Positions 1 through 64,000 of a DNA stretch of 64,000 nt are shown one piece after another. Source of the DNA: Betaproteobacteria bacterium (GTDB lineage Bacteria; Pseudomonadota; Gammaproteobacteria; Burkholderiales; SG8-41); contig CANJQI010000004.1 of assembly GCA_947476215.1 (NCBI GenBank), positions 490-64,489 of the forward strand, written 5' to 3'. Positions within the stretch are counted from its first letter, which is position 1; the number at the start of each line of letters is the position of its first letter. The notes under the pieces were generated by a model. That model worked only from the letters and a program-made list of their open reading frames with translations. It did no database searches and was not told the DNA's origin. Both the position numbers and the translations under genes were made by a program.

Positions 1-549
1 AAAGATCGGCCAGTCGAGTTCCTCGCACTTGGCGTAGACCGGGAAAAAATCCTTGTCATCGAGATTCTTGCCATTGATGTGCGTCGCCATGTACAGACCG
101 CGGACACCGGGCAGTTTGGACGCGCGTTCGATCTCCTGCACCGCCAGTTCCGGCGCCTGCATGGGCGCCATTGCCATGCCCAGGAAACGGTCCGGATATT
201 TGGCGTGAACCGCGGCACATGCGTCATTGAACGCCTGTGACAATTTGAGACCAAATTCCGGTGGGGCCCAGTACACCATCGGGGTCGTCAGCGACAGCAC
301 CTGAACGTCGACACGCGTATCGTCCATCGTCTTCAGCCGCTGTTCGATGTCGATCTGGTCGCGCCGGAACACGATGGTGCCCCGGCCTACTTTTTCCTCT
401 ATGCCCCGGAACTGGGTTCCGGTCTTGTTGAACGTCACCTCGCCACGCGCGTTTCTGCCGATGATTGCACCGTTGTTAGCACCTTCCTTGTCGAGCAGAT
501 CGATCCACTCCGGCGGATACCAGTGTGCGTGTGTGTTGATGATGCGCAT
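1..549 (-). CDS. amidohydrolase-2 family protein (ACMSD-like metal-dependent hydrolase/decarboxylase), C-terminus outside window
   Basis: Absent from the ORF track because there is no stop inside the window. Minus-strand translation from the ATG at 549..547 reads MRIINTHAHWYPPEWIDLLDKEG...VDVQVLSLTTPMVYWAPPE...LPGVRGLYMATHINGKNLDDKDFFPVYAKCEELDWPIF. It has an HxH metal motif near the N-terminus and runs off the left edge. Confidence 0.7.
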   Translation of the reverse strand, partial: MRIINTHAHWYPPEWIDLLDKEGANNGAIIGRNARGEVTFNKTGTQFRGIEEKVGRGTIVFRRDQIDIEQRLKTMDDTRVDVQVLSLTTPMVYWAPPEFGLKLSQAFNDACAAVHAKYPDRFLGMAMAPMQAPELAVQEIERASKLPGVRGLYMATHINGKNLDDKDFFPVYAKCEELDWPIF

Positions 550-673
550 GTTGCAATCTCCGATCGTGAATGATGAGACGGAATGGGGCTGGCGCGCTCG
601 GCGGAAAATTCGCCGGCCGTCGCCGAATCCAAAAAACATTTCCGCGGCAAGCCTGTTCGCCTTCAGTCTATGC

Positions 674-844
674 GTATCTACACATCTTTGTTCCCTCCCC
701 TGCGCGCGTAGCGTGCGGGGGCGGACCAGGGTGGGGGTGACTTGGTAGCACGCCGCTAGCCCCCCCCCCCACCCCTCCCCCGCACTTCATCCCCGTCCGG
801 GGGTCCCCGTCGATGCAAGGGAGGGAGTCGAGATTTGTAGATAC
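674..844. repeat. ~170-bp imperfect palindromic element rich in G-runs (left half) and C-runs (right half), includes a C11 tract at 760..770
   Basis: Termini 674..699 and 819..844 are inverted copies (21 of 26 positions). The inner halves also mirror each other. It lies between divergent genes. Confidence 0.7.
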
Positions 845-983
845 CCATGCCTTCATGGCTATCCGGAATTTAGCATAATTCGACAATATCGGCCCGGTCA
901 CGCACCGTCGCGGGCTTCAAACAATGTGCAATTAGCATCACACGGTTTATGATGCAGTTCGATATACGCAATGGAGAATCAAC

Positions 984-1979
984 ATGCCTCATGCAATTCG
1001 TATTCATGAAACCGGCGGCCCGGACAAAATGCAGTGGGAAGAAGTTCAGGTCGGCGCCCCAGGTGCGGGCGAAGTCAGAGTCCGCAACATGGCAATCGGA
1101 CTGAACTACATCGACACCTATCACCGCAGCGGCTTATACAAGATGCCGCTACCGCTCACGCTGGGCATGGAGGGCGCCGGCGTAGTCGAGGCAGTCGGCG
1201 CCAAGGTCCGTGACTTCCGGGTCGGCGACCGTGTCGGCTATGTGGGCCCCATCGGTTCCTACGCCGACGTTTTGTTGCGTCCCGCGGAGCGTCTGGTGAA
1301 AATCCCGGCCGGGGTCAGCAACAACACCGCCGCGGCCAGCATGCTGAAAGGCATGACCGCATGGTACCTGCTCAAACGCACCTGCCCCATCAAGCGCGGC
1401 GACACCATACTCATGCACGCCGCGGCGGGCGGCGTGGGATTGATCCTGTGCCAATGGGCGAAGCATCTGGGCGCCACGGTGATAGGCACGGTCGGCAATG
1501 ACGACAAAGTGACATTGGCGAAAAAAGCCGGTTGCAGACATGTCATCGTGCTGGCGAGGGAAAAGTTCAGCGAGCGCGTGCGGGAGATCACCAAAGGCAA
1601 GGGCGTGCGCGTCGTTTATGACGGCATCGGCAAGGATACATTCCTGGACTCCATCGATAGCCTTGCACCGCTGGGCATGATGGTCAGTTTTGGCAACGCA
1701 TCCGGCCCCGTCACGCAATTCAATCCCGGCATACTGGCGCAGAAAGGCTCGCTGTTTCTGACACGCCCCGGACTCTACAATTACACCGCCAAGCGCGAGG
1801 ACCTGGTCAGGGCCGCGCGGGAACTGTTTTCGGTCATCAAGCGCAAGGTCTTCACAGTATCCATCAACCAGACTTATCCATTGCGCGAAGCGGCGCAGGC
1901 GCATCGCGATCTTGAGGCACGCAAGACCACGGGTTCGACGCTGCTGTTAACCGATTTCAAGCCAGGGAAAATGAAATGA
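984..1979 (+). CDS. qor: NADPH:quinone oxidoreductase (zeta-crystallin-type medium-chain reductase)
   Basis: 331-aa ORF with a GGAGA RBS. It shows MDR motifs (GLNYIDTYHRSGLY, AAAGGVGL nucleotide-binding loop). Confidence 0.85.
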   Translation: MPHAIRIHETGGPDKMQWEEVQVGAPGAGEVRVRNMAIGLNYIDTYHRSGLYKMPLPLTLGMEGAGVVEAVGAKVRDFRVGDRVGYVGPIGSYADVLLRPAERLVKIPAGVSNNTAAASMLKGMTAWYLLKRTCPIKRGDTILMHAAAGGVGLILCQWAKHLGATVIGTVGNDDKVTLAKKAGCRHVIVLAREKFSERVREITKGKGVRVVYDGIGKDTFLDSIDSLAPLGMMVSFGNASGPVTQFNPGILAQKGSLFLTRPGLYNYTAKREDLVRAARELFSVIKRKVFTVSINQTYPLREAAQAHRDLEARKTTGSTLLLTDFKPGKMK

Positions 1980-2437
1980 CCGCGTTCACCGTAAAACCGA
2001 TAGGCGCCGTCAAATGCGCCGTGACCGAAATGTCGCAGGGAGGCTGGGCGCGCATCGATTCCGAAATTCATCTCGATACGACGTTAACCGGTGGTCTGCA
2101 GGAACTCGCCAGCTACTCGCATGTGATCGTGGTTTTCTTCCTCGACCGCGCGCAGGGTTTCGATCCCGCCCAGCAGCTGTTGCGCAAGCCGCGCGGCATG
2201 GAAGACATGCATGAAGTCGGTGTCTTCGCGCAGCGCACCAAATACCGTCCCAATCCGATCGGCGTCACGGCTGTCAAATTGCTCGGCATTGCGGGCAACG
2301 TCATCACGGTGCGCGGACTGGACGCGCTCGACGGCACGCCCGTGCTCGACATCAAACCGTATCTGCCGCCGTTCGACCGGATGGAGGATGTGACGATGCC
2401 GCCATGGGTCGATCACGTCATGGATGGCTATTTCTGA
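1976..2437 (+). CDS. TsaA/TrmO-like SAM-dependent tRNA methyltransferase family protein
   Basis: 153 aa. The ATGA overlap with the qor stop suggests translational coupling. Family-typical motifs RPNPIGVT and DGTPVLDIKPYLPPFD are present. Confidence 0.8.
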   Translation: MTAFTVKPIGAVKCAVTEMSQGGWARIDSEIHLDTTLTGGLQELASYSHVIVVFFLDRAQGFDPAQQLLRKPRGMEDMHEVGVFAQRTKYRPNPIGVTAVKLLGIAGNVITVRGLDALDGTPVLDIKPYLPPFDRMEDVTMPPWVDHVMDGYF

Positions 2438-2442
2438 ACGCC

Positions 2443-3627
2443 TCAACCTGTTATTACAAGTTTCGCCAGACCGCGTTCCAGATCCGCGATCAAATCATCG
2501 GCGTCTTCCAGTCCGATGTGCAAACGAATCACCGGACCACCGGGATTCCATTTCGTTGCGGTGCGCAGGCGCGTCGGATCGTAACGGATCGCCAGGCTCT
2601 CGTAGCCACCCCAACTCGCCCCTATGCCGAATAGCTTGAGCGCGTCTATCATGGCGCCCACGGATGTCCAGGTAGCCGGCTTGAGGATCACGCCAAATAA
2701 TGCCGCCGCACCGCTGAAGTCGCGCCGCCACAGCGCGTGGCCGGGATCATCGTCGAGCGCCGGATACAGAACACGCAGAACTTCAGGACGCGCCTGCAGC
2801 CAGCGCGCGATTTTCAGGGCACTGTGCTGTTGTTGCCGCATACGCACGCCTATAGTGCGCAACCCGCGCAACGCAAGATAGCAATCATCAGGGCTGACGC
2901 AGTAGCCGTAATCGGCAACGGTTTTGCGCACTGTGAGCCAATAGCGCTGAGTGGTCACGATGAGCCCGACCAGCGTATCCGAATGACCCGCTATGTACTT
3001 GGTGCCGGCGTGTATCGATACGTCGACGCCATGCTGAAACGATTTGAAGAAATATGGCGTGCCCCAGGTATTGTCGGCCAGGACCGGGATGTTTTTTTCA
3101 TGCGCGGCGGCGGCAATCGCGGGTATGTCCTGCATTTCAAACGTCAGCGAACCAGGTGTTTCGCAAAATACGGCGGCGGTGTTGGGGCGGATCAACGCAG
3201 CGATGGCGCCGGCAATCAGCGGATCGTAGTATTCGATATCCACGCCATACGATCTGAGGCGCCTTTCGCAGAACGTGCGCGTCGGCCCGTAGGCGGTATC
3301 CGCCACCAGCAGATGATCGCCGCTCTTCACGAACGCGCTGATCGCGGCGACGATCGCGGCGAGGCCGGAGGGCAACGCCACCGCCGCATGGCCGCCCTCG
3401 AGCTGGGCCACCGCCTCTTCGAGCGCGAACGTGGTCGGCGTGCCGTGCAAGCCGTAGCGCAAAACCTTGTAGTCATCCGTGTCGCTCGCCTCGTAGGAGG
3501 CGACATCCGGATAGAGCACGGTCGAGGTACGCACGACCGGCGTATTGACCGCACCCTGATACGCGGGAGAATCGCGACCGACGCGGGTCAGACGGGTGTC
3601 TAGCTTGAAACTGTCATCATGGTCCAT
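2443..3627 (-). CDS. metC: cystathionine beta-lyase / Cys-Met-metabolism PLP-dependent enzyme
   Basis: 394 aa. Trans-sulfuration family signatures are present (YGLHGTPTTFALEEAVAQLEGG, HAGTKYIAGHSD with the PLP lysine context). Confidence 0.8.
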   Translation of the reverse strand: MDHDDSFKLDTRLTRVGRDSPAYQGAVNTPVVRTSTVLYPDVASYEASDTDDYKVLRYGLHGTPTTFALEEAVAQLEGGHAAVALPSGLAAIVAAISAFVKSGDHLLVADTAYGPTRTFCERRLRSYGVDIEYYDPLIAGAIAALIRPNTAAVFCETPGSLTFEMQDIPAIAAAAHEKNIPVLADNTWGTPYFFKSFQHGVDVSIHAGTKYIAGHSDTLVGLIVTTQRYWLTVRKTVADYGYCVSPDDCYLALRGLRTIGVRMRQQQHSALKIARWLQARPEVLRVLYPALDDDPGHALWRRDFSGAAALFGVILKPATWTSVGAMIDALKLFGIGASWGGYESLAIRYDPTRLRTATKWNPGGPVIRLHIGLEDADDLIADLERGLAKLVITG

Positions 3628-3807
3628 GTAAAGTTCGCGGCAACGCTATCTCACCGCAGCCTCCAGAAATTACGCGTATGGATTATCCATCCGCCAGCCG
3701 TCATTTTGCGCGCCACGGTATACGGCCGCAATGTGAAAGTTGGTTTTAGATTATGATGCCGGCCATGAAAATTTCTGAATTGATTCAGTCTTGTCCACGG
3801 ATTTCCC

Positions 3808-5013
3808 ATGACGGATAACGTCGAAACCGGTGCCCTGCACGGCCTGCGCGTGCTCGATCTGACGCGCATACTGGCCGGCCCTTTGTGCACCATGATGCTG
3901 GGCGACATGGGCGCCGACATCATCAAGGTCGAACCTCCGAACGGCGATGACACGCGTACCTGGGGACCGCCGTTTATCGAAGGCGAGTCAGCCTACTATC
4001 TCGGCATCAACCGCAACAAGCGCTCGATCACGCTCAATATGGCAGAGCCGTCGGGAAGGGCAGTGATCACTGCCCTGATCGCGAAATCCGACGTGCTGGT
4101 CGACAATTTCAAGCTGGGAACACTGGCAAAGTGGGGTTACACCGACGCGTGGTTCGATGAGCATGCGCCACGTCTGGTTCGCTGCTCGATTTCCGGCTAC
4201 GGCAGCAGCGGTCCCAAGGCAGCCCAACCCGGTTACGACTTCTGTCTGCAAGCGGAGTCAGGGCTGATGAGTATTAGCGGTCAGCCCGATGGCGCACCGA
4301 CCAAGTACGGCGTGGCCATCGTCGATGTGTGCACCGGCATGCTGGCATGCAATTCGATATTGGCGGCGCTGAACGCCCGCGCGCGCACCGGGCGCGGACA
4401 AAAGGTCGAAGTTTCACTGTACGAATCCTCGCTCGCCATGCTGGTCAACGTCGCATCCAACTACCTGACGACCGGCAAGGACGCAAGACGCTTCGGCAAC
4501 AGCCATCCCAGCGTCGTGCCTTATACGACGTTCACAACCGCCGACAGCATGATCGCGCTGGCGGTGGGCAATGATGCGCAGTTCGCCAAGTGCGCCATGG
4601 TTTTAGGTCACCCCGAATGGGCGCGGGATGCGCGCTACACGCTGAATCGCGATCGCGTTGCGAACCGCGCCCCGCTCGAAAGCATGATTGCGACGGAACT
4701 GAAACACGATACCACCAGCGCATGGATAACGCGGCTGCAGGCGGTGGGCGTGCCATGCGGCCCTATCAATACGGTGGCGCAGGCCCTGGACGATCCCCAC
4801 ACGGCGGCGCGAGATATGATAGAAACCATAACACACCCGACCATAGGTCCGCTCAGGATGTTGGGCATGCCGTTCAAGTTCAGCGACACACCGGCATCGG
4901 TGCGCCGCGCGCCGCCGACGCAGGGCCAGCATAGCGACGAAATATTGCGCGATGTCCTGGGCATGGACCACGCGCAGGTCGCCGCTCTGCGGCGTGACAA
5001 AGTGGTGGTTTAA
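3808..5013 (+). CDS. CaiB/BaiF family III CoA-transferase
   Basis: 401 aa. N-terminal LHGLRVLDLTRILAGPLCTMMLGDMGADIIKVEPP is the classic family III signature. Confidence 0.85.
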   Translation: MTDNVETGALHGLRVLDLTRILAGPLCTMMLGDMGADIIKVEPPNGDDTRTWGPPFIEGESAYYLGINRNKRSITLNMAEPSGRAVITALIAKSDVLVDNFKLGTLAKWGYTDAWFDEHAPRLVRCSISGYGSSGPKAAQPGYDFCLQAESGLMSISGQPDGAPTKYGVAIVDVCTGMLACNSILAALNARARTGRGQKVEVSLYESSLAMLVNVASNYLTTGKDARRFGNSHPSVVPYTTFTTADSMIALAVGNDAQFAKCAMVLGHPEWARDARYTLNRDRVANRAPLESMIATELKHDTTSAWITRLQAVGVPCGPINTVAQALDDPHTAARDMIETITHPTIGPLRMLGMPFKFSDTPASVRRAPPTQGQHSDEILRDVLGMDHAQVAALRRDKVVV

Positions 5014-5016
5014 CCT

Positions 5017-6528
5017 TCAGGCCACCTGCCGTTGCCAGGGCGCCTCGCATACCCTCGTACTCTCGACACAGCCGCCGGCGCCGGTGCGCTCCATGCGCAC
5101 GGTAAACCCCCACAGGCGCGCGAGGTGTTTCATGACTTCCGTGGCTTCGTCTTCCACCAACTGCCTGCCGCGCAGCGCCTGGTGACGCAGCAGCAGTGAA
5201 CGGTCGCCTTCGCGATCGAACTTGACGATCTGGATGTCGGGCAGGCGATAGTCCAGGGCGTATTGCGCGGCAAGCAGCTTCCGCACGCGCGCATAGCCGT
5301 CATCATTGTGTATGGAATCGACTTTCAGCATTTCCCTTGCTTCGTGATCCGCCACGGAAAACAAGCGAAACTCGCGCATGAGGCGCGGCGACAGGTATTG
5401 CGCAATAAATGATTCATCCTTGAAGTTGCGCATCGCAAAGTCCATCACCTTGAACCAGTCGCCGCCGGCAATGTCCGGAAACCAATGCCGATCTTCCGGC
5501 GTCGGGCGCTCGCAGATGCGACGTAAATCCTGCATCATGGCGTAACCCAGGGCGTAGGGATTAATACCGCCGTAGCCTTGCTCGTCGAAATCGGGCTGGC
5601 GGATCACATTGGCATGGCTTTGCAGAAACTCCAGCATGAATCCGTCATTGACCAAGCCCTTCTCATACAGACGGTTTAACAGTGTGTAATGCCAAAACGT
5701 CGCCCACCCTTCGTTCATGACCTTGGTCTGGCCCTGCGGGTAGAAATACTGCGCGAGTTTCCTCACGATGCGCACGAGTTCGCGCTGCCAGGGCGTGAGC
5801 CTGGGCGCGTGCTTTTCCACGAAGTAGAGTATGTTTTCCTCGGGCTCGGCGGGAAAATTCTTTTTCGATGCTTCGATCCGTGAAACCGGGGTGGCTGGCA
5901 GGGTGCGCCAGAGATCGTTGTACTGGAGCCGCGCGATCTCCTGACGTTCCGCGCTGCGCGCCTTTTCCTCGACCAGCGAGAGAGGCGCTGCGCGCCGGTA
6001 TCGATTCACGCCGTACTCCATCAGCGCATGGCACGAGTCCATGATTTCCTCAACCGCGGTCACGCCGTAGCGCTCTTCGCAGCCGGCCACATAGTTGCGC
6101 GCGAATACCAGGTAGTCGACGATCGCCGACGCCTGCGTCCACTGCCGGAACAAGTAGTTGCCTTTGAAGAAAGAATTGTGCCCGTAGCTCGCATGAGCGA
6201 TCACCAGTGCCTGCATCATCATGGAGTTCTCCTCCATCAGATAGGCGATGCAAGGATCTGAATTTATTACAATTTCGTACGCCAAGCCTTGACGCCCGGT
6301 ACGGTAGGCACGCTCGTTTGCAATGAAAGCCTTGCCGTAGGACCAGTGCGCATAGCCGATCGGCAACCCGGTGGACGCGTACGCGTCCAGCATCTGCTCG
6401 GAGGTGATGACCTCGATCTGGTTGGCGTAAGTGTCGAGGCCAAACTCGCCGGCGCAGGTCGCGATGGCGGCGTCGTAGCGCTCAAGCAGTTCGAACGTCC
6501 AGTTTGATCCCGTGGAAATGAGGCTCAT
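5017..6528 (-). CDS. SpoVR family protein (YcgB-like)
   Basis: 503 aa, third gene of the prkA-yeaH-spoVR arrangement. Its start overlaps the yeaH stop (6525..6528). Confidence 0.9.
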   Translation of the reverse strand: MSLISTGSNWTFELLERYDAAIATCAGEFGLDTYANQIEVITSEQMLDAYASTGLPIGYAHWSYGKAFIANERAYRTGRQGLAYEIVINSDPCIAYLMEENSMMMQALVIAHASYGHNSFFKGNYLFRQWTQASAIVDYLVFARNYVAGCEERYGVTAVEEIMDSCHALMEYGVNRYRRAAPLSLVEEKARSAERQEIARLQYNDLWRTLPATPVSRIEASKKNFPAEPEENILYFVEKHAPRLTPWQRELVRIVRKLAQYFYPQGQTKVMNEGWATFWHYTLLNRLYEKGLVNDGFMLEFLQSHANVIRQPDFDEQGYGGINPYALGYAMMQDLRRICERPTPEDRHWFPDIAGGDWFKVMDFAMRNFKDESFIAQYLSPRLMREFRLFSVADHEAREMLKVDSIHNDDGYARVRKLLAAQYALDYRLPDIQIVKFDREGDRSLLLRHQALRGRQLVEDEATEVMKHLARLWGFTVRMERTGAGGCVESTRVCEAPWQRQVA

Positions 6529-7787
6529 GCGTTCGACCCTTTGCTGAAAAGTTCCCGGAACACCGGATAGATGTCCCCGGGCCTGGCCACTCGACGCATC
6601 GTAAAATATGGGAGCGTCACTGCCTCATAGCCCGCCCACAGGCTGCTCGCGTGCCGGCTTTCAAATTCGTTGGTCTCAATATAGGCAAAATAGCGCGCCA
6701 TTGGCAGCAGGTGCTGCTGCAGAAAGCTCGCGCAACGCCCTGCATCCGCGCCAAATGCATCGCCATCGGAAGCCTGGGCGAAGTACAGATTCCACTGGCC
6801 GGCGGGGTATCGATCCGTAACGATTTTGTGCGCGAGTTCCAGCGCCGAAAGCACCACCGTTCCACCCGAACGCGTATCATGGAAAAACGTCTGCTCATCC
6901 ACCTCCTCGGCGTCATCGGTGTGGCGGATGAATATGAGGTCCACCTTTTCATACTTGCGCGTGAGGAACAGGTATAGCAGCGTGTAAAAGCGTTTTGCCA
7001 GATCCTTGCGCGTCTCGTCCATCGACGCCGACACGTCCATCAGGCAAAACATGGCAGCTCTTGCGACCGGTTGTGATACGGTCACGACATTTCGATAACG
7101 CAAGTCGAGTTCGTCCAGCATGGGAACGTGCAAGCGTCTGGATTCGAGGATGACGATCTCCGTTTCAATGGCGGCAATGTCCTCATCGGATCGGCACTCT
7201 GCCCGCGCCTGATCCAGGCGCTCGCGCGCATCGCGCAACTGCTCCGCCACCACGCCCGACAGCGCGATCCGACGCGCAAGCGCGGTACGCATGGTTCTAG
7301 TTATCGAGAGGTTGGCGCGTGAGCCGTCTTTCACAAAGCCCGCACGCGAGAATTTCTTCTGTTCGGTGTCGCCGATTGCCGTACGGGCGAGGCGCGGCAG
7401 CTCCAGATCATCAAAGAAAATATTAAGGAACTCTTCGCGCGACAGGCTGAAGACGAAGTCATCGGTGGCTGCGCCGGAACCCGGTGCACCACCCTTCCCG
7501 CCCCCGCCGCGCTGCGGCCGGGGAATCGAAGTGCCGGGAATAAACTCTTTGTTTCCCGGATGCACGCTTTCACTATCGCCGCCGCGGTCGTGGCGAAACG
7601 ACGGTTCCGAAACGTCACGCGCGGGAATGTTCACGTCCCCGCCCTTGTCCATGTCGGCGATGGAACGCTCGCCGACCATGCCTTTCACGGCTTCGCGGAT
7701 GCGCTCCTTGTAGCGACGCAGGAAACGCTCGCGGTTGACCGCGCTCTTGTTGCGCCCGTTCAGACGCCGGTCGATGATTTGCAGCAT
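6525..7787 (-). CDS. YeaH/YhbH family protein (DUF444)
   Basis: 420 aa. N-terminal IIDRRLNGRNKSAVNRERFLRRYK and a vWA-like C-terminal part typical of YeaH. Confidence 0.9.
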   Translation of the reverse strand: MLQIIDRRLNGRNKSAVNRERFLRRYKERIREAVKGMVGERSIADMDKGGDVNIPARDVSEPSFRHDRGGDSESVHPGNKEFIPGTSIPRPQRGGGGKGGAPGSGAATDDFVFSLSREEFLNIFFDDLELPRLARTAIGDTEQKKFSRAGFVKDGSRANLSITRTMRTALARRIALSGVVAEQLRDARERLDQARAECRSDEDIAAIETEIVILESRRLHVPMLDELDLRYRNVVTVSQPVARAAMFCLMDVSASMDETRKDLAKRFYTLLYLFLTRKYEKVDLIFIRHTDDAEEVDEQTFFHDTRSGGTVVLSALELAHKIVTDRYPAGQWNLYFAQASDGDAFGADAGRCASFLQQHLLPMARYFAYIETNEFESRHASSLWAGYEAVTLPYFTMRRVARPGDIYPVFRELFSKGSNA

Positions 7788-7797
7788 GACGTCGCGA

Positions 7798-9723
7798 TCA
7801 GGCCGATTTACGCACCCGCAGGTACCACTCCGACAGCAGCCGTACCTGTTTCTCGGTGTACCCCTTCTCTATCATGCGAGAAATGAAATTCTGGTGCTTC
7901 TCGCGGTCTTCCAGCGAGGCCTTGGCGTTGAATGAAATAACCGGCAGCAGGTCCTCGGTGTTGGAGAACATTTTCTTCTCGATCACCTCGCGCAGTTTCT
8001 CATAGCTGTTCCATGCCGGATTCTTGCCGCCGTTGTTGGCGCGGGCGCGCAACACAAAATTGACGATCTCGTTTCTGAAATCCTTGGGGTTGGCTATGCC
8101 TGCCGGCTTTTCAATCTTTTCCAGCTCCTCGTTCAGTGCCGCGCGGTCAAAACTTTCGCCGGTCTCGGGATCGCGGAAATCCTCGTCCTGAATCCAGCAG
8201 TCGGCGTAGATCACATAGCGGTCGAATATGTTCTGGCCATACTCCGAGTACGATTCGAGATACGCGGTCTGAATCTCCTTGCCGATGAATTCGGCATAGC
8301 GCGGCGCCAGCCAGCCCTTGATGAATTCCAGGAAGCGGCGCTGCGTCTCTTCCGGCAGATCATCGCGTACAATGCGTTGTTCCAGCACGTACATGAGGTG
8401 CACCGGGTTGGCCGCTACTTCCGCGGCATCGTAGTTGAAAACCGAGGACAGTATCTTGTAGGCGAAACGCGTCGACACGCCCGACATGCCTTCGTCGGTG
8501 CCGGCATAGTCGCGGTACTCCTGGTAGCTCTTGGCCTTGGGATCGATGTCCTTCAGGCTCTCGCCGTCGTAGACGCGCATTTTTGAATGTATGCTGGAAT
8601 TCTCCGGCTCCTTCAGTCGAGTGAGCACCGAGAATTGCGCCATCATTTCAAGGGTTCCAGGTGCGCAGACAGCCTTCGACAGCGCGCTGCCCGCGAGTAA
8701 CTTCTGGTAGATGCTGACTTCCTCGGTCACCTGCAGGCAGTACGGCACCTTGACGATGTATATGCGGTCGAGAAAAGCCTCGTTATGCTTGTTGTTGCGA
8801 AAGCTTTGCCATTCCGACTCGTTGGAGTGCGCGAGGATGATGCCCGAAAACGGCAGGGCTGAAATTCCTTCGGTGCCCTTGAAATTGCCCTCCTGCGTCG
8901 CGGTAAGCAGCGGGTGCAGCATCTTGATGGGCGCCTTGAACATCTCGACAAACTCGAGCAGACCCTGATTGGACAGACACAAGCCGCCCGAGTAGCTGTA
9001 AGCATCGGGGTCATTCTGCGAATAGCGGTCGAGTTTGCGAATATCGACCTTGCCGACCAACGACGAGATGTCCTGATTGTTCTCGTCGCCGGGCTCGGTC
9101 TTGGAAATCGCCACCTGGCGCAGAACGGAAGGCCGCACGCGACAGACACGGAAACGCGTGATGTCGCCGCCAAACTCGGTGAGGCGTTTGATCGCCCACG
9201 GCGACATGATGCCGGACAGATAGCGCCGCGGGATGCCATATTCCTTTTCCAGCACCTCCGCGTACTGCGCCGGAGCGAACAGGCCCAGCGGCGACTCGTT
9301 GACGGGAGAGCCCTTGAGCACGTATATCGGCTTCGCCTCCATCAGCGACTTCAGGCGTTCGGCAATCGACGACTTGCCGCCCCCCACGGGTCCCAGCAGG
9401 TAGAGCACCTGCTTGCGCTCCTCCAGTCCCTGCGCCGCGTGTTTGAAGAAAGATACGATTTGCGCGATGACGTCTTCCATGCCGTAAAACTCGGCAAACG
9501 CCGGGTAGCGTCGTATGACCAGGTTGGAGAACAGCCGCGACAGTCGCGGGTCATTGCGCGTATTAATGGTTTCGGGCTCGCCGATGGCGGCTAGCATGCG
9601 CTCGGCGGCACTGGCATATGCGCCAGGATCCTGCTTGCACAGTTCGAGGTAATCCTCGATGGACATTTCATCGTCCTGCGCCTGGGCATAGTGCGTTTTG
9701 TAGCGTTCAAGCAACTCGATCAT
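7798..9723 (-). CDS. prkA: PrkA family serine protein kinase (YeaG-like)
   Basis: 641 aa. Walker A LLGPVGGGKSS is present, with family-typical N- and C-terminal domains. Confidence 0.92.
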   Translation of the reverse strand: MIELLERYKTHYAQAQDDEMSIEDYLELCKQDPGAYASAAERMLAAIGEPETINTRNDPRLSRLFSNLVIRRYPAFAEFYGMEDVIAQIVSFFKHAAQGLEERKQVLYLLGPVGGGKSSIAERLKSLMEAKPIYVLKGSPVNESPLGLFAPAQYAEVLEKEYGIPRRYLSGIMSPWAIKRLTEFGGDITRFRVCRVRPSVLRQVAISKTEPGDENNQDISSLVGKVDIRKLDRYSQNDPDAYSYSGGLCLSNQGLLEFVEMFKAPIKMLHPLLTATQEGNFKGTEGISALPFSGIILAHSNESEWQSFRNNKHNEAFLDRIYIVKVPYCLQVTEEVSIYQKLLAGSALSKAVCAPGTLEMMAQFSVLTRLKEPENSSIHSKMRVYDGESLKDIDPKAKSYQEYRDYAGTDEGMSGVSTRFAYKILSSVFNYDAAEVAANPVHLMYVLEQRIVRDDLPEETQRRFLEFIKGWLAPRYAEFIGKEIQTAYLESYSEYGQNIFDRYVIYADCWIQDEDFRDPETGESFDRAALNEELEKIEKPAGIANPKDFRNEIVNFVLRARANNGGKNPAWNSYEKLREVIEKKMFSNTEDLLPVISFNAKASLEDREKHQNFISRMIEKGYTEKQVRLLSEWYLRVRKSA

Positions 9724-10152
9724 GATTTGGCTCCTAATCGATTACACATCGCGCGTCGCCACTGCCTCGCAGCACCCGACGGCACCGGACTTCCTTTTCA
9801 CGCTTGATGAACGGTAGCACCGACGATTCGGCGCCATTAAGTTGAAAACCCAAGTTAAATCGGGCCAATTCCCGCGATTGCGGTCGAATGATCGCAGGAC
9901 GAGCCGGGCGATCGCGGGCGCGCGATGCCGCATGGACGAGTCAGTGGCTACAGGCTGTAGTGCTGGTGATACACTCGTCTCTTGCCGTCCGGCTTCGGGA
10001 AAAACTGTCCACGTGAACTCCGCGGCAGCGGCAAAAAGCGTAATATTTGCCTTCGCGGTCGACACAAACCCGGCGCTTGCGATATCTTCAGGCTCAACCG
10101 CTCGGCATACCGTAAGGCACAGAGTTAATCACGCAAAAACATTCATCGCGAC

Positions 10153-10317
10153 ATGAAATATTTTCTTGTCTTTTTTCTGGCCGGCCTCGTGTACCTGGAA
10201 GTCGCTCACCAACTCTCCAACGGCGATGATCTCAACACGTTGATGTGCACCAGTGCGCATCCGGATTACCACGCGCTCGGAAACAGCTACCGCGAGCACC
10301 TGGATAACCGGCGCTAG
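10153..10317 (+). CDS. hypothetical small protein (54 aa), hydrophobic N-terminus
   Basis: ATG-to-TAG ORF below the track's size cutoff: MKYFLVFFLAGLVYLEVAHQLSNGDDLNTLMCTSAHPDYHALGNSYREHLDNRR. No recognisable family and no clear RBS. Confidence 0.15.
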   Translation: MKYFLVFFLAGLVYLEVAHQLSNGDDLNTLMCTSAHPDYHALGNSYREHLDNRR

Positions 10318-10321
10318 ATTT

Positions 10322-11494
10322 TCAATTTCGGCGTTCGCTCTTCCATGCGCCGATCACGATGCGCGCATAGCGTTGGAATGAAAAATATGCCCATGCCCAG
10401 TCGGGCATCACGATGATGCGATTGCGGAAACCAATCAGAAAATAGATGTGGGCAAACAACCATACCAGCCACGCCGGCATGCCCGATAGCCTGATCTTGC
10501 CGAGCAGCACCACGGCGGCCCATCTGCTTGGTCGCCGGGCTCACGCCGGGTACCGGCTTTCCGTCGCACACCATGTGCGCAAGGTCACCGATGACCGACA
10601 CTTCAGGATGACCGGGCAGCGACAAGTCCGCGTTGACCACGACACGTCCGGCGCGGTCCAGCGACGTGTTCAATGTTGCACCAAGCGCGGATGCAGCGAC
10701 GCCGGCGGCCCACATCATGGTGCGCGCCTGGATTTCCGTGGCGCCGCCGTTTTCGGCTATTGTCACGCCACCTTCGGTGACAGCGGTAACACGGGCGCCG
10801 GTGCGAACCTCGACGCCCAGTTCTTCGAGCTGCAGACGCGCCCGCTCGGGCAATTCGCCCGGAAACGCAGGTAAAACGCGTTCACCGCCTTCGAGCAACA
10901 GCACGCGCGCCGTGCGAGTATCAAACCGGCGGAATTCACCCGACAACGTATGGCGGGCGATTTCCGCGAGAGTGCCCGCGAGTTCCACCCCGATGACGCC
11001 CGCGCCGATGACCACGAATGTGAGCCACGCACGACGCAGGCTCTCATCGGTTTCACGCTCGGCGTGCTCAAATGCGAGCAGCACGCGCCGGCGCAGTTCG
11101 AACGCGTCTTGCAGCGTTTTCAGGCCCGGTGCATGTCTGGCCCACGCGTCGTTTCCGAAGTAGCTGTGCGTTGCGCCGGAAGCAACGATCAGATGCTCGT
11201 AATCAATGTCACCCATTCCTTCGACGCTTACGCTGCGCGACGCAGTATCGATAGCCGTGACCTCGCCCATCAATACAGTGACGTTGCGCTGCTTGCGGAA
11301 GATATGGCGTATGGGTGCAGCTATGGATGGGCCAGACAAACCCGCCGTTGCGACCTGCTACAGTAGCGGCTGGAACAGATGTGGTTGCAGCGGTCTATCA
11401 CGGTGACGTCTACGAGCTTGCCGCACAAGGTCTTGGCGGCTTCCAGTCCGCCGAAGCCACAACCGATAATCACTATGCGTGGCAATGCCGCCAT
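10322..11494 (-). pseudogene. ndh: type II NADH dehydrogenase (NDH-2) pseudogene with three lesions
   Basis: The N-terminus MAALPRIVIIGCGFGGLEAAKTL... (start 11494) loses frame at about 11378..11386. An in-frame TAG at 11360..11358 replaces the Tyr of HLFQPLL-Y-QVATAGL. The C-terminal segment VVLLGKIRLSGMPAWLVWLFAHIYFLIGFRNR lies in another frame after an out-of-frame internal deletion near 10513. Confidence 0.8.
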
Positions 11495-11515
11495 GGCAGT
11501 TAGTTTACCGAAGCA

Positions 11516-12285
11516 TTAAGCCGTATGGACTTTCCTGATCACCTGCGCCAGCGTCTTCATGTCCGTCAGCCGCGACGTGGAGCGCCGTGCCGCGAGCGCG
11601 ATCGTACGCTTGGGGCTGGGCTTGGCCATTGGCCGGGATACGAGGTTCGGGCCATGTGTCAGTCCCCGTTTCACCGCCATTTCCGGAACCAACCCTATGC
11701 CTAGTCCGGACTCTATCATCTGCACCAGGGTCAGGAGACTGGTGGCTTCCACGCCCAACGTTGCATGCCGGTCGGATGCACCACACACGTACAGAACGTG
11801 ATCGCGCAAGCAGTGCCCCTCCTCTAACAGCAGCAGACGGTCGGTGATCACCGGTGTGACGTTAATCGTCCACGACTTCAATTCCGCATCGTTTTTGCGC
11901 CCGACGACCCATAGATTGTCGTCAAACAGCGGCTCCACGAGCAAATTCGCGGTGTCGTACGGAAGCGCAATCAGAACAAAATCGAGCTTTCCGCCTTCGA
12001 TCCTGGACAACAGGCTGGCGGTGAGATCCTCGCGTACAGGCGTCACCAAAGCGCTGGGCATCGACATGAGCAAGATAGGCAGTTGCGCTCCTCGTCACGG
12101 GCATGCCCGTGGCCTAGTACAACATTGCCGGCGCGTCGATAGGCCTGCCGTTCGGAGCACAGGCGCGCACACAGATTGTGCTGTTCATGAACAGCAAGGT
12201 GCTGGCCGCGTTTCGAAACAGCAAGGGCTGGCAGGCGGGCGTCGATGGCAGCGGCCACCCAGATTTTCCGCGCCAGTGGCCCCAT
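11516..12285 (-). pseudogene. OxyR-like LysR-family regulator remnant (intact-looking effector domain, degraded HTH region)
   Basis: The 185-aa ORF (11516..12073) aligns by eye to the OxyR effector domain (GKLDFVLIALP, LLLLEEGHCLRD, SLLTLVQMIESGLGIGLVP). Upstream, only a shortened, frame-shifted HTH-like stretch (..AAAIDARLPALAVSKRGQHL..AG) survives in another frame. Confidence 0.55.
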
Positions 12286-12397
12286 TCGTTCCGGTCATTT
12301 GTTTTGCTCCAAAACAGACGCTCCTTGGTCCAATCTTCTCGACAAAGCCACTTTGGGCGCCTCCTCATATACGAATGAAGTTAGTTATAACATTGTT

Positions 12398-12426
12398 TTT
12401 ACATCGAGCCTGCTAAGCCATAACAT
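12398..12426 (+). promoter_or_regulatory. candidate sigma70 promoter of mazEF (TTTACA-17 nt-TAACAT) overlapping one of two ATAACAT direct repeats
   Basis: -35 at 12398..12403 and -10 at 12421..12426. ATAACAT occurs at 12387..12393 and 12420..12426. Found by pattern only. Confidence 0.3.
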
Positions 12427-12451
12427 GGTTGTCACTTTGATGGGGTGGCAT

Positions 12452-12703
12452 ATGAAGACATCGATCCGCAAAATGGGCAACTCCCAAGGCGTACTAATTC
12501 CGAAACCATTTCTTGCGCAAACAGGAGTGGACGTGGGAGAGGTTGATGTTGAAATCGAAAGCGATGCGATTGTAATTCGCAAATTGAAGAAGAAAGCGCG
12601 TCAGGGTTGGGCTGAGGCAAGCAAAGCAATCGCCGCCGCCGGCGATGATGGACTCGTTTGGCCTGAATTGGCAAATGAAGACGACAAGGAGCTTGTGTGG
12701 TAA
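12452..12703 (+). CDS. mazE: MazE/PemI-type antitoxin (AbrB/SpoVT fold)
   Basis: Likely start is the ATG at 12452 (MKTSIRKMGNSQGVLIPKPFLAQTGV...), with an acidic C-terminal tail. It overlaps mazF by 7 nt. Confidence 0.8.
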   Translation: MKTSIRKMGNSQGVLIPKPFLAQTGVDVGEVDVEIESDAIVIRKLKKKARQGWAEASKAIAAAGDDGLVWPELANEDDKELVW

Positions 12704-13017
12704 AGCGCGGTGAAATCTGGCTAGCCGCCCTCGATCCAACTGTCGGCAGCGAAATTCAAAAGACGCGACCCTGTGTGATCGTATCGCCTCCGGAGATGCA
12801 TGATTATCTGAGGACCGTAATCGTTGCGCCGATGACAACTGGAAGCAAGCCGGCACCATATCGCGTACCCGTGACGTTCCGGAGGAAAAAAGGATTGATT
12901 TTGCTGGATCAGATTCACACGATAGACAAAGCACGGTTAGTCAAGAAAATGGGCGCGACAACAGATCAGACCCTGATCGATGCACTCCAGACCCTTCAAG
13001 AAGTATTCACTGAATAG
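12697..13017 (+). CDS. mazF: MazF/PemK family endoribonuclease toxin
   Basis: 106 aa with a GTG start. RGEIWLAALDPTVGSEIQKTRPCVIVS and LLDQIHTIDKARL are PemK/MazF hallmarks. Confidence 0.88.
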   Translation: MVKRGEIWLAALDPTVGSEIQKTRPCVIVSPPEMHDYLRTVIVAPMTTGSKPAPYRVPVTFRRKKGLILLDQIHTIDKARLVKKMGATTDQTLIDALQTLQEVFTE

Positions 13018-13267
13018 GGGCCGTCGGGACGAAAAGAAATTGTAACTGTGATCGACGGCTCCAGGCCGCCGGGAGACCATCAAGCAAGAGCCACGACTTC
13101 AGAGAAGCGGTCGTTCGCGCAAGAGCCTTATCATTTTTGGGAACCGCTTTTTCGCGGAAAGTCCGGGCGCCACGCGATATTCGCTGCAGCTTCACTTCAC
13201 CAAAAAATTCCCGGACACTACGGTTCTTGATATTTTTTCGACGCCAGCAGTGCCACTGCTGCTTGGC

Positions 13268-13645
13268 TTAATTCTGCCGCGCTTTGCGTGCGGCGTATTT
13301 GGAGTCGCGCGCGGCCTTCTGCTCCTTTTTAAGCGCAACATCGGCCTCGAGGCGGGCAACGCGCTCGGCGTCCTTGCGTGCCTTTTCTTCCGTGGCAATG
13401 AGCGCCAGCCTGGCCTTCTCGATCGCGCGCTTTGCGTCTCTCTGTTCGGCAGCGGCCCGGTTCGCGGTTTTCCGTTCGGCCATGCGGAGTTGGCGCGCTT
13501 CCGCCGTTTCCACCCGTGCAGCCTGCCGCTCGGCGGATTGTGCTTCGTGAGCCATTGCAGTCTCGCGTATCTTTTGCAACTGGACCTGCTTGGCTTTTTC
13601 CGCCGTCTGCAGGCGTTCTGCGAAACTTGGTTCTTTACGTGACAT
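13268..13645 (-). CDS. hypothetical Ala/Arg/Lys/Glu-rich coiled-coil protein (possibly DUF6481-like; from recollection only)
   Basis: 125-aa ORF of low-complexity charged helical sequence beginning MSRKEPSFAERLQTAEKAKQ. No overlapping better ORF. Confidence 0.55.
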   Translation of the reverse strand: MSRKEPSFAERLQTAEKAKQVQLQKIRETAMAHEAQSAERQAARVETAEARQLRMAERKTANRAAAEQRDAKRAIEKARLALIATEEKARKDAERVARLEADVALKKEQKAARDSKYAARKARQN

Positions 13646-13940
13646 GTGATGATTCTTTCATAGAAGTGGCCCCGCCAGGTCACCAGCCATTTCTGATGGC
13701 TGGCATTTGCGTTATCACGGGGTTACCACACCATCATTATCGCTGCTTTCGATCCATCAGGGGGCATCTGAATTCCTTTTGGGTCGTCACCAGAGACCGT
13801 CAAGCCTGTCTTGAATGGCGCGGGGCACCGGTGCCCGACATCAATGAAAGCGGTGGTTTACGCTGCGCTAGCCCACCCTACGCATTGCATCCGTGACAAA
13901 TTGGCAGACTGCCACTGATGCCGCGAGTACATCATCATCA

Positions 13941-14582
13941 TCAACACAACGGCGAAAAAGGCGTGGGAACAACGAGCATGTTCTGCATGCGAAACGGCAG
14001 GTGTTTGGTAGCACGCTTCAGCCGCTGGTCTACGACCGACATCGGCCAGATGCCGGCCTTCGAGGTTTCCGCGCGTATGCGCTCGCGCTCACCGGCGTTT
14101 TCATAGGCCCAGATGTGTATCCAGTGATGCGCCGGCCCCTGGTCGATGTACCACGCGCCGACCAGCGGCGAATACTTGAGACGTTCCGGCAGTATTTCGT
14201 TCCAGGTGTCTATGACCCAGGGTACGGTGCCGGGCTCATAGTCGTAGATGCGCACTTCATAGACATTCCCCAACTTGCGCGGCGTCAGCGCGGGTGAGAA
14301 CGGCGCCGGCGTCCATATCCGGGTCGACTCATCAAGCACGTGGTCGCGTAACTGCGGTGGCCATCCCCCAATTTTCGCTTCCGAAGCACGCATCTTGTCG
14401 CGCTCCTCCGCGCTGGCATACGGCCAGATGAGTATCGCCTGATTGAGCACGCCGATTTCCGAGCGCCAAAAGGCCGCCAGCGGCGATAGCGCGGTGCGTG
14501 CCGGCAACGCATCTTCGAACATCTTGATGGCTGCGCCGACGCTGCGCGTTTTCAACGTGTACGTCTGCATTTCTATGATCAT
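13941..14582 (-). CDS. NIPSNAP family protein (two NIPSNAP repeats)
   Basis: 213 aa with two repeats of the pattern (LNQAILIWPYASAEERDK / HHWIHIWAYENAGERERI). Confidence 0.8.
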   Translation of the reverse strand: MIIEMQTYTLKTRSVGAAIKMFEDALPARTALSPLAAFWRSEIGVLNQAILIWPYASAEERDKMRASEAKIGGWPPQLRDHVLDESTRIWTPAPFSPALTPRKLGNVYEVRIYDYEPGTVPWVIDTWNEILPERLKYSPLVGAWYIDQGPAHHWIHIWAYENAGERERIRAETSKAGIWPMSVVDQRLKRATKHLPFRMQNMLVVPTPFSPLC

Positions 14583-14756
14583 GCGTCATCCCTTCTTTGT
14601 CGGCATACACTTCTTTCATACACGAAAGATTCTCCGCGATCGCCGCGACTGACAGCAGTTTCCTATTCATCAGGATAGGGACCGGTATTGCGCGCGGAAG
14701 AACCTGATGTAAAACATATTTTACCGTGGGGTATGGTCGTCAGAGGCCCATGGCCG

Positions 14757-15638
14757 CTATGGTGATGTCGCCTTGTCGAGTACGTCGATGAACGCGCGGA
14801 CGTTCGACGACAGCAGGCGCGCATGCGGGTAAACAATGCTGACCGGCATGGGCGGCGATTCGAAATCCTGCAGCACGCGCTTGAGGCGTCCGGCTTTGAC
14901 CAGCGCATCGACCTGATAACACAGGAACTGCCCACAGCCGAGGCCGTGCAGACAGGCATCAATCGCCGCATCGAACTGGTTGGTTCGCAATATTGGCCGC
15001 ACCAGGACTCGCTCATGTGGTTTACCTGAAAACTGCCATTCGTTGGTTTGGGCAAGCCCGGTGAAGACCACGCAGCGCGCTGCGCCGAGATCGTGCGGGG
15101 ATTTCGGCATGCCGACGCGTTTCAGGTAACTTGGGGCTGCGCACACGACACGCCGCGTTTCGCCGATGCGTTTGGCGACCAGCGTCGACGCGGGCAAATG
15201 ACCGATGCGTACTGCCGCATCAACCCCCTCCTCGACCAGATCAATCACGCGATCCAGCAGAAGCAGATCGACCTCGACTTCGGAGTAACGCGCAAGAAAA
15301 ATGTTGACGGCCGGTGCAATATGCAGTCGGCCGTACGTGACCGGCGCGGTAATACGCAGCCGGCCGCGCGGCTGCAAGCGTCGTGCCGACAGCGCCGCAT
15401 CGGCCTCTTCGACCTCGGCCAGCACGCGCTTGCAGCGCTCGTAGTACTCACGGCCTTCGTCGCTCAACGAAGAGCGGCGCGTCGTGCGATTCATCAATCG
15501 CACACCAACCGCTCGTTCCAGCGCCGCCAGCGCGCGCACGACCGACGGCGCTGACATGCCGAGCGCGTTGGCTGCGGCAGTCAGGCTGCCTTTTTCAACG
15601 ATGCGCACAAATATCTCCATCGAACGCAATTTGTCCAT
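14757..15638 (-). CDS. LysR family transcriptional regulator
   Basis: 293 aa. N-terminal HTH MDKLRSMEIFVRIVEKGSLTAAANALGMSAPSVVRALAALERAVGVRLMNRTTR. Divergent from the CMD-remnant/PNPOx pair. Confidence 0.9.
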   Translation of the reverse strand: MDKLRSMEIFVRIVEKGSLTAAANALGMSAPSVVRALAALERAVGVRLMNRTTRRSSLSDEGREYYERCKRVLAEVEEADAALSARRLQPRGRLRITAPVTYGRLHIAPAVNIFLARYSEVEVDLLLLDRVIDLVEEGVDAAVRIGHLPASTLVAKRIGETRRVVCAAPSYLKRVGMPKSPHDLGAARCVVFTGLAQTNEWQFSGKPHERVLVRPILRTNQFDAAIDACLHGLGCGQFLCYQVDALVKAGRLKRVLQDFESPPMPVSIVYPHARLLSSNVRAFIDVLDKATSP

Positions 15639-15771
15639 GCGTGGATTATTACTACGTAATTTGCATTAATCAAGTTAACTTTACAGTATTTATTCTTTCT
15701 CCCGTATGAATCATCATACATTCCGTTGAGCAACCGAATGGTTCGCCCCCCGCAAATAGAGGAGAAACACC

Positions 15772-15922
15772 ATGTCACGCATTACACCTGTCGACCCGAA
15801 AACCGCTACCGGCGACGCCCGGCGATTGCTTGACGCTGTCCAGGCACAACTCGGCTTCACCCCGAATTTTTGACTTTCCGAAAGTCGCACTGTTAAACGC
15901 CGCAGTGGCCAGGGCCGCGTAA
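15772..15922 (+). pseudogene. carboxymuconolactone decarboxylase (AhpD-like) family gene remnant with an internal out-of-frame deletion
   Basis: A good RBS (GGAGA) precedes MSRITPVDPKTATGDARRLLDAVQAQLGFTPNF, then TGA at 15871. The family-like C-terminal end FDFPKVALLNAAVARAA* follows directly in the +1 frame, so the core domain is missing. Confidence 0.6.
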
Positions 15923-15932
15923 GGAGCATGTC

Positions 15933-16544
15933 ATGAAGACCTTCGCCGGAATTGCATTTTCGTCTGCGGTGCAGGCACTACAGTCCACGCACGGGTCGCG
16001 CGCCGCTTACGCGCGCCTCCCGGACGAACGACCGACCGGCGAAGGTCTCAGTGCCGTCGAAACCGATTTCCTGCAACGCGCCGACAGCTTTTACATGGCA
16101 TCGGTTGGTGAAACCGGATGGCCTTACGTGCAACACCGGGGCGGCCCGCACGGTTTCGTCAAGGTAATTTCGCCTGCCCGGATTGCGTTCGCCGATTTTC
16201 GCGGCAACCGGCAATACGTGAGCGCCGGCAATGTGACCAACAACGACCGCGTGGCGCTGATTTTCATGGACTACGCCAACCGCAAACGTCTGAAGCTGCT
16301 CGGACACCTGCGTTACCAGGATGTCGGGAATGCCGAATCTGATCTCGTTGCAGCGGTCGAACTGCCAGCCTACCGCGCGCGCCTTGAGCACGTTGCGGTC
16401 ATCGAAATAGAAGCCTACGACTGGAACTGCCCACAACACATTACCCAGCGTTTCACGCTCGATGAAATCGAGTCTTCGACCAATCCACTGCACGAGCGCA
16501 TCGCACAACTGGAGGCGGAAATCGCATCGCTAATAGCGAACTGA
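15933..16544 (+). CDS. pyridoxamine 5'-phosphate oxidase-like FMN-binding protein
   Basis: 203 aa with an AAGGAG RBS. Split-barrel-like motifs are present (FYMASVGETGWPYVQHRGGPHGF, FRGNRQYVSAGN). Confidence 0.8.
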   Translation: MKTFAGIAFSSAVQALQSTHGSRAAYARLPDERPTGEGLSAVETDFLQRADSFYMASVGETGWPYVQHRGGPHGFVKVISPARIAFADFRGNRQYVSAGNVTNNDRVALIFMDYANRKRLKLLGHLRYQDVGNAESDLVAAVELPAYRARLEHVAVIEIEAYDWNCPQHITQRFTLDEIESSTNPLHERIAQLEAEIASLIAN

Positions 16545-16586
16545 GTCGCACAAAATAGTCGCAGCCGTCCTCGACATCGCGCGCGC

Positions 16587-17822
16587 TCACTCCAATCGGC
16601 GCAGACGCGGAACCAGCAGTACTATGGCCAGCATGATGACGATGGCAATCGCCGCGTAGGCGGCCTGTGCCACGGGAGCGCCGAAGCGCTCCGCAGCCGC
16701 ACCCGCCAGAAGGTTGCCAAAGGGCAGGCTGATCACCACGCCGGTGCGCAGCCCCATGACCCTGCCGCGCATGGGCTGCGTCGTATTACTCAATATCAGG
16801 GTGGCGATCACGGTCCATGTGATGGCTTGTGTGAGCCCGGCCGCGAATGCCAGCGCCAGCGACAGGTGATACGACTTGGACGCGGCAAACAGCAGCAGCG
16901 AAACCGGCCAGGCGATACCGCCCCACACGACCAGCCAGCCCTTGCGCTTGAAGTTCCCCATCGATACCACCCAAAGTCCGGCCGTCAGCGCCCCAACGCC
17001 AGCCATGGATGTGAGCATGCCGTAACCCGCCGGACCGGCGTTCAGGACATAACGAGCGAATATGGGCAGAAACGAATACCGGTAAGGGGCGGCTAACAGG
17101 TTAAGCAGACACGCAATCACCAGCAGCACAAGTACCGTCTGATTGCTCCACACATAACGCAAACCGCTGATCAGGCTGCTCGCGGGCGACTCGCTAGCCT
17201 TGGGGACAGCCTGTTGCACGCGATTCATCCGGAATAAAACGACCAGGTCCAGGAAATAGATGCTTGCTATCAACCCATAGGCGCCGCTATTGCCTAAGGC
17301 CGGGATCAGTATCCCGCCCAATGCCGGACCGATGACCACGGTAAGCTCGGTCGCCACGGCGATGAGCGCGATCGCATTCGCCAGGTTTCCCTTGCCTACC
17401 AGATCCGGCACGAACGCCTGCCGGGCGGGGCTGTCCAGGGCCCAGGTCAGACTGCCCACCATGGACAAAACGATGATGTGCCACAGCACAAGCGCGCCAG
17501 TCAGCAAGAGGACCAGCATCATAAAGGCCACGGCCCAGTTCACGAACGCCGCGATGATCAGAAGCAGGCGCCTGTCCATCCGGTCCGCAGCCACGCCCAT
17601 AAACGGTGCCGCGAGGTAGCCGACCATCTTGCACGCGGCGACTATGCCCACCATCAGTGCGGACTCGGTCAACTCGAGTGTCAGCCAGCCTATCACCACC
17701 AGATCCGCCCACTTGGCAGTCGACGAAAGCAGTGTGGCCGTCCAAAGCAGGCGGAATCCTCGATGGCGCAGGGCGGTTGTCTGGCCGAATTGTTTCAGAC
17801 GAGACAGGATGTTATGCGTCAT
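16587..17822 (-). CDS. MFS transporter
   Basis: 411 aa, about 12 hydrophobic segments, with a GVAADRMDRRLLL loop motif. Confidence 0.85.
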   Translation of the reverse strand: MTHNILSRLKQFGQTTALRHRGFRLLWTATLLSSTAKWADLVVIGWLTLELTESALMVGIVAACKMVGYLAAPFMGVAADRMDRRLLLIIAAFVNWAVAFMMLVLLLTGALVLWHIIVLSMVGSLTWALDSPARQAFVPDLVGKGNLANAIALIAVATELTVVIGPALGGILIPALGNSGAYGLIASIYFLDLVVLFRMNRVQQAVPKASESPASSLISGLRYVWSNQTVLVLLVIACLLNLLAAPYRYSFLPIFARYVLNAGPAGYGMLTSMAGVGALTAGLWVVSMGNFKRKGWLVVWGGIAWPVSLLLFAASKSYHLSLALAFAAGLTQAITWTVIATLILSNTTQPMRGRVMGLRTGVVISLPFGNLLAGAAAERFGAPVAQAAYAAIAIVIMLAIVLLVPRLRRLE

Positions 17823-17992
17823 TTAGCTTTTCAGTGTGCATGCTTGGGGTTCGCGTCAATAACGCACTTACCGGGAAGCCCGCCGCGAGAATTGCATGAT
17901 GAATATTGACACGGGTACGCCGGGACCGCGTTGATAATAACGGAAAACCGCACACGAACCGCGCATTGAAAAACAGCTCAGCAAGGAAGTCC

Positions 17993-18415
17993 ATGGCAAC
18001 CCAACAGGCAAAATAGACACCGGTCCCGATACTGGGTCTGGCGCACATCGGCATCCGCGTTCACGACCTCGAACGCTCAGTGCGCTTTTACGAGCTGCTG
18101 GGATTCAGGAAAACCGCCGGACCTCTCGGTCCCGAGCCGTTGGCCATACTTGCGCATCCGTCCGGCGTGGAAATAAATCTCGTGCTAAACGCACCTAAGG
18201 CAAGCGAACCCAATGTCCTCATGGACTTACCGCAGAAGCATCCTGGCATCACTCACTTTGCGCTGCTGTGCCCGGATATCATGACTGCAAAAGCTCACCT
18301 TGAATCCGTGGGGATTCCGCTGAGCGGCGGGCCTATACGCTTCGGGCCCGAAGCACAGGGCTTCTTCCTGCGCGATCCCGATGACAACGTAATCGAGCCA
18401 CATCAGCGCGATTGA
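17993..18415 (+). pseudogene. VOC/glyoxalase-family gene with an in-frame amber codon at codon 8
   Basis: AAGGAAG RBS plus an ATG at 17993 gives MATQQAK, then TAG (18014..18016). The same frame continues TPVPILGLAHIGIRVHDLERSVRFYELLGF... The track ORF (GTG 18080) would lack the first beta-strand and the metal-binding His. Confidence 0.65.
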
Positions 18416-18475
18416 ATTTCTTGAACGGACATTATCAGGCAATATGAGGCGCATGCCGTATTGTCGCGTGTAAAT

Positions 18476-19066
18476 TTAGCCGTCGCTGCGCTTCGACATG
18501 GCATTCTCGATGCGCCTGTCGGGGGTTAACCACATCAACGCAACCGCCACGAAAAACGCAAGCCCCGCCCACGGCGTAATGAACCATGTCGCGGCAATCC
18601 CCAGCACATACAGCAACGGTGATGCTTGGCCTTTGGCATCAGGTGCGATGGCTTTTGCAAGCGGACCATGGGGACCCTGATGGCGCACCAGGCATCCCTG
18701 CAGTACGAAATAAGCCAGCGCACACACGCGCAGTGTTGATGCCATACAGCGCGGTAGGTAACCGCGCGAAATGTTTTTCACCCATCCAGCCGGCGGTAAA
18801 CGGCAGTAACGACAACCAGAACAGAAGATGCAGGTTGGCCCACAGGATCGTTCCGTTCACTTCGCGCACTGTCTGCAACATGCGGTGATGGTTGTTCCAG
18901 TAGATTCCGATGTAAACAAAACTGAGCACGTAGCTCAGGAATACCGGCCACAGTGGTTCCAGAGCCTGCGGCTCGGCACCGTGCGGCACTTTGAGTCCAA
19001 CACCATGATGGTGATGATAATCGCCAGCACACCATCGCTGAAGGCTTCAAGTTGATTTTTCTCCAT
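18476..19066 (-). pseudogene. TMEM175/DUF1211-family putative K+ channel gene with two frameshifts
   Basis: GGAGAGG RBS plus an ATG at 19066: MEKNQLEAFSDGVLAIIITIMVL. The frame is lost near 18990..19000, continues as (V)PHGAEPQALEPLWPVFLSYVLSFVYIGIYWNNHH..., is lost again near 18730..18745, and ends in a third frame (..LRVCALAYFVLQ...MWLTPDRRIE). Confidence 0.75.
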
Positions 19067-19097
19067 GTCCTCTCCGTTAGGTTCAACCTGATGACGT

Positions 19098-19958
19098 TCA
19101 TTTACCGTTTGCTTCGCGGACTATCAGCGTGCGCTTGCGTGCTATTCCCCAACGATATCCGGAAAGCGATCCATCGCGTCTTACCACCCGATGACAAGGT
19201 ATGGCCACCGCCAGCGCATTCGCGGCGCACGCACTGGCCACTGCGCGCACGGCCTTGGGTGCGCCTATTTTGCGGGCAATTTCGGTATAGGTGGCAGTTG
19301 AACCGGCGGGTATCTTTTGCAGCGCCTGCCAGACCCTGAGTTGAAAGGTGGTTCCGTGAATATCGAGCGGCAGATTGAGCCCGAGTCGCGGCGCCTCGAC
19401 GAACCCGACGACTTGCGCCACCCAGTTCTCGAAGTTTACGTCGCCGCCGACTAAGCGGGCGCGCGCAAAACGATCCTGCAAATCGCGAACCAGCGCCTCG
19501 GGATCATCACCCATCAGAATCGCACAGATACCCTTGTCACTTGCTGCCACGAGGATGGCGCCCAGAGAGCACCTGCCGACGGCAAACCGTATGACGGTAT
19601 TGATACCGCCAGAACGATAGTTGCCGGGCGTCATGCCGAGCAGCTGATTGGACTTCTCATAGAAGCGGCTGCTGGCGTTAAAACCGGCGCTACAGATGGC
19701 ATCAGTGACCGGACTTTTCCTGCCGAGCGCATTGCGCACTTTTTCGGCGCGATGCGCTGTGGCATAAGCCTTGGGTGTTACTCCGGTCGCCGCCTTGAAG
19801 ACGCGGTGAAAATAGTGGGCACTGAACCCAGCCATTTCCGCGAGGTCCGCCAGCGACGGGCTCTGTTCGGCCTGCTCTATCACTCGGCACAGACGCGCGA
19901 TCATCGCTGTGTGCTGAACCTCCGTTCCTGAAACACGCACTTTCATCGCCCTGTTCAT
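19098..19958 (-). CDS. AraC-type HTH fused to methylated-DNA-[protein]-cysteine S-methyltransferase (Ada-like, without the N-terminal Zn domain)
   Basis: C-terminal PCHRVV active site, HGTTFQLRVWQAL, and an AraC HTH (LADLAEMAGFSAHYFHRVFKAATGVTPKAY). Start set at the ATG at 19958 (MNRAMKV) because the longer track ORF overlaps the divergent Bug gene. Confidence 0.8.
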   Translation of the reverse strand: MNRAMKVRVSGTEVQHTAMIARLCRVIEQAEQSPSLADLAEMAGFSAHYFHRVFKAATGVTPKAYATAHRAEKVRNALGRKSPVTDAICSAGFNASSRFYEKSNQLLGMTPGNYRSGGINTVIRFAVGRCSLGAILVAASDKGICAILMGDDPEALVRDLQDRFARARLVGGDVNFENWVAQVVGFVEAPRLGLNLPLDIHGTTFQLRVWQALQKIPAGSTATYTEIARKIGAPKAVRAVASACAANALAVAIPCHRVVRRDGSLSGYRWGIARKRTLIVREANGK

Positions 19959-20104
19959 CTGCTCACCAGAAGAGTTTCCGGAAAGATCGTATGCTATCAA
20001 CGCATCGGGGAAGACGCTATCCGGATCTTGCGTACCAGTTAGCCTCAGGGGCATTGGTACATCGCAGTAGAATAGCGATCGTGTCTGAATATCCCGGAGG
20101 GCAT

Positions 20105-21127
20105 GTGTCCAAACTGGCCAATCGCGCATGGGTCGTGCTTGCCGTAATGACGGTGACGCATGCGGCATGGGTTAGTGGGCAAACATTGTCACCCAGCACG
20201 GAACGGACGGTTTCGACTGGCTCAGAACATACCTATCCAAGTAAACCAATACGCTTTGTGGTGCCGTTTCCTGCCGGTGGCGCGACCGACATCATCGCGC
20301 GCATAGTCGGACAGAAACTGACCGAAAGTACCGGTCAATCGGTCATATTGGACAATCGTGGTGGTGGCTCAAGTATAGTCGGCACCGAGATCGCCGCGCG
20401 GGCCATCCCCGATGGCTACACCATACTGCTGGGTTCGTTTGCTTTTGCCATTACGCCGGCACTGCACGAGCGGCTGCCGTACGATACCGTGCGCGACTTC
20501 GCGGGTGTCAGCATGATAGGTAACGGCCAGGCCGCGCTGGTCGTACACCCTGCCGTACCGGCACACTCGGTGAAAGAGCTTATTGCCCTGGCGAAGGCAA
20601 AGTCAGGCGGGCTTAACTACTCATCGACCGGAGGCGGTAGTGCGAGCAATCTCGGCGCGCTGCTGTTCTGCCATATGGCGGGCGTGAAAATTACCACGGT
20701 TACGTTCAAGGGAGGAAGCCCCGCTCTGGTTGCGTTGCTGGCCGGCGAAGTCAACATGACATTCACCAGCATCGTGCCTACGCTGCCCTACATACGGTCA
20801 GGCAAGCTGCGTGCGTTAGGTGTCAGCAGTGCCAGGCGCACCAGCGTACTGCCGGACGTTCCCACCATCGCGGAAGCCGGCGTCAAGGGCTACGAGCTGA
20901 TTTCCTGGTATGGCGTACTGGCGCCACGCCGGACACCCGCCGCGATTGTGGAAAAACTCAGCAGCGAATTGATGCGCGCCTTGCGCAACGTCGAGGTACA
21001 GGAAAAACTGATTGCTCAGGGTATAGATCCGGTATCCAGCTCGCCGGCGGAACTTTCAAAGTACATCGCCTCGGAGGTCGCGAAGTGGAGCAAAGTGATC
21101 AAGGAGACAGGAGCCCGGCACGAGTAA
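20105..21127 (+). CDS. Bug family (TctC-like) tripartite tricarboxylate transporter substrate-binding protein
   Basis: GTG at 20105 after GGAGGG gives a signal peptide (SKLANRAWVVLAVMTVTHAAWVSG). The Bug signature YPSKPIRFVVPFPAGGATD follows. Confidence 0.85.
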   Translation: MSKLANRAWVVLAVMTVTHAAWVSGQTLSPSTERTVSTGSEHTYPSKPIRFVVPFPAGGATDIIARIVGQKLTESTGQSVILDNRGGGSSIVGTEIAARAIPDGYTILLGSFAFAITPALHERLPYDTVRDFAGVSMIGNGQAALVVHPAVPAHSVKELIALAKAKSGGLNYSSTGGGSASNLGALLFCHMAGVKITTVTFKGGSPALVALLAGEVNMTFTSIVPTLPYIRSGKLRALGVSSARRTSVLPDVPTIAEAGVKGYELISWYGVLAPRRTPAAIVEKLSSELMRALRNVEVQEKLIAQGIDPVSSSPAELSKYIASEVAKWSKVIKETGARHE

Positions 21128-21170
21128 ACGCGGAGAATAGCAACTACGCGGTCGGCAGTGCCGGGAAAGT

Positions 21171-22550
21171 TCAGGCGCTGAGCAAGCTTCGAAACACCCG
21201 CGCATCCGCGGTCTTTTCAATGTTCCAGACGGTGTCGATCAACTTGAGCGATCGCCGCTTGCCGATGATCGCCGCCGTCAGGTCCAGGACTTTTTCGGAA
21301 ACATCGGCACGGTTCATCGGATTATCGACAGTTCCCCTGGCGGCACGCGTATGGTGTCTTACGTGACGGCCATCGCGGGTGAAAATTTCGATGATGCCCT
21401 GGCGTGGCGGTTTGGCGGCGGTCAGTTCTGCGCTGGGCGCGAGCACTATGCGTTGTTTCAGCCTGGTCACGCGTCGGTCTTTCATGCGCGCAACATCATG
21501 CGCCGAGTCAAACGTCAGTTCGCCGTCGAGCAATGCAATCGCCAGCAAATGCTCGATGTTGACGTCGGTCATCTTGCTGTTACTCACGATATCTATCCGG
21601 TTATCGGGGGTGTGGATGACGAGTTTTTCGACCTTGTCGGCGGTTATCGCATGGTCTTTCATCAGCGCAAACAGCGAGGTTAGCGCCGCCTGCATAGGCG
21701 AGCCCACCGACCATTTCTTCATTTGCGTATTCATGATCTCGTAGTGCACGCCGAGCCCGCGCACCATTTCTTCCGGATTCGGATTCGACGAGAACGCGGA
21801 GAAAAAATTGCGGTTGCGCTGCCCGGTGAAAGTGTCCTCAACACCGGTGAATCCACATTCAATCATGGTGGCCGCGGCAATACCGTTTTGCGCGGTCATT
21901 CCGCCGAATACATAGGCTTTCATGACGTGTTCGCCGTCGCCCTCGAATGTCCTGATGCCGGAGGCCTGCTGAGCCGCATAGGACAGCAGATGGCGGGTTT
22001 TCTCCGTATCCAGACCCGCCAGCATTCCTGCCGCCGCCGCCGCGCCAAACAGATTTCCAAAGCTGTGATTCGAGCGACCGGCTTTGCGGAATTCAACGGG
22101 ATGAAATGAGCGAGTTATGCGGCAGCCGATGTCGTAGCCCAACACCACGGCCCGCAACAAAAACCTGCCATTGCGGTGTTTGTTTTCGGCCATGGCCAGC
22201 GCCGCCGGTACTATGCCGCACCCCGGATGCATGTTGGCGGCATAGTGCGTGTCGTCGGTCTCGTCAGCGTGTGCAAACATGCCGTTGGCGAATGCGGCGT
22301 TGGCGGCGGTAGTCACCAGCCGGGTGCCCGCCACGCACGCCTGTCGTGCACCCGCCAGCCCGGCGATGTAGGCGATTGCGCGCTTTCCGGGCAATAGTCG
22401 GGATCCTGAAATCATGGACGCGAGTGTGTCGAGCAGGTGGTGTTTGCCCTTCTCGACGACGTCTCCAGGCAGGGCTCTCCTGGCTGCGCCTGCGATGTAG
22501 GCGCTGACCTCTCGCATCAAAGGCGAGACCGCGGATTTCGACTTAGTCAT
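21171..22550 (-). CDS. MmgE/PrpD family protein
   Basis: Start at the ATG at 22550 (MTKSKSAVSP..), 7 nt after the upstream stop, with GAGG as RBS. PrpD-fold motifs are present (HLLDTLASMISG, HADETDDTH). Confidence 0.88.
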   Translation of the reverse strand: MTKSKSAVSPLMREVSAYIAGAARRALPGDVVEKGKHHLLDTLASMISGSRLLPGKRAIAYIAGLAGARQACVAGTRLVTTAANAAFANGMFAHADETDDTHYAANMHPGCGIVPAALAMAENKHRNGRFLLRAVVLGYDIGCRITRSFHPVEFRKAGRSNHSFGNLFGAAAAAGMLAGLDTEKTRHLLSYAAQQASGIRTFEGDGEHVMKAYVFGGMTAQNGIAAATMIECGFTGVEDTFTGQRNRNFFSAFSSNPNPEEMVRGLGVHYEIMNTQMKKWSVGSPMQAALTSLFALMKDHAITADKVEKLVIHTPDNRIDIVSNSKMTDVNIEHLLAIALLDGELTFDSAHDVARMKDRRVTRLKQRIVLAPSAELTAAKPPRQGIIEIFTRDGRHVRHHTRAARGTVDNPMNRADVSEKVLDLTAAIIGKRRSLKLIDTVWNIEKTADARVFRSLLSA

Positions 22551-22557
22551 ACGAACC

Positions 22558-24288
22558 TCAGGACGATGTCTTGGCAGCGCTGGATTTGGCAAGCAGGGAA
22601 TTCCAGTCCCGGGGCAGCCGAATTTTTGCGCTGGTGGCGTAACCCTGCTTAAAATTCTGCCGATAGATGCAGCAACGATTGCGCGTCGGATCACCTGAAA
22701 CAACTACCAACCATTTGGTCTCGGGCAACAGCAAAGGTACCTCGCGATTAGGGTCGTCCGACGTACACCACGCCTTGGGCATTTCGCCTTTCGCGACCAG
22801 TTCGCACAGTGTCGTGCCGGGCGGATGCGAGGTTCCCGCGGTCATATTCCATTCAAAGTAGTGCGCCGGAACTGTCGCGTTTTTCATGATGTAATCGACG
22901 ACATCCTGCTTCGAGTACCCAGCCCGGGCCACCAGCGACGCAATAACCGGTGTCATCAGAAGCACATGCGTCTCTATGTAACCGCGCGATGCCTGATACG
23001 GGTCTATCATGCGTTTGGCCCAGTCCACGATGTAATCCAGATGGCGTTCCGCGTTTTCGCCGGCCGTTGAAAACGGGTCACTCACGGCGCGCACCGAGGT
23101 AATGGTTACCGCATTGTCATCGGGTGCGAAACCGCGCATGACGTGCAGCGGCTGCCAGCCCATGTCGTTACAGGCTTTTTCGTTCTCCGCGACCACGGCT
23201 CTGAACATCTGGCCGAAGGTCGCCATATCGGTCGTGCCGGGCAGGAACTTCGGCACGTTCCTGCAAAACAACCGGTAAAAGCGGCCTATGCTGGTGTTGG
23301 CCTGATTGCCCGGACGCTGCGCGGCCACTTCGCAATTGAACTCCAGCTGTTTTGCAATGGGGCCATTCAATATGATCATGCCTTCCCATCCGGGCGTGCT
23401 GCCGCCATGCTTGGCGCCGAAATCGGGCGTGGCCATGACATCGACGATGGCGAGCAATATCGGCATGTATTCCGGACGACAACCGGCCATGACGCCGTTG
23501 ACCGCGACCTTCCATACCGTGGCCTCGGCCTGACTGGGATGCAATACGCCTATGACTTCATCGGGAGAGCGGTCGGTATATTTGAGAAACGCTTCTATGC
23601 TTTCCAGGGTCGGCGGCACGACAGGCAGACCGTCGGACCAACCCTGGCGCTGGAAGTGTTCGTTGACTTCATTGAAAGATCCCTTAAATACAATGTCGCG
23701 GTCCTGCGGTTGAGCCACGGGCGCCGGCGCGCCCTTTACCGGTTCGAGTTGGGTCAGCCCCTTGACGATCTGATCGATCAGCACTTCTTCGATATTCCGT
23801 GTGATCGTTTCGTCCTTGTGCGTGGAAATGACGCCCGGATACTCTGCAACCGGAAGATTGGGATACCCGGAATCCTTGCCTATGGCTTTAACTGTGCCCG
23901 GAAAGCCCTTGATGGCGATGGTAACGCTGGGTACCCCACAATTTTCCGCAACGATGCTGGCCCGCGAACTCGCGGACGTGCAACTTCCTCAACCACCATT
24001 GCCGGAAATAACCGCATCGACCTGATATTCCTTGAGTTTGCCGGGTAGCGCCTTGATGACATCCGACTCCACCGGACCATACGTGTCGCCGAATTTTTCA
24101 TGGGGGACGAATTTGATATCTGGATACCGCTTCAGCAATGCCTTTTCAACAACAGCGAATGTCAGTTCGCTGCCGAACTTGTGATTCGACAACTCGCCTA
24201 TGGTCATGCCATTCAGCGATTGCAGGCGGGCCGTAACGGTTCTTGCCTTCTGGGTCAGTCTGCCCAGCGGATACACGACCTCGTACAT
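22558..24288 (-). CDS. candidate selenoprotein: UGSC-motif domain (Sec at the UGA 23991..23989) continuous with a ~400-aa conserved domain of unknown function (WSDGLPVVPPT motif)
   Basis: ORF 23989..24288 (GAGGA RBS) ends ..AVISGNGG-TGA. The same frame continues GSCTSASSRASIVAENCGVPSVTIAIKGFPG...NIEEV with no stop into ORF 22558..23784, giving 576 codons in total. A hairpin lies 11 nt after the UGA. Confidence 0.7.
23960..23977 (-). promoter_or_regulatory. SECIS-like hairpin downstream of the UGSC UGA
   Basis: mRNA reads UGA-GGAAGUUGCAC-GUCCGCG-AGUU-CGCGGGC. This is a 7-bp stem (one G.U) with a 4-nt loop containing GU, starting 11 nt after the UGA. Confidence 0.55.
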
Positions 24289-24402
24289 GGATAATTCCTC
24301 TCGATGGAAAACGCTTCCTTAAGCCTCATGCACGCACAATGCGAAACATTGCGACTTGGCTAACGTGCGCTTGAACCTACAATGCGTGTTCTGCTTTGTC
24401 AA

Positions 24403-24426
24403 GAAAGCGGAACAGAAAGCGGAACA
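24403..24426. repeat. tandem duplication of the 12-mer GAAAGCGGAACA in the divergent intergenic region
   Basis: Two perfect adjacent copies lie between the UGSC gene start (24288) and the PrpD-like gene start (24509). Confidence 0.6.
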
Positions 24427-24508
24427 TGTCACCCTTCATCCGTTGCAATCAGATTGCCGCGAATTACTGATATCCTCCACATGCAATATCGACCAGGAGA
24501 AATACGCA

Positions 24509-25867
24509 GTGATTACACGCAAGCTTGCCGCCTTTGCGGCTGAACTCAAATACCAGGACCTGCCGGTGGCGACGGTCGAAACCGCAAAACGCCTGTTGCT
24601 CGATGGCCTGGGTTGTCTGCTTGCGGGCACCGCGGGTTGGCCGGGCCGCAGCGCTGCTGCGATGACGCGCCGGCTCGGCGGCGATGCGCAGGCCATGGTA
24701 TATGCCGAAGGCAAGCGCAATTCGGTGTGTCATGCCGCTTTCGCAAACGGCATTACGCTGTACAGCGTGGGGCTGAACGACTTTCTGCAACGCGCTGGCG
24801 CGCATCCGGGTGCGAGCGTGATACCCGTGTTGCTTGCGGTCGGGGAATGGCAGCGCTGTTCGGGCAAGTCGCTGATCGCCGCGATGGCGGCGGGATATGA
24901 AGTGATAGACCGGCTGGGACGGTCCATCATGCCCAGCCACAGGGAGCGTGGATTTCATCCGACCGGCACGTGCGGAACGTTCGGTGCTACCGCGGCGGCG
25001 GGCCGGTTGCTGGAACTAAACGGCGCGCAGATCGCGTGCGCGTTCGGCATCGCCGGCAGCCAGGCGGCGGGTCTCTACGAATATATCAACGACGGCACTT
25101 CCACCATCATGTTCCACGCCGGCCGCGCCGCCAAGAATGGCGTCGAAGCCACGCTGGCGACGCAGGCGGGACTGACCGGACCGGCGACTATATTCGAAGG
25201 CACGCGCGGTTTTTTTCGGGCCACCTCGGACAAGATAGACCTCGACGCCGCGTTGAAGGATCTGTCGCATCGATATGCACTGAACGAAACCACGTTCCGG
25301 CCGTATTTCGGGTGCACTTCTACCATCGCGGCATCGGGTGCAACGGCGCAGATCATGCTGCGCGTGGGCGGTGCGCGATCAGCGGACGTCGAAGAGGTCA
25401 ATGTTTATTGCAATCCGGTGGTTGCCAATGACAATGCCGAAACCGATCCTCGCACCTTGCTCGGTGCACGCCTGAGCCTGCCGTTCAACGTCGCCCTGGT
25501 GCTTGCCCATGGTGACGTCATGGTCGCCGACCTCGAGGAAAAAGATCTCATGGACAGCAAGGTCCGCAGCCTGATTCCCAAAATACGGATGATCAGCGAT
25601 GCAGCCATACCGCGCTTCGGCAGCACAGTCGAAGTCAAGTTCAAAGGGGGCACGAGCGAAAAGGTCGCCATGCATTCCTGGCGCGGAGACGCCGACGATC
25701 CGTTGCCCTGGAACGAAGTCGTCATGAAGTTCCGGCGCCTGGTACGCCCCGTGATCGCCACCGCGGGTCAGGACCGTATCGTTGAGCGGGTGGCGAATAT
25801 CGACAGCGCCGGCGTCAGCGATCTTGCGGAGGCATTAAGCGCGGCGCTCGCGCAGGGAACCGGCTAG
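24509..25867 (+). CDS. MmgE/PrpD family protein
   Basis: GTG at 24509 after AGGAG (MITRKLAAFAAELKYQDLP..). PrpD-like motifs are present (LLDGLGCLLAG). Confidence 0.88.
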   Translation: MITRKLAAFAAELKYQDLPVATVETAKRLLLDGLGCLLAGTAGWPGRSAAAMTRRLGGDAQAMVYAEGKRNSVCHAAFANGITLYSVGLNDFLQRAGAHPGASVIPVLLAVGEWQRCSGKSLIAAMAAGYEVIDRLGRSIMPSHRERGFHPTGTCGTFGATAAAGRLLELNGAQIACAFGIAGSQAAGLYEYINDGTSTIMFHAGRAAKNGVEATLATQAGLTGPATIFEGTRGFFRATSDKIDLDAALKDLSHRYALNETTFRPYFGCTSTIAASGATAQIMLRVGGARSADVEEVNVYCNPVVANDNAETDPRTLLGARLSLPFNVALVLAHGDVMVADLEEKDLMDSKVRSLIPKIRMISDAAIPRFGSTVEVKFKGGTSEKVAMHSWRGDADDPLPWNEVVMKFRRLVRPVIATAGQDRIVERVANIDSAGVSDLAEALSAALAQGTG

Positions 25868-25868
25868 G

Positions 25869-26843
25869 CTAACCCGCGGCAGGACGTGCGCCGCTATCCT
25901 TGATCATTTTTGCGATGCGGCTGATCTCGGATTTGATGGTGGACAGCAGTTCCGCCGGTGAACTGGCAACGATTTCCAGCCCCGCGTTAAACACCCTCTC
26001 CTTGGTGTCGGGTCGATTCAGGTAACGCACGATTTCCTGATTGAGTCTCGCGACGATGGCATCGGGCGTGCGCGCTGGTGCGAATATTCCATGCGTGGTT
26101 CCGGTCTCAAAACCGGGTATACCCGCCGCGGCGGCGGTCGGGAGTCCCGGTGCCAACGGCGTTGGCTGCGCGCTGGCGACCGCCAACGCGCGCAATCTGC
26201 CCTGCTTGACGTGCGGCATCACGGAAGTCGCGGTGATCACTATCATGTCCACCTGTCCACCGACCGTGGCATTGAGCGCGGGCCCCGCGCCTTTGTAGGG
26301 AATGGCCGCGATGTTGACACCGGCCATCGCCTTGAACAACTCGGCGGAAATATAGGTTGTCGCCCCCTTGGTACCCGATGCGCAGTTGATCACACCCGGT
26401 CTGGCTTTCGCCAACGCAACCAGTTCCTTGACGGTCTTGACCGGCAGGGATGGATGCACGGCGATGACCGCAGGCGAGGTCGTGGTCAGCGAGATAGGCG
26501 CGTAGTCCTTGATCGGATCGTACGGCACATTGTCCTGAAACAGCGGCAGCAGCCAGTGTGCATTGGCGCTGAACAGCAAGGTGTAACCGTCGGGCGGAGA
26601 CTTGGAAACAAGTTCAGCCGGAATGATGGCGCTGCCGCCACGATTATCCACGACCGCCTGCTGACCCAGGTTGGTGGAAAGACCTTGCGCAACGATGCGC
26701 GCCGCCAGGTCGGCGCCGCCGCCCGCCTCGGGCGCCACGATACGCAAAGGTTTGGACGGGTAGTTCTGGCAGTGCGCCACATCGCATCTCAAGAGTCCCA
26801 GCCCCATTAGAGCAATACTCAAAAACGAACCCTGCAATTGCAT
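25869..26843 (-). CDS. Bug family (TctC-like) substrate-binding protein
   Basis: 324 aa with a signal peptide, then YPSKPLRIVAPEAGGGADL. Confidence 0.88.
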   Translation of the reverse strand: MQLQGSFLSIALMGLGLLRCDVAHCQNYPSKPLRIVAPEAGGGADLAARIVAQGLSTNLGQQAVVDNRGGSAIIPAELVSKSPPDGYTLLFSANAHWLLPLFQDNVPYDPIKDYAPISLTTTSPAVIAVHPSLPVKTVKELVALAKARPGVINCASGTKGATTYISAELFKAMAGVNIAAIPYKGAGPALNATVGGQVDMIVITATSVMPHVKQGRLRALAVASAQPTPLAPGLPTAAAAGIPGFETGTTHGIFAPARTPDAIVARLNQEIVRYLNRPDTKERVFNAGLEIVASSPAELLSTIKSEISRIAKMIKDSGARPAAG

Positions 26844-26859
26844 AATTTATCCTTACAAA

Positions 26860-28974
26860 TCAATTCTTTGTGCGCGTAATGCGAATTACCGCAGGTATCC
26901 GGCGCAAGGCGCGCATGATCTGCGCCAGATGCAAGCGGTTTGAAACCTGCAGCGTGAAACGCAAGGTTGCGTACTGGTCGCCGTCGCCGGAATCCACTGC
27001 CACGTTGTCGATGTTGGAATTGGCCTCCGCGATTTCAGCCGCAACCTTGGCCAGCACACCGCGCTGGTTCATTGCGACCAGCCGGATGCTGACGCTAAAA
27101 AGTTTCTTGGTATCCGGCGACCATTCAACGTCGAATACCTTGTCCGGATCCGAGCGCGACTTGGCGATGACCGGGCAATCGTGCGTATGGATCGCCATCC
27201 CCTGCCCCTTGTTGATGAGTCCGATAATCGGATCACCGGGAATTGGCGTGCAACAATGGGCGAACTGCACCGCCATCCCTTCAGAGCCCCGTATCATCAC
27301 CGGCCCGCTCGCTTTGCGCTCCCCGGTCGATGCATCGCCAAGCGACAACAGGCGGCGCGCCACCACGACACTCAGCCGTTTGCCGAGGCCGATGTCCGAC
27401 AGCAGATCCTCAAGCGATTTTGCGCCGGTATCCTTGATCAGCTTTTTCCACTGCGGCTCCTTGAACTGGGCAAGACTTGATTTGAAAGTTCCCAGCGCCT
27501 GATTCAGCAATCGCTCACCCAGTTGCGCCGATTCCTGCGACTGCATGGTTTTCAGAAAGTGGCGGATATGGGCGCGCGCATTGGCGGTGACGACGTAGTT
27601 GAGCCATTGCGGATTGGGTTTGGCATGCGAGGCGGTAATGATTTCGACGCGGTCGCCGTTGCGCAGCTCGGTCCTGAGCGGCACCAGTTCGTCATTGATC
27701 TTGACCGCCACGCAGCGATTGCCGATGTCGGTATGCACGGCATAGGCAAAATCAACCCCGGTCGCGCCGCGCGGCTGCGACAGTATCTTGCCCTTGGGCG
27801 TAAAGACATACACCGCGTCCGGGAACAGATCGATTTTCAGGTGTTCGAGAAATGCGACGGAGTCGCCGCCGTCCAACTGGACCTGCAACAAGCTTTGCAG
27901 CCACTGGTGCGTTTTCTTCTGCAACTCGTTCAGCGACGCGCCCGAATTCTTGTAGAGCCAGTGCGAGGCGACACCGGCTTCCGCGATTTTGTGCATTTCC
28001 TGCGTGCGTATCTGCATCTCTATCGGACTGCCGAATGGTCCAAACAAGGTGGTGTGCAACGACTGGTATCCGTTCTCCTTGGGTATCGCTATGTAGTCTT
28101 TGAAACTGCCGGGTATGGGTTTATACAGTCCGTGCAGCGCGCCTAGCGCCAGATAACATGCCGGAGTGTCCTTGACGATAATGCGAAACCCGAATACGTC
28201 GAGCACTTTTGCGAACTGCAGCCGCTTCTCTATCATTTTTCGATAGATGCTGTGTACGTGCTTTTCGCGTCCCTGCACGGCGGCTTCCATGCCATCCTGT
28301 TTGAGGCGCTCCGTGATCGCGTCGCGTACCTTGCCGACGACTTCGCGCCGGTGGCCGCGCGCAGCCACGAGCGCTTTGGTCAGCACCCGATTACGCGCCG
28401 GATACAAAAAACTGAAGCTCAGATCCTCGAGTTCCTGAAAAATGTTATTCAGGCCTAGCCGGTTCGCGATCGGCGCGTAAATTTCGAGCGTTTCGCGCGC
28501 AATGCGCTTGCGTTTGGCGGCAGGCACCGCGCCCAGCGTGCGCATGTTGTGCAAACGGTCGGCGAGCTTGATGAGCATGACACGCACGTCGCGCGACATT
28601 GCGAGGAGCATCTTGCGGAAGTTTTCGGCCTGCGCTGCTTCGCGGGTTTCGAACTCAATATGATCGAGCTTGCTCACGCCGTCGACCAGTTCCGCCACCG
28701 ACTTGCCGAACTTGCGGGTGATTTCGGCCTTGGTAACGGAGGTGTCCTCCATCACGTCATGCAGCAGCGCGGCAGTCAATGCCTGGGAATCCAGATGCAG
28801 CTTGGCAAGTATGTTCGCGACCTCCAGCGGGTGCGAAATGTAAGGTTCGCCGGACGCGCGGAACTGCCCGCTATGCGCGGCTTCGCTGAACTGGTAAGCG
28901 GTAGCCAGCCGCTCCATGTCTTCCGGCTTGAGATAGCCGGACCACTCCTCGGGCAGTGTTGCAGCGTCTGACAT
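26860..28974 (-). CDS. spoT: bifunctional (p)ppGpp synthetase/hydrolase
   Basis: 704 aa with an HD domain (HPLEVANILA, HDVMEDT), a RelA/SpoT synthetase domain, and TGS and ACT regions. Confidence 0.92.
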   Translation of the reverse strand: MSDAATLPEEWSGYLKPEDMERLATAYQFSEAAHSGQFRASGEPYISHPLEVANILAKLHLDSQALTAALLHDVMEDTSVTKAEITRKFGKSVAELVDGVSKLDHIEFETREAAQAENFRKMLLAMSRDVRVMLIKLADRLHNMRTLGAVPAAKRKRIARETLEIYAPIANRLGLNNIFQELEDLSFSFLYPARNRVLTKALVAARGHRREVVGKVRDAITERLKQDGMEAAVQGREKHVHSIYRKMIEKRLQFAKVLDVFGFRIIVKDTPACYLALGALHGLYKPIPGSFKDYIAIPKENGYQSLHTTLFGPFGSPIEMQIRTQEMHKIAEAGVASHWLYKNSGASLNELQKKTHQWLQSLLQVQLDGGDSVAFLEHLKIDLFPDAVYVFTPKGKILSQPRGATGVDFAYAVHTDIGNRCVAVKINDELVPLRTELRNGDRVEIITASHAKPNPQWLNYVVTANARAHIRHFLKTMQSQESAQLGERLLNQALGTFKSSLAQFKEPQWKKLIKDTGAKSLEDLLSDIGLGKRLSVVVARRLLSLGDASTGERKASGPVMIRGSEGMAVQFAHCCTPIPGDPIIGLINKGQGMAIHTHDCPVIAKSRSDPDKVFDVEWSPDTKKLFSVSIRLVAMNQRGVLAKVAAEIAEANSNIDNVAVDSGDGDQYATLRFTLQVSNRLHLAQIMRALRRIPAVIRITRTKN

Positions 28975-29052
28975 ATCCGGTCAAAGGAATCTGAAGATCA
29001 GGTTACATTGTGCCGCAATTCTCCAGATCCGCAACCGGCGATGCAGGGCGCG

Positions 29053-29259
29053 TCAGGACGGCGTCTTGATCAGTATGTCGACGCCGTACTTGCCGGCGGC
29101 CATTTCGCGCAGTGCGATGACCGTCGCCTTGTCACGGTTTGCCTCGACCATGACCGCGGCGCCATTGGCAATCTGGCGCGCGCGGTACGTGGCGGCGAGC
29201 GTAAGCTCAAAGCGATTCGGGATCAGTTTCAAACAATCGTCGACAGTGATGCGTGCCAT
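29053..29259 (-). CDS. rpoZ: DNA-directed RNA polymerase subunit omega
   Basis: 68 aa: [30 protein letters not shown]. Confidence 0.92.
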
Positions 29260-29480
29260 GTCTATTCCTCAATTCGTCAGGTCGGTCGGAGGGGCGTGCG
29301 AACACGCGGGACGTGAGCCGGTCGTTCGCACAAAAAACGTATGGAATCGTGGGCGGGCTCAGCCAGAATTAGCCTTAATAATAACACACTTAAGTCACTT
29401 TTCCCGTCCGCCGGACAAACACGCGGAGCGCCCGGCGGAAACGCGCGCCCAAGTCGCCACGAAGCTCAATACCGGGAAGC

Positions 29481-29506
29481 AAAACGCCCGCGATTGCGGG
29501 CGTTTT
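29481..29506. terminator. bidirectional rho-independent terminator (11-bp perfect stem, GATT loop, A/T runs on both sides)
   Basis: AAAACGCCCGC-GATT-GCGGGCGTTTT lies 31 nt downstream of the cupin-rubredoxin stop and upstream of rpoZ. Confidence 0.7.
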
Positions 29507-29536
29507 GGCGATTTCGCAAATCGATGTGCGCGGAAA

Positions 29537-30478
29537 CTACACCTCAACCATCTGAAAATCGCTTTTGCTCGCGGCACAATCCGGACAGCTCCAGGTTTCC
29601 GGCACATCCGCCCACCGCGTGCCGGCGGGAATACCCTCCCCAGGCATGCCCTCGGCCTCGTCGTAGGCAAACGCACACAACTCGCACTGCCACTTCTTGA
29701 ACCCTGCCGCCTTCGACGGCGCTTTGGCGTCGACTTCGCGCGGTGCGACGCTGGGGAAATTCATGATGATGGCTTCCAGCCCCTGGGCACCGGCTTGCAG
29801 GTCGAATGCCTTTTCATCCGGCTTGATGAACACCACGGTAGGGGCCGGACGCTCCTTGCCTTCATGTATGAGGCTGCCTTTGACGACAACCACGTATTGA
29901 CCATCACCGCGTGAAGGATCGGGAGCATTGGTCCTCGTATTCGGCCCCATGGTGATGGTGGACGTGAACAGCCCCTGGTCATCTTTGATCTCGGCTACGT
30001 CCAGCGTGCTGACGCCCGAACCCTGCGAGGGAAAATTCACCTTGGCGGTGACCTGCCACGGCCTTCGCCCGGGTATCTGTTTCAACTTGTCGAGCGCGGC
30101 GGGAAAGCGTTGCGCGCCCGGATCAAAGCGGCTGCGCATGACGATGAACGCCCAACCCGTGTCCTTGTCGGATTGCAGCGGACCGTATGGCGTATACGCG
30201 CGCGAAAAATGCACGCAGTAGGGAGACACGTCGTGCCGCCCGAAGGTGCCCTTGCCTTCCATGATGACCTGGAACTGATCGACGATGTGAAAGTGCGCCG
30301 CGGAGTAGCGCGCTTCGCCGGCCGGATAGCGATTGAGCGCCGCAGTCGGTTCGTCGGGCATCTTCGCGTTGGCACGGAAAAACGTGGTGTTCAGCGCTCC
30401 GGGACTGCCGGGTACCAGCTTGGACGGCTGATTTACCTTGTCCGGACTGATTTCATTCATGGCTACAACTAATGACAT
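29537..30478 (-). CDS. cupin-domain protein fused to a C-terminal rubredoxin
   Basis: 313 aa. A cupin-like [18 protein letters not shown] motif is present. The last ~50 aa, [46 protein letters not shown], form a canonical rubredoxin (CxxC...CxxC). Confidence 0.75.
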
Positions 30479-30553
30479 AAATCCTCCATAAGAATTTAGC
30501 GTTTTGGGGTGAATACCCGAATGACGATCTGCTATCTTACTCCGCGTCCGAAT

Positions 30554-31939
30554 TCAGCGCGCCCCGACTTCCGTCGCCGCCAGTAACGTTTCCAAATTTT
30601 CGGATTTTTCCAGATTCCATAATGCATCCAACAACTTACGTGCCTGTGCCGCGGGCAGCCGCTCGCCCACCTGCTGCAAAAATTTTGCCTCCAGTTCCTG
30701 ATCCGACATGGGGTTGGCGGGGTGCCCCTTGGGATTAATCTGGTGGGCGGCAACCACTTTTCCGGACTTCAGCGTGGCTTCGATCCGGCAGTGATGCGTG
30801 TGCGAACGGGCCGCGGTGTAAACCGGATCTTCCTTGACGCTGATTTTTTTCATCAGCGCCAGTATGGTCGGATCGCGGAAGCGTCGCGGCGTCATCGTCT
30901 CTTCGGTAATTTCGCCGTCAACCAGAGCCGCGCCTAGCAAATAGGGCCCGCTGTGGTCGGCCGTCTCGCGGGTCTTGGGATCCCATCGCGCGGGGCTGAA
31001 AATGTCGTTGTAGGCAAGATGCGAATCCGCATAAACAACGATGGACTCGACATCGTCGAGCTTGAGTTTCTGGCGCAATTCGAATGCGGTGAAAACCGGC
31101 AGCTGTATCGAATACACCACTGGCAGGTACTTGAAATAGACGCCCTCGATCTTGTAAGGGACACCACCGTTGCCACCCAGATCACCGAGCTTGAACGGCG
31201 TATCAAGCTGTTTCATGAACCCCGCCGTCCCCTCGAATGGCTGCGCCGGTCCGGTGATACCCGCCTGCGCCAGTTGCGCCGCCATCAGTCCTGCGCGGCT
31301 GCCGTTGGGACCCGCCAGTCCTTTCCACACACAGAGCTCGCCTTTGCGGGTTTCTCTAAGGCAAATGTTAGCCACCAGCGCCAGACCCAGTGCGCTGTGC
31401 AGTTGCTCCTTGGTCAATCCCAATACCTTGCCGGCGCCCAGCGAGGTGGCCGCCGAATGCATGACCGGGTAATCCCATCCCTTGGATCCCAGCGTAATGT
31501 GGTCCACGAGCTGGGCGCACACCTCGTACGCGATGACAGTACCCAGTATCATTGTCCTGCCGTTACCACGCATCGATTCGGTGGCCGCCAGCAGACTGCC
31601 GATGTTGTCGCTCGGATGCGGACCTGCCTGCAGACTGTGGCTGCCGAAGTAATCATCGCTGAAGTCCAGGTAACGGATCATCGTGCCGTTGACGAATCCG
31701 GCCTGCTCGGGTGAGCTCCGGATGCGGGTGCCGATGAGCGTGGCGGGATTGGTGGCGGTTATCTTCTGCGCCAGCGCTCGCACTGCCTTAACCGGTTCCG
31801 CGTCGAACGCGCCCAAAGCGCATCCTATGGAATCGACGATACTGCGCTTGGCACCATGTATCGCCTGCGCGGTCAGATCGTCATAAGACAGACCCGCTGC
31901 GTAGCTGACAAATTTATCCGCGGTTGCATCCATAGTCAT
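30554..31939 (-). CDS. MmgE/PrpD family protein
   Basis: 461 aa with PrpD-fold N- and C-domain motifs (IVDSIGCALGA, FSDDYFGSH). Confidence 0.88.
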   Translation of the reverse strand: MTMDATADKFVSYAAGLSYDDLTAQAIHGAKRSIVDSIGCALGAFDAEPVKAVRALAQKITATNPATLIGTRIRSSPEQAGFVNGTMIRYLDFSDDYFGSHSLQAGPHPSDNIGSLLAATESMRGNGRTMILGTVIAYEVCAQLVDHITLGSKGWDYPVMHSAATSLGAGKVLGLTKEQLHSALGLALVANICLRETRKGELCVWKGLAGPNGSRAGLMAAQLAQAGITGPAQPFEGTAGFMKQLDTPFKLGDLGGNGGVPYKIEGVYFKYLPVVYSIQLPVFTAFELRQKLKLDDVESIVVYADSHLAYNDIFSPARWDPKTRETADHSGPYLLGAALVDGEITEETMTPRRFRDPTILALMKKISVKEDPVYTAARSHTHHCRIEATLKSGKVVAAHQINPKGHPANPMSDQELEAKFLQQVGERLPAAQARKLLDALWNLEKSENLETLLAATEVGAR

Positions 31940-31991
31940 CCGTGCTTTCTGATTTTGTCGACAGGGGATACCGCGCCGGCACTTTGGTGTC

Positions 31992-33386
31992 TCAGGCGAG
32001 CGTGAATAGCGGCGGGAGATCCGCCATGCTCCCCATGTCTTCGAGGTTTAACAGTCGATCCAGTATGAAGTTTACTCTCTTTGCTCCCAACGCATCTTCG
32101 CTCAGCGCGCGAAACTTGTCCGTCACCAGCGACAAACTGCTGTGCGCCGACTGATCGCCCTTGCCATAGCTCACGTCAGCCGTCTGGCGCTCGCCGGAAG
32201 TCGCCATGATAGTCACGCGCGCGCACTGTCGTGCCGGCACCTGCTGGTATGCGCGTGTGTATTCTTCGTTTTCGATGACTTCGATTTTCTGCATCAACGC
32301 ACGCAGATCGGGGTCCCACAAACGCGCGTTGCCGTACGAGCGCGGGGTCAACGTTCCGTCCACCAGCGCCGCCGCGACGATGAACGGGATGCTGTGATCG
32401 GCCGTCTCGGGCGAATCGGGATTCCAGTCGTGTGCTCCCGATCCGGAAGCCGCTTTCGCCTTCATGTGAACTTCGACCGTAATACGATCGATACCATTTG
32501 CACTCTTGACCGGCGCGAGTTTCTCCGCCGCGAGAGCCGTCGCGATAATCAGCCCGACCGCCGGCCGCGTCTTGATGGTCGACTCGGCAATCTTGAATGA
32601 AACCGCGCCGCCGCCGAAAGTGTCCAGGGTAAACTGCTCGCGGGCCACATGCGCACACCATCCCGCCTTGCCCGTGAAAGGCAGATGCGGACCTTCCATG
32701 CCCGCCTGCGCCAGTTGCGCCGCAAACACGCCGGCGCGCCCTGATTGCCCCGAGGCCGCCATTTTCCACGTCGTAAGGTGGCCTATTCGAGTCTGTTTCA
32801 GCGCATTGTTCGGCACTGCCGCCATGGCAATACAGTGCGCGAATTCGCTTTCCGACAGGCCCAGCATTCTGCCCGCGCCTACCGCAGCGCCCACGCAGCC
32901 GAAAGTCGTGTAATCGAAACCGTCGTTGTGAAAAATATCCGCGAGCCGTATGAAGACTTCATAGGCAAGCACGACGGCCGTGATGAAATCGCGACCGCTC
33001 GCACGTGCCGGTTCGCCGACGGCAAGCACGGGCGCAATAACGTCGCTCGGGTGTCCGTGCGCGCTTCCCGGCCAATGGTAGGTGTCGGTGAAATTGACAT
33101 ATCTGGCAGTCGCGGCGTTGACGAAAGCGGCGACGTCGGGCGCTGTCTTCATGCGTGTACCGAGCACGCTCGCCCCGTGCGCAGTGGGGCAACTTGCAGC
33201 CAGCTTGCGCGCAAGCTGGCAAGGTTCGCCAAAGAAACCTGCCACCAGCGCACCGAGAGTATCAATAATGCGCAGCTTGGCAGCTTGCACGGACTCCGGC
33301 GTGAGCGCCTCATAACGCAGGCTGTACGCGTAATTCGCGAGCCGCTGTTGTACGGGATCTATCGCTCTGTCGACTTTGGATTCCAC
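31992..33386 (-). CDS. MmgE/PrpD family protein
   Basis: 464 aa (IIDTLGALVAG, FTDTYHWPGSAHGHPSD), in tandem with the previous paralogue. Confidence 0.88.
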   Translation of the reverse strand: MESKVDRAIDPVQQRLANYAYSLRYEALTPESVQAAKLRIIDTLGALVAGFFGEPCQLARKLAASCPTAHGASVLGTRMKTAPDVAAFVNAATARYVNFTDTYHWPGSAHGHPSDVIAPVLAVGEPARASGRDFITAVVLAYEVFIRLADIFHNDGFDYTTFGCVGAAVGAGRMLGLSESEFAHCIAMAAVPNNALKQTRIGHLTTWKMAASGQSGRAGVFAAQLAQAGMEGPHLPFTGKAGWCAHVAREQFTLDTFGGGAVSFKIAESTIKTRPAVGLIIATALAAEKLAPVKSANGIDRITVEVHMKAKAASGSGAHDWNPDSPETADHSIPFIVAAALVDGTLTPRSYGNARLWDPDLRALMQKIEVIENEEYTRAYQQVPARQCARVTIMATSGERQTADVSYGKGDQSAHSSLSLVTDKFRALSEDALGAKRVNFILDRLLNLEDMGSMADLPPLFTLA

Positions 33387-33610
33387 CGGCTAGTTCACAA
33401 TAGGTCTTTGCAAATGGCCTTGCGTGCCGGCACGTTCGCAGTTTGAAGATTCTTCCCAGGACGAAGTTTATCACGCTCACCAGACTCGACTTTGCCGCGC
33501 TGGCGTCCACGGAGTTTCATCATGATAGACTTTGAACCGGAAATCCCTTGGATAACGCGACGCTCATATCGCGTTGTGTTCACCGCCACCACCCCAAGAA
33601 AAGGCCACGC

Positions 33611-34579
33611 ATGACTGTAATGCTCGGTTACGAAGCTCTCAAGGGCGTGCTCGGCATGCGCGATGCAATCGATTTGCTGGAGCAATCCGCGCGCCATGAG
33701 GCTGCCGGAAAAACCGTTATTTCGCCGCGCACGAATCTGGATTTTGAACACGGTTCGATGCGCATGCTGTTTGCGATCGACTACGAGTCGGGGTATTTCG
33801 CCTCCAAAGCATATAACCGCATACAGGGGGCGGGCGTGCGCTACGTGGTATCCCTCTACCGCCTCAAGGACGGCGAACTGCTCGCGTTGCTGGACGGGCA
33901 GCAAATTACGGATCTGCGCACCGGCGCGGCGAGCGGGGTGATCGCCCGCCAGGTGCGAATTAGCGGCCCCATAACCGTAGGCGTGCTGGGTTCGGGCAAT
34001 CAGGCACGGGCGCAACTCGAAAGCCTGTCGGCGGCGTACGCCGTGCAGTCCGCCGTGGTGTACAGCCCCAATCGCGAACATCGCACCAAATATGCTTTCG
34101 ACATGAGCGCAAAACTGGGATACCCCGTAGCCGCCGTTGATACCGCGGAAAGCGCCGCGCGAGGATGCAGCGTAGTCGCCACCGCGACCCGCTCGCGCAG
34201 CAGCGAACCCGTATTACGGGCCGAATGGCTGGATCACTGCCGGCTGCTGTGTGCGGTCGGCAATACGCGCAAACAGTTTTCGGAAGCAGACGTCCTTTGT
34301 TTCCGCGACGCCGGACTTGTCGTCGTCGACTCCATGCATGCGTTCAAGGATACCGGGGAGCTGATACAGGCCGCCAGGGACGACGGATTGCCGCCAGCAC
34401 GGTGTGCGGATCTCGCGCAAGTCGTGACGGGCGCCATCACCGTCCCGACATCCGGACGCGTCGCCTTCAAATCGGTGGGCACGGCACTGCAAGATCTGGC
34501 GCTTGCGGTTCGCTACTACGAACTGCTGGGCTCGCGCAAAGGACTGCCCAACGCGCCGGATATGGGAACCTTGCGTTAA
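33611..34579 (+). CDS. ornithine cyclodeaminase / mu-crystallin family protein
   Basis: Start at the ATG at 33611 (MTVMLGYEALKGVLGMRDAIDLLEQ). The Rossmann motif VGVLGSGNQARAQ and TDLRTGAASGV are present. Confidence 0.85.
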   Translation: MTVMLGYEALKGVLGMRDAIDLLEQSARHEAAGKTVISPRTNLDFEHGSMRMLFAIDYESGYFASKAYNRIQGAGVRYVVSLYRLKDGELLALLDGQQITDLRTGAASGVIARQVRISGPITVGVLGSGNQARAQLESLSAAYAVQSAVVYSPNREHRTKYAFDMSAKLGYPVAAVDTAESAARGCSVVATATRSRSSEPVLRAEWLDHCRLLCAVGNTRKQFSEADVLCFRDAGLVVVDSMHAFKDTGELIQAARDDGLPPARCADLAQVVTGAITVPTSGRVAFKSVGTALQDLALAVRYYELLGSRKGLPNAPDMGTLR

Positions 34580-34623
34580 CGCGGTTGTTCACGGTGCCCG
34601 CGCAAGATCCAATTCGATCTCCT

Positions 34624-34736
34624 GACGCAGAGGACACGGAGGACGCAGTGGTCCGCAGAGGAAAAGCGCTTGCCATACGAAACGCTTTTTTCACTTTGGG
34701 CGTATCTTACCCGGCGCACCTCTGCGTCCTCTGCGT
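34624..34736. repeat. hairpin element with arms made of tandem 9-mers (GACGCAGAG-like x4 / CCTCTGCGT x2)
   Basis: The left arm (34624..34661) and right arm (34717..34736) are inverted relative to each other. The element lies between convergent OCD and PrpD-like genes and abuts the PrpD-like stop codon. Confidence 0.6.
34661..34692. terminator. rho-independent terminator-like hairpin inside the 9-mer-armed element
   Basis: GAAAAGCG-CTTGCCATACGAAA-CGCTTTTTTC is an 8-bp stem with a T-run on the + strand and an A-run upstream, so it is usable from both convergent genes. Confidence 0.5.
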
Positions 34737-36119
34737 TTAGAGGTTGCGCGTCTGATCCAGCGCAAACGGTTCCAGTATCTCGTTGACAGTCTTCATTTCG
34801 TCCAGATGCCACAACCGGTCTAACGCATTGCGGGCACGGTCCTGTCCCATGACCGGTTCGGTCAGCCTCAGGAATTTCGCTTCTATATCCTTGTCGCTCA
34901 TCGGATTTTTGGGGTGCCCCTTGGCGTAGCGGATTTCGCGCAGGTGCTGGTGCCCGGATTTTGTGGTGACGGTAATGCGGAACGGATAGGCCTCCGGCCA
35001 GTCGCGATTGCAGGCGTCGGTGGCGCGCACCTGGATTTTCTGCATCAGCGCGTGTATGCGGGGTTCGCGGATGCGCTCTTCCTCGAAATCTTCCAGCCAC
35101 AGTTTTCCTCTGGCGAGCCCCACAGCTGCCACGTAAGGAATGCTGTGATCGGCCGTTTCGCGGTTTTGCGGACTCCACTTGTCCGGGGTATCGGCGGATA
35201 TCTTGATCGCGTGATCGTAGGTCTCGATTTCGACCTTGTCGATATCATCGATATTGCCGTGCAAAGCCGCGTGCAACTCCAGTATCGGCGTGAAAGCGCA
35301 CTGCGCCTCGTAATCGCACGGGTAATACTTGAATTTGTCGGTTTCGATCGTGTACGGCACGCCCGCCCCACCAAACGCGGCCAGTTTCAGCGTGGTGCCC
35401 AGTTGTTGCTTGAAGCCCCGCGTGCCGTCGAATGCCTCCAACGGCCCGGTCATGCCACGGCGCGCCAACAGCGCCGCGAACGTGCCGTTGCGCGCCGAAT
35501 TCGGCGCGGTGCACCCTTTCCACATCGAGAGATGGCCAACCCGCGTCTGCCCCATCGCGGCATAGGGCACGGCGGCCAATGCCAGCGCATACGCCGTTTG
35601 ATCCTTGTTCAACCCCAGCGCTTTAGCGGCGCCGGCGGCGGCGGACACGCCGACGAATATGGCGCTGTCCCAACCCCTGGCCCTGAGATCCTTGCACGCG
35701 TCGCCGAATCGGCCCTGAACCTCATACGCAATAACGATACCGGCGATCGCGGTTTGCACCGTGGCTCCTGCATATTCCGCCGCAGCCAGCACCGCCGGAA
35801 TATTGTCACTCGGATGTCCGGCATTGCCCGACATGCTGGTATCGTTGAAGTCGAGATAACGCACCATCACGCCATTGGCGAATGCAGCCAGTTCCGGCGT
35901 GGTCTTATGCCGTGTACCCAGCACAGTGGAACCCGGTGTAGACACCGCCTCCAGCGCATGTGCGCGTGCCATGCGCGGAGGCTCCATGTCATAGCAACCC
36001 ATGGCGCAGCCCAGCGTATCTATCATGCGGCGCTTGACCTGATGTACCAGGCTGTCCGACAAGTCCGCGTAATTCAGTGCGTAGCCGTAGTTACTCAGAA
36101 AATTCAGTACGCCATCCAT
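34737..36119 (-). CDS. MmgE/PrpD family protein
   Basis: Start at the ATG at 36119 (MDGVLNFLSNYGYALNY..) after GGGGA. PrpD motifs are present (MIDTLGCAMG, FNDTSMSGNAGHPSD). Confidence 0.88.
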   Translation of the reverse strand: MDGVLNFLSNYGYALNYADLSDSLVHQVKRRMIDTLGCAMGCYDMEPPRMARAHALEAVSTPGSTVLGTRHKTTPELAAFANGVMVRYLDFNDTSMSGNAGHPSDNIPAVLAAAEYAGATVQTAIAGIVIAYEVQGRFGDACKDLRARGWDSAIFVGVSAAAGAAKALGLNKDQTAYALALAAVPYAAMGQTRVGHLSMWKGCTAPNSARNGTFAALLARRGMTGPLEAFDGTRGFKQQLGTTLKLAAFGGAGVPYTIETDKFKYYPCDYEAQCAFTPILELHAALHGNIDDIDKVEIETYDHAIKISADTPDKWSPQNRETADHSIPYVAAVGLARGKLWLEDFEEERIREPRIHALMQKIQVRATDACNRDWPEAYPFRITVTTKSGHQHLREIRYAKGHPKNPMSDKDIEAKFLRLTEPVMGQDRARNALDRLWHLDEMKTVNEILEPFALDQTRNL

Positions 36120-36310
36120 GGATTTTTCCCCGCTCGACAACTCGCACGCTCCTAAATCGGACAAACCGGCGTGGACTCTAGAGAAGATGGGCTGCGTTTG
36201 TCAATTATTTGAAAAGGGTTCGGGCTCGTGACGGGAACTGCATCACTGCGCATGGCCACGAAGTTGCATGGCCTCGTTGAATCATCGTAACATGCAGGCC
36301 AACTTTTACA

Positions 36311-37429
36311 ATGAGTTCCGCGATGGCCAAAAACGAAGTTGTTCTGCTCGGTGTCGGTGATATGGGACCGATCCATGAACCGATCCGACCCTATAGTGAA
36401 CTGGTGCGGCCCAAGCTTGCTGGCGCCGATATACGCTTTGCACAGGCTGAGCGTTTGTACTCGGACCGCGGTGCGCTGCAGGTCACGGGCATCAAACGCG
36501 GCCGCCTCAAACCACACATGATCTCGGTGTTCAGCGACTGTGGATTTGACGTGGTTTCGCTTGCCGGCAATCACGCCATGGACTGGGGCGAAGATGCTCT
36601 GATGGATACCATGAGCCTGCTTCAGGAACGGGGAATACAGACGGTAGGCGCCGGCCGCAACCTCGAGGAGGCGACACGGCCGGTGTTCATCGAACGCAAC
36701 GGGGTGCGGGTTGCGATACTCGCCTACTGCTCCGTGGTCAACGAGAACTACCACGCCGGCCCGGACCGGCCAGGCATCGCGCCGCTGCGCGTGCGCACCT
36801 TCTACGAGCCCATGGAATTTCAGCCCGGCATGCCGCCCAAGGTATTAACCTTCCTCTATGAAGAGGACCTTGCCGCCATGGTCGCGAATATCGCCGCGAC
36901 CAAGAAGGTTGCCGATGTGGTGGTCCTGTCGCTGCACTGGGGCATACATTTTCTGCCCAAACTGATAGCCGACTATCAGCCGGTTGCGGCCAAGGCGGCT
37001 TTTGCCGCGGGCGCGGATTTGATAATCGGCCATCACGCCCACGTTCCCAAGGCGATCGGCGTGCACGACGGCAAAGTGTGTTTTTACAGTCTCGGCAATT
37101 TCATTATTTCTACGCATGAACGCAATGCCGAACAGCTCGCGGATTTCAACCGCCGCACGCATGGCAGCGTAGTGTTGGATCCGGATTATCCGCGGCTCGG
37201 TTTCGGCGTCGATTCCAAGCGCACACTGGTCGCCAAGGCCGTGCTCTCCAAAAAGGGCGTGGGCAAGGTTTCCTTTCTGCCCACTTTTATCGACAAACAG
37301 CTGCGGCCCGACATACTTCAGCACGGCGATCCACGCTTTGATGAAGCCGTGAAATATATGGAATGGGCATCGGACGCGTTCGATCATAAATTTACGGTGG
37401 CCGGTGACGAAGTCGTCGTCAGCGCATAG
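36311..37429 (+). CDS. CapA family (PGA_cap metallophosphoesterase-like) protein
   Basis: 372 aa with GVGDMG, LAGNHAMDWG, HWGIH and GHHAHVPK motifs. Confidence 0.8.
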   Translation: MSSAMAKNEVVLLGVGDMGPIHEPIRPYSELVRPKLAGADIRFAQAERLYSDRGALQVTGIKRGRLKPHMISVFSDCGFDVVSLAGNHAMDWGEDALMDTMSLLQERGIQTVGAGRNLEEATRPVFIERNGVRVAILAYCSVVNENYHAGPDRPGIAPLRVRTFYEPMEFQPGMPPKVLTFLYEEDLAAMVANIAATKKVADVVVLSLHWGIHFLPKLIADYQPVAAKAAFAAGADLIIGHHAHVPKAIGVHDGKVCFYSLGNFIISTHERNAEQLADFNRRTHGSVVLDPDYPRLGFGVDSKRTLVAKAVLSKKGVGKVSFLPTFIDKQLRPDILQHGDPRFDEAVKYMEWASDAFDHKFTVAGDEVVVSA

Positions 37430-37495
37430 TGCAAGGCGTGATGCCGGTAGGCAACTTGCGGATTCCCCCTTACAACAGCTTAACTGGAGATCTAT

Positions 37496-38452
37496 ATGCG
37501 GCATCCTTTAATGCGGGCTTTGCCCGCCGTTCTGGCGTTAAGCGCACAAGCTATTTGCGCTCAACCCTATCCCAGCAAACCTATACGCGTCGTCACCGCT
37601 GAGTCCGGCGGCGCCAGCGATCTGCTGGCGCGTTTGATAGCCAACGGGATTTCCGGCCCTCTGGGGCAACCTGTGGTGATAGATAATCGCATGGGCGGAA
37701 TCCTGCTTGCTGAAGTCATTGCCAAAGCGCCGCCGGATGGTTACAACCTGCTTATCTACAGTGGCACCATCTGGGTTGGTCCGCTGTTGCGCGAAAAAAT
37801 GCCGTACGATCCCATCCAGGATTTTTCCCCCGTCACTCTGGTCAGCAGAGCGCCGAGCATAGTCGTCATTCATCCATCGGTCGGGGCAAAAACGATCAAG
37901 GATCTCATCGCTATCGCCAAAGCCAAACCGGGGGTACTCAACTATGGCTCGACGTCGACCGGCGGAGCGTCCCATCTCGCCACGGAACTGTTCAAGGCGA
38001 TGGCGAGTGTCGACATCCTGCGCATCCCCTATAAGAGCAGCACCATCGAAACCACCGACCTGCTGTCCGGTCAAACGCATCTGTCATTTGGCACGGTAAA
38101 CGGCATGATGCCGCACGTCAAACTGGGAAAACTGAAAGCACTGGCGGTCACCAGCGCACAGCCGTCGCCGCTGGCGCCTGGTTTACCTACCGTCGCGGCA
38201 ACCGGCGTGCCCGGCTATGAAGCGGTGGTGTTAGCAGCCATGATGGCGCCGGCAAAAATGCCCGACGCCATCCTCAACAGACTCAGCCAGGAAACGGTAC
38301 GCTTTCTGAAATCCGCGGAAGCTCGGGACAGGCTGTTTGCATCGGGAGTCGATGCCGTCGGCAGCACTCCCGAGGAACTTACCGCCACGATCAAGGCCGA
38401 AGTCGCGCGCTGGGGCAAGGTCATCAAGGATGCCGGCATACGCGCGAACTAA
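37496..38452 (+). CDS. Bug family (TctC-like) substrate-binding protein
   Basis: 318 aa with a signal peptide, then YPSKPIRVVTAESGGASDL. Confidence 0.88.
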   Translation: MRHPLMRALPAVLALSAQAICAQPYPSKPIRVVTAESGGASDLLARLIANGISGPLGQPVVIDNRMGGILLAEVIAKAPPDGYNLLIYSGTIWVGPLLREKMPYDPIQDFSPVTLVSRAPSIVVIHPSVGAKTIKDLIAIAKAKPGVLNYGSTSTGGASHLATELFKAMASVDILRIPYKSSTIETTDLLSGQTHLSFGTVNGMMPHVKLGKLKALAVTSAQPSPLAPGLPTVAATGVPGYEAVVLAAMMAPAKMPDAILNRLSQETVRFLKSAEARDRLFASGVDAVGSTPEELTATIKAEVARWGKVIKDAGIRAN

Positions 38453-38464
38453 AGGTAAGAAACC

Positions 38465-39073
38465 TTAGGTCATCCGGCCTATCATGTCGCTGTGCCGCGC
38501 CAACTGCGTCGCAGCTTGCAGCCGCTGAGCCCGCACGATGCTGATGATATCCTGCAAAGCCACGTCAAATACGTCATTGATGACCACGTAGTTGAACTCG
38601 GCGACATGGCTGATTTCGTCGCGTGCCGCGGCCAGCCGGCGCGCCATCACATCCGCCGGGTCCTGGCCACGATTGTTAAGGCGCGACATCAAAACGTCCA
38701 GCGACGGTGGCAATATGAATATGCCTATGGTGTCCGGTATCAGTTTGCGAACCTGCGCTGCCCCTTGCCAGTCGATTTCGAGCAGGATATCGGCACCGGC
38801 TGCACGTTGCTCGCCGATCCATTGCTGCGAGGTGCCGTAGTAGTTGTCATGCACCAGCGCACTTTCAAGAAAGTCGCCCTGGTCCAGCATACTCTGGAAT
38901 TTCTGTTCAGAAACAAAGTGATATTCCCGCCCGTTGGATTCTCCGGGGCGCGGTTGCCGGGTCGTATATGACACCGACAGCTGAATTCGCGGGTCAGCCT
39001 TGAGCAAGGCCCCGACCAGGCTGGTCTTGCCGGCGCCGGATGGTGCGCAAACGATAAAAAGATTTCCGGTCAT
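38465..39073 (-). CDS. gmk: guanylate kinase
   Basis: 202 aa with P-loop APSGAGKTSL and TTRQPRPGE. Confidence 0.93.
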   Translation of the reverse strand: MTGNLFIVCAPSGAGKTSLVGALLKADPRIQLSVSYTTRQPRPGESNGREYHFVSEQKFQSMLDQGDFLESALVHDNYYGTSQQWIGEQRAAGADILLEIDWQGAAQVRKLIPDTIGIFILPPSLDVLMSRLNNRGQDPADVMARRLAAARDEISHVAEFNYVVINDVFDVALQDIISIVRAQRLQAATQLARHSDMIGRMT

Positions 39074-39118
39074 GATCGTCGTGAGCTGTATGGTACGCCA
39101 AAAACCAGACTGTGCCGA

Positions 39119-39985
39119 TTACTCAATATTCTGTATCTGCTCGCGCATTTGCTCTATCAGAAGCTTGAGTTCCATCGACACTTTGGTGGTTTCCGCATTA
39201 GCCGATTTCGAACCCAGAGTGTTAGCCTCGCGATTGAGCTCCTGCATCAGAAAATCGAGGCGTTTTCCCACCGCGCCTCCCTTGGACAAAGTGCGTTTGA
39301 CCTCGCTGAGGTGCGCCGTAAGTCGCGACAATTCCTCATCGACATCGATACGATTGACGAACAGCGTGATTTCCTGTCGCAAGCGTTCATCATCGCCGCC
39401 CGCCATTGCCTCGCGTAATTTGCCGGTCAGTTTCTCCTGATAAGCCGCGACAATTTTCGGCATCATGGGCGCGACGGATGCGACCTGCTGCTCGGCCGCC
39501 GCAATGCGTTCCAGCAATACTGCCTTGAGTTTTTCACCTTCGCGTGCGCGTGATTCGGTGAATTCGTCCAGAACATCGCGCAACGTTTCATGACACGCAA
39601 TGCGCATCTCGTCGATAGGCACGGAGTCGGTACCCAGCATGCCCGGCCAGCGCAGTATGTCGGCGGCGGTCAGGCCCGGTACACTAGGCCACGCCGCACG
39701 CAGCTTCTCGCTCAGGGCACGCAACTGTTTCAGCGCGTCGGTGTTTAGTTCCAGCGACGGCTGTGCGTTTGGCAGCGGATTCAGGGCTATGCGGCATTCA
39801 ACTTTGCCGCGCTGCAGTTTGGCGACCAGCAGTTCGCGCAGTCCCGGTTCGAGAGGACGCAGGTCATCCGGAATCCGGAATTGCAAATCGAGATAGCGGT
39901 GATTGACCGACCGCAAATCAATATTAAGACCTCTGCCCGCGAGTTCGCGCGTCGCGCTGGCAAATCCCGTCATGCTGTAGATCAT
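39119..39985 (-). CDS. yicC: YicC family stress-induced protein
   Basis: 288 aa. N-terminal MTGFA..., SVNHRYLD and C-terminal EQMREQIQNIE are present. Confidence 0.9.
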   Translation of the reverse strand: MIYSMTGFASATRELAGRGLNIDLRSVNHRYLDLQFRIPDDLRPLEPGLRELLVAKLQRGKVECRIALNPLPNAQPSLELNTDALKQLRALSEKLRAAWPSVPGLTAADILRWPGMLGTDSVPIDEMRIACHETLRDVLDEFTESRAREGEKLKAVLLERIAAAEQQVASVAPMMPKIVAAYQEKLTGKLREAMAGGDDERLRQEITLFVNRIDVDEELSRLTAHLSEVKRTLSKGGAVGKRLDFLMQELNREANTLGSKSANAETTKVSMELKLLIEQMREQIQNIE

Positions 39986-40092
39986 ATTTCACCGTAAAGG
40001 GTGTGATGCGAAGGTGCGGGGTAGAATACGCCGCTGCCGACAGTCGATATTATCGATTATTTTGAAATTTCACGCAGGAAAGATTGCACACT

Positions 40093-40809
40093 ATGCGACC
40101 CAGCAAGCGCCAACCCGACCAGTTACGCGAGATACGCATCACACGCCGCTACACACGGCACGCCGAAGGTTCGGTGCTCATCGAGTGCGGCGACACCAGA
40201 GTGTTGTGCACCGCCAGCATCGAGGAAAAAGTACCGCCGTTCCTGAAAGGCAAAGGACAGGGCTGGCTCACCGCCGAATACGGCATGTTGCCGCGCTCGA
40301 CCAATACGCGCATGGACCGCGAGGCCGCGCGCGGCAAGCAATCAGGCCGTACCCAGGAAATCCAGCGCCTGATAGGCCGCGCTCTGCGCGCGGTGGTCGA
40401 CCTCAAGAAATTCGGCGAACGTACCATACAGATAGACTGCGACGTGATACAGGCCGATGGCGGCACGCGCACCGCCAGCATTACCGGCGCCTATGTCGCG
40501 GTTCACGACGCGATCAGCCAGCTTATGGAGAAGAGCATCATGACATCGACGCCGTTGCTGGATGCCGTCGCGGCGGTGTCGGTCGGCGTCTATAAGGGCA
40601 CGCCCGTGCTCGACCTCGACTACCTGGAAGACTCCGGATGCGACACCGACATGAATATCGTCATGACCGGCAGCGGCGGTCTGGTCGAGGTGCAAGGCAC
40701 CGCCGAGGGCGCGCCGTTCTCACGCACGGAGATGAACGCCATGCTGGACCTCGCGCACCGCGGTATCCAACAATTGATCGCGGCGCAGACTGCAGCATTA
40801 AAAAGCTAA
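40093..40809 (+). CDS. rph: ribonuclease PH
   Basis: The ATG at 40093 after AGGAAAG gives 238 aa: [42 protein letters not shown]. Confidence 0.93.
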
Positions 40810-40814
40810 GTTTT

Positions 40815-40939
40815 ACCGCCAAGACGCCAAGACCGCCAAGAAAACCTTGAAGCAGACAAGCAATTTCTCGATATATTTCGTGACAAGCAGGTATTTTCTA
40901 GATCCTTGCTTCTCTTGGCGGCCTTGGCGTCTTGGCGGC
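40815..40939. repeat. MITE-like intergenic element, 27-bp inverted arms made of tandem CCGCCAAG-type octamers (copy A)
   Basis: Left arm ACCGCCAAGACGCCAAGACCGCCAAGA, right arm TCTTGGCGGCCTTGGCGTCTTGGCGGC, with a 69-bp AT-richer interior. A second copy lies at 57104..57241. Confidence 0.7.
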
Positions 40940-40954
40940 TCAACCCTTTAACCC

Positions 40955-41611
40955 ATGAAAAAAATCGTCATCGCATCCAATAACGTCGGCAAGCTGACCG
41001 AGATCGCCGCGATACTGTCGCCGCTCGAGATTGAAATTGTCGCCCAGTCGACACTGGGTGTGCCCGAAGCCGAAGAGCCGTATTGCACTTTTGTTGAAAA
41101 TGCGCTTGCCAAAGCACGTAACGCCAGCCGCCACACCGGTTTGCCGGCGCTTGCCGACGATTCGGGCATTTGTGTCGCCGCATTGAACGGTGCGCCCGGC
41201 GTGCACTCGGCGCGCTTCGCGGACGAGGCGACGAGCAATACAGCTGGTGGGCACGGATCCCAGGATCAGCGCAACAACGAAAAGCTGCTGAAGCTGCTGG
41301 CGAATGAATCCAACCGCAAGGCGCATTACTGTTGTGTCATCGTGCTGACACGTCATGCCAACGACCCGCAACCGATCGTTTGCGAGGCCGAGTGGCACGG
41401 TGAAATCGTCATGACGCCGCGCGGCACTGGAGGTTTTGGCTATGACCCGCTGTTCATGGTTCCTGAATTACGCAGGACCGGCGCCGAACTCAAGGCCGAA
41501 GACAAAAACCGCATCAGCCATCGTGCGAAAGCGCTGGCGATGCTTGCTACACGGTTGGCAGAATCAACGAAGCCTCCGCACAGAACGTTCAGGACGCCGT
41601 TTCGGCGCTGA
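40955..41611 (+). CDS. rdgB: dITP/XTP pyrophosphatase (RdgB/HAM1 family)
   Basis: 218 aa with IVIASNNVGKLTEI, FGYDPLF and ISHRAKAL motifs. Confidence 0.88.
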   Translation: MKKIVIASNNVGKLTEIAAILSPLEIEIVAQSTLGVPEAEEPYCTFVENALAKARNASRHTGLPALADDSGICVAALNGAPGVHSARFADEATSNTAGGHGSQDQRNNEKLLKLLANESNRKAHYCCVIVLTRHANDPQPIVCEAEWHGEIVMTPRGTGGFGYDPLFMVPELRRTGAELKAEDKNRISHRAKALAMLATRLAESTKPPHRTFRTPFRR

Positions 41612-41614
41612 CGC

Positions 41615-42820
41615 GTGTCACCCACGCAGTTTTCCGGCTCCTCTATACTCGATGCACAGTCGGTGCGGTTTTCGGTGCTGCCGCCACTATCGCTATACAT
41701 TCACATCCCCTGGTGCGTGCGCAAATGCCCGTATTGCGACTTCAATTCGCATGAAATACGTGCGGAGACTCCGGAACAACGATACGTCGACGCACTGATC
41801 GCCGACCTCGAATCAGCACTGCCGCTCATCTGGGGCCGCAAAGTGTATACGGTGTTTTTCGGCGGCGGGACGCCCAGCGTATTCTCGGCGCACGGCATTG
41901 AGCAGATCATCAACGCGGTTCGCGCCCGTGTTCCGCTCGCGATCGATGCCGAGATCACGCTGGAAGCCAATCCCGGAACTTTTGAGACGGAGAAATTCAC
42001 CGCGTACCGCGACGCAGGCGTCACTCGCCTGTCCATAGGCATACAGAGCCTGAACCCACGCCACCTGAAAGCGTTGGGGCGCATACATGACGAGCGCGAG
42101 GCGCGCGCGGCGATCGAGATCGGCATGCGCAGCTTTGAAAATATCAACCTCGACATCATGTATGGACTGCCCGAGCAAAGCGTTGCCGAGGCGCTCGCGG
42201 ATATGCGCGCCGCCATCGCCTGCGCACCCCAGCATATATCGGCCTACCACCTGACACTGGAACCCAACACCTTCTTCCACCGCTATCCGCCACGTCTGCC
42301 CGACGACGACCAAACGGCGCAAATGCAGCAGGAGATCGAGGACGTTCTGGCCACGGCCGGCTACCGTCATTACGAAACTTCGGCCTTTGCGCAGACGGGC
42401 CGGCAGTCACGACACAACATGAATTACTGGACGTTTGGCGACTACCTCGGCATAGGCGCCGGTGCACACAGCAAGCTGTCGTTGCCGGACAAAATCACGC
42501 GCCAGGCGCGCTACAAGCAGCCCCGGCAATACATGGAAAGCGCGATGTCCGGTAATGCCGTGCAGGAAGAGCATGACGTCACGGCACGCGATGTGCCGTT
42601 CGAATTCATGATGAACGCGCTGCGGCTCATTGACGGATTTCCGTTGACGCTGTTTGAAGAACGTGCCGGCATGCCGCTCACTTCCGCACTAAGACCGCTG
42701 AACACAGCGGAGCAGAAAGGATACATAACACGCGATCATGCACGCCTCGCGCCGACCATACTGGGGCAGCGATTTCTCAACGACCTGCTGCAGTTATTTC
42801 TGCCCGAAGAGGACCAGTAA
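41615..42820 (+). CDS. hemW: radical SAM family heme chaperone HemW
   Basis: 401 aa with a GTG start and the CxxxCxxC motif (HIPWCVRKCPYCDFNS). Confidence 0.88.
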   Translation: MSPTQFSGSSILDAQSVRFSVLPPLSLYIHIPWCVRKCPYCDFNSHEIRAETPEQRYVDALIADLESALPLIWGRKVYTVFFGGGTPSVFSAHGIEQIINAVRARVPLAIDAEITLEANPGTFETEKFTAYRDAGVTRLSIGIQSLNPRHLKALGRIHDEREARAAIEIGMRSFENINLDIMYGLPEQSVAEALADMRAAIACAPQHISAYHLTLEPNTFFHRYPPRLPDDDQTAQMQQEIEDVLATAGYRHYETSAFAQTGRQSRHNMNYWTFGDYLGIGAGAHSKLSLPDKITRQARYKQPRQYMESAMSGNAVQEEHDVTARDVPFEFMMNALRLIDGFPLTLFEERAGMPLTSALRPLNTAEQKGYITRDHARLAPTILGQRFLNDLLQLFLPEEDQ

Positions 42821-42847
42821 CCCTGGAAACAGCCAGTGCGGCGGATG

Positions 42848-43066
42848 TTACTGCCGCAGCGCGGCAATGACTTCCGATGCCTCGGGAAATCGAGCGTCGC
42901 GAGTTTTCGAATAGACTACCGTGTCATCGCGCGTGACCTCAAAAATCCCGTTGCTGCCCTTGCGTATCTCGGGGTTTACACCCAACGCACTGGAAATCTC
43001 GGCCGCCAACCTGGTGGCCTGGAGCAGATAGTTTCACTGCACGCAATAGGTGATGGTGATTTTCAT
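42848..43066 (-). CDS. SelW/SelT/SelH (Rdx) family selenoprotein candidate, CxxU motif (Sec at the UGA 43036..43034)
   Basis: Not in the ORF track. The minus strand reads MKITITYCVQ-UGA-NYLLQATRLAAEISSALGVNPEIRKGSNGIFEVTRDDTVVYSKTRDARFPEASEVIAALRQ* (72 codons). The architecture matches SelW (YC..U near the N-terminus, G.FEV, hydrophobic C-terminal helix). A hairpin lies 14 nt after the UGA. Confidence 0.75.
43001..43019 (-). promoter_or_regulatory. SECIS-like hairpin downstream of the SelW-like UGA
   Basis: mRNA reads UGA-AACUAUCUGCUCCA-GGCCACCA-GGU-UGGCGGCC. The stem has 7 pairs plus one A/C mismatch, and the apical loop is GGU (or AGGUU). Confidence 0.55.
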
Positions 43067-43107
43067 GGTGCATCCAAAAAACGAAATGAGTAATTATGGC
43101 GCATTAG

Positions 43108-44133
43108 TCACGGCCAAATCTCGTTGAGCACATGCGCCAGTCTGGCACCCGCGCGAGCCAGCTGCCGGGACTGAATCGCGGCCTTCATCGCCATGGTTCT
43201 TCTGGCGTCATCGAATTCGGCGATCCACCGTTCAGCGTTATCGGGATCACGACGTAACTTTATGTTTTTAAATACGTAATTTGATGTTTTCAGCGACTCA
43301 GTGGCCCACTGATCAGGCCACGACGCGGGGCTGCCCGATGATCTGCGGATAGCCATCGCCGTGGCGTGCATGCGGTCGCTGATGGCGCTGGGCACAACAG
43401 ACGACGGAATGGCGTCCCACAACGCATGAAGATTGGTGGAACCGGCGTTGATCCAGTTGCCGCCACGCGTTGACATGATCGTTCTGGTCCTGTTTTCGGG
43501 CAAATCCGGATTGATCGGCTGGCCATCGCCATCCAGATAAATTGCACCGACGTGCAGCGGCTGATGCAGGTCGGCGATGAAATGCGCCAACAACAGTAAT
43601 GCCTCTCTGGAGTCCTGGATGACCAAGGGCGGCGGAGTAGTCTTGCCCTGCAACACGGCGATGGCGGCACGCACACTGTGGACAATGTCGTGATCGTGGG
43701 TGCCCGCATGCGAGCGATCATACTTATCGTGCTGTGTGGCGACATCCGTGTAGTGATATTGCCGGTGGCAGGGCTCGCTGCCGGGATCGCGTGCGCAGTT
43801 GTTCCAATTGCGCCTGACGTAGTCCTCCATGCGAGCACTCCCGCCGTCGCTTTCAAATTCCACGCACGAAGCGCGGTACTGCGGCGCAGGCTCGTATCTG
43901 AACGCGCCAGTTTCCGTCTGCACGACGCCTTTCACGCAGTCGGCCCATTTACCGGCGGCTTGCAGGCTGATGCCGGCGATGGCCTGCACACGCATTCTGG
44001 CATGGGCAGTCAGCAGGCGCTCCGCGATCGCGCCCACCGCTTCATGCCCCGCATAACCCCAGCCGTGAGCGGACATTGCGCCGGTGGCCAGGCCGAGCGC
44101 GAAGAACAACGTCAACCACCAGCGACGCGCCAT
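43108..44133 (-). CDS. S1/P1 nuclease family protein with signal peptide
   Basis: Start at the ATG at 44133 (MARRWWLTLFFALGLATGAMSAHG-WGYAGHE..). The HFIADLHQPLH zinc-ligand motif is present. The longer track ORF overlaps htrA. Confidence 0.8.
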   Translation of the reverse strand: MARRWWLTLFFALGLATGAMSAHGWGYAGHEAVGAIAERLLTAHARMRVQAIAGISLQAAGKWADCVKGVVQTETGAFRYEPAPQYRASCVEFESDGGSARMEDYVRRNWNNCARDPGSEPCHRQYHYTDVATQHDKYDRSHAGTHDHDIVHSVRAAIAVLQGKTTPPPLVIQDSREALLLLAHFIADLHQPLHVGAIYLDGDGQPINPDLPENRTRTIMSTRGGNWINAGSTNLHALWDAIPSSVVPSAISDRMHATAMAIRRSSGSPASWPDQWATESLKTSNYVFKNIKLRRDPDNAERWIAEFDDARRTMAMKAAIQSRQLARAGARLAHVLNEIWP

Positions 44134-44170
44134 GGGTTGAACGTCGCGGCGGCTACTCGGCGGCACCGAG

Positions 44171-45232
44171 TTACACCGACAGTTCGACGGCCGCACCCGC
44201 GCGCAGCACCGTGACCGTGATGGTATCGCCCGCCTGGTGCCGTTCGATGACATCGAGGAACTCGTCCAGCGTGGCAACCGGCTTGCCCTGCATCGCGGTG
44301 ATGATGTCGCCGGCAATGATCTCGCCGCGCGGGCCGCGCAAAAACGGCTTGATGCCCGTGATGTCGGCAGGACTGCGCGGCACGACGCCGACCACGGCGA
44401 GGCCCTTGGGCAGGCGCAACGCGGCGTGGACCTGCGGCAATGCCGGACGTATGCCGAATGCGGGCCGCGTAATCTTGCCATCGTGTATCAAGGTCGGCGC
44501 CAGACGATTAACTTCATCGACCAGAATCGCCAAGCCTATGCCCGCCGACGCGCCCGACGGACTGTAAATCGCGATATTGACGCCGATCAGGCGGCCGGCG
44601 GAATCGAGCAGCGGTCCGCCCGAATTGCCTGAATTGATCGCGGCATCGGTCTGTATCACGCCGCGTATCGTGCGCCGGGTCACCGACTGAATTTCGCGGT
44701 TGAGCGCGCTGATGATGCCCACCGTCAACGTCTGATCGAGACCGAATGGATTGCCGATCGCATAAACCCGCTGCCCGGCCACGAGGTCGCGGCTGGTGCC
44801 TATCATGATCGCCTTCAGTTTGTCGCGCGGCGCCTGGATGCGCAGCACCGCGAGATCGCGGTCCGCGTACGCGCCCACCAGCGTCGCCTGCCATTCGCTC
44901 TGATCGAAAAGTATCACGCGCGCCGCGCTCGCTCCCTGTATGACGTGGAAATTCGTCACCACGTGGCCGCGCTCGTCCCAGATGAATCCGCTGCCGGTGC
45001 CCTGTGGACCCTCGAACACGTCGAGCGAAAACAGATTGCGCTCGTTGGTCACAGTCGTGATGTTGACCACCGACGGCGATGAACTCCGGAAAACCGCGAT
45101 ATTGCTTTTCTCGTCGTCGGCGAACGCACCGCGCGGCTGCGCGAGGGCGGACGCAACCCATCCTCCGCATAGCTGATGCATCGCTGCCACGCATATCAAG
45201 GCCAGCAGCAAAGGGATACGAAAGATATTCAT
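44171..45232 (-). CDS. HtrA/DegP-family (S1C) serine protease with one PDZ domain
   Basis: Start at the ATG at 45232 (MNIFRIPLLLALICV..). The catalytic motifs TNFHV, DLAVL and GNSGGPL are present, with a C-terminal PDZ. Confidence 0.88.
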   Translation of the reverse strand: MNIFRIPLLLALICVAAMHQLCGGWVASALAQPRGAFADDEKSNIAVFRSSSPSVVNITTVTNERNLFSLDVFEGPQGTGSGFIWDERGHVVTNFHVIQGASAARVILFDQSEWQATLVGAYADRDLAVLRIQAPRDKLKAIMIGTSRDLVAGQRVYAIGNPFGLDQTLTVGIISALNREIQSVTRRTIRGVIQTDAAINSGNSGGPLLDSAGRLIGVNIAIYSPSGASAGIGLAILVDEVNRLAPTLIHDGKITRPAFGIRPALPQVHAALRLPKGLAVVGVVPRSPADITGIKPFLRGPRGEIIAGDIITAMQGKPVATLDEFLDVIERHQAGDTITVTVLRAGAAVELSV

Positions 45233-45302
45233 CGCGTAAGCAAAATCCAGTTGTGGTGTCGCGCCGTTGATTTTACGATGCGATGACACCGGCCGGCAGC
45301 GC

Positions 45303-46265
45303 TCATTCGACTTTGATACCCGTATCCTTGATCAATTTTCTCACCTTGGCGATCTCGGATTTCACGGTGTTGCCCAACTCTTCGGGCGTGCTGCCCACGG
45401 CCTCTACACCCCGGCTCAACAAGTTCTCTTTCGCTTCCGGCGTTCTCAGGAAACGCGCGATCTCCTGGCTCAGGCGATTGATGATCGCGGCGGGCGTCTT
45501 TGCCGGCGCAAACACCGCCGTCATCGATCCGTATTCATATCCCGGAACGCCGGAAGCCGCCACCGTCGGCAGACTGGGAAACAGCGCCGACGGCTGGGCG
45601 GTGGATACGGCCACGGCACGCAACCTGCCTGATTTGATGTGCGGGGAAAGCTCCACAGCGGTCCCAAATGTCATCTGCATCTGCCCGCTCAGAAGATCGG
45701 CGATTTCCTGCGCCCCGTTGGTGTAGGCCACGCGCGCGACGTTGATACCCGCCATCGACTTGAAGAGTTCGAATGCGATATGCCCGGAGCCGCCGTTGGA
45801 ACCTGTAGAGCCGTTGAGTGCGCCCGGCTTGGCCTTGGCCAATGCGATCAACTCCTTGACCGTCTTGACCGGCAATGACGGATGCACGGTCAGAACATTG
45901 GGCGACCGGTTGGTGATCGTAATCGGAGAAAAATCATTGACCGGATCGTAGGGCGGTTTCGCCTGAAACAAGGGCCCGATCCAGAACGTTCCGGCCGCGA
46001 GTATCAAGGTATAGCCATCCGGCGCTGCCTGAGACACCAGCTGGCCGGCGATGATGCCGCTCCGATTCTCGATGATTACCTGCTGCCCCAGAGGGCCGGA
46101 AATCCCCTGGCCGATAAAGCGTGCAAAGTAATCGCTGGCGCCGCCGATGGGACCATCCATGATACGAATCGGTTTGGTGGGGTACGTCTGTGCGACCGCA
46201 ATATTCGCAGCCAACATCACGAAGCTTACCGCAATCGCCTTACTAACCGAGCACTTAGGTGACAT
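45303..46265 (-). CDS. Bug family (TctC-like) substrate-binding protein
   Basis: Start at the ATG at 46265 (MSPKCSVSKAIAVSFVMLAANIAVAQ-TYPTKPIRI). Confidence 0.88.
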   Translation of the reverse strand: MSPKCSVSKAIAVSFVMLAANIAVAQTYPTKPIRIMDGPIGGASDYFARFIGQGISGPLGQQVIIENRSGIIAGQLVSQAAPDGYTLILAAGTFWIGPLFQAKPPYDPVNDFSPITITNRSPNVLTVHPSLPVKTVKELIALAKAKPGALNGSTGSNGGSGHIAFELFKSMAGINVARVAYTNGAQEIADLLSGQMQMTFGTAVELSPHIKSGRLRAVAVSTAQPSALFPSLPTVAASGVPGYEYGSMTAVFAPAKTPAAIINRLSQEIARFLRTPEAKENLLSRGVEAVGSTPEELGNTVKSEIAKVRKLIKDTGIKVE

Positions 46266-46363
46266 ATGAATTCCTTTGTGAAGAAGGTACTGGTTCTTCT
46301 TTGACGTGGTTTGCCAAGCAATCGCGCTGTGGGAAGACGCTATTGTCCGGGACACGCCGTGTG

Positions 46364-46399
46364 TTGACAACTGCTATACACCACCATAAGATGTGTATA
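46364..46399 (+). promoter_or_regulatory. candidate sigma70 promoter and operator of the tacAT-like module
   Basis: TTGACA (46364..46369), a 17-nt spacer, then TAAGAT (46387..46392). The inverted repeat TATACAC (46375..46381) / GTGTATA (46393..46399) brackets the -10. Confidence 0.4.
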
Positions 46400-46429
46400 T
46401 CTGTTGTATGTACGAATCAGGAGCAAGCC

Positions 46430-46708
46430 ATGCGCGACGCCGCCATCAACCTGCGGGCACGTCCCGATCAGCGGGAATTGATCGATCAGGCCGCGCAGCT
46501 GCTCGGCAAGAACCGCTCCGACTTCATGCTCGAAGCCGCCTGCGACAAAGCTCAGTCGGTGCTGCTCGATCAGGTATTTTTCAAATTGGATGTCGAGAAG
46601 TTCCGGCAGTTCACCAAGCTGCTCGACGCGCCACCAACACGCAATCCGGGGCTTGAGCGCCTCATGGCGGCCAAGGTCCCCTGGGGCAGGAAGTCCACGA
46701 AAGCCTGA
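46430..46708 (+). CDS. DUF1778 (TacA-like, RHH) antitoxin
   Basis: The ATG at 46430 after AGGAG gives MRDAAINLRARPDQRELIDQAAQLLGKNRSDFMLEAA. Confidence 0.8.
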   Translation: MRDAAINLRARPDQRELIDQAAQLLGKNRSDFMLEAACDKAQSVLLDQVFFKLDVEKFRQFTKLLDAPPTRNPGLERLMAAKVPWGRKSTKA

Positions 46709-46710
46709 GC

Positions 46711-47199
46711 TTGCAACTCGGTCCGCCGGAGCCCTTAGTGGCTGCACATCGACGGGATGACTTCGAGTGCGGCGAAGTCGTGCTCGATGAATGGCTCAAG
46801 CGCAGAGCATTGTCCAACCAGGCCAGCGGTGCAAGCCGCACCTTCGTCACCACCGATGAGGGCGGCTGCGTCCATGGTTACTACACCATGGCGCCCGGCG
46901 CCGTTTCGCACCAACTCGCAACGAGCGGCGTGCGACGCAACATGCCTGATCCGGTTCCCGTCATGGTGCTCGCCCGGCTCGCGGTCGATCACAGGGCGCA
47001 GGGATTGCACTTGGGCGCCGCCTTGCTGCAGGACGCGGTCAATCGCGCCGTGGCCGTATCGCAGAACGCGGGCGTCAGAGCCCTGCTCGTGCATGCTCTT
47101 CACGAAAAGGCCAGGCAGTTCTACGAGCACTACGGGTTTCAGCCCTCGCCGACGCACCCGATGACGTTCATGCTGCGCTTGAGCAGCGTGAAGGCGTAG
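46711..47199 (+). CDS. GNAT-family acetyltransferase toxin (TacT-like)
   Basis: 162 aa. The DFECGEVVLDEWLKRRA motif is typical of TacT partners of DUF1778, and a GNAT core is present (RLAVDHRAQGLHLGAALL). Confidence 0.8.
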   Translation: MQLGPPEPLVAAHRRDDFECGEVVLDEWLKRRALSNQASGASRTFVTTDEGGCVHGYYTMAPGAVSHQLATSGVRRNMPDPVPVMVLARLAVDHRAQGLHLGAALLQDAVNRAVAVSQNAGVRALLVHALHEKARQFYEHYGFQPSPTHPMTFMLRLSSVKA

Positions 47200-47229
47200 C
47201 GGAATCACGCCTGCGATTCTCGCCACCCC

Positions 47230-47306
47230 TTGCTACCGTTGCTACTCCTGCTACCGATCAACGTCCGCGCCGGGCAACGGTAGCAAGAGTAGCAACAGCA
47301 GCAGCA
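47230..47306. repeat. hairpin element with arms of tandem GCTAC-containing 9-mers
   Basis: The left arm TTGCTACCGTTGCTACTCCTGCTACCG and right arm CGGTAGCAAGAGTAGCAACAGCAGCAGCA are inverted, with 18 of 19 inner positions pairing. The loop is 21 nt and begins ATCAACG. Confidence 0.6.
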
Positions 47307-47361
47307 CCCTCGGGCGCGAGAATGGCTTGACTTTATATGGTGTTTCCGCCATATTCTTGAA

Positions 47362-47742
47362 ATGTCTGGTGCCGCCATCAAACCCGTCTCATGGATCGGT
47401 TCGAGCTACAGGGACTTCCGGGAATTTCCGGATCCCGTGCAGGACGCGATGGGCTACGCGTTGTATCAGGCGCAGATCGGCCTGAAGCATGGCAGCGCCA
47501 AACCGCTCAAGGGCTTCGGTGGGGCGGGCGTGCTGGAGATTGTTGCCGACCATGTGGGCGACACATTCCGGGCGGTGTACACGGTCAAGTTCGTGACGGC
47601 GATCTATGTCCTGCACGCCTTCCAGAAGAAGTCGAAGTCGGGAATCAAGACCACGACCGAAGACATGGAATTGATCCAGCGCCGGCTCAAGGCAGCCGAT
47701 GCAGATTACAAGGCGCAGCTTGAAAAAGGAAAAGCATCATGA
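47362..47742 (+). CDS. RelE/HigB-superfamily toxin, phage Gp49-like (DUF891)
   Basis: 126 aa with SWIGSSYRDFREFPDPVQ, GAGVLEIV and YVLHAFQKKSKSGIKT motifs. It overlaps the next gene by 4 nt. Confidence 0.75.
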   Translation: MSGAAIKPVSWIGSSYRDFREFPDPVQDAMGYALYQAQIGLKHGSAKPLKGFGGAGVLEIVADHVGDTFRAVYTVKFVTAIYVLHAFQKKSKSGIKTTTEDMELIQRRLKAADADYKAQLEKGKAS

Positions 47743-48083
47743 AAAAAGATCCGGATACCCGCATCAAGCGCGGCACGAAGAACGTTTTTGCCGATCTCGG
47801 ATTCCCCGACGCTGAAACCCATCTGCTTAAAGCGGAACTGGTGACCCGCATTCAGGGGGTCATCACCGCGCAAGAGCTAACGCAGGTCGCGGCGGCCAAA
47901 CGCATGGGCCTCAGTCAGCCGGACGTTTCGCGGCTGCTCAATGGGCAATTCCGCGACGTGTCTGTCGAGCGCCTGATGCGTCTGCTGACGCGACTCGGCT
48001 GCGACGTCGACATCACCATCCGTAACCATGGGAAAGCGGCGGCGCCTCGGGACACGATCCGGTTAGTAGCCGCCACGGTATAA
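47739..48083 (+). CDS. XRE-family HTH antitoxin (HigA-like)
   Basis: 114 aa. NVFADLGFPDAE and TQVAAAKRMGLSQPDVSRLLNGQF form the HTH. Confidence 0.75.
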   Translation: MKKDPDTRIKRGTKNVFADLGFPDAETHLLKAELVTRIQGVITAQELTQVAAAKRMGLSQPDVSRLLNGQFRDVSVERLMRLLTRLGCDVDITIRNHGKAAAPRDTIRLVAATV

Positions 48084-48335
48084 CGCCACAGTAGTAACAG
48101 CCCAAGGTCACTCCCGGTCAACCAGCAGCGCCGGATTGATCGCCACGCACCGCCGGCGTCCGTCTTTCTCCATCCGGGCCCGGCCACGCTCGGCGAGGAT
48201 GGCGAGCGCGGCGCGCAGGTCTGCGCCAGTCGCATCGTCACTACGGGCTTCGCCGGTAGTGACGATGCGCGCAAATGGCAAACACCGCACAGGGTCCGGG
48301 AGGAATAATGCCGCGCCCGCGCCCCTTCCGGGTCG

Positions 48336-48770
48336 TCAGGCAGCGACGCGTTCGGTCTGCCGGCGAACGCGCGGTGCCGGTTTGTCGCCGAAGCCGATAT
48401 CCAGGGTCAGATTGACGCAACGGGCGACGGCCACGGGTTTCACGGCACGCCGTCCGCGGCCCTGCGATCCCTCTTCCAAGCGCACCAATCCGTAATTCGC
48501 CATGGTGCGCAAGGTGCGGGACAAATTGCTTGCCTTGCGTCCTGTCATCTGCTCCAGGTCGGCAATGGATCCGGGCTGCTTGTCGTAGATGAGTCGCAAC
48601 AAATCGCGGTTCTCGTCGGACAGCACGGTCGCAAAAGACTTGATCGCCGTAAACCAGATCCTGGGCTCCGTCGATTTGCGCTTGTAGGTGCCTTTGGCGA
48701 TGGCCAAGGTGTAATCGCGCACGCGCTCCAACGGCATGATGCCGACGCGGATGGCTTTGACGATGCTCAT
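48336..48770 (-). CDS. winged-helix (MarR-like, COG4190-type) putative transcriptional regulator
   Basis: 144 aa with WFTAIKSFATVLSDENRDLLRLI and IADLEQMTGRKASNLSRTLRTMANYGLVRLE. Assigned by recollection of the family pattern. Confidence 0.6.
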   Translation of the reverse strand: MSIVKAIRVGIMPLERVRDYTLAIAKGTYKRKSTEPRIWFTAIKSFATVLSDENRDLLRLIYDKQPGSIADLEQMTGRKASNLSRTLRTMANYGLVRLEEGSQGRGRRAVKPVAVARCVNLTLDIGFGDKPAPRVRRQTERVAA

Positions 48771-48967
48771 AACGACGAATCCGGCCTATGGGATCGACGG
48801 TCGGAACCACGGGACATGATTTACATTATCACTCAGAGATAGGTTTAACAATGCCGTTCCGCTATTCCGGCAGACCGTGGCGGGACGATGAAACTCCCTT
48901 GATCTGTTCGCCGAGGTGTTGGACAGGAAGAATGCGGTGGCGGGGTATGCGCAGGTCAGGCAGCGGC

Positions 48968-50059
48968 TCAGACGTTGAAGCGGAAATGCATGACGTCGCC
49001 GTCGCGCACTATGTATTCCTTGCCTTCCAGCCGCATCTTGCCGGCTTCTTTCGCGCCGTGCTCGCCTTTGAATTTGACGTAGTCGTCGAAGGCTATAACT
49101 TCGGCGCGTATGAATCCTTTTTCGAAATCGGTATGGATTACGCCTGCGGCCTGCGGCGCGGTGTCGCCTTTGTGCATGGTCCATGCGCGCACCTCTTTTG
49201 GTCCCGCCGTGAAATAGGTCTGCAGGCCCAGCAATTCGTACGCGGCGCGTATCAAGCGGTTCAGCCCGGGCTCCTTGAGACCCACGTCGGCGAGAAATAC
49301 CTGTTTGTCCTCTTCGGACATGTCGGCTATTTCGGCTTCCAGCGCGGCGCATATGGCAACCACTGGTGCGTGTTCCCTGGCGGCGTGTTCGCGAACCTTG
49401 TCGAGCAGCGGATTGTTCTCGAAACCTTTATCGTCAACGTTGGCGACGTAAATAGCGGGCTTGGCTGTCATCAGGCATAACGGCTTGATCAACAGCAACT
49501 CTTCCTTTTCCAGCTTGAGTGCGCGCACCGGTTGGCCCTGATCGAGTTGCGCACGCACGCGTTCCAGCAGCGCGGCGAGTTTGATTGCGTCCTTGTCGCC
49601 GGCTTTCGCGGTCTTGGCCGCGCGCTGTATGCCTTTTTCGACGGTCTCCAGATCCGCCAGCGCGAGTTCAGTGTGTATAGTTTCAATGTCGGACAGGGGA
49701 TCGACCTTGCCGGTGACGTGAATGACGTTTTCATTTTCGAAACATCTCACCATGTTGACGATGCCATCGGTCTCGCGAATATTGGCCAGAAACTTGTTAC
49801 CCAGGCCTTCGCCCTTGGATGCGCCCGCGACCAGCCCCGCGATATCGACGAACTCGACCACCGCCGGTATGGTTTTTTCGGGCTTGGCGATATCCACCAG
49901 CGGCTGCAGCCGCGGGTCGGGCACTTCAACGATACCGACGTTGGGCTCTATGGTACAAAACGGATAGTTTTCCGCGGCGATACCGGCCTTGGTCAACGCG
50001 TTGAAGAGCGTCGATTTGCCGACGTTGGGCAATCCGACAATTCCACACTTAAGGCTCAT
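48968..50059 (-). CDS. ychF: redox-regulated ATPase YchF
   Basis: Start at the ATG at 50059: [23 protein letters not shown]. 363 aa. Confidence 0.93.
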
Positions 50060-50640
50060 TTGGGTTTCTTCTCTTTGGTATGTAATTTCAGCATTGCTGC
50101 TTCGTGCCGGTTTTCGGAGAGCAGGGGCCACACATCGAGGCCGTGCGCAAGGGCGTCATCAATGAGCCGTTGTTCCTCGGCGCGCGGCGTGTGCAGCACG
50201 TAGTCGACGACTTCCTGTTCGGTGGCGGTATCGCGCGGATGGCCGACGCCCAATCGAAGGCGCCAGAAATCCTTGGTGCCCAGACATTCGATGATGTCCT
50301 TGACGCCATTGTGTCCGCTCGCACCGCCACCGGACTTAAGGCGTGCCTCGCCCGGCGCCAGATCGAGTTCGTCGTGCACGACCAGAATTTCGGCGGGTGC
50401 TATCCGGTAGAACGTCGCCAGCGCCGCCACGGCACGCCCCGAGTTGTTCATGAAGGTGTCCGGCATCAGTAACCACGTACCGGATGCCGGAATTTTCGCC
50501 ACGCGTCCGTGAAATTTGCTGTCGCCGCGAAATTCAGCGTGCGCCGCGTGCGCAAGCTGCTCAACCCACCAGTAACCTGCGTTATGTCGTGTACGTCTGT
50601 ATTTTTCGCCCGGGTTACCGAGTCCGACGACCAGTTTCAT
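50056..50640 (-). CDS. pth: peptidyl-tRNA hydrolase
   Basis: Start at the ATG at 50640: [22 protein letters not shown]. Its stop overlaps the ychF start (ATGA). Confidence 0.92.
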
Positions 50641-50724
50641 GGATCTACCGTCAAGCAACCAAAATACAGATCAAGGCAAAGAGACAGGCCGTCCCGCGAT
50701 TCCATCGCGAATCAGCGGTCGGAA

Positions 50725-50781
50725 TAAAAAAGGCCCGCCATATTCTGTCCGCTGTACGCAAACAAACAATAGGACGGGCCC
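50725..50781 (-). terminator. possible rho-independent terminator after rplY
   Basis: On the minus strand, GGCCCG...CGGGCC followed by UUUUUU. The interior is large and partly paired, so the structure is not compact. Confidence 0.35.
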
Positions 50782-50803
50782 GTGTACCGACGAGAGTCCC
50801 TGG

Positions 50804-51520
50804 TTATTCCTTCTTGCCGGACTCTTTCTTGTCGCCGCCGCCTTTTTTGTCGTCTTTTCCGGCAGCTTTGCCGGCGCCAGCAGCTTCAGTTGCCTCTGCC
50901 TGGCCCGTGATCTTCGTAACCGGCGCGGCGGCGGCTTCATCAACCGCAACCACCTTCGGCACATGCACGGTAACAACCCCGGGGTTTTCCTTCTTCAGAC
51001 GTGGGATGGGTCCGACGCCCTTAGGCAGGGGCAGATCGTTGACGTGCAGGGTATGACCGAGTTCAAGCTTGTCGAGATTGACTTCGACATACTCGGGCAG
51101 ATCATCCGGCAGGCACGAGATCTCGAGATCATTCAGCACGTGGTTGACCACGCCGCCGCCCTGCTTGACGCCGGGACAAATCTCGGCGTTGATAAAGTGC
51201 AGCGGCACTTTCATGTGGATTTTCTTGTTCTTGTCTATCCGCTGAAAGTCGACATGCAGCACTAACTGCCGGAACGGGTGCATCTGAACATCGCGCAGCA
51301 ACACCTGTTGCTTGTTGCCCTCGTACGTCATATCCAGGATGGAGGCGTGAAATGCTTCCATCTTGAGGTGATGGTACAAGGCCTGGTGATCGAGTTCGAT
51401 CGGTTGCGCGGGCAAATTGGCGCCATAAACGATACCCGGCACCTTGCCGCCGCCACGCAGACGGCGGCTCGCACCCGTTCCCTGCAGTGTGCGCGGAAAT
51501 GCATTAAATTCAATTTTCAT
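50804..51520 (-). CDS. rplY: 50S ribosomal protein L25 / general stress protein Ctc
   Basis: Start at the ATG at 51520 after GGAGA: [33 protein letters not shown]. Lys/Ala-rich tail. Confidence 0.9.
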
Positions 51521-51575
51521 TACAGTCTCCACAATTTGGATCATCCGCGACCAGACGATCCAGGTTACAAAAAGC

Positions 51576-51603
51576 AGTGATGAGTGATGAGTGATGAGTG
51601 ATG
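51576..51603. repeat. tandem heptamer array (AGTGATG)x4 followed by AACCAACC
   Basis: Four perfect units lie between prs and rplY. AACCAACC at 51610..51617 is shared with the element at 61054..61116. Confidence 0.8.
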
Positions 51604-51687
51604 AGTTGGAACCAACCCAGCATTCAGCAGCCAATTTTCAACGCTGCACCAAAAACAAAATGCACAACCAAATATTCGAATCGTTTG

Positions 51688-52638
51688 CTATTCGACGAAC
51701 AGGGAGCTTACTGAATCCTCGTTGCTGATACGCAGCATGGTCTCGGCCAACAGGCCGGCGATCGTCACCATGCGTATGCGGCTGCACTTTTCGCCCTCCG
51801 GACTCAGCGGAATGGTGTCGGTCACCACCAGTTCGTCGAGCGCCGATGTCGAAATGCGCTCTACCGCCTTGCCCGACAACACCGGGTGCGCGCAATAGGC
51901 AATCACCTTTTGCGCGCCACGTTCCTTCAATGCCCTGGCACCTTTACACAGCGTATTGGCGGTATCGACCATGTCATCGACGATCACGCAGGTGCGGCCT
52001 TCGATTTCACCGATGATATTCATTACCGTTGCGACATTGGGTCGCGGCCGCCGTTTGTCTATGATGGCAAGGTCCGCATCCAGCCGCTTCGCGAGCGCAC
52101 GGGCGCGAACCACGCCCCCCACGTCGGGCGATACCACAACCAGGTTCTGATAGTCATTTTTCCATACATCGCTAAGCAGTATCGGTCCAGAGTAAATATT
52201 GTCGACCGGGATATCGAAAAAACCCTGAATCTGCTCGGAATGCAGGTCCATCGTCAGTACACGGTGGACGCCTACCGACGCCAGCATGTTGGCGACCACC
52301 TTGGCCGTGATCGGCACCCGGGCGGAACTCGGCCGGCGGTCCTGACGCGCATACCCCATATACGGAATGGTGGCGGTGATCCGCGCCGCGGATGCGCGCT
52401 TCAACGCATCCACCATCACCAGCAGTTCCATCAGATTGTCGTTGGGCGGCGAACAAATCGACTGCAGTACGAATACGTCCTTGCCGCGGACATTCTCCAG
52501 TATCTCGACCATGACTTCGCCATCGCTGAAGCGGCCTACTTTAGCCTTGCCAAGGTGGATATTCAGGTGGCGTACGACATCGGCGGCGAGTTTCGGCGTC
52601 GCACTGCCGGCAAACACCATCAGACGGTCGTACGGCAT
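51688..52638 (-). CDS. prs: ribose-phosphate pyrophosphokinase
   Basis: 316 aa with GYARQDRR and [14 protein letters not shown] motifs. Confidence 0.93.
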
Positions 52639-52707
52639 GCCGTATCACCCCTTATCAAAGTCTCGCAAATTCGCGATGACGAACTCGCACGGAACGCTAC
52701 AACAATC

Positions 52708-52782
52708 TGGCTGGGGAGGTAGGGATCGAACCTACGAATGCCGGAATCAAAATCCGGTGCCTTACCACTTGGCGACTCCCCA
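52708..52782 (-). tRNA. tRNA-Gln (anticodon UUG)
   Basis: It folds by hand into a cloverleaf: acceptor UGGGGAG/CUCCCCA, anticodon stem CCGGA/UCCGG with loop UUUUGAU, T-arm GUAGG-UUCGAUC-CCUAC, and an encoded CCA. Confidence 0.93.
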
Positions 52783-52828
52783 TTTGTTCAAAAAACTTTT
52801 GCTGCGCAGTTCGGGCACTACCACTACC

Positions 52829-53659
52829 CTAAGCACACATCTCCCACAGCGGGTGACGATCCAGCCCCCGCGCCACCACGCCGCGCATCGTCGCCGGTAA
52901 CTGATGCTGTACGGATCGCGCCTCGGCTTCCGACACAAACTCCGCAAATACACAGGCACCGGATCCCGTCATCCGCGCCACACCGAATTGTCTGAGCCAC
53001 GTCAGGTGCCTCGCGACCTCCGGAAACTGCCGGCAAACAACGGGTTCAAGATCGTTGCGCATTGCATCAACGGAAAAGGGCGGTATTCTAATCGGATTCG
53101 AATCTCTAATCAAATCTGGGTCTTGGAACACTTGCGCGGTTGTCACCGCGACCGGCGGTATTAACACCAGATACCACGCAGGGGACAGGGTCAAAGGGCT
53201 GAGCTTCTCGCCTATGCCACGCGCCTCGGCCAATTGCCCGAAGACGAAAACCGGGACATCGGCACCCAGATCCAGCGCCAGTTCCTGCAGGCGTGCACGC
53301 GGCCAGTTCACTCCCCATAGTTTGTTCAAAACGATCAGCGTGGTCGCGGCGTCCGAACTGCCACCGCCCAGCCCACCGCCTATCGGAAGCCGCTTCTTGA
53401 GCGTGATGTCCACGCCATGCCGGACCCCGCCTGCCTTTTGCAACAAGCGCGCTGCGCGCAGCGTCAAATCGTCGCTGTCCGGCACGCCTGCGACGTCGGT
53501 CGCGCGAGCCACTGCACCATCGTCGCGCAGCGCAAAATGCAGCGTGTCCCCGAAATCAATAAAACGGAATACGGTTTGCAGCAGGTGATAGCCGTCGGCG
53601 CGCCGGCCGGTCACCAGCAGCATCAGGTTCAGTTTGGCGGGCGCCGAATAGCCTTTCAT
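52829..53659 (-). CDS. ispE: 4-diphosphocytidyl-2-C-methyl-D-erythritol kinase
   Basis: 276 aa with PAKLNLMLLVTGRRADGYH and a GHMP motif (PIGGGLGGGSSDAA). Confidence 0.9.
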   Translation of the reverse strand: MKGYSAPAKLNLMLLVTGRRADGYHLLQTVFRFIDFGDTLHFALRDDGAVARATDVAGVPDSDDLTLRAARLLQKAGGVRHGVDITLKKRLPIGGGLGGGSSDAATTLIVLNKLWGVNWPRARLQELALDLGADVPVFVFGQLAEARGIGEKLSPLTLSPAWYLVLIPPVAVTTAQVFQDPDLIRDSNPIRIPPFSVDAMRNDLEPVVCRQFPEVARHLTWLRQFGVARMTGSGACVFAEFVSEAEARSVQHQLPATMRGVVARGLDRHPLWEMCA

Positions 53660-54222
53660 GGCTGCCCGGACGTGAGACTGTCAATGACGAGCCGGATATC
53701 GGCGGCGTCTGCGGCCACATGGATGCGCGAAATCCGGATGGCCTCGGAGTCGGCGTAGCTGAATTCAATACGCAATGCATCCTGGCGAAACCGGACTATA
53801 CGGCCCGCCTCATCGCGCTCCATGTCACGCACTGACATTCCCGGCGCCGTTACACCCCGGACCCAATAGCGCAATCCGCCGACCGGAAACGCCCAGCCCA
53901 AGGCGCTGCGCGTAAGGCTTTCTATGGAACTCGCGCGATATTGCCTTTGATCGGCGGCAGTCAGTATTGCGCCGTCAGCATCGGCGCGCAAATGGGCCAT
54001 GGCCTGGCCTAGCGGCGTGCTCAGCCAGATCTCGTCACCATCGGGGGTCTGTTTCCAGCGCAATGCACTGGAAAAAACACGTTCCTGATAGCGCGCCGCG
54101 ACCCGCCCGCTGAGATCAAATGCGGGCGCGGGAGCAACATTCGGCGAGTGGGGGCCGGTACCGGCGCATGCAGCCAGCAAAAAAAACGCGAGCGCTATGC
54201 CGCAGCGTGTAGTGTTTATCAT
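53656..54222 (-). CDS. lolB: outer-membrane lipoprotein LolB
   Basis: 188 aa with a lipobox (LLAACAG). Conserved position upstream of ispE, overlapping it by 4 nt. Confidence 0.8.
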   Translation of the reverse strand: MINTTRCGIALAFFLLAACAGTGPHSPNVAPAPAFDLSGRVAARYQERVFSSALRWKQTPDGDEIWLSTPLGQAMAHLRADADGAILTAADQRQYRASSIESLTRSALGWAFPVGGLRYWVRGVTAPGMSVRDMERDEAGRIVRFRQDALRIEFSYADSEAIRISRIHVAADAADIRLVIDSLTSGQP

Positions 54223-54249
54223 GTCGAACGCAGCGCCGCGGCGCGACTG

Positions 54250-56007
54250 TCAGTCTGAAAACTTTTTTACCGTGGCCAACAATACTTCGTTGGTGGGGTT
54301 TTCTTTCAGGGCAGTGTTCCATACTTTACGGGCCTCATCCTTCTGCCCCATAACCCATAGCACTTCGCCCAGGTGCGCCGCAATTTCCGCATCAGGTCGC
54401 AGTGAAAACGCGCGTTTAAGAAATGTAACCGCCGCGTCATTCTGGGCCATGCGATACAGCACCCACCCCATGCTGTCCATGATAAACGGGTCTTCGGGTG
54501 CGAGCTTCAATCCCTGTTCGATCAGGGTGTAAGCTTCCTGCAGGCGTATGTTGCGGTCGGCAAAGGCATAACCCAGCGCATTGTAAGCGTGGGCGTGATC
54601 GGGTTTGATCTGCATAACCTTGCGCAGACTCGATTCAAGCAAGTCGAAGCGCTCGACTTTCTCCGCCGCCATGGCCTGATCATAGAGCAGCTCGGGCGAG
54701 TTTGGATGCTTTTCGACCGCCTGACCCAGCACCTCGTATGCGCCACGGAAATCGTTGGCGTCGCGCAATAGCTGCGCTTCCGCCTGTACAAACTGTGTGC
54801 CCTGCTGCGCATCGCTGCTCGGCGACTCCTGCAGATATTTTCGCGCTTCGGCCATTTTTCCCTGCTTGGCCAGGATGGCGGCGTAGCGGGCACGCGCCGG
54901 CACGTACTGCGCACCACCTTCAACGCTGCCGTACCAGCGCAGCGCCTCATTCGGCGTCTTGCGCTCCTCGTTGAGTTGCCCGAGGTAGTAACGCACGGCA
55001 TCCGGATCCTTGTGATTGGTCGCCAGTGCGTGCATAAACTGCTTTTCCGCCGCTGCGTAATCGTTCAACTGCAGCGACAGCAACGCGACCGCCATCGTGA
55101 CCTCTGAATTATCCGGAAACTGCTTGAGCAGAGTTTCAAACTCACCGCGCGCCGCGGGGTATTCCTTCTCGGTCGCCAGCAATCGTGCAAGCGCAAGCCT
55201 GACATCCGCCGCAAGCGGATAATTCTTGAGATAACCCCGAAAATAGGAGAGCGCGTCTGCATTTGAATTTCGCTGCAACAATTGCCCCTGGAACAGTGCT
55301 GCCTGTTCCCATTCAGGGCGCAGCTTGAGGGCCGTGCGGACTTCGTTCATCGCAAGTTCACCCTGACCGGCAGACCACGCCGCCTGGGCAATACCGAAGT
55401 GTGCCTCCGGCAAACTTGGGTACGGTTGCGCGAGATTCTGCATCAGCAGCATTACGGCAGCTTTATCCGGATGGCGTGCGAACAGCGAATTGAGCTGCAA
55501 AAAATTGTTGCCGACGTTTTCTTTGTCCGCGGCAAGCGACTTCTCCAGGTGCGGCAACGCGTCAGCCAGACGCGGCTGGTTTACGAGCAGTGTGGCCAGC
55601 ACTTGCCGGGCCTGCTGCGAGTCCGGGTCCGCGGCAAGCCATATACCAGCGGTTTCCACCGCAACGCCCAAAAAGCGCGCGTTCCACGCGATTTCCGTGG
55701 CACGCTGCGCGATACGCGGGTCGCGCGTTTCACGCGTCAATTCGAGGTACGCCTGGACCGCGACATTGGCCTGCCCGCGCTGCAAGGCGATTTCGGCAAG
55801 TAAAGACTTGAACAGTATCGCCTGGCTCAGTTCCTGACTGGGCAAATTCTGCGGTTTGGCAGGCGCACGCGCGACAACCCGCGGTTTGGGCGACGGCGTA
55901 TCGGCGGTTGACTGTACTCGCGAGTCGCCAGGCTGCACTGATTGTTGGGCACAAGCTGCCAGCGACAGCACTACCACTAACGCTGCAATTTTCAGGAATT
56001 TTGTCAT
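54250..56007 (-). CDS. tetratricopeptide-repeat lipoprotein
   Basis: Start at the ATG at 56007 (MTKFLKIAALVVVLSLAACAQ), followed by many TPR units. Confidence 0.8.
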   Translation of the reverse strand: MTKFLKIAALVVVLSLAACAQQSVQPGDSRVQSTADTPSPKPRVVARAPAKPQNLPSQELSQAILFKSLLAEIALQRGQANVAVQAYLELTRETRDPRIAQRATEIAWNARFLGVAVETAGIWLAADPDSQQARQVLATLLVNQPRLADALPHLEKSLAADKENVGNNFLQLNSLFARHPDKAAVMLLMQNLAQPYPSLPEAHFGIAQAAWSAGQGELAMNEVRTALKLRPEWEQAALFQGQLLQRNSNADALSYFRGYLKNYPLAADVRLALARLLATEKEYPAARGEFETLLKQFPDNSEVTMAVALLSLQLNDYAAAEKQFMHALATNHKDPDAVRYYLGQLNEERKTPNEALRWYGSVEGGAQYVPARARYAAILAKQGKMAEARKYLQESPSSDAQQGTQFVQAEAQLLRDANDFRGAYEVLGQAVEKHPNSPELLYDQAMAAEKVERFDLLESSLRKVMQIKPDHAHAYNALGYAFADRNIRLQEAYTLIEQGLKLAPEDPFIMDSMGWVLYRMAQNDAAVTFLKRAFSLRPDAEIAAHLGEVLWVMGQKDEARKVWNTALKENPTNEVLLATVKKFSD

Positions 56008-56158
56008 CAGGATTCGGAAAAAGCCGGGAAAGGGATGCCCGGACACGCGTTAGAGCGGATAATAGAACGTAAGTTCTTCATGAACCTGTACATATTAGGT
56101 ATATTTGGGATGTACTACAAGTCATCCGCACACTGCAACTGGCGCAATAACGAAAACC

Positions 56159-57103
56159 ATGGATGAGCGAACGAACGAGATTACTGTTTCCGCCCAACAC
56201 CTGCTGCGCAAATTCGGCGCCCATACGGCGGTTAACGACGTCAGCCTCACCCTGAAACGCGGCGAGATACTTGGGTTTCTGGGGCCCAATGGCGCCGGCA
56301 AAACCACCACTATGCAAATGCTGACCGGCAATCTCGCACCAACGAACGGTGCCGTCAGCATATGCGGCATCGATCTATTCGAGCATCCGACCGCCGCCAA
56401 AGCCCGTCTCGGCTACCTGCCGGAACATCCGCCGCTGTATCGCGAACTCAGCGTCCAAGAGTATGTCCAGCTTGCAGCTAAACTGCATCGCGTTGCCAAG
56501 AACTCGATCGATTCCGCAGTGCAAAATGCGCTTGCCCGCTGCGGCCTCACCGACGTGGGCAAGAAATTGATCGGTTCACTATCCAAAGGCTATCAGCAGC
56601 GCGTCGGCATTGCACAGGCCATCGTGCATCAGCCCGATGTGGTGATACTTGATGAGCCGACGGTGGGCCTAGACCCCAACCAGATCCGGGAAATACGCAA
56701 GCTGATACGTGAACTTGGCGACAACCACAGCGTCATACTGTCCACGCACATACTGCCGGAAGTCGAAAGCGTGTGCGACCGCGTGCAGATACTGCATCAC
56801 GGCACGACCGTATACAACGACACCATCGCGGGACTGAAGCAGTTTCACGGCGGCGGCATGGTAGTGCTCGGACTGAAACGCCCGCCCGACATCAGCGCAA
56901 TCGCGGCCCTGCCCGGGATAGGACGCGTCGAAGCGATGGGCGATACACAGTTTCGCGTCAGCTTTAATGGCAAGTCAGACGCCAGCGAAGACCTGGCGCG
57001 ACACGCCGTGGAAAAATCATGGGGCCTATACCAGCTCGCGCCGGCTCAATCGAGTCTTGAAGACGTGTTTGTGAATCTTACTCAGAAGGAAGAAATAAAT
57101 TGA
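56159..57103 (+). CDS. ABC transporter ATP-binding protein (ABC-2/GldA-like)
   Basis: Start at the ATG at 56159. Walker A GPNGAGKTT, signature LSKGYQQR and Walker B VVILDEP are present. Confidence 0.88.
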   Translation: MDERTNEITVSAQHLLRKFGAHTAVNDVSLTLKRGEILGFLGPNGAGKTTTMQMLTGNLAPTNGAVSICGIDLFEHPTAAKARLGYLPEHPPLYRELSVQEYVQLAAKLHRVAKNSIDSAVQNALARCGLTDVGKKLIGSLSKGYQQRVGIAQAIVHQPDVVILDEPTVGLDPNQIREIRKLIRELGDNHSVILSTHILPEVESVCDRVQILHHGTTVYNDTIAGLKQFHGGGMVVLGLKRPPDISAIAALPGIGRVEAMGDTQFRVSFNGKSDASEDLARHAVEKSWGLYQLAPAQSSLEDVFVNLTQKEEIN

Positions 57104-57241
57104 ACCGCCAAGACGCCAAGGCCGCCAAGAACTGCAAGAAAGGATCGAGAAATGGGTTGAATAAAAAAATAACTCACGCATTCACCATTCACTGCTTCCA
57201 TCCTGTCGCTCTCTCGCCTTTCCTTGGCGGCCTTGGCGGTT
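57104..57241. repeat. MITE-like element with CCGCCAAG-octamer arms (copy B), inserted between the ABC ATPase and permease genes
   Basis: The left arm begins immediately after the TGA stop and is identical over 26 nt to the reverse complement of copy A's right arm. The right arm has 2 units. The interior is only partly alignable with copy A (GCAAG..ATC.AGAAA). Confidence 0.7.
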
Positions 57242-57246
57242 AAAAA

Positions 57247-58017
57247 ATGATTTTCACCATCGCAGCAAAAGAGCTGAAGTCACTGTTTTTCTCACCGCTG
57301 GCGTGGGTGGTACTCACGTGCACGCAACTGATCCTGGCGTTTTTTTTCCTCAAACGGATCGATGATTTCATGCAGATTCAGGCACAACTGATACAGATGT
57401 CCAGTCCACCCGGCATTACGGAACTGGTGGCGGCGCCGCTGTTTGCGACCACGGCGGTCCTGCTGCTGTTTGCAGTGCCACTATTGGCCATGCGGCTGAT
57501 CGCCGAGGAGCGGCGCAACCAGACCATGGTAATGCTGCTGTCTGCTCCGCTGTCGATGACCGAAATCGTGCTCGGCAAGTTCGTGGGATTGGTGCTTTTC
57601 CTGTGGATGATCGTCCTGCTCACGGCGTTGATGCCGTTTACCTTGCTGCTGGGCGGGCAACTGGATTTCGGTTTGCTGGCTAGCCTTACGATGGGCGTCG
57701 CGTTGCTGGCGGCGTGTTTTGCGGCAGTCGGCATTTATGCTTCCTGCGTAACCGCGCAACCGCTGGTGGCTGCGATGATCGCATTCGGCGCATTGCTCGG
57801 CATGTTGCTCGCCGGCGACGCTGCGTCTGACGGATTGCGCAGCGGCGGTTGGGCCGTGCCGGCCGCGCTGGCGCAGGTGTTCGCGCCGCTCAAGAACTTT
57901 GAATCTTTCGCCAAGGGTAGCTTGGACAGCGCCAGCATCGCTTGCATGCTGTTGCTGATCGTGGTCTTTCTCGTATTGACCATACGCCGCCTTGACGCCG
58001 TACGTCTGAGGGGGTGA
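57247..58017 (+). CDS. ABC-2 type transporter permease (GldF-like)
   Basis: 256 aa with 6 predicted hydrophobic segments. Confidence 0.8.
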   Translation: MIFTIAAKELKSLFFSPLAWVVLTCTQLILAFFFLKRIDDFMQIQAQLIQMSSPPGITELVAAPLFATTAVLLLFAVPLLAMRLIAEERRNQTMVMLLSAPLSMTEIVLGKFVGLVLFLWMIVLLTALMPFTLLLGGQLDFGLLASLTMGVALLAACFAAVGIYASCVTAQPLVAAMIAFGALLGMLLAGDAASDGLRSGGWAVPAALAQVFAPLKNFESFAKGSLDSASIACMLLLIVVFLVLTIRRLDAVRLRG

Positions 58018-58021
58018 AACG

Positions 58022-59383
58022 ATGCAGATGAGCTCGAAATTGCGGTGGAACCTGCTGGTGCAAAACGGCGTTTTTGTCGTACTCTTGGCTGCAATGGCGG
58101 CATTGCTCGCTTACTTCGCGCAACAGTATCGCGTCGAACGCGACATTACTCAAAATGCACGTAACACCGTGTCACAGCAAGCGCGCGAAGTACTGGGCAA
58201 ACTTTCAGGGCCGGTCAAGGTGACAGCCTATGCGATGCGCCAGGAAGTGCGCGGCGACATGCGCAAGCAGATACAAGGCTTTCTGACCCGTTATCAGCAG
58301 GTCAAACCCGATATCACGCTGAATTTCGTGGATCCCCGCGAAGAACCCAAACTGGCGCAAGCGGCCGGCATACGCCTCTCCGGCGAGTCAGTCATTGAAT
58401 ACAATGGAAAAAATGAACACATAACGGAATACAACGAACAGTCGTTCATCAACGCGCTGATGCGTCTGATGCGCTCGACCGAACGCCTGGTCATGGCGCT
58501 GGACGGGCACGGTGAACGCCGGCTTAACGGCATCGCCAATCACGATCTCGGCGAATTCGGCAAGCAGTTGGGGGCTAAAGGGTTCAAGACCAACAGCCTG
58601 AATCTGGGCATTGCGCAAGAAGTGCCCGCCAATGCCAGCTTGTTGCTGATCGCCAATCCACAAGTGGACTTGCAGCCCGCGGAAGCGCAGAAAATCCGGC
58701 TTTACCTGCAAAAAGGCGGCAACCTGATGTGGCTGATCGATCCCGATCCCCTGCGTGGTCTGCAACCGGTGGCCGAACTATTGGGGCTGGTTTTGGGGCC
58801 CGGCACTGTCGTGGATCCCGAAGCGGTGCGCTTTAACGCGTCGCCTACCATGGCGATCGCGACCAACTACGGCCGGCACGCGATTACCGACAACTTCCGT
58901 CTCAACACCGCGTTCCCGATGGCACGACAGATTGGTATTAACGACAACGATGGAAACGTAAAAGAATGGCGCGTGACGCGGCTGATCGAAGTCGCCCCAC
59001 GCGGCTGGGTCGAAACCGGCAAGCTCGACGGTAAAATATCCTTCGACAAGACGCGCGACGTGCAGGGGCCGGTCAACATCGCGCTCGCGCTGGAACGCAA
59101 CGTAAACGAACGCGTGCAGCGTGTCGTCATCGTCGGCAATGGCGCTTTCCTTGCCAACGCGTTTCTGGGGAACGCAGGCAACCTGGATCTTGGCATAAAC
59201 ATGGTCAATTGGCTCGCCGGCGACGACTCACTGATCACGCTGCAGCCGCGACCCACCGTCGACAGCAGCCTGGACATCGGACGTGGCGCGCAATATCTGA
59301 TGGTATTCGGACTGTTTATCTTCCTGCCACTGACGTTTGCTGCCATGGGCGTCATCGTCTGGTGGCGCCGCCGCCGGGCATGA
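58022..59383 (+). CDS. GldG-family ABC-transporter auxiliary protein
   Basis: 453 aa with N- and C-terminal TM anchors and a large soluble domain typical of GldG-like proteins. Confidence 0.78.
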   Translation: MQMSSKLRWNLLVQNGVFVVLLAAMAALLAYFAQQYRVERDITQNARNTVSQQAREVLGKLSGPVKVTAYAMRQEVRGDMRKQIQGFLTRYQQVKPDITLNFVDPREEPKLAQAAGIRLSGESVIEYNGKNEHITEYNEQSFINALMRLMRSTERLVMALDGHGERRLNGIANHDLGEFGKQLGAKGFKTNSLNLGIAQEVPANASLLLIANPQVDLQPAEAQKIRLYLQKGGNLMWLIDPDPLRGLQPVAELLGLVLGPGTVVDPEAVRFNASPTMAIATNYGRHAITDNFRLNTAFPMARQIGINDNDGNVKEWRVTRLIEVAPRGWVETGKLDGKISFDKTRDVQGPVNIALALERNVNERVQRVVIVGNGAFLANAFLGNAGNLDLGINMVNWLAGDDSLITLQPRPTVDSSLDIGRGAQYLMVFGLFIFLPLTFAAMGVIVWWRRRRA

Positions 59384-60231
59384 AGCACCGGCTGTGGACC
59401 AACGTCGCGCTGCTGGCGGCGGTCGCCCTCCTTGCTCTGTTTGCCTGGCTCAAACCGCAGGATGGCGCACCGGAACACAAGCTATCGCTGCTGAAAACGA
59501 GCGAAGCGGACAGCGTGCAACTCCAGGTGGCTGGCACCGAGCCGGTGGTAATGCAACGCAACGGCACGGAATGGCGCATCGCCACCCCCGTAAACCTGCG
59601 CGCCGACAATTTCCAGATGCAACGCCTGCTCGGCATACTCGACGCGACGTCCAGGGATCGTTTACCGCCTGCCGGATTGGCGCGTTACGGTCTGAACGAG
59701 CCGCATACGCGCCTCACCATCAACAAACAGAGCTTCAGCTTCGGCGCCATCAACGAGATGAGCCGCGAACAATACGTGTTAACGCAGGATGGCGTATTTC
59801 TGATACCGATACGTTATGGCGCTGCGCTACCCAAGAACGTCTTGCAACTTGTCAGCAAACAGTTATTCGCCGCCGATGAAGCGCCGGTTGCTTTCGAGTT
59901 CGGTGCCTTCAAACTCGTGCAGCGGGATGGCAAATGGCAAATCACGCCCCCATCCGAGGCAGGCGCAGACGACATCAACCGTTGGGTAGACGAATGGCGG
60001 CTCGCCGCTGCGCTGGATGTTTTGCCTGCCAGCCAGCGCAAGTCCTTGCAGGCAATCAAGGTCACGCTGAAAAGCGGCAGTGACGTCACGCTTTCGGTCA
60101 TGGAACAGGATCCGTCCCTCGTACTCGCACGCAGCGACCAACCGATCGAATACCGCTTCGCCGGCGCCATGGTAAAGCGACTGCTGGCCGCACCGGCCGC
60201 GGCGTCCCCATGGCCTGCACCGGCAAAGTAG
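59380..60231 (+). CDS. DUF4340-like membrane-anchored protein
   Basis: The ATG at 59380 overlaps the gldG-like stop (ATGA). It starts MKHRLWTNVALLAAVALLALFAWL. Its position after GldG matches the usual four-gene arrangement. Confidence 0.65.
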   Translation: MKHRLWTNVALLAAVALLALFAWLKPQDGAPEHKLSLLKTSEADSVQLQVAGTEPVVMQRNGTEWRIATPVNLRADNFQMQRLLGILDATSRDRLPPAGLARYGLNEPHTRLTINKQSFSFGAINEMSREQYVLTQDGVFLIPIRYGAALPKNVLQLVSKQLFAADEAPVAFEFGAFKLVQRDGKWQITPPSEAGADDINRWVDEWRLAAALDVLPASQRKSLQAIKVTLKSGSDVTLSVMEQDPSLVLARSDQPIEYRFAGAMVKRLLAAPAAASPWPAPAK

Positions 60232-60234
60232 TAA

Positions 60235-61050
60235 ATGCCCGAATTACCGGAAGTTGAAACTACGCGGCGCGGGCTACAACCTCATCTTGAGGGCCGGCGC
60301 ATAAAGACCGTCGTGGTGCGGAATTTCGCGCTACGCCGACCGGTCCCGCCCAACCTGCCACGCGTGCTTGCCGGTGCGACCGTGCGCACCGTTGGCCGCC
60401 GCGGCAAATATCTGCTGCTCGACTGCGGTGACGGCACCTTGATTATCCATTTGGGCATGTCGGGACGGCTGTGGCTGGTGGACGACGCCACGCAACCCCA
60501 AGTGCATGATCATTTTGATCTGGTCATGGCAAACGGAGCGATCGTGCGGCTGCGCGATCCGCGCCGCTTCGGCTTGGTACTATGGCAAAAAGGCGACGCG
60601 CTGTCGCACCCATTGCTCGTCCGCATGGGCCCCGAACCTTTGGACACTGAATTCAGTGCCGGTTGGATGTATCGCGAAACGCGCACTCGCAGCATTGCGG
60701 TCAAGCTTGCGTTAATGGACAGCCATCTCGTTGCCGGCATTGGTAACATTTACGCCAACGAAGCCTTGTTTCGTGCCGGCATCAATCCCAAAACTCCCGC
60801 GCGCCGCATCTCGCTGGAACGCTATCAAATGCTGGCGGAGAAAATTCGCATTACGCTCACGCTAGCCATAGAAGCAGGTGGATCCAGTCTGCGCGACTAC
60901 GTGGGCAGCGACGGCATGGCCGGCAATTTTCAAAACGAGTTTCTGGTCTATGGCAGGTCGGGAGAGCCGTGCTTCAACTGCGGTACGCCGGTGCGGGCTA
61001 TCGTGCAGGGACAGCGGTCTACGTTTTATTGTGTGCGGTGTCAGCGATAA
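60235..61050 (+). CDS. mutM: formamidopyrimidine-DNA glycosylase
   Basis: 271 aa with N-terminal MPELPEVE and a C-terminal zinc finger (CFNCGTPV...YCVRCQ). Confidence 0.93.
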   Translation: MPELPEVETTRRGLQPHLEGRRIKTVVVRNFALRRPVPPNLPRVLAGATVRTVGRRGKYLLLDCGDGTLIIHLGMSGRLWLVDDATQPQVHDHFDLVMANGAIVRLRDPRRFGLVLWQKGDALSHPLLVRMGPEPLDTEFSAGWMYRETRTRSIAVKLALMDSHLVAGIGNIYANEALFRAGINPKTPARRISLERYQMLAEKIRITLTLAIEAGGSSLRDYVGSDGMAGNFQNEFLVYGRSGEPCFNCGTPVRAIVQGQRSTFYCVRCQR

Positions 61051-61053
61051 CTG

Positions 61054-61116
61054 AGTGATTAGTGATTAGTAAATCAACGAAAACCAACCGCTTACTGCTT
61101 ACTGCTTACTGCTTAC
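61054..61116. repeat. paired tandem-heptamer arrays (AGTGATT x2 ... CTTACTG x~4) around ATCAACG..AACCAACC
   Basis: Lies between the convergent mutM and ferredoxin genes. The arms can pair only partly, with many G.U pairs. Confidence 0.75.
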
Positions 61117-61121
61117 CAGTG

Positions 61122-61436
<315 letters not shown>

Positions 61437-61524
61437 TCAGGCATGAACCGACGTGCGGCGCCACGAATTTGTTCAAACTGTTGATAACGGGGAAACAGCG
61501 GTCGCGGCATGTGACAATGAAAGA

Positions 61525-61596
61525 CCTGACCCTACATGCCCCTGACCCTACATGCCCCTACATGCCCCTACATGCCCCTACATGCCCCTGCATGCT
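61525..61596. repeat. tandem 10-mer array CCTACATGCC (5 perfect copies, CCTGAC interspersed)
   Basis: Layout is [CCTGAC][CCTACATGCC][CCTGAC][CCTACATGCC]x4[CCTGCATGCT], upstream of the ferredoxin gene. Confidence 0.85.
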
Positions 61597-61669
61597 ACTT
61601 TGTCAGCTGCTGTCATGACACTCTATTCCTTTAGAGTATCTGAGTTAAACGGGACTTCCCATTCATGCT

Positions 61670-63106
61670 TTATCCGGAATCACTGGCGGACGATTTGCCG
61701 GCGCCGTGGAGCAGCGCATGGAGCGGTTTGAGATCCTGCGTCTGATCTATCGACAGGATCGCATCGCGGATCTGCTCCGCGCGGGACTTCGGGATGACGA
61801 GTCCGGTGTTCTCCATGAATTTCCCGATGATGTCACGCGCCGGCAGCGGCCGGTCCGCGCAACCACGGTTAATCTGCTCGCGGTGCGACAGCACGCGGCC
61901 GTCTTTCAGGGTAATGATCACCTCACCCGAGAAATGCACCGGGTGGCCCGAATGAGGATCAGACTCGTACTCAACTTTGTCCGCCAGTGCAAGTATCGCG
62001 GGGTTGGTGTACATATCTTCTTCCAGTTCCCGAAAACCGAACCGGCCGCGCATGAGGCTGCATGCCACCGCATACTGCACGCTGAACTGCGCGGCATAGC
62101 TGTTGACGGGGCGCCGCCGTTTGGCGACGGGCTCGCACACCACGAACAGCGCATCCGGCGGCACCAGTGCGCGTATCGAAGCGATGTCGTGAGCCTGGAG
62201 GTTGTGCTGTCTCGCCAGCACCACGGCGGCATCCGAACAGGCATGCACCAAATGACACGCAGGCATGGGCTTGATCGCAACCCGCATGGTTTCCCACACG
62301 CTGCCCAGGCCCGCGGTAGCCAGGGTCAGATCGCACGTCTTGGAAAGTTCCGCCATATGCGTGGCGTAGACGCCATAGACGCCCTCGTAGGTCGCCCGGG
62401 GCCCGACGTAGCCGTGTCGGGCGAGGCCCGCCGCGGTAATGCCAGCCGCGGCGCCACCACCGGGATGCAGCCGCTTGGTCCACGCGCCTTCCTGGTTATA
62501 TTGACGACTGCAGCTGGGCATCGTGCTAAGTGCGATACCCTGCGCCATCACCAGCTGCTCCGCAGTCAATCCCATCATGCGGCCGGCTGCGAGCGACGAC
62601 GAAAACGCCGACAACGTGCCGGACATATGGAAACCGGCTTCGAGAAATCGGCCATGCGAGGCTTTACCCAGTCGCGCCGCTACTTCGATGCCGAGGATGT
62701 AGCCCAGCAGCAGGTCGCTGCCGCTGCCCGCGGTCTGCTGCGCCATGCCGTATGCGCACGGAAAGCAACTGGAACTTACGTGCATTACGCCTTCGAGGTG
62801 AGTGTCATCGTAATCCAGCCCGTGTATCAGCACGCCGTTCATGGCCGCGGAGTCACGCACCGTGAGCCGTTCGTTCATTCCCACCACGATGGCGTTGCCC
62901 TTGTCCAGCGACGCATATCCGTCCAGCGCCCGCCGCGCGTACTCAAACTTGGTGGACGCGAATGCAATGCCCACGGCATCGAGCATCAGGTATCGCGCCC
63001 GCTCGCGGACATCCGCGGGGATGTCGGTGCAGTGAACGCCCGCGACAAACTGGGCGAGCTGTTCGGAAATCAGCGGTAGGTTCGTCGGTCGTTCAATCTT
63101 GGCCAT
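61670..63106 (-). CDS. MmgE/PrpD family protein
   Basis: 478 aa (MLDAVGIAFAS, LDYDDTHLEGVMHVSS). Confidence 0.88.
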   Translation of the reverse strand: MAKIERPTNLPLISEQLAQFVAGVHCTDIPADVRERARYLMLDAVGIAFASTKFEYARRALDGYASLDKGNAIVVGMNERLTVRDSAAMNGVLIHGLDYDDTHLEGVMHVSSSCFPCAYGMAQQTAGSGSDLLLGYILGIEVAARLGKASHGRFLEAGFHMSGTLSAFSSSLAAGRMMGLTAEQLVMAQGIALSTMPSCSRQYNQEGAWTKRLHPGGGAAAGITAAGLARHGYVGPRATYEGVYGVYATHMAELSKTCDLTLATAGLGSVWETMRVAIKPMPACHLVHACSDAAVVLARQHNLQAHDIASIRALVPPDALFVVCEPVAKRRRPVNSYAAQFSVQYAVACSLMRGRFGFRELEEDMYTNPAILALADKVEYESDPHSGHPVHFSGEVIITLKDGRVLSHREQINRGCADRPLPARDIIGKFMENTGLVIPKSRAEQIRDAILSIDQTQDLKPLHALLHGAGKSSASDSG

Positions 63107-63120
63107 GGCACTCAGTTTAT

Positions 63121-64000
63121 TCAGTCGATTTTCATGGAAGTCGCTTTCGCGAGCTTGCGCGTTTTCTCGATTTCCGCGCGCACGAAAGCGGCAAGTTGCT
63201 CAGGGGTGCTGGGTGCCGGATCGTGCGCCTCGCGCGTCAGCCGCTCGATGACGTCCGGCGAGGTGAGGGCCTGCGATACCGCGCCATTCAGCGCTTTGAT
63301 GATACGGGCGGGTGTGCCGCCCCGCGCAAAGAATCCGTACCAGGTCAGCACCTCAAAATCCTTGAGACCGCTCTCCGCGATCGTCGGCAAGTCCGGCAGG
63401 ACAGGCGAGCGCTTGATGCTGGTTACGGCAAGCGCGTGCAGTTTGCCCGCCTTGACGTGGGGCAGGATGGTAATCACGCCGGCAAACGCCAGTTGCACCT
63501 TGCCGCTCAGTATATCCACAATCGCCGCGCTGCCTCCCTTGTACGGGATGTGGGTGTACTCAATGCCCGCCCGGGTCTTGAAGAGTTCGCCGGCGATGTG
63601 TTGTGGCGACCCATTCCCGGAGGTGCCATAACTGAGGAAGTCAGGTTTGGACTTCGCGAATGCAATCAGCTCCTGAATCGATCTGGCCGGCACGCTGGGA
63701 TGCAGCGCCACCAGCAGGGGCGCGGTTGCCACCAGTGACACGGACGCGAAATCACGCAGCGTGTCGAACGGCAGGTTGGCGTTCAGTACCGGGTTGGTTG
63801 AAAACGGATTCGCGATGAACAGCAGTGTGTAACCATCAGGCGCGCTTTTGGCCACCATCTCGGAGCCGATGACGCCGCCCGCGCCGGGCCGGTTGTCTAC
63901 CACCACCTGCTGGTGAAATGCTTCGCCGATTTTGAATGCCATGATGCGGGCGATCGTATCCATGCCTCCGCCCGGCGCAATCGGGACGACAACGCGGATC
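63121..64000 (-). CDS. Bug family (TctC-like) substrate-binding protein, N-terminus outside window
   Basis: The frame stays open to the window edge (..IRVVVPIAPGGGMDTIARIMAFKIGE..). The C-terminus is typical of Bug proteins. Confidence 0.85.
   Translation of the reverse strand, partial: IRVVVPIAPGGGMDTIARIMAFKIGEAFHQQVVVDNRPGAGGVIGSEMVAKSAPDGYTLLFIANPFSTNPVLNANLPFDTLRDFASVSLVATAPLLVALHPSVPARSIQELIAFAKSKPDFLSYGTSGNGSPQHIAGELFKTRAGIEYTHIPYKGGSAAIVDILSGKVQLAFAGVITILPHVKAGKLHALAVTSIKRSPVLPDLPTIAESGLKDFEVLTWYGFFARGGTPARIIKALNGAVSQALTSPDVIERLTREAHDPAPSTPEQLAAFVRAEIEKTRKLAKATSMKID

Follow-up and report, generated by a model that had tools for sequence, protein, structure and literature searches.

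A UGSC-family selenoprotein with a conserved neighborhood comprising a PrpD-like enzyme and a Bug-type solute receptor

Introduction

The UGSC selenoproteins, including a 'UGSC/Unknown_1 fusion', were catalogued in 2008 (Zhang & Gladyshev, PMC2398784), and since then have figured among the most abundant selenoproteins of freshwater and soil metagenomes with no function assigned to them (PMC2398784, PMC13188914). A gene for such a fusion lies amidst genes for MmgE/PrpD-like enzymes and TctC/Bug solute receptors in the window analyzed here (a 64,000-nucleotide stretch of a betaproteobacterial genome), and the original prediction grouped five of these genes into a 'selenoprotein-centered' unit. 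The locus raises the question of whether its organization points to the pathway in which the selenoprotein acts, or merely reflects the abundance of its neighbors in the genome. The reading that we prefer, with a probability of roughly 55%, is that the selenoenzyme acts with one of the receptors (Bug_R) and one of the PrpD-like enzymes (PrpD_B) on a single organic acid, with the remaining two genes (PrpD_A and Bug_L) being extras.

Organization of the locus

All five genes were recovered at the predicted positions, viz., Bug_L (20105..21127, plus strand; Pfam TctC, 243 bits), PrpD_A (21171..22550, minus strand; MmgE/PrpD family by Pfam match), the UGSC-fusion selenoprotein gene with its UGSC and X1 domains (22558..24288, minus strand; 576 residues and a TGA stop), PrpD_B (24509..25867, plus strand; Pfam MmgE_PrpD_N and MmgE_PrpD_C), and Bug_R (25869..26843, minus strand; Pfam TctC, 208.6 bits), with an ada-like gene bordering the cluster on one side and spoT on the other. 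The predicted 7-nt gap between the UGSC fusion and PrpD_A measures exactly 7 nt, and a GAGG ribosome-binding site of PrpD_A overlaps the stop codon of the fusion gene; judging by this arrangement, PrpD_A is probably translationally coupled to the selenoprotein gene in the window. Bug_L is convergent with PrpD_A, and Bug_R, which starts 16 nt past the spoT stop codon on the same strand, looks to be co-transcribed with spoT. When five congeners were inspected for a point of insertion beside spoT, the DNA downstream of spoT proved unrelated in them, which indicates only that this site varies. The selenoprotein gene is preceded by a promoter-like block (24374..24402, minus strand; TTGACA, 17 nt, TAGGTT). 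In an alignment of the divergent intergenic region with its counterpart in the related contig L043, this block alone is strongly conserved (TTTCTTGACAAA ... CATTGTAGGTT), and a promoter-like site on the plus strand overlaps this putative selenoprotein promoter. The UGSC fusion, PrpD_B and Bug_R, the three genes that are conserved elsewhere, lie in three separate transcription units in the window. The cluster encodes no regulator, TctA or TctB, as originally noted, and likewise no dedicated reductase.

The two receptors are 42% identical to each other and have signal-peptide-like N-termini. Neither is encoded alongside tctA and tctB in the manner of a tctC gene of a TctABC system, and both are 'orphan' receptors; the one intact tctA of the genome lies on contig C95, outside the contig of the window. 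In having signal peptides and standing beside catabolic enzymes away from tctA/tctB, they resemble the orphan Bug proteins of Bordetella and those of the Rhodoplanes expansion. A massive lineage-specific expansion of Bug genes is common to Rhodoplanes, in which it reaches 434 Bug/TctC genes (PMC5994714), and the present, smaller genome, where it is about twice the size of this extreme from the literature.

The two PrpD-like proteins are just 26% identical to each other; each possesses both Pfam MmgE/PrpD domains, and sequence comparisons place them in the MmgE/PrpD superfamily and in no narrower group. A 2-methylcitrate dehydratase assignment was rejected for both, with PrpD_A scoring 26-34 bits and PrpD_B 53 bits against cut-offs of 458-950 for the models TIGR02330, NF006943 and NF042438. 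Among proteins of solved structure, the two come closest to iminodisuccinate epimerase (PDB 2HP0/2HP3) and IRG1/cis-aconitate decarboxylase (E-values of 1e-37 to 1e-24), both of which are polycarboxylate-transforming enzymes. To our knowledge, a pairing of the MmgE/PrpD family with a selenoprotein has not been described.

A conserved trio within a gene-dense background

At the level of the whole family, it is nothing out of the ordinary in this genome for a gene to have PrpD-like and Bug genes on its flanks. Within its 5.75 Mb there are approximately 814-910 Bug genes (~15% of all genes), approximately 230 PrpD-like genes (~4%), and no fewer than 53 genes for UGSC selenoproteins; given this abundance, family-level adjacency to PrpD genes amounts to background. 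Indeed, a PrpD gene is found within 500 bp of 15% of 60 paralogous loci versus 14.8% of random intervals, and within 2 kb of 27% versus 24%; for Bug genes within 500 bp, the corresponding values are 67% and 40%. In the wider family, PrpD is present at one of 80 metagenome loci, and the immediate neighbors across the family are very heterogeneous. Among 84 neighbors at diverse metagenome loci the commonest are pyridine-nucleotide-disulfide oxidoreductases tied with TctC. The neighbors in relatives include carboxylic-acid enzymes, e.g., CoA-transferase, acyl-CoA dehydrogenases, OYE, and FAD_binding_2 flavoproteins. A scan of genome contigs with the protein yielded a single, distant deltaproteobacterial locus. 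PrpD genes are missing from the surrounding 6-8 kb in two sister clades that fall into the same subfamily (66-69% identity). The background-level adjacency to PrpD, the abundance of Bug and PrpD-like genes, the single metagenome locus with PrpD, the heterogeneous neighbors and the sister clades favor an alternative in which gene density produced the arrangement as a side effect, with no functional tie between the genes, and the recurrence in related contigs is simply inherited synteny.

What speaks against this alternative is the precise identity of the genes that recur. The trio of the UGSC fusion, PrpD_B and Bug_R, or the fusion/PrpD_B pair, is found in six further independent contigs, where identity to the respective window protein ranges over 70-77% (fusion), 67-80% (PrpD_B) and 69-75% (Bug_R); the genes retained are specific orthologs out of more than 200 paralogs. 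Orthologs of PrpD_B adjoin the fusion in L043, L047, L048, L050, L161 and L162, and those of Bug_R are present in all of these save L161, in which an ABC-type binding protein takes the place of the Bug receptor; in L047 the PrpD_B gene of the trio is decayed. The adjacency survives changes of gene order and orientation, with four arrangements in all, and a reverse survey from PrpD_B recovered the fusion within 1.5 kb in each of the seven contigs with a PrpD_B ortholog. Further, the PrpD-linked type of fusion and the PrpD_B ortholog are jointly missing from 40 related genomes. The seven contigs sampled come from fairly close relatives, so that inherited synteny may account for some of the linkage; on balance, however, we consider it unlikely that gene density and shared descent are the whole explanation.

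The neighborhood of the selenoprotein, PrpD_B and a solute receptor is therefore conserved at the level of orthologs, and the linkage to PrpD-like and Bug genes that the original prediction expected holds to this extent; it does not extend to PrpD_A and Bug_L or to the family as a whole. No related locus carries a gene with PrpD_A as its best match, and a close relative of Bug_L is seen only in L043 (66% identity), marking these two as lineage-specific rather than conserved members. Hence, the five-gene unit reduces to the pair or trio, with the remainder being local additions. A FAD_binding_2 flavoprotein encoded near three of the trio loci was rejected as a fourth member, as it is absent from the contig of the window and belongs to a family of about 75 copies.

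Domain architecture of the UGSC-X1 protein

The N-terminal domain of the fusion (residues 3-179; 23752..24282, minus strand) covers the full Pfam UGSC model (PF24696) with a score of 95.5 bits against a gathering cut-off of 25. It belongs to the UGSC family (PF24696/NF041046) by this Pfam score and by its possession of the U-G-S-C motif with a UGA-encoded selenocysteine (Sec). Its score of 55.4 bits with the NCBIfam equivalog NF041046 lies under the 125-bit cut-off of that model, which makes the fusion protein part of a divergent fused subfamily rather than the stand-alone 147-residue equivalog. A full-length AF2 model (pLDDT 87.9, pTM 0.89) predicts a three-layer α/β fold for this domain, in which Sec100 lies between a strand (92-96) and a helix (101-116), positioning the UxxC motif at the N-terminus of the helix. 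For this domain, the only Foldseek matches are weak ones to generic Rossmann- or flavodoxin-like domains.

The remainder of the protein comprises a domain of ~385 residues (residues 191-576; 22561..23718, minus strand), for which we coined the name X1. It is typified by the signature motifs W-S/T-DGLP-V/I-VPPT and NGVMAGCRPEYMP, along with Cys270 and several arginines, all of which are nearly invariant. The combination of UGSC with a large uncharacterized domain is reminiscent of the 'UGSC/Unknown_1 fusion', with X1 and Unknown_1 being likened by description only. More than 6000 homologs of the protein were found, and X1 matches 4241 clusters (50% identity). X1 has no Pfam or NCBIfam match, a PDB sequence search with the family profile recovered no relevant relative, and the full-length model has no Foldseek match in the PDB at E ≤ 1e-3. 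When modeled alone X1 is predicted with a pLDDT of 91.1; its best Foldseek match in the PDB, to class I fumarate hydratases (E 2e-3, TM 0.23, rmsd 18 Å), is too weak to indicate a relationship. Matches of 42 family members to the RepB_primase_C, Ish1 and Gly_reductase models of Pfam (E-values of 0.004-0.05) are at chance level, and a scan of ten long members (626-1254 residues) for telling fusions turned up UGSC alone, apart from unrelated or sub-threshold matches in three of them. Homology provides no reading of the chemistry of X1, which lacks any relative that is solved or annotated. This genome contains some 34 UGSC/X1 copies that are fused and some 18 that are split, and in the latter the UGSC gene flanks the X1 gene on one side or the other; therefore, whether fused or encoded by adjacent genes, UGSC and X1 constitute one functional unit.

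Another alternative is that UGSC-X1 serves as a generalist in thiol/selenol redox chemistry or repair, which protects or services many catabolic modules (acting, for example, on oxidized small thiols or electrophile adducts) and stands outside the PrpD_B pathway. The UxxC motif is indeed typical of thiol oxidoreductases (PMC2398784), the 53 or more copies in the genome stand next to a wide variety of enzyme families, and the neighbors in other organisms include flavoprotein disulfide reductases as well as flavodoxin-like or FMN reductases. However, a housekeeping role would not need dozens of paralogs that are 25-45% identical to each other; the 385-residue domain of each paralog varies around a conserved core in a manner that better fits substrate-specific enzymes; and the specific pairing with PrpD_B would be unexpected for a generalist. 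Accordingly, we regard a generalist role as rather improbable, and a dedicated role alongside PrpD_B and Bug_R as the better reading.

Selenocysteine codon, SECIS-like element and decoding machinery

The 577-codon frame of the fusion gene is open save for a single TGA at codon 100 (23989..23991, minus strand), which lies inside ISGNGG-U-GSC. All 36 paralogous N-domains that tblastn found in this genome have TGA where the alignment places this codon, with homology on both flanks. Likewise, an in-frame TGA is present in all but three of ~130 matches in relatives, these three being partial and ending short of the Sec position. Among the alignments from 76 metagenome loci, 64 have TGA here and 14 have TGC or TGT, and in distant homologs Cys takes the place of Sec at the same position. 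Sec forms therefore far outnumber Cys forms in these alignments, as they do among the UGSC proteins of the GOS data (255:21; PMC2398784).

Starting 11 nt after the UGA is a SECIS-like hairpin with a 7-bp stem (GUCCGCG-AGUU-CGCGGGC; 23960..23977, minus strand). A perfect stem of at least 6 bp beginning 10-15 nt past the UGA is found in 89% of the 53 UGSC genes of this genome versus 10.6% of 2000 control coding segments. The hairpin loops contain GU, and the hairpin is kept across UGSC subfamilies although the encoded peptides there differ. The genome further possesses a tRNA-SeC with the anticodon tca (detected by aragorn), along with SelB, SelA and SelD, which at 446, 584 and 424 bits, respectively, exceed their cut-offs. 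The conserved TGA, the hairpins, the Cys homologs and the Sec machinery together bear out the predicted selenoprotein, and its assignment is genuine, far beyond chance. The alternative that the TGA is a true stop, with the locus holding two genes (for a fragment of 99 residues and a protein of 408) or else a pseudogene, has in its favor that the best 120 of the more than 6000 homologs are all gene calls truncated after the TGA and that public contigs have the locus called as pairs of 99 and ~390-455 residues, but is hardly credible in the face of the homology flanking the TGA in every paralog, the in-frame TGA of nearly all matches in relatives, the fixed spacing of the hairpin, the Cys codons of distant homologs, and the complete Sec machinery.

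Proposed function of the selenoprotein and its partners

In Stickland-type selenoprotein reductases, the selenol acts as the nucleophile and the resulting Se-S bond is resolved by thiols. The UxxC motif is listed for two of them, D-proline reductase PrdB and glycine reductase GrdB (PMC2398784), and the present system is comparable to these in its Sec-x-x-Cys motif and its presumed separate substrate-binding subunit and carboxylate substrate, solely by way of analogy. It differs from them in that there is no pyruvoyl-forming proprotein here. We rejected a link to glycine reductase, as neither a sequence nor a fold relationship was seen: the GRDB model (PF07355) has no match, and Gly_reductase (PF09338) matches two of 42 members at chance level (E 0.048).

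Our best guess casts UGSC-X1 as a Sec/Cys reductase whose substrate is a polycarboxylate taken up by the cell. Under this proposal, Bug_R would capture the organic polycarboxylate in the periplasm, with uptake via the single TctAB transporter of the genome. PrpD_B, in line with its affinity to iminodisuccinate epimerase and IRG1, would then catalyze a cofactor-free epimerization, dehydration or decarboxylation of the imported acid. The selenoprotein would be a cytoplasmic enzyme with Sec100-x-x-Cys103 at the head of the helix serving as a redox or nucleophile pair, and with X1 as the large catalytic or substrate-binding domain fused to it. Its own step, reductive or selenol-nucleophilic, would then target either the same substrate or the product of PrpD_B, and the Se-S bond formed in this step would be recycled by cellular thiol reductants. 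The excess of Bug genes near the paralogous loci and the carboxylic-acid enzymes encoded beside relatives speak for this proposal, and its redox part is favored by the location of the UxxC motif at a helix N-terminus and by the frequency of pyridine-nucleotide-disulfide oxidoreductases among the neighbors. In this scheme, we infer the transport role of Bug_R/TctAB, the carboxylate nature of the substrate, and the redox chemistry and order of the steps.

Implications for the UGSC family

While the UGSC family itself was known, the neighborhood described here gives the first handle on a pathway for it, via one PrpD-like and one Bug neighbor, and the conserved three-part organization makes the function of UGSC proteins experimentally approachable. 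The at least 53 UGSC genes of this one genome compare with 33 such genes from 26 organisms in the whole of a 2016 census (PMC5029168), and its selenoproteome would rank among the largest reported for bacteria, which have 57 and 63 genes (PMC13188914). As standard gene callers split the family in two nearly everywhere, the selenoproteomes of such bacteria are badly under-counted. More tentatively, and with odds that we place somewhat short of even, UGSC-X1 might represent a large unrecognized class of selenium-dependent, substrate-specific enzymes of organic-acid catabolism with a novel-fold catalytic domain (i.e., an X1 fold with no solved relative), which diversified alongside the orphan Bug receptors. 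If so, this genome would run at least 53 such selenoenzymes, pointing to selenium-dependent metabolism at a scale not described outside anaerobes, and the trio of UGSC-X1, PrpD_B and Bug_R would be the first member of the class with pathway partners defined enough to seek its substrate.

The UGSC-X1 fusion is a two-domain selenoprotein

The gene at the center of the five-gene cluster (20105..26843), located on the reverse strand at 22558..24288, is a true selenoprotein gene, as had been predicted: its in-frame TGA, its paralogs, a downstream hairpin, Sec/Cys alternation, and the Sec machinery of the genome all agree. The frame contains one internal TGA (23991..23989; ...AVISGNGG-U-GSCTSA...), and the window's own genome (G000, contigs C1–C307, with the window at C4:490-64489) encodes a tRNA-Sec, side-by-side SelB and SelA genes (contig C221), and a selD gene (C41:26860-27789) with its own in-frame TGA; the organism's selenophosphate synthetase is thus a selenoprotein as well. 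In tblastn searches of G000, the TGA is aligned in 36 of 36 paralogous copies of the N-terminal domain, within the motif x-U-G-x-C-[TAS]. Among the ~130 matches listed from 26 related genomes, all but three have an in-frame TGA, the exceptions being partial matches that end short of the Sec position. The hairpin (GUCCGCG-AGUU-CGCGGGC, 23977..23960) begins 11 nt 3' of the UGA; a perfect stem of at least 6 bp, 10–15 nt 3' of the UGA, is present in 89% of the 53 UGSC genes of G000 but in just 10.6% of 2000 in-frame coding segments taken at random. GU is present in the loops of these hairpins, and the structure is kept across subfamilies despite the different peptides encoded there (TSWSVHD, TPAVLRA, TSASSRA). 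In 76 metagenome loci from the wider family, the Sec position is occupied by TGA in 64 alignments and by TGC/TGT in 14, the Sec/Cys alternation that is classical for selenoproteins. The fusion is cut in two by gene callers, with the best 120 of over 6000 database homologs all being 373–472 residues long and starting past the TGA.

Residues 3–179 match the Pfam UGSC family (PF24696, 95.5 bits), while the fusion lies under the NCBIfam UGSC equivalog cut-off (55 vs 125 bits). It is thus a divergent member of a catalogued, uncharacterized family, known as an abundant selenoprotein without an assigned function, for which a 'UGSC/Unknown_1' fusion has been recorded (PMC2398784, PMC13188914). The C-terminal domain, X1 (residues 191–576), recovers no match in Pfam or NCBIfam and no relative in PDB by sequence search, and its best Foldseek match against PDB is no better than E 2e-3 and TM 0.23; it matches 4241 clusters (50% identity clusters, E ≤ 1e-3). 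Its invariant or near-invariant residues are D219, G220, L221, P222, T227, C270, R336, R339, R343, E368, D533, and R536. AlphaFold2 models are confident for both the whole fusion (pLDDT 87.9, pTM 0.89) and X1 alone (pLDDT 91.1). In the former, Sec100 lies between a strand (92–96) and a helix (101–116) of the N-terminal three-layer α/β domain, for which Foldseek recovers solely weak, generic Rossmann-like matches in PDB. Since UGSC and X1 are fused at ~34 loci in G000 and encoded by adjoining separate genes, in either order, at ~18 more, the two domains form one functional unit. UGSC-fusion genes of different subfamilies (~40% identity or less) also often form tandem pairs in G000 and related contigs (L043:9603-11348, L162:7914-9659, G000:C52:2178-5603, G000:C101:11006-14438).

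A conserved neighborhood among orthologs of the fusion

ORF listing together with Pfam and NCBIfam scans confirmed all five predicted genes, which are bordered by an ada-like gene (19098..20168, reverse) on the left and spoT (26860..28974, reverse) on the right. The solute receptor Bug_L (20105..21127, forward; TctC, 243 bits) is followed by PrpD_A (21171..22550, reverse; MmgE_PrpD_N and MmgE_PrpD_C), whose ATG lies, as predicted, 7 nt past the stop of the fusion on the same strand, with a GAGG ribosome-binding site overlapping that stop. On the other side lie the divergent MmgE/PrpD gene PrpD_B (24509..25867, forward), which starts with GTG and has AGGAG 8 nt 5' of it, and a second receptor, Bug_R (25869..26843, reverse; TctC, 209 bits). 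Both receptors have signal-peptide-like N-termini and are 42% identical, and the two PrpD-like proteins are no more than 26% identical. As Bug_R starts 16 nt past the stop codon of spoT, which is likewise on the reverse strand (26843..26860), and has an AAGGA ribosome-binding site, this accessory receptor gene may be co-transcribed with rpoZ-spoT. The sole strongly conserved intergenic stretch between the window and the related locus L043, TTTCTTGACAAA ... CATTGTAGGTT, is a promoter-like site (TTGACA-17-TAGGTT) on the selenoprotein strand; the repeats of the divergent intergenic region (24403..24426 and 24336..24386) are not conserved in L043.

The proposed link of the fusion to PrpD-like and Bug genes holds for a module of the fusion, PrpD_B, and a solute receptor, whose neighborhood is conserved among orthologs. 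With the window as reference (100% identity for all three), where the fusion and PrpD_B diverge and Bug_R faces the latter, L043 has the mirrored arrangement (fusion 76%, PrpD_B 77%, Bug_R 73%). Bug_R, PrpD_B, and the fusion follow each other on one strand in L048 (73%, 71%, and 70%, respectively), L162 (75%, 71%, 71%), and L047 (75%, 78 and 58% in two fragments, 74%), and the order is fusion (73%), Bug_R (69%), PrpD_B (67%) in L050. In L161, an N-terminal fragment of the fusion at the contig edge (66%) is divergent from a gene for an ABC-type binding protein followed by PrpD_B (80%), with no Bug_R. The fusion thus lies within 1.5 kb of a PrpD_B ortholog (≥67% identity) in seven of the seven contigs found with one; L163 has a PrpD_B homolog at 64% without a fusion within that distance, and L046 has a fusion at 75% but more distant PrpD (~50%) and Bug (44%) proteins. 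PrpD_A and Bug_L, on the other hand, are lineage-specific additions, and no gene in any related locus has PrpD_A as its best match.

Several of these loci show further variation. In L047 (GCA_040961615.1), PrpD_B has decayed to residues 1–148 and 344–450 (5686-6446), beside selenoprotein and Bug_R orthologs that look intact. The Peripla_BP_6/ABC_sub_bind protein in place of the Bug receptor in L161 (268-1428) suggests that the uptake system was exchanged and the selenoprotein/PrpD_B pair retained. A FAD_binding_2/DAO flavoprotein of 497–511 residues is encoded near the trio at L043:12567-14102, L048:8298-9791, and L050:9523-11034 (the L043 and L050 copies being 90% identical), and none is found on the window's contig.

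In a maximum-likelihood tree, the PrpD-linked members form an unresolved basal grade of the fusion subfamily. No PrpD occurs within 6–8 kb in two clades with good support, {C86, L040} and {L133, L134, L135, L042, L053}, and in most of their members a Bug gene adjoins the fusion. Neither a PrpD_B ortholog nor the PrpD-linked fusion type occurs in any of 40 related genomes, and the DNA 3' of spoT is unrelated in five congeners, which indicates that the unit is accessory and sporadic.

Gene linkage across the genome and the wider family

Beyond the orthologs, the survey of fusion homologs did not extend the PrpD association. G000 carries about 814–910 TctC genes (14% of the bases of its 5.75 Mb), and ~230 MmgE/PrpD genes. 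Of its 60 U/X1 loci, 9 (15%, vs 14.8% of random intervals) have a PrpD-like neighbor no more than 500 bp away, and 27% (vs 24%) have one within 2 kb, i.e., PrpD proximity is at the random level; by locus type, adjacency is seen at 6/32 fused, 2/18 split, and 1/10 X1-only loci. Bug genes are enriched, at 67% versus 40% for 500 bp and 88% versus 53% for 2 kb. In 80 metagenome loci (31–67% identity), PrpD is found once and Bug in ~20; the 84 immediate neighbors are heterogeneous in their Pfam domains (TctC 5, Pyr_redox_2 5, SBP_bac_5 3, flavodoxin-like 3, SelB 2, SelA 1).

Proposed function and scale of the expansion

PrpD_A and PrpD_B fall far under every NCBIfam PrpD equivalog cut-off. Among proteins of solved structure, they are closest to iminodisuccinate epimerase (2HP0/2HP3) and IRG1/cis-aconitate decarboxylases, from which both are predicted to transform polycarboxylates. 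With just one intact tctA in G000, on C95, the Bug proteins are orphan receptors that would serve a shared transporter. We propose that Bug_R might capture a polycarboxylate, which would undergo an acid-base transformation by PrpD_B, followed by a reductive or selenol-nucleophilic step in which Sec100/Cys103 of the selenoenzyme would act against an arginine-rich X1 pocket, with thiol reductants then recycling the enzyme. Three features suggest this putative chemistry: the UxxC motif, the enzymes of carboxylic acids that are encoded near relatives, and the flavoprotein disulfide reductases that recur beside family members elsewhere. The original observation is thus confirmed, and its interpretation partly supported.

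Credible UGSC selenoprotein genes number at least 53 in G000, all of them containing an in-frame TGA and falling into four motif subtypes; according to reviews, the largest selenoproteomes recorded in bacteria comprise 57 and 63 genes, and organisms rich in selenoproteins are for the most part anaerobes (PMC13188914). Against the about 814–910 Bug genes in the 5.75 Mb of G000, a count of 434 in a Rhodoplanes genome of 8.2 Mb was described in print as massive over-representation (PMC5994714). Other paralog families of G000 include ~75 FAD_binding_2 flavoproteins and ~69 family III CoA-transferases. To judge from the literature searched, neither the conserved partnership of the selenoprotein nor an expansion on this scale has been described before.

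What the first reader, a model, noticed from the sequence alone, without database searches (positions are those of the whole stretch)
22558..24288. In-frame UGA inside a G-G-U-G-S-C motif plus SECIS-like hairpin: a selenoprotein that the ORF track splits, continuous with a 400-aa domain of unknown function
ORF 23989..24288 (GAGGA RBS) ends ..EYQVDAVISGNGG at TGA 23991..23989. The same frame then reads GSCTSASSRASIVAENCGVPSVTIAIKGFPGTVKAIGKDSGYPNLPVAEYPGVISTHKDETITRNIEEV and runs with no stop into the 408-aa ORF 22558..23784. The total is 1731 nt, or 576 codons with UGA as codon 100. The UGA therefore sits in a U-G-S-C (UxxC) redox-type motif. From memory, NCBI annotation uses the name 'UGSC family (seleno)protein' for exactly this motif; I cannot verify that here. 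Eleven nt after the UGA the mRNA can form GUCCGCG-AGUU-CGCGGGC (23977..23960), with the position and GU-containing loop expected of a bacterial SECIS. The downstream part (..QGWSDGLPVVPPTLESIEAFL.., AVNGVMAGCRPEYMP..) is a conserved-looking domain I cannot assign. Because no stop separates the two parts, this genome would make a fusion whose full-length synthesis depends on Sec insertion. Termination at the UGA would give a 99-aa fragment. The GTG at 23784 could also allow independent initiation of the C-terminal domain.
Basis: partly seen in the sequence, partly recalled or inferred. Interest (0 to 1): 0.88.

Follow-up and report, generated by a model that had tools for sequence, protein, structure and literature searches.

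The report
Long-form UGSC selenoprotein gene, mis-split
This is one real gene for a 576-residue selenocysteine-containing protein of the known but functionally uncharacterised UGSC family; gene callers cut it in two at the selenocysteine codon, and most of its relatives are built the same way.

Summary
On the minus strand, 24288..22558 is one frame of 576 codons plus stop, with a single internal TGA (23991..23989, codon 100) in G-G-U-G-S-C. Pfam's UGSC model matches residues 3-179 end to end, across the TGA. All 21 related Burkholderiales loci and 41 of 56 classifiable metagenomic loci have TGA at this codon; 15 have Cys codons. Full-length Cys proteins of 563-588 aa show the two parts form one polypeptide. 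The hairpin 23977..23960 is unremarkable on energy alone, but comparison supports a SECIS. Codons 105-108 are the only 4 of 236 conserved degenerate codons with no synonymous change. Other clades have different hairpins at the same distance, and Cys forms relax these constraints. The roughly 380-aa C-terminal domain models confidently (pLDDT 93) but has no Pfam, NCBIfam or PDB relative. The UGSC domain is flavodoxin-like and distantly resembles the Sec site of PrdB/GrdB. Thioredoxin-reductase-like genes sit next to the gene in five divergent loci, suggesting an NAD(P)H-driven selenol/thiol reductase acting on imported carboxylates; that step is inferred. The family was already described, and a UGSC fusion was noted in 2008, so this is a new member of a known kind. 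Sec machinery genes could not be checked.

The parts
22558..24288 (-). Complete selenoprotein gene: 576 sense codons (Sec at codon 100) plus the terminal TGA at 22560..22558.
   Evidence: Searches show a single frame. Homologous Sec-form genes of 563-581 codons occur in 19 Burkholderiales loci. Natural full-length Cys forms are 563-588 aa.
24296..24300 (-). Shine-Dalgarno-like GAGGA, 7 nt upstream of the ATG at 24288.
   Evidence: Read directly from the sequence.
23989..23991 (-). UGA decoded as selenocysteine (residue 100) in G-G-U-G-S-C.
   Evidence: TGA is at the aligned codon in 22 of 22 sequences of this clade and in 41 further metagenomic loci. 15 loci have TGC or TGT there.
23960..23977 (-). 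SECIS core hairpin GUCCGCG-AGUU-CGCGGGC. A possible lower stem extends the element to about 23990..23950.
   Evidence: Fold. The core CCGCG-AGUU-CGCG is identical in 22 of 22 sequences. Codons 105-108 are the only 4 of 236 conserved degenerate codons with zero synonymous variation. The UGA-to-loop distance of 18 nt and G at loop position 2 fit the pattern seen in 43 and 53 of 65 Sec forms.
23752..24282 (-). UGSC domain (residues 3-179). It is a flavodoxin-like alpha/beta fold, with U100 at the N-terminus of the helix that follows a central strand.
   Evidence: Pfam PF24696 matches 1-171 of 172 positions at 95.5 bits. The AF2 model of the closest Cys form has strand 99-105 followed by helix 110-123, with Cys110 equivalent to U100. 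Foldseek hits to flavodoxin-like domains are weak.
22561..23691 (-). C-terminal domain of unknown function (about residues 200-576). Motifs are WSDGLPxxPPT and AVNGVMAGCxPE. Invariant residues across the 45-sequence alignment are D219, T227, A262, C270, P272, G309, N331, R336, N344, E368 and G386.
   Evidence: Alignment A1. No Pfam or NCBIfam hit. AF2 pLDDT 93.3, pTM 0.90. No PDB relative by sequence or by fold; the best fold hit has E 1.9e-3 and TM 0.21.
21174..22550 (-). Downstream MmgE/PrpD-family gene. Its ATG lies 7 nt after the selenoprotein stop codon, so the two are probably co-transcribed.
   Evidence: Sequence; Pfam. MmgE/PrpD genes also lie next to or near the fusion gene in L001, L022, L059, L089 and L110.

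Best explanation
One gene (24288..22558, minus strand) encodes a 576-residue cytoplasmic selenoprotein of the long form of the UGSC family.

Shown:
- During translation the UGA at codon 100 is recoded to selenocysteine.
- A hairpin starting 11 nt downstream has the position and loop features of a bacterial SelB-binding SECIS.
- The product has two domains in one chain. The first is an N-terminal flavodoxin-like UGSC domain carrying the U-G-S-C redox motif at a strand-to-helix junction. The second is a C-terminal domain of about 380 residues with no described relatives.

Inferred (my probability about 0.4):
- The U-x-x-C pair cycles between selenol/thiol and selenenylsulfide.
- It is re-reduced by NAD(P)H through a thioredoxin-reductase-like flavoprotein or the general thioredoxin system.
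- It delivers reducing power, or a nucleophilic selenolate, to a small carboxylate substrate bound on the C-terminal domain.
- This would be analogous to the way the Sec of PrdB/GrdB attacks a bound substrate in Stickland reductases.

The stated confidence refers to the identity (a real Sec-containing long-form UGSC gene), not to the chemistry.
For: Identity:
- Single frame with one internal TGA.
- Pfam UGSC matches end to end across the TGA.
- TGA is at the same codon, with protein conservation on both sides, in 21 of 21 Burkholderiales loci and in 41 of 56 classifiable metagenomic loci at 27-50% identity.
- Natural full-length Cys forms carry CG[SAT]C at that site.

SECIS:
- Codons 105-108 are the only 4 of 236 conserved degenerate codons with no synonymous change.
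- Different clades have different hairpins at the same place, for example GCCCGC-CGUGUU-GCGGGC, CCGGCCGC-GGN-GCGGCCGG and GUCAUGGA-GUU-UCCAUGAC.
- The UGA-to-loop distance is 17-18 nt in 43 of 65 Sec forms. G is in the first two loop bases in 53 of 65 Sec forms against 2 of 15 Cys forms. Mean MFE is -12.8 vs -7.7 kcal/mol, p = 4.5e-5.
- In peptide-matched sequences the Arg codon is CGG in 28 of 28 Sec forms against 3 of 6 Cys forms.

Mechanism:
- The UxxC motif itself.
- 7 of 14 full-length members weakly hit PrdB, and 4-6 of them hit each of GrdB, GrdF and GrdH. The hits always cover the Sec-site segment, and the U/C falls at about PrdB profile position 152 and GrdB position 350.
- PrdB has Sec151 in a UxxC motif, and that Sec attacks the substrate alpha-carbon (PMC11229817, PMC1088965).
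- TrxB-like flavoprotein genes are directly adjacent in five independent, divergent loci covering both Sec and Cys forms: L103, L046, L040, L105 and L108.
- Carboxylate-uptake genes (TctC, TRAP) and organic-acid catabolic genes are nearby.
Against: - selA, selB, selC and selD could not be looked for outside the 64-kb window, and none is among the 30 window ORFs scanned or the RNA scans.
- The hairpin's energy is not unusual for this GC-rich sequence.
- The PrdB/GrdB similarity is far below every curated cut-off (12-16 bits). No pyruvoyl-protein partner (PrdA/GrdE) was seen in the neighbourhoods annotated.
- The TrxB-like neighbour is absent from the window and from most loci, and no neighbour is universal.
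- Some paralogues have lost the redox motif altogether (P0132 has GGGASGA).
- The conserved Cys of the C-domain is Ala in 10 of the 44 C-domain ORFs where the motif could be read. A single fixed chemistry for the whole family is therefore doubtful.
- I could not read model coordinates, so I do not know whether U100 faces the conserved C-domain residues.
Confidence: 0.9

Rival explanations
1. The TGA is a true stop, from a nonsense mutation, an assembly error or two adjacent genes. In that case a 99-aa fragment and a separate 408-aa protein starting at GTG 23784 are made, or the locus is a pseudogene.
For: Public gene callers annotate exactly this split. The same window contains a clearly disrupted NDH-2-like gene, so assembly errors or pseudogenes do occur in it. 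No sel genes are visible in the window.
Against: - The TGA is at the identical codon in 62 independent loci from many assemblies, with protein conservation on both sides.
- The Pfam UGSC domain spans the TGA, so 99 aa would be half a domain.
- GTG 23784 is residue 169, inside that domain.
- Synonymous sites are frozen exactly over the hairpin.
- Full-length Cys forms exist.
Confidence: 0.02
2. It is a genuine selenoprotein, but the UxxC motif does not reduce a substrate bound on the C-domain. Instead it acts as a generic thiol-disulfide oxidoreductase or peroxidase-type antioxidant, or as a metal, selenium or sulfur carrier. The C-domain then has a separate enzymatic or structural role.
For: - The literature groups UGSC proteins with redox-motif proteins of unknown function and suggested a Trx-like fold (PMC2398784; PMC13188914).
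- Stand-alone UGSC proteins of about 150 aa exist (the NF041046 profile is 147 positions), so the domain can work without the C-domain.
- Some paralogues keep the C-domain but lose the Cys/Sec motif.
Against: - Thousands of fused homologues exist (4382 representatives at E <= 1e-3), and the two-domain AF2 model has pTM 0.93. Both argue for a functional unit.
- The only recurring distant sequence relatives are the substrate-attacking selenoprotein B reductases.
- The neighbours are catabolic and transport genes rather than stress-response genes.
Confidence: 0.3
3. Sec insertion is deliberately inefficient. The UGA then works as a selenium-sensing switch that sets the ratio of a 99-aa product to the full-length enzyme.
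For: Bacterial Sec insertion competes with release factor 2 (general knowledge).
Against: A 99-aa product would be a truncated half-domain that ends just before the active-site helix. Nothing in the data suggests it is stable or functional. Cys forms, which cannot switch in this way, are common.
Confidence: 0.05

Closest known systems
UGSC-containing protein / UGSC family (seleno)protein (Pfam PF24696, NCBIfam NF041046; Zhang & Gladyshev 2007-2008)
   Same: - Same domain: the Pfam match is end to end at 95.5 bits.
- Same U-G-S-C motif, and Sec forms outnumber Cys forms here as in the GOS data (255 Sec vs 21 Cys; PMC2398784).
- Function is unknown for this family too.
- NCBI already applies this name to at least one long-form relative (MFA5580731.1).
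   Different: - The reference family model describes a protein of about 147 aa. This one has an extra domain of about 380 aa, and its UGSC domain is divergent (55 bits vs a cut-off of 125).
- The AF2 model points to a flavodoxin-like fold, not the thioredoxin-like fold suggested in 2008.
'UGSC/Unknown_1 fusion' of Zhang & Gladyshev 2008 (PMC2398784, Fig. S1A)
   Same: A UGSC selenoprotein fused to a conserved domain of unknown function that contains a conserved Cys. That matches the architecture here, including C270.
   Different: I could not establish that the two domains are the same. The figure is held only as an image, and the stored sequence file is cut before the UGSC entries. [quoted passage not shown]
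Selenoprotein B of Stickland reductases (PrdB, GrdB, GrdF, GrdH; Pfam GRDB)
   Same: - UxxC motif with Sec as the first residue.
- Weak but recurrent profile matches centred on the Sec site, with the U/C at about PrdB profile position 152 and GrdB position 350.
- In the Stickland reductases, a disulfide-reductase-type system recycles the enzyme (PrdC for PrdB, PMC11229817; thioredoxin/TrxB for Grd, from general knowledge). This parallels the TrxB-like neighbours seen here.
   Different: - Scores are far below the family cut-offs.
- No pyruvoyl partner protein (PrdA/GrdE) is nearby.
- The hosts are Burkholderiales and other Proteobacteria from soil and water, not amino-acid-fermenting anaerobes.
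- The C-terminal domain has no counterpart in PrdB or GrdB.

Membership tests
UGSC family (Pfam PF24696) | Match to the family profile above the curated gathering score, over the whole domain | tested here: met
   95.5 bits against a cut-off of 25; residues 3-179 match profile positions 1-171 of 172, across the UGA.
UGSC family (NCBIfam NF041046, equivalog) | Score at or above the NCBI curated cut-off (125 bits) | tested here: not met
   55.4 bits. All 14 full-length Cys forms hit the model (best E 1.3e-17), and the one member whose bit score was listed, P0126, also scores below the cut-off (42.2 bits). The long form is a divergent subfamily of the domain.
UGSC family | U/C-G-S-C motif at the conserved position, with Sec/Cys alternation among homologues | tested here: met
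   The window has GG-U-GSC. 62 loci have TGA and 15 have TGC or TGT. Cys forms carry CG[SAT]C.
Bacterial selenoprotein gene (SelB/SECIS-dependent UGA recoding) | In-frame UGA with coding conservation on both sides, and Cys-containing homologues | tested here: met
Bacterial selenoprotein gene (SelB/SECIS-dependent UGA recoding) | Stem-loop just downstream of the UGA, with the apical loop about 16-37 nt away and G in the first loop positions (bSECIS consensus, recalled from Zhang & Gladyshev 2005) | tested here: met
   A 7-bp stem with loop AGUU, 18 nt from the UGA. Frozen synonymous sites. Clade-specific hairpins at the same position, relaxed in Cys forms. No Rfam model reached threshold at the site.
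Bacterial selenoprotein gene (SelB/SECIS-dependent UGA recoding) | selA, selB, selD and tRNA-Sec present in the same genome | not testable with these tools
   Only 64 kb are available. No tRNA-Sec was found, and no Sel domains are among the 30 ORFs scanned.
Bacterial selenoprotein gene (SelB/SECIS-dependent UGA recoding) | Selenium actually incorporated at the UGA | not testable with these tools
   Needs 75Se labelling or mass spectrometry.
Selenoprotein B reductases (PrdB/GrdB/GrdF/GrdH) | Significant match to a family model | tested here: not met
   Best E-values are 4.6e-4 to 1e-2 at 12-16 bits, against cut-offs of 65-800 bits. The match covers only about 50-70 residues around the Sec site.
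Selenoprotein B reductases (PrdB/GrdB/GrdF/GrdH) | Adjacent gene for a pyruvoyl-forming partner (PrdA or GrdE) | tested here: not met
   None was seen among the neighbours annotated in the window or in the loci examined. Many neighbouring ORFs in the metagenomic loci were clustered but not all were annotated.

The most novel reading that the evidence does not exclude
Long-form UGSC proteins could be a widespread, unrecognised class of selenium-dependent reductases in aerobic soil and freshwater Proteobacteria. Under this reading they are evolutionary cousins of the Stickland selenoprotein B enzymes. A PrdB-like Sec site, recycled by a dedicated TrxB-like flavoprotein, would be fused to a substrate-binding catalytic domain whose fold has no solved counterpart. 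The enzyme would reductively transform imported di- or tricarboxylates or amino-acid-derived acids.
Probability: 0.3. Interest if true: 0.7.

Novelty: new member of a known kind. Interest (0 to 1): 0.4.

Why it matters
UGSC proteins are among the most abundant selenoprotein families in aquatic metagenomes, and reviews up to 2026 still list them without a function.

- **Annotation.** This locus shows how standard annotation hides the long form. Recognising the full gene corrects the annotation here and in many MAGs.
- **Function.** The comparison gives concrete leads that can be tested: a PrdB/GrdB-like Sec site, a recurrent thioredoxin-reductase-like partner gene, carboxylate-uptake and organic-acid catabolic neighbours, and a confidently modelled C-terminal domain with no solved relative.

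None of this changes what kind of thing the locus is. It is a typical Sec-form member of a family already described.

Tried and rejected
1. Hairpin energy against shuffles gave z = -0.08, so energy alone is not evidence. I replaced it with comparative tests.
2. An Rfam gathering-threshold scan of the window found only a tRNA-Gln and no SECIS model hit.
I modelled the closest natural Cys form and the window's own C-domain instead.
4. PDB sequence-profile searches gave only chance-level hits such as Hsp104/ClpB, ferredoxin and xylanase.
5. Foldseek against the PDB gave only weak flavodoxin-like matches for the full-length model. For the C-domain, the hits to class I fumarate hydratase, 'Toblerone-fold' amidohydrolases and YjgF-like proteins had TM <= 0.21 and rmsd 12-19 A, so I do not treat them as homology.
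6. I tried three times to verify that 'Unknown_1' of the 2008 paper is this C-domain. The figure is an image and the dataset is truncated.
7. I looked for a universal conserved neighbour and found none. MmgE/PrpD is adjacent here but is not conserved in most Burkholderiales loci.
8. I considered the invariant Cys of the C-domain (C270) as an obligatory redox partner or pyruvoyl precursor. I rejected it as a universal feature because it is Ala in 10 of the 44 C-domain ORFs where the motif could be read.
9. Independent initiation at GTG 23784 is rejected because it lies inside the UGSC domain.
10. An alternative genetic code is rejected because the gene's own terminator is also TGA.
Full report
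**1. The observation**

On the minus strand, ATG 24288 is preceded by GAGGA (24300..24296) with a 7-nt spacer. It opens a frame that runs to TGA 22560..22558. The only internal stop is TGA 23991..23989, codon 100, in the context ...VDAVISGNGG-U-GSCTSASSRAS....

Public gene calls on the identical contigs make the same split.

The hairpin GUCCGCG-AGUU-CGCGGGC is at 23977..23960, 11 nt after the UGA. A scan of every in-frame TGA in the window flanked by long open frames found about 40 sites. Only this one has both flanks plus a strong stem 18 nt downstream with G in the loop.

**2. What the N-terminal part is**

Pfam PF24696 (UGSC family) matches residues 3-179 over profile positions 1-171 of 172, at 95.5 bits against a cut-off of 25. 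The domain therefore spans the UGA, and a 99-aa product would be half a domain.

NCBIfam NF041046, 'UGSC family (seleno)protein', also hits, but at 55 bits against a cut-off of 125.

**3. Is the UGA decoded?**

I fetched 22 related loci from species-representative genomes, all Burkholderiales or Betaproteobacteria MAGs. In all 21 where the region is present:

- TGA is at the same codon;
- the roughly 100 upstream residues are conserved (M..YEVVYPLGR...);
- the frame runs without a stop into the C-terminal domain.

Nineteen of them give complete genes of 563-581 codons; L018 runs off its contig end and L021 is disrupted.

A metagenome scan gave 80 more loci at 27-50% identity. Of the 56 I could classify, 41 loci (43 genes) have TGA at the site and 15 have TGC or TGT.

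A search of 1.8 billion representative proteins with the 476 residues after the U found 4382 relatives at E <= 1e-3. These include many full-length proteins of 563-588 aa with CG[SAT]C at the site. Many others are 440-475 aa and begin a few residues after the U position, which is what gene callers produce from Sec forms.

The two parts are therefore one polypeptide, Sec and Cys alternate at one position, and Sec is the commoner state.

**4. The SECIS**

On energy alone the hairpin is unremarkable: -17.6 kcal/mol, z = -0.08 against shuffles. Four comparative results support it.

- *Frozen synonymous sites.* Among 236 codons that are conserved at the protein level and degenerate, the mean codon entropy across 22 sequences is 1.18 bits. 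Only four have zero entropy. They are contiguous, codons 105-108 (GCC GCG AGT TCG), and form the 5' arm, the loop and the first bases of the 3' arm.
- *Different hairpins at the same place in other clades.* Examples are GCCCGC-CGUGUU-GCGGGC, CCGGCCGC-GGN-GCGGCCGG, GUCAUGGA-GUU-UCCAUGAC and GCGUGGA-GUG-UCCACGC.
- *Sec forms against Cys forms:*

| Feature | Sec forms | Cys forms |
|---|---|---|
| UGA-to-apical-loop distance of 17-18 nt | 43 of 65 | no preferred distance |
| G in the first two loop bases | 53 of 65 | 2 of 15 |
| Mean MFE (kcal/mol) | -12.8 | -7.7 |

  The MFE difference gives p = 4.5e-5, at similar G+C.
- *Peptide-matched control.* Among sequences encoding the same x-G-x-C-[TA]-P-A-x-x-R peptide, the Arg codon is CGG in 28 of 28 Sec forms against 3 of 6 Cys forms. 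By my own hand calculation, a Fisher exact test gives about 0.003. The Pro codon is CCC in 26 of 28 against 2 of 6. One Cys form (L105) keeps what looks like a relic hairpin.

Sec machinery genes could not be checked. The window has only tRNA-Gln, and none of the 30 ORFs scanned carries a Sel domain. In 64 kb this says nothing about the rest of the genome.

**5. The C-terminal domain**

No Pfam or NCBIfam model hits it in the window protein. Pfam found only UGSC in eight diverse relatives.

Across 45 sequences at 28-73% identity the invariant residues are D219, T227, A262, C270, P272, G309, N331, R336, N344, E368 and G386. The motifs are WSDGLPxxPPT and AVNGVMAGCxPE.

AlphaFold2 models are confident:

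| Model | Mean pLDDT | pTM |
|---|---|---|
| Full-length Cys form P0126 | 93.2 | 0.93 |
| Window's own C-domain | 93.3 | 0.90 |

In the full-length model the Sec-equivalent Cys110 sits at the start of helix 110-123, after strand 99-105, in an alternating beta-alpha domain. Foldseek's only consistent matches for that domain are flavodoxin-like proteins, and they are weak.

The C-domain alone has no PDB hit with E < 1e-3. The best is class I fumarate hydratase at TM 0.21 and rmsd 18 A. PDB sequence-profile searches also found nothing. I treat it as a confidently folded domain with no solved relative in the library available here.

**6. Clues to function**

- *Distant relatives of the Sec site.* The window protein and 7 of 14 full-length Cys forms weakly hit PrdB. 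Between 4 and 6 of the 14 also hit each of GrdB, GrdF and GrdH. The hits always cover the 50-70 residues around the U/C, and no other family recurs. The coordinates place the U/C at about PrdB profile position 152 and GrdB position 350. PrdB has Sec151 in a UxxC motif. That Sec attacks the alpha-carbon of substrate bound to the partner protein, and U151C is inactive (PMC11229817, PMC1088965).
- *A recurrent partner gene.* A flavoprotein of about 300 aa lies directly next to the fusion gene in five independent, divergent loci. Its best family match is thioredoxin-disulfide reductase, below the equivalog cut-off, with CxxC motifs CATC, CASC and CAWC. The loci are L103, L046 and L040 (Sec forms), L105 (Cys form, 8 nt downstream) and L108/L109 (Cys form, divergent). 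Such genes are few per genome, so by my rough estimate this adjacency is far above chance.
- *Other neighbours:*
  - TctC binding-protein genes are directly adjacent on the same strand in 10 of 21 Burkholderiales loci.
  - A TRAP transporter lies near the gene in L108.
  - In L110 the gene sits in a dicarboxylate/acyl-CoA operon with MmgE/PrpD, MaoC hydratases, an acyl-CoA dehydrogenase, a family III CoA-transferase, an HpcH-type lyase, an SDR and an OCD/mu-crystallin gene.
  - In the window a MmgE/PrpD gene starts 7 nt after the stop codon.
  - No neighbour is universal.

**7. Mechanism I think most likely**

*Shown:* SECIS-directed Sec insertion gives one two-domain protein with a U-x-x-C site.

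*Inferred (about 0.4):* the selenol/thiol pair is reduced by NAD(P)H through a TrxB-like flavoprotein or the general thioredoxin system. It then acts on a small carboxylate bound by the C-domain, in the way selenoprotein B acts on its bound substrate.

*Against a single fixed chemistry:* some paralogues lack the motif entirely (P0132). The C-domain Cys is Ala in 10 of the 44 ORFs where the motif could be read. No pyruvoyl partner was seen, and I could not measure distances in the models.

**8. Comparison with what is known, and novelty**

UGSC-containing proteins have been listed as selenoproteins of unknown function since 2007-2008 and are still listed that way in 2022 and 2026 reviews (PMC1976440, PMC2398784, PMC9312934, PMC13188914). 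They are among the most abundant families in the GOS data, with 255 Sec forms against 21 Cys forms.

The 2008 paper also mentions a 'UGSC/Unknown_1' fusion with a conserved Cys. I could not confirm that this is the same domain. NCBI names at least one long-form relative 'UGSC family (seleno)protein'.

The locus is therefore a new member of a known kind that standard gene calling mis-splits. This analysis adds:

- the evidence that the fused Sec form is the common state across many lineages;
- the comparative SECIS tests;
- the flavodoxin-like fold, in place of the thioredoxin-like fold suggested earlier;
- the PrdB/GrdB link;
- the TrxB-like partner;
- the absence of any solved relative for the C-domain.

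**9. Verdict**

Two claims need correcting: independent initiation at GTG 23784 has no support, and the fusion is not particular to this genome. Interest is moderate (0.4), because the result is ordinary for specialists but offers a usable route into an unsolved functional question.

Noticed in passing
window 10314..11560 (minus strand): A type II NADH dehydrogenase-like gene looks disrupted. The N-terminal FAD motif (PRIVIIGCGFGGLEAAK) is in a different frame from the rest. A TAG at 11360..11358 replaces what I recall, from knowledge of NDH-2 proteins, to be a conserved Tyr in FQPLL[Y]QVATAGL. This is either a pseudogene or an assembly error.
   Followed up: partly
window 21174..22550, 24356..25864, 30557..31939, 31995..33386, 34740..36164, 61673..63106: There are six MmgE/PrpD-family paralogues in 64 kb, plus at least five TctC (Bug-family) binding-protein genes at 19991..21124, 25872..26843, 37496..38449, 45306..46370 and elsewhere. 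This is a dense organic-acid catabolism and uptake region of the kind I recall as typical of Burkholderiales genomes.
   Followed up: partly
window 5020..9723 (minus strand): A PrkA / DUF444 / SpoVR three-gene cluster. From memory this corresponds to the E. coli yeaG-yeaH-ycgB stress module; that correspondence was not checked here.
   Followed up: no
L083 (two copies), L099 (two to three copies), L008, L064, L089: Several loci carry two or more copies of the fusion gene or of its C-domain close together. In L083 and L099 two copies each have their own TGA.
   Followed up: partly
P0132 (567 aa); second copy in L026: Some full-length paralogues have lost the redox motif altogether (GVGGGASGAAAD, GGSTTLMTPD) while keeping both domains. 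The P0132 cluster has 28 member sequences.
   Followed up: no
P0202, P0203, P0150 (1254 aa), P0159 (1226 aa); loci L071-L092: A Cys-form clade (GNGGCGLCTPKE) has signal-peptide-like N-termini. It includes giant multi-domain proteins with two C-domain copies, one of them with a copper amine oxidase N-terminal domain. An extracytoplasmic version of this architecture was unexpected.
   Followed up: no
L090, L094, L097, L099, L100 ('GD-U-GSCTK' clade): In the one ORF of this clade whose C-domain I read (L090), the otherwise conserved Cys in AVNxVMAGC is Ala. It is Ala in 10 of 44 readable C-domain ORFs overall. The hairpins after the UGA in this clade are AU-rich and weak.
   Followed up: partly
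L105 2157..3899: A Cys form retains a hairpin (CCCGCCGUGAUCCGGG) at the SECIS position. It looks like a relic of a recent Sec-to-Cys change.
   Followed up: no
L021 about 5490..6000: The N-terminal 100 codons are out of frame upstream of the TGA in this MAG. This is a probable indel error in the assembly.
   Followed up: no
L004, L006, L007, L011, L014 (record titles): MAG records titled 'Bordetella parapertussis' or 'Streptomyces sp.' carry loci that are about 70% identical to the other uncultured Burkholderiales loci. The taxonomic labels look unreliable.
   Followed up: no
window 19101..20168 (minus strand): An Ada/Ogt-type methylated-DNA-protein-cysteine methyltransferase gene. This family has Sec-containing members in some bacteria (PMC1976440). 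The ORF is read as one continuous 356-aa frame, and its active-site residue was not examined.
   Followed up: no

What the first reader, a model, noticed from the sequence alone, without database searches (positions are those of the whole stretch)
42848..43066. Unannotated 72-codon SelW/Rdx-like gene with a CxxU motif and SECIS-like hairpin
On the minus strand, between the S1/P1 nuclease gene and hemW, an ATG at 43066 opens MKITITYCVQ. Then comes TGA (43036..43034), and the frame continues NYLLQATRLAAEISSALGVNPEIRKGSNGIFEVTRDDTVVYSKTRDARFPEASEVIAALRQ*. The YC-x-x-U position near the N-terminus, the G.FEV strand and the C-terminal helix reproduce the layout of SelW/SelT/SelH (Rdx) thioredoxin-like proteins. 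Compare human SelW: VVYCGAUGY...GFFEV...LVAAI. Fourteen nt after the UGA the mRNA can fold GGCCACCA-GGU-UGGCGGCC (43019..43001). The ORF track instead lists an 85-aa ORF on the opposite strand. Together with the UGSC gene, this makes two independent UGA-at-redox-motif cases in one window, which strongly suggests the organism decodes selenocysteine.
Basis: partly seen in the sequence, partly recalled or inferred. Interest (0 to 1): 0.8.

Follow-up and report, generated by a model that had tools for sequence, protein, structure and literature searches.

The report
Truncated SelW-like selenoprotein gene
This is a real but ordinary small redox-protein gene of the well-known bacterial SelW-like (Rdx) family, in which a UGA codon most likely encodes selenocysteine with the help of a conserved RNA hairpin, so gene callers cut it short.

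Summary
On the minus strand, 43066..42848 reads MKITITYCVQ-UGA-NYLLQ...ALRQ, 72 codons plus the stop.

- **Family:** with U replaced by C, the protein passes Pfam Rdx (66 bits, cut-off 22.6) and NCBIfam TIGR02174 CXXU_selWTH (52 bits, cut-off 34).
- **Conserved UGA:** all 42 related genomic loci from several phyla, and four near-identical lake-metagenome contigs, keep TGA at this position. About 117 database "full-length" homologues show W or G there, which is TGA read under the wrong genetic code.
- **Hairpin:** the hairpin 14 nt after the UGA is not significant as a single sequence. Across homologues it is strongly conserved: 88% of cells paired against 25-46% for shifted controls, an invariant loop G, compensatory changes, and rare codons forced at synonymous sites.
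- **Independent RNA test:** a covariance model built without the window finds it as the single strong hit in the window (31.6 bits).
- **Rival readings fail:** TGA is the commonest normal stop here, and the antisense 85-aa ORF is a shadow ORF.
- **Not tested:** selA/B/C/D. None lies in the window, and the source contig is only about 65 kb.

SelW-like CxxU proteins are among the most abundant known prokaryotic selenoproteins. This is a new member of a known kind and of low interest.

The parts
42848..43066 (-). Full SelW-like (Rdx family) selenoprotein gene: 72 codons including Sec11, plus the TAA stop at 42850-42848.
   Evidence: Translation. Pfam PF10262 scores 66.3 bits and TIGR02174 52.2 bits, both above their cut-offs. 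GC3 is 0.68 in this frame, like the long ORFs at 0.71.
43043..43045 (-). Cys8 codon (TGC), the first residue of the CxxU redox motif.
   Evidence: Sequence. Cys8 is invariant in alignments A2 and A3.
43034..43036 (-). In-frame UGA, the predicted selenocysteine codon (residue 11).
   Evidence: TGA sits at the same position in 42 of 42 related loci, in the four near-identical contigs and in L047. It aligns with the second Cys of CxxC in the solved homologues.
43001..43019 (-). Bacterial SECIS-type hairpin: an 8-pair stem with one A.C mismatch and the apical loop GGU at 43011-43009. It starts 14 nt after the UGA.
   Evidence: Fold. Across homologues 88.4% of cells are paired against 25-46% for slid controls, and the covariation score is 0.354 against 0.03-0.12. 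The first loop base G is invariant. Codon choice is constrained at synonymous sites. The leave-window-out covariance model hits 42998-43022 with 31.6 bits, E about 1e-5.
43073..43075 (-). Weak Shine-Dalgarno-like GGA, 6 nt before the ATG. This is an inference.
   Evidence: Sequence. Many homologues have GGAG or AGGAG at the same distance from the same ATG.
42848..43009 (-). The 53-codon TTG-initiated ORF that gene callers report in place of the full gene. It lacks strand beta1 and the CxxU motif.
   Evidence: ORF list. It is called as an Rdx fragment on four JGI contigs. Most library representatives are similar 51-60-aa fragments.
42836..43093 (+). Antisense 85-aa ORF, a shadow of the real gene and not a gene itself.
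   Evidence: No Pfam hit. GC3 is 0.51 with GC1 0.66, the mirror of the true frame, and the equivalent frame is broken by stops in 27 of 42 homologues.
22558..24288 (-). Second selenoprotein-family gene in the window: a UGSC-domain protein with UGA at 23991-23989 (U100), followed by a GC-rich hairpin at about 23977-23960. It supports Sec decoding in this organism.
   Evidence: Pfam PF24696 UGSC scores 95.5 bits against a cut-off of 25. NCBIfam NF041046 scores 55 bits, below its equivalog cut-off of 125.

Best explanation
The locus is a genuine gene for a 72-residue SelW-like (Rdx-family) selenoprotein.

**Translation.** When the ribosome reaches UGA11, the hairpin 14 nt downstream, with its conserved apical-loop G, is bound by the elongation factor SelB carrying Sec-tRNA(Sec). 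Selenocysteine is then inserted instead of translation terminating. This step is inferred from the established bacterial Sec pathway.

**Protein.** The product is a minimal thioredoxin-like protein (beta1-alpha1-beta2-beta3-beta4-alpha2). Cys8 and Sec11 sit between beta1 and alpha1 and can cycle between a reduced thiol/selenol pair and a selenenylsulfide. The protein would therefore act as a small cytoplasmic thiol/selenol oxidoreductase. The family and fold are shown here. The redox chemistry and the substrate are inferred, and the substrate is unknown for the whole bacterial family.

**Expression and annotation.** The gene is probably co-transcribed with the upstream S1/P1 nuclease gene, because the gap is 41 nt and no promoter is predicted in it. 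Standard gene callers treat the UGA as a stop and report only the last 53 codons.
For: - **Family.** Pfam Rdx gives E = 2.9e-18 across the UGA, and TIGR02174 CXXU_selWTH is above its cut-off. Solved Rdx structures match over residues 2-69, with their CxxC aligned to CxxU. An AlphaFold model of a 58%-identical subfamily member has pLDDT 95.6 and TM 0.91-0.96 to 2FA8, 2OJL and 2OBK, with the motif between beta1 and alpha1.
- **UGA is ancestral.** TGA is present in 42 of 42 related loci from Desulfobulbales, Planctomycetota, Acidobacteriota, Myxococcota and others. It is also present in four near-identical contigs from different metagenome samples. Of the 120 best database hits, 116 match the CxxW motif and one has G at the site, and none has Cys. 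L047 confirms at the DNA level that such a W is TGA.
- **SECIS.** The hairpin is at a fixed register and 88.4% paired. It has 41 cells changed on both sides against 13.9 in shuffles, and all slid controls are much lower. The first loop base G is invariant.
- **Synonymous-site constraint.** Ser19 is AGY in 19 of 19 sequences, against 52 of 149 elsewhere (p = 1.6e-8). Arg19 is AGG in 16 of 19, although AGG is only 4.5% of Arg codons in the window (p = 1.6e-10). Leu20 ends in G in 41 of 43 (p = 3.6e-11), and both exceptions are compensated in the opposite arm of the stem.
- **Independent RNA test.** A covariance model built without the window finds 42998-43022 as the only strong hit in the window.
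- **Second case.** The UGSC gene has UGA at its family's redox position, followed by a hairpin.
- **Standard genetic code.** TGA ends 22 of 43 long ORFs in the window.
Against: - No selA, selB, selD or tRNA-Sec lies in the window, and the rest of the genome could not be examined. Sec decoding in this organism therefore rests on indirect evidence.
- The hairpin alone is not more stable than shuffled sequence. No Rfam family matched.
- The control with Cys-form homologues was inconclusive. Only three sequences were available, and one of them keeps 7 of 8 pairs in register.
- The sequences used for covariation are phylogenetically related, and GC3 bias could contribute to some of the apparent covariation.
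- The window's copy has Leu15 where nearly all Sec forms have Pro, and its Shine-Dalgarno sequence is weak.
- There is no transcript or protein evidence.
Confidence: 0.9

Rival explanations
1. The gene is a relic. The lineage inherited a SelW-like selenoprotein gene but no longer decodes Sec, so only a 10-residue peptide is made and the locus is a silent pseudogene.
For: No Sec machinery was found in the 64-kb window. The window's copy carries Leu at the nearly invariant Pro15. The Shine-Dalgarno sequence is weak.
Against: The frame after the UGA is intact and identical at the protein level on four other contigs from different samples, with only 2-3 nucleotide differences in about 400 nt. The hairpin is intact and scores 31.6 bits with the family model. 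A second UGA-containing gene, UGSC with 576 codons, is also intact. Leu occurs at the equivalent position in the functional CxxC relatives, as NWLLRA.
Confidence: 0.05
2. UGA is an ordinary stop here, and the real product is the 53-residue protein started at TTG 43009, as annotated on the JGI contigs.
For: Gene callers report it, and it still matches the C-terminal half of Pfam Rdx at 35 bits.
Against: That product would lack beta1 and the CxxC/CxxU motif that defines the family. The 10 codons before the UGA are the most conserved part of the protein (MKITITYC), and they are conserved with the UGA in every homologue. The N-terminal part adds about 31 bits to the HMM score. A TTG inside the SECIS stem is not a conserved start.
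Confidence: 0.03
3. UGA is reassigned to a standard amino acid (Trp under code 4 or Gly under code 25), as many database translations of homologues assume.
For: Of the 120 best database hits, 116 match the CxxW motif and one has G at the site.
Against: TGA terminates 22 of 43 long ORFs in this window, and the DNA is 59% G+C. The position aligns with a catalytic Cys in the CxxC homologues. The W and G calls sit mostly on contigs under 2 kb, where code choice is unreliable. A conserved hairpin follows the codon.
Confidence: 0.01
4. The real gene is the 85-aa ORF on the + strand (42836..43093), and the minus-strand reading is coincidental.
For: It is the longest uninterrupted ORF at the locus.
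Against: It has no Pfam match. Its codon-position G+C pattern is the mirror image of a true gene, with GC3 0.51 against 0.71 in long ORFs. The equivalent frame carries stops in 27 of 42 homologues.
Confidence: 0.01

Closest known systems
Bacterial SelW-like (SELENOW-like) selenoproteins: Pfam PF10262 Rdx, NCBIfam TIGR02174 CXXU_selWTH
   Same: The size is about 70-75 aa, and the CxxU motif sits directly after the N-terminal strand. A SECIS hairpin with a G in a small apical loop lies just downstream of the UGA. Sec forms predominate over Cys forms: 427 against 56 in GOS (PMC2398784), and very few Cys homologues in PMC1794560. Gene callers routinely mis-annotate these genes (PMC1088965).
   Different: Nothing essential differs. 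The window's copy has Leu15 instead of the usual Pro. It scores below the cut-off of the Campylobacter-type equivalog NF041051 (72.7 against 88). It comes from a lake-metagenome lineage whose taxonomy I could not establish.
Cys-containing bacterial Rdx proteins of solved structure: 2FA8 (Agrobacterium Atu0228), 2OJL (Bordetella), 2OKA and 2OBK (Pseudomonas), 3DEX, 2P0G
   Same: They have the same fold. The subfamily model superposes on them at TM 0.91-0.96 and rmsd 1.0-1.5 A. The motif position is the same, and the sequences align over residues 2-69.
   Different: They carry CxxC rather than CxxU, so they need no SECIS. They are about 100 aa long with a C-terminal extension, and are only about 25-35% identical.
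Mammalian selenoprotein W (2NPB) and MIEN1 (2LJK)
   Same: They belong to the Rdx family, have a thioredoxin-like fold and carry a CxxU or CxxC motif between beta1 and alpha1 (TMq 0.70 and 0.75).
   Different: Eukaryotic SelW uses a 3'-UTR SECIS of a different structure (PMC1088965). Sequence identity is about 14-30%, and partners such as 14-3-3 are eukaryote-specific (own knowledge).
Escherichia coli fdhF SECIS, the archetypal bacterial SECIS bound by SelB
   Same: It is a hairpin inside the coding region a short fixed distance after the UGA, and its apical loop carries a G that is needed for function (PMC1088965 for the general features; the fdhF details are own knowledge).
   Different: The stem sequence is different, and here the loop has only 3 nt (G-K-Y). 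SelB binding was not tested.

Membership tests
Rdx family (Pfam PF10262) / SelT-SelW-SelH (NCBIfam TIGR02174) | Score above the curated HMM cut-off over the whole domain | tested here: met
   PF10262 scores 66.3 bits against 22.6, covering residues 2-71 of 72. TIGR02174 scores 52.2 bits against 34.2. U was replaced by C for the test.
Rdx family (Pfam PF10262) / SelT-SelW-SelH (NCBIfam TIGR02174) | CxxC or CxxU redox motif at the end of beta1 and start of alpha1 | tested here: met
   C8-V-Q-U11. It aligns with CxxC of 2FA8, 2OKA and 2OBK. In the model of subfamily member P0004 the motif lies between E3-8 and H14-28.
Rdx family (Pfam PF10262) / SelT-SelW-SelH (NCBIfam TIGR02174) | Thioredoxin-like beta-alpha-beta-beta-beta-alpha fold | tested here: met
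   Tested on a proxy, because the window protein itself could not be submitted with its in-frame stop. P0004 is 58% identical. Its model has pLDDT 95.6 and TM 0.91-0.96 to the SelW-related crystal structures.
NCBIfam NF041051 SelTWH_Campy (equivalog) | Score above the equivalog cut-off of 88 bits | tested here: not met
   72.7 bits. It is not filed under this equivalog, only under the broader TIGR02174 subfamily.
Bacterial selenoprotein gene | In-frame UGA at a position occupied by Cys in homologues and conserved as UGA in orthologues | tested here: met
   TGA is present in 42 of 42 loci plus 5 further contigs. Cys forms are P0141, P0153, P0160, P0176 and the PDB relatives.
Bacterial selenoprotein gene | Coding sequence conserved on both sides of the UGA | tested here: met
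   MKITITYC before the UGA and NYLP.A..L after it are the most conserved blocks.
Bacterial selenoprotein gene | Sec machinery in the same genome (selA, selB, selC/tRNA-Sec, selD) | not testable with these tools
   None lies in the window: the only tRNA is tRNA-Gln, and Pfam finds no SelA, SelB or SelD among the ORFs. The longest contig found carrying a window-end gene is 65.5 kb. Taxonomy was not obtained.
Bacterial selenoprotein gene | Selenium actually incorporated (75Se labelling or mass spectrometry) | not testable with these tools
   This needs an experiment.
Bacterial SECIS element | Stem-loop immediately downstream of the UGA, inside the coding region, at a constrained distance | tested here: met
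   The stem starts 14 nt after the UGA and the loop 22 nt after it. The register is the same in all 43 sequences. The location criterion is from PMC1088965. The range of 16-37 nt from UGA to loop in the bSECISearch model is recalled from memory.
Bacterial SECIS element | Small apical loop containing a conserved G | tested here: met
   The loop is GGU, and its first base G (column 26) is invariant in 43 of 43 sequences. The criterion is from PMC1088965.
Bacterial SECIS element | Structure maintained by selection (covariation and synonymous-site constraint) | tested here: met
   Caveat: the sequences are related and overlap coding constraints, and the Cys-form control had only three sequences and was inconclusive.
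Bacterial SECIS element | Binding by SelB and SECIS-dependent read-through | not testable with these tools
   This needs an experiment.

The most novel reading that the evidence does not exclude
In this uncultured lake lineage, the SelW-like gene may be co-transcribed with the upstream DegP-like protease and S1/P1 nuclease genes and act as a dedicated redox partner for that module. This would give the first functional handle on bacterial SelW-like proteins, whose role is still uncharacterised. The evidence does not exclude it: the genes share a strand, the gap is 41 nt and no promoter is predicted. However, this gene order is not seen in the 42 related loci, and the SelW-like protein has no signal peptide, since beta1 starts at residue 2.
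Probability: 0.05. Interest if true: 0.45.

Novelty: new member of a known kind. Interest (0 to 1): 0.2.

Why it matters
The main value is for annotation.

- **The truncation is systematic.** The gene is cut to a 53-aa fragment on every contig where it was called. Relatives in public protein collections are either cut the same way or translated with Trp or Gly at the Sec site. Protein databases therefore misrepresent this abundant family throughout.
- **What the locus says about the organism.** Together with the UGSC gene, it indicates that this lake bacterium decodes selenocysteine and carries the two selenoprotein families that PMC2398784 reports as among the most abundant in ocean and other aquatic metagenomes.
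- **A reusable test.** The synonymous-codon analysis gives a clean illustration of an RNA structure constraining codon choice inside a coding region, and the same test can be applied to other candidate bacterial SECIS elements.

It does not open a new biological question.

Tried and rejected
- **Single-sequence folding of the hairpin** was not significant, so I turned to comparative tests.
- **Rfam**, at gathering and at permissive thresholds, found nothing relevant. The three weak hits (E of 4.8-6.7) are chance.
- **First word-indexed protein search** with the 72-aa sequence returned only the window's own fragment. A profile of 27 full-length translations was needed.
I used the 53-aa fragment and the proxy P0004 instead.
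- **Cys-form control for the hairpin**: only three DNA sequences could be fetched, with 7, 6 and 4 of 8 pairs in register. This is inconclusive. L048 may be a recent Sec-to-Cys convert with a fossil SECIS.
- **Conserved gene neighbourhood** exists only within Desulfobulbales and shares nothing with the window, so it gives no functional hint.
- **Search for sel genes:** Pfam on 20 window ORFs, on the neighbours of L043 and beyond the window end found none. The contig ends about 1.9 kb past the last gene.
- **Taxonomy via cluster members**: housekeeping proteins are singletons at 90% identity and carry no names.
- **Generic scan for other ORFs continuing across a TGA** was too noisy in 59% G+C DNA to be useful.
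- **Second-best covariance-model hit** at 51445-51472 lies in the N-terminus of the L25 gene with no UGA upstream, so it is chance.

Full report
**Observation.** The minus strand of 43066..42848 reads ATG AAA ATC ACC ATC ACC TAT TGC GTG CAG TGA AAC TAT ..., which translates to MKITITYCVQ-UGA-NYLLQATRLAAEISSALGVNPEIRKGSNGIFEVTRDDTVVYSKTRDARFPEASEVIAALRQ-TAA. The UGA is at 43036-43034. The hairpin GGCCACCA-GGU-UGGCGGCC is at 43019-43001, 14 nt after the UGA, and it forms in the minimum-free-energy fold with one A.C mismatch. The ORF list holds only an 85-aa ORF on the + strand (42836-43093) and a 53-aa TTG-initiated ORF on the minus strand (42848-43009). The neighbours are an S1-P1 nuclease gene upstream on the same strand and a convergent Radical_SAM/HemN_C gene.

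**Family.** With U written as C, the 72-residue protein matches Pfam Rdx (PF10262) over residues 2-71 with 66.3 bits (cut-off 22.6, E = 2.9e-18). The 53-residue downstream part alone gives 35.2 bits, so the segment that includes the pre-UGA decapeptide adds about 31 bits. NCBIfam TIGR02174 (CXXU_selWTH, "SelT/SelW/SelH family protein") scores 52.2 bits against a cut-off of 34.2. The narrower Campylobacter-type equivalog NF041051 scores 72.7, below its cut-off of 88.

Sequence search of the PDB finds the bacterial SelW-related proteins 2FA8, 2OKA, 2OBK, 2OJL, 3DEX and 2P0G, and human MIEN1 (2LJK). Their CxxC aligns to C8..U11. The window protein could not be submitted to the structure tool because of its in-frame stop, so I modelled the closest full-length database relative, P0004 (58% identical), with a 65-sequence alignment. 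The model has pLDDT 95.6 and the topology beta1(3-8)-alpha1(14-28)-beta2-beta3-beta4-alpha2, which places the motif between beta1 and alpha1. It superposes on the SelW-related crystal structures at TM 0.91-0.96, and on MIEN1 and mouse SelW at 0.75 and 0.70.

**The UGA is ancestral and conserved.** A scan of one genome per species found 42 related loci, at 32-58% identity. They come from Desulfobulbales, Planctomycetota, Acidobacteriota/Vicinamibacteria, Myxococcota, Nitrospirota, Chloroflexota and others. Every one has TGA at the same codon, with M-K-I-T-I-T-Y-C-x-x before it and N-Y-L-P-R/Q-A after it.

Four contigs from four JGI metagenome samples are nearly identical to the window (2-3 differences in about 400 nt). 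They keep the TGA and the same gene order.

A profile search of 5.8 billion proteins returned 723 relatives. Among the best 120, 116 match the CxxW motif and one has G at the site, while none has Cys. The DNA of one of them (L047) shows that the "W" is TGA, so these are gene calls made under genetic code 4 or 25. The exhaustive representative search with the 53-aa fragment returned mostly 51-60-aa fragments that start at the same place, which is the same truncation as here. It also returned a few true Cys (CxxC) forms: P0141, P0153, P0160 and P0176.

**The hairpin.** On this sequence alone it is not significant: z = -0.65, with 49 of 200 shuffles folding at least as well. No Rfam family matches. 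The comparative evidence is strong.

- **Pairing.** In an ungapped alignment of 43 sequences from the UGA onward, the 8-pair helix (columns 18-25 with 29-36) is 88.4% paired. Partners shifted by 1-3 columns give 25-46%. There are 41 cells with changes on both sides, against 13.9 +/- 4.2 in shuffles, and the covariation score is 0.354 against 0.03-0.12 for the shifted controls. RNAalifold independently predicts the six inner pairs.
- **Loop.** The first loop base is G in all 43 sequences.
- **Wobble covariation.** Column 21 is the wobble base of the invariant Ala17, and it pairs with column 33, another wobble base, as U-A in 19, C-G in 17, G-C in 2 and G-U in 2 of 41 distinct sequences.
- **Codon choice.** Ser19 is always AGY (19 of 19), against 52 of 149 Ser codons elsewhere in the same genes (Fisher p = 1.6e-8). 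Arg19 is AGG in 16 of 19, against 12 of 112 AGR elsewhere (p = 1.6e-10), and AGG is only 4.5% of Arg codons in the window's long ORFs. Leu20 ends in G in 41 of 43, against 98 of 226 elsewhere (p = 3.6e-11). The two exceptions, CUC and UUA, are matched by G and U at the pairing column.
- **Leave-window-out model.** A 25-nt covariance model built from the other 43 sequences finds 42998-43022 (-) at 31.6 bits (E about 1e-5) as the only strong hit in both strands of the window. The runner-up, at 17.3 bits, lies in the N-terminus of the L25 gene with no UGA nearby.

Three caveats apply. The sequences are related. The helix overlaps a coding region. The control with Cys-form genes had only three sequences and was inconclusive, with 7, 6 and 4 of 8 pairs in register.

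**Rival readings.**
- TGA is the most common ordinary stop in the window (22 of 43 ORFs of at least 200 aa), and the DNA is 59% G+C. This argues against UGA reassignment.
- The gene frame has GC3 of 0.68, like long ORFs at 0.71. The antisense 85-aa ORF has GC3 of 0.51, has no Pfam hit, and is interrupted by stops in 27 of 42 homologues.
- The 53-aa ORF would lack the defining motif.
- A recent nonsense mutation is excluded, because TGA is the conserved state.

**Second case in the window.** The minus-strand frame from 24288 to 22558 has 576 codons, with UGA at 23991-23989 in the context SGNGG-U-GSC. A GC-rich hairpin with loop AGUU follows 11 nt later. Pfam UGSC (PF24696) scores 95.5 bits against a cut-off of 25 over residues 3-179. 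NCBIfam NF041046 scores 55 bits, below its equivalog cut-off of 125. The roughly 390 C-terminal residues have no Pfam match. UGSC proteins, including a fusion to an uncharacterised "Unknown_1" domain, are described in PMC2398784.

**What could not be done.** The window holds no tRNA-Sec. No SelA, SelB or SelD family appears among the ORFs that I or the precomputed tables annotated. The longest contig found carrying a gene from the window's end is 65.5 kb and ends 1.9 kb beyond that gene. The many TctC/Bug receptors and the lolB-ispE-tRNA-Gln-prs-L25 gene order suggest a Burkholderiales-like betaproteobacterium, but that is my inference and not a tool result. Sec decoding in this organism is therefore supported only indirectly, by two intact UGA-containing genes of selenoprotein families, each with a hairpin in the right place.

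**Mechanism.**
- *Shown:* the gene belongs to the Rdx/SelW-like family, it carries a conserved UGA at the second redox position, and a selected hairpin sits downstream.
- *Inferred from the established bacterial pathway:* SelB with GTP and Sec-tRNA(Sec) binds the hairpin loop and delivers Sec at the UGA. The product is a cytoplasmic protein of about 8 kDa with a thioredoxin-like fold, whose Cys8/Sec11 pair cycles through a selenenylsulfide. Without selenium, translation would stop after 10 residues.
- *Unknown:* the substrate, as for all bacterial SelW-like proteins (PMC13188914 states that their functions remain largely uncharacterised).

Gene context is not conserved outside one order. No promoter-like site lies in the 41-nt gap after the nuclease gene, so co-transcription is plausible but unproven.

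[quoted passage not shown] They have very few Cys homologues (PMC1794560) and a dedicated NCBIfam model. Mis-annotation of such genes is described as almost universal (PMC1088965). This locus is an ordinary new member of that family. Interest is low (0.2). The useful by-products are a corrected gene model, a clear demonstration of codon-level selection for the SECIS, and the note that public protein sets translate this family's Sec codon as W or G.

Noticed in passing
window 22558-24288 (-): The UGSC-domain selenoprotein candidate (U100, UGA at 23991-23989, hairpin at about 23977-23960) is fused to a C-terminal region of roughly 390 residues with no Pfam or NCBIfam match. It may be the 'Unknown_1' fusion mentioned in PMC2398784. 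The ORF track would show it split, with a spurious + strand ORF (23143-24048) over it.
   Followed up: partly
window 43023 (codon 15 of the SelW-like gene): The window has CTC (Leu15), whereas all four near-identical metagenome contigs (L043-L046) have CCC (Pro). Pro is conserved in at least 90% of the Sec-form family. The change lies outside the hairpin stem, and the Cys-form PDB relatives have Leu at this position.
   Followed up: partly
database hits P0002-P0121; locus L047 597-821: Of the 120 best database hits, 116 match the CxxW motif and one has Gly at the Sec position, because gene callers chose genetic code 4 or 25 on short contigs. The remaining representatives are mostly 51-60-aa fragments. 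Public protein sets misrepresent this selenoprotein family throughout.
   Followed up: yes
L048 771-1013: A Cys-form (CxxC) homologue, P0153, still has 7 of 8 hairpin pairs in the SECIS register. It may be a fossil SECIS left by a recent Sec-to-Cys conversion.
   Followed up: no
window 19991-38452, 45303-46370 and 61670-63963: The window is unusually dense in TctC/Bug-family solute receptors and MmgE/PrpD-family paralogues. TctC genes lie at 19991-21127, 25869-26843 and 45303-46370, with more according to the L043 and L052 tables. MmgE/PrpD genes lie at 24356-25867 and 61670-63106, plus two more in L043. The UGSC gene sits among them.
   Followed up: partly
window 46711-47742 and 48336-48770: A small accessory-looking patch: a GNAT acetyltransferase (46711-47199), a Gp49-like (DUF891) toxin-type protein (47362-47742) and an HVO_A0114-family protein (48336-48770). 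It is possibly a toxin-antitoxin or mobile insertion between housekeeping genes.
   Followed up: no
window 5017-9723 (-): Three adjacent minus-strand ORFs of 641, 420 and 503 aa (7798-9723, 6525-7787 and 5017-6528) look by eye like the conserved prkA-yeaH-spoVR/ycgB stress operon. This was not tested with any family search.
   Followed up: no
window 51445-51472 (-): The second-best hit of the SECIS covariance model (17.3 bits, E = 0.058) is a GC-rich hairpin in the N-terminal coding region of the ribosomal protein L25 gene. No UGA lies upstream, so it is judged a chance match.
   Followed up: yes
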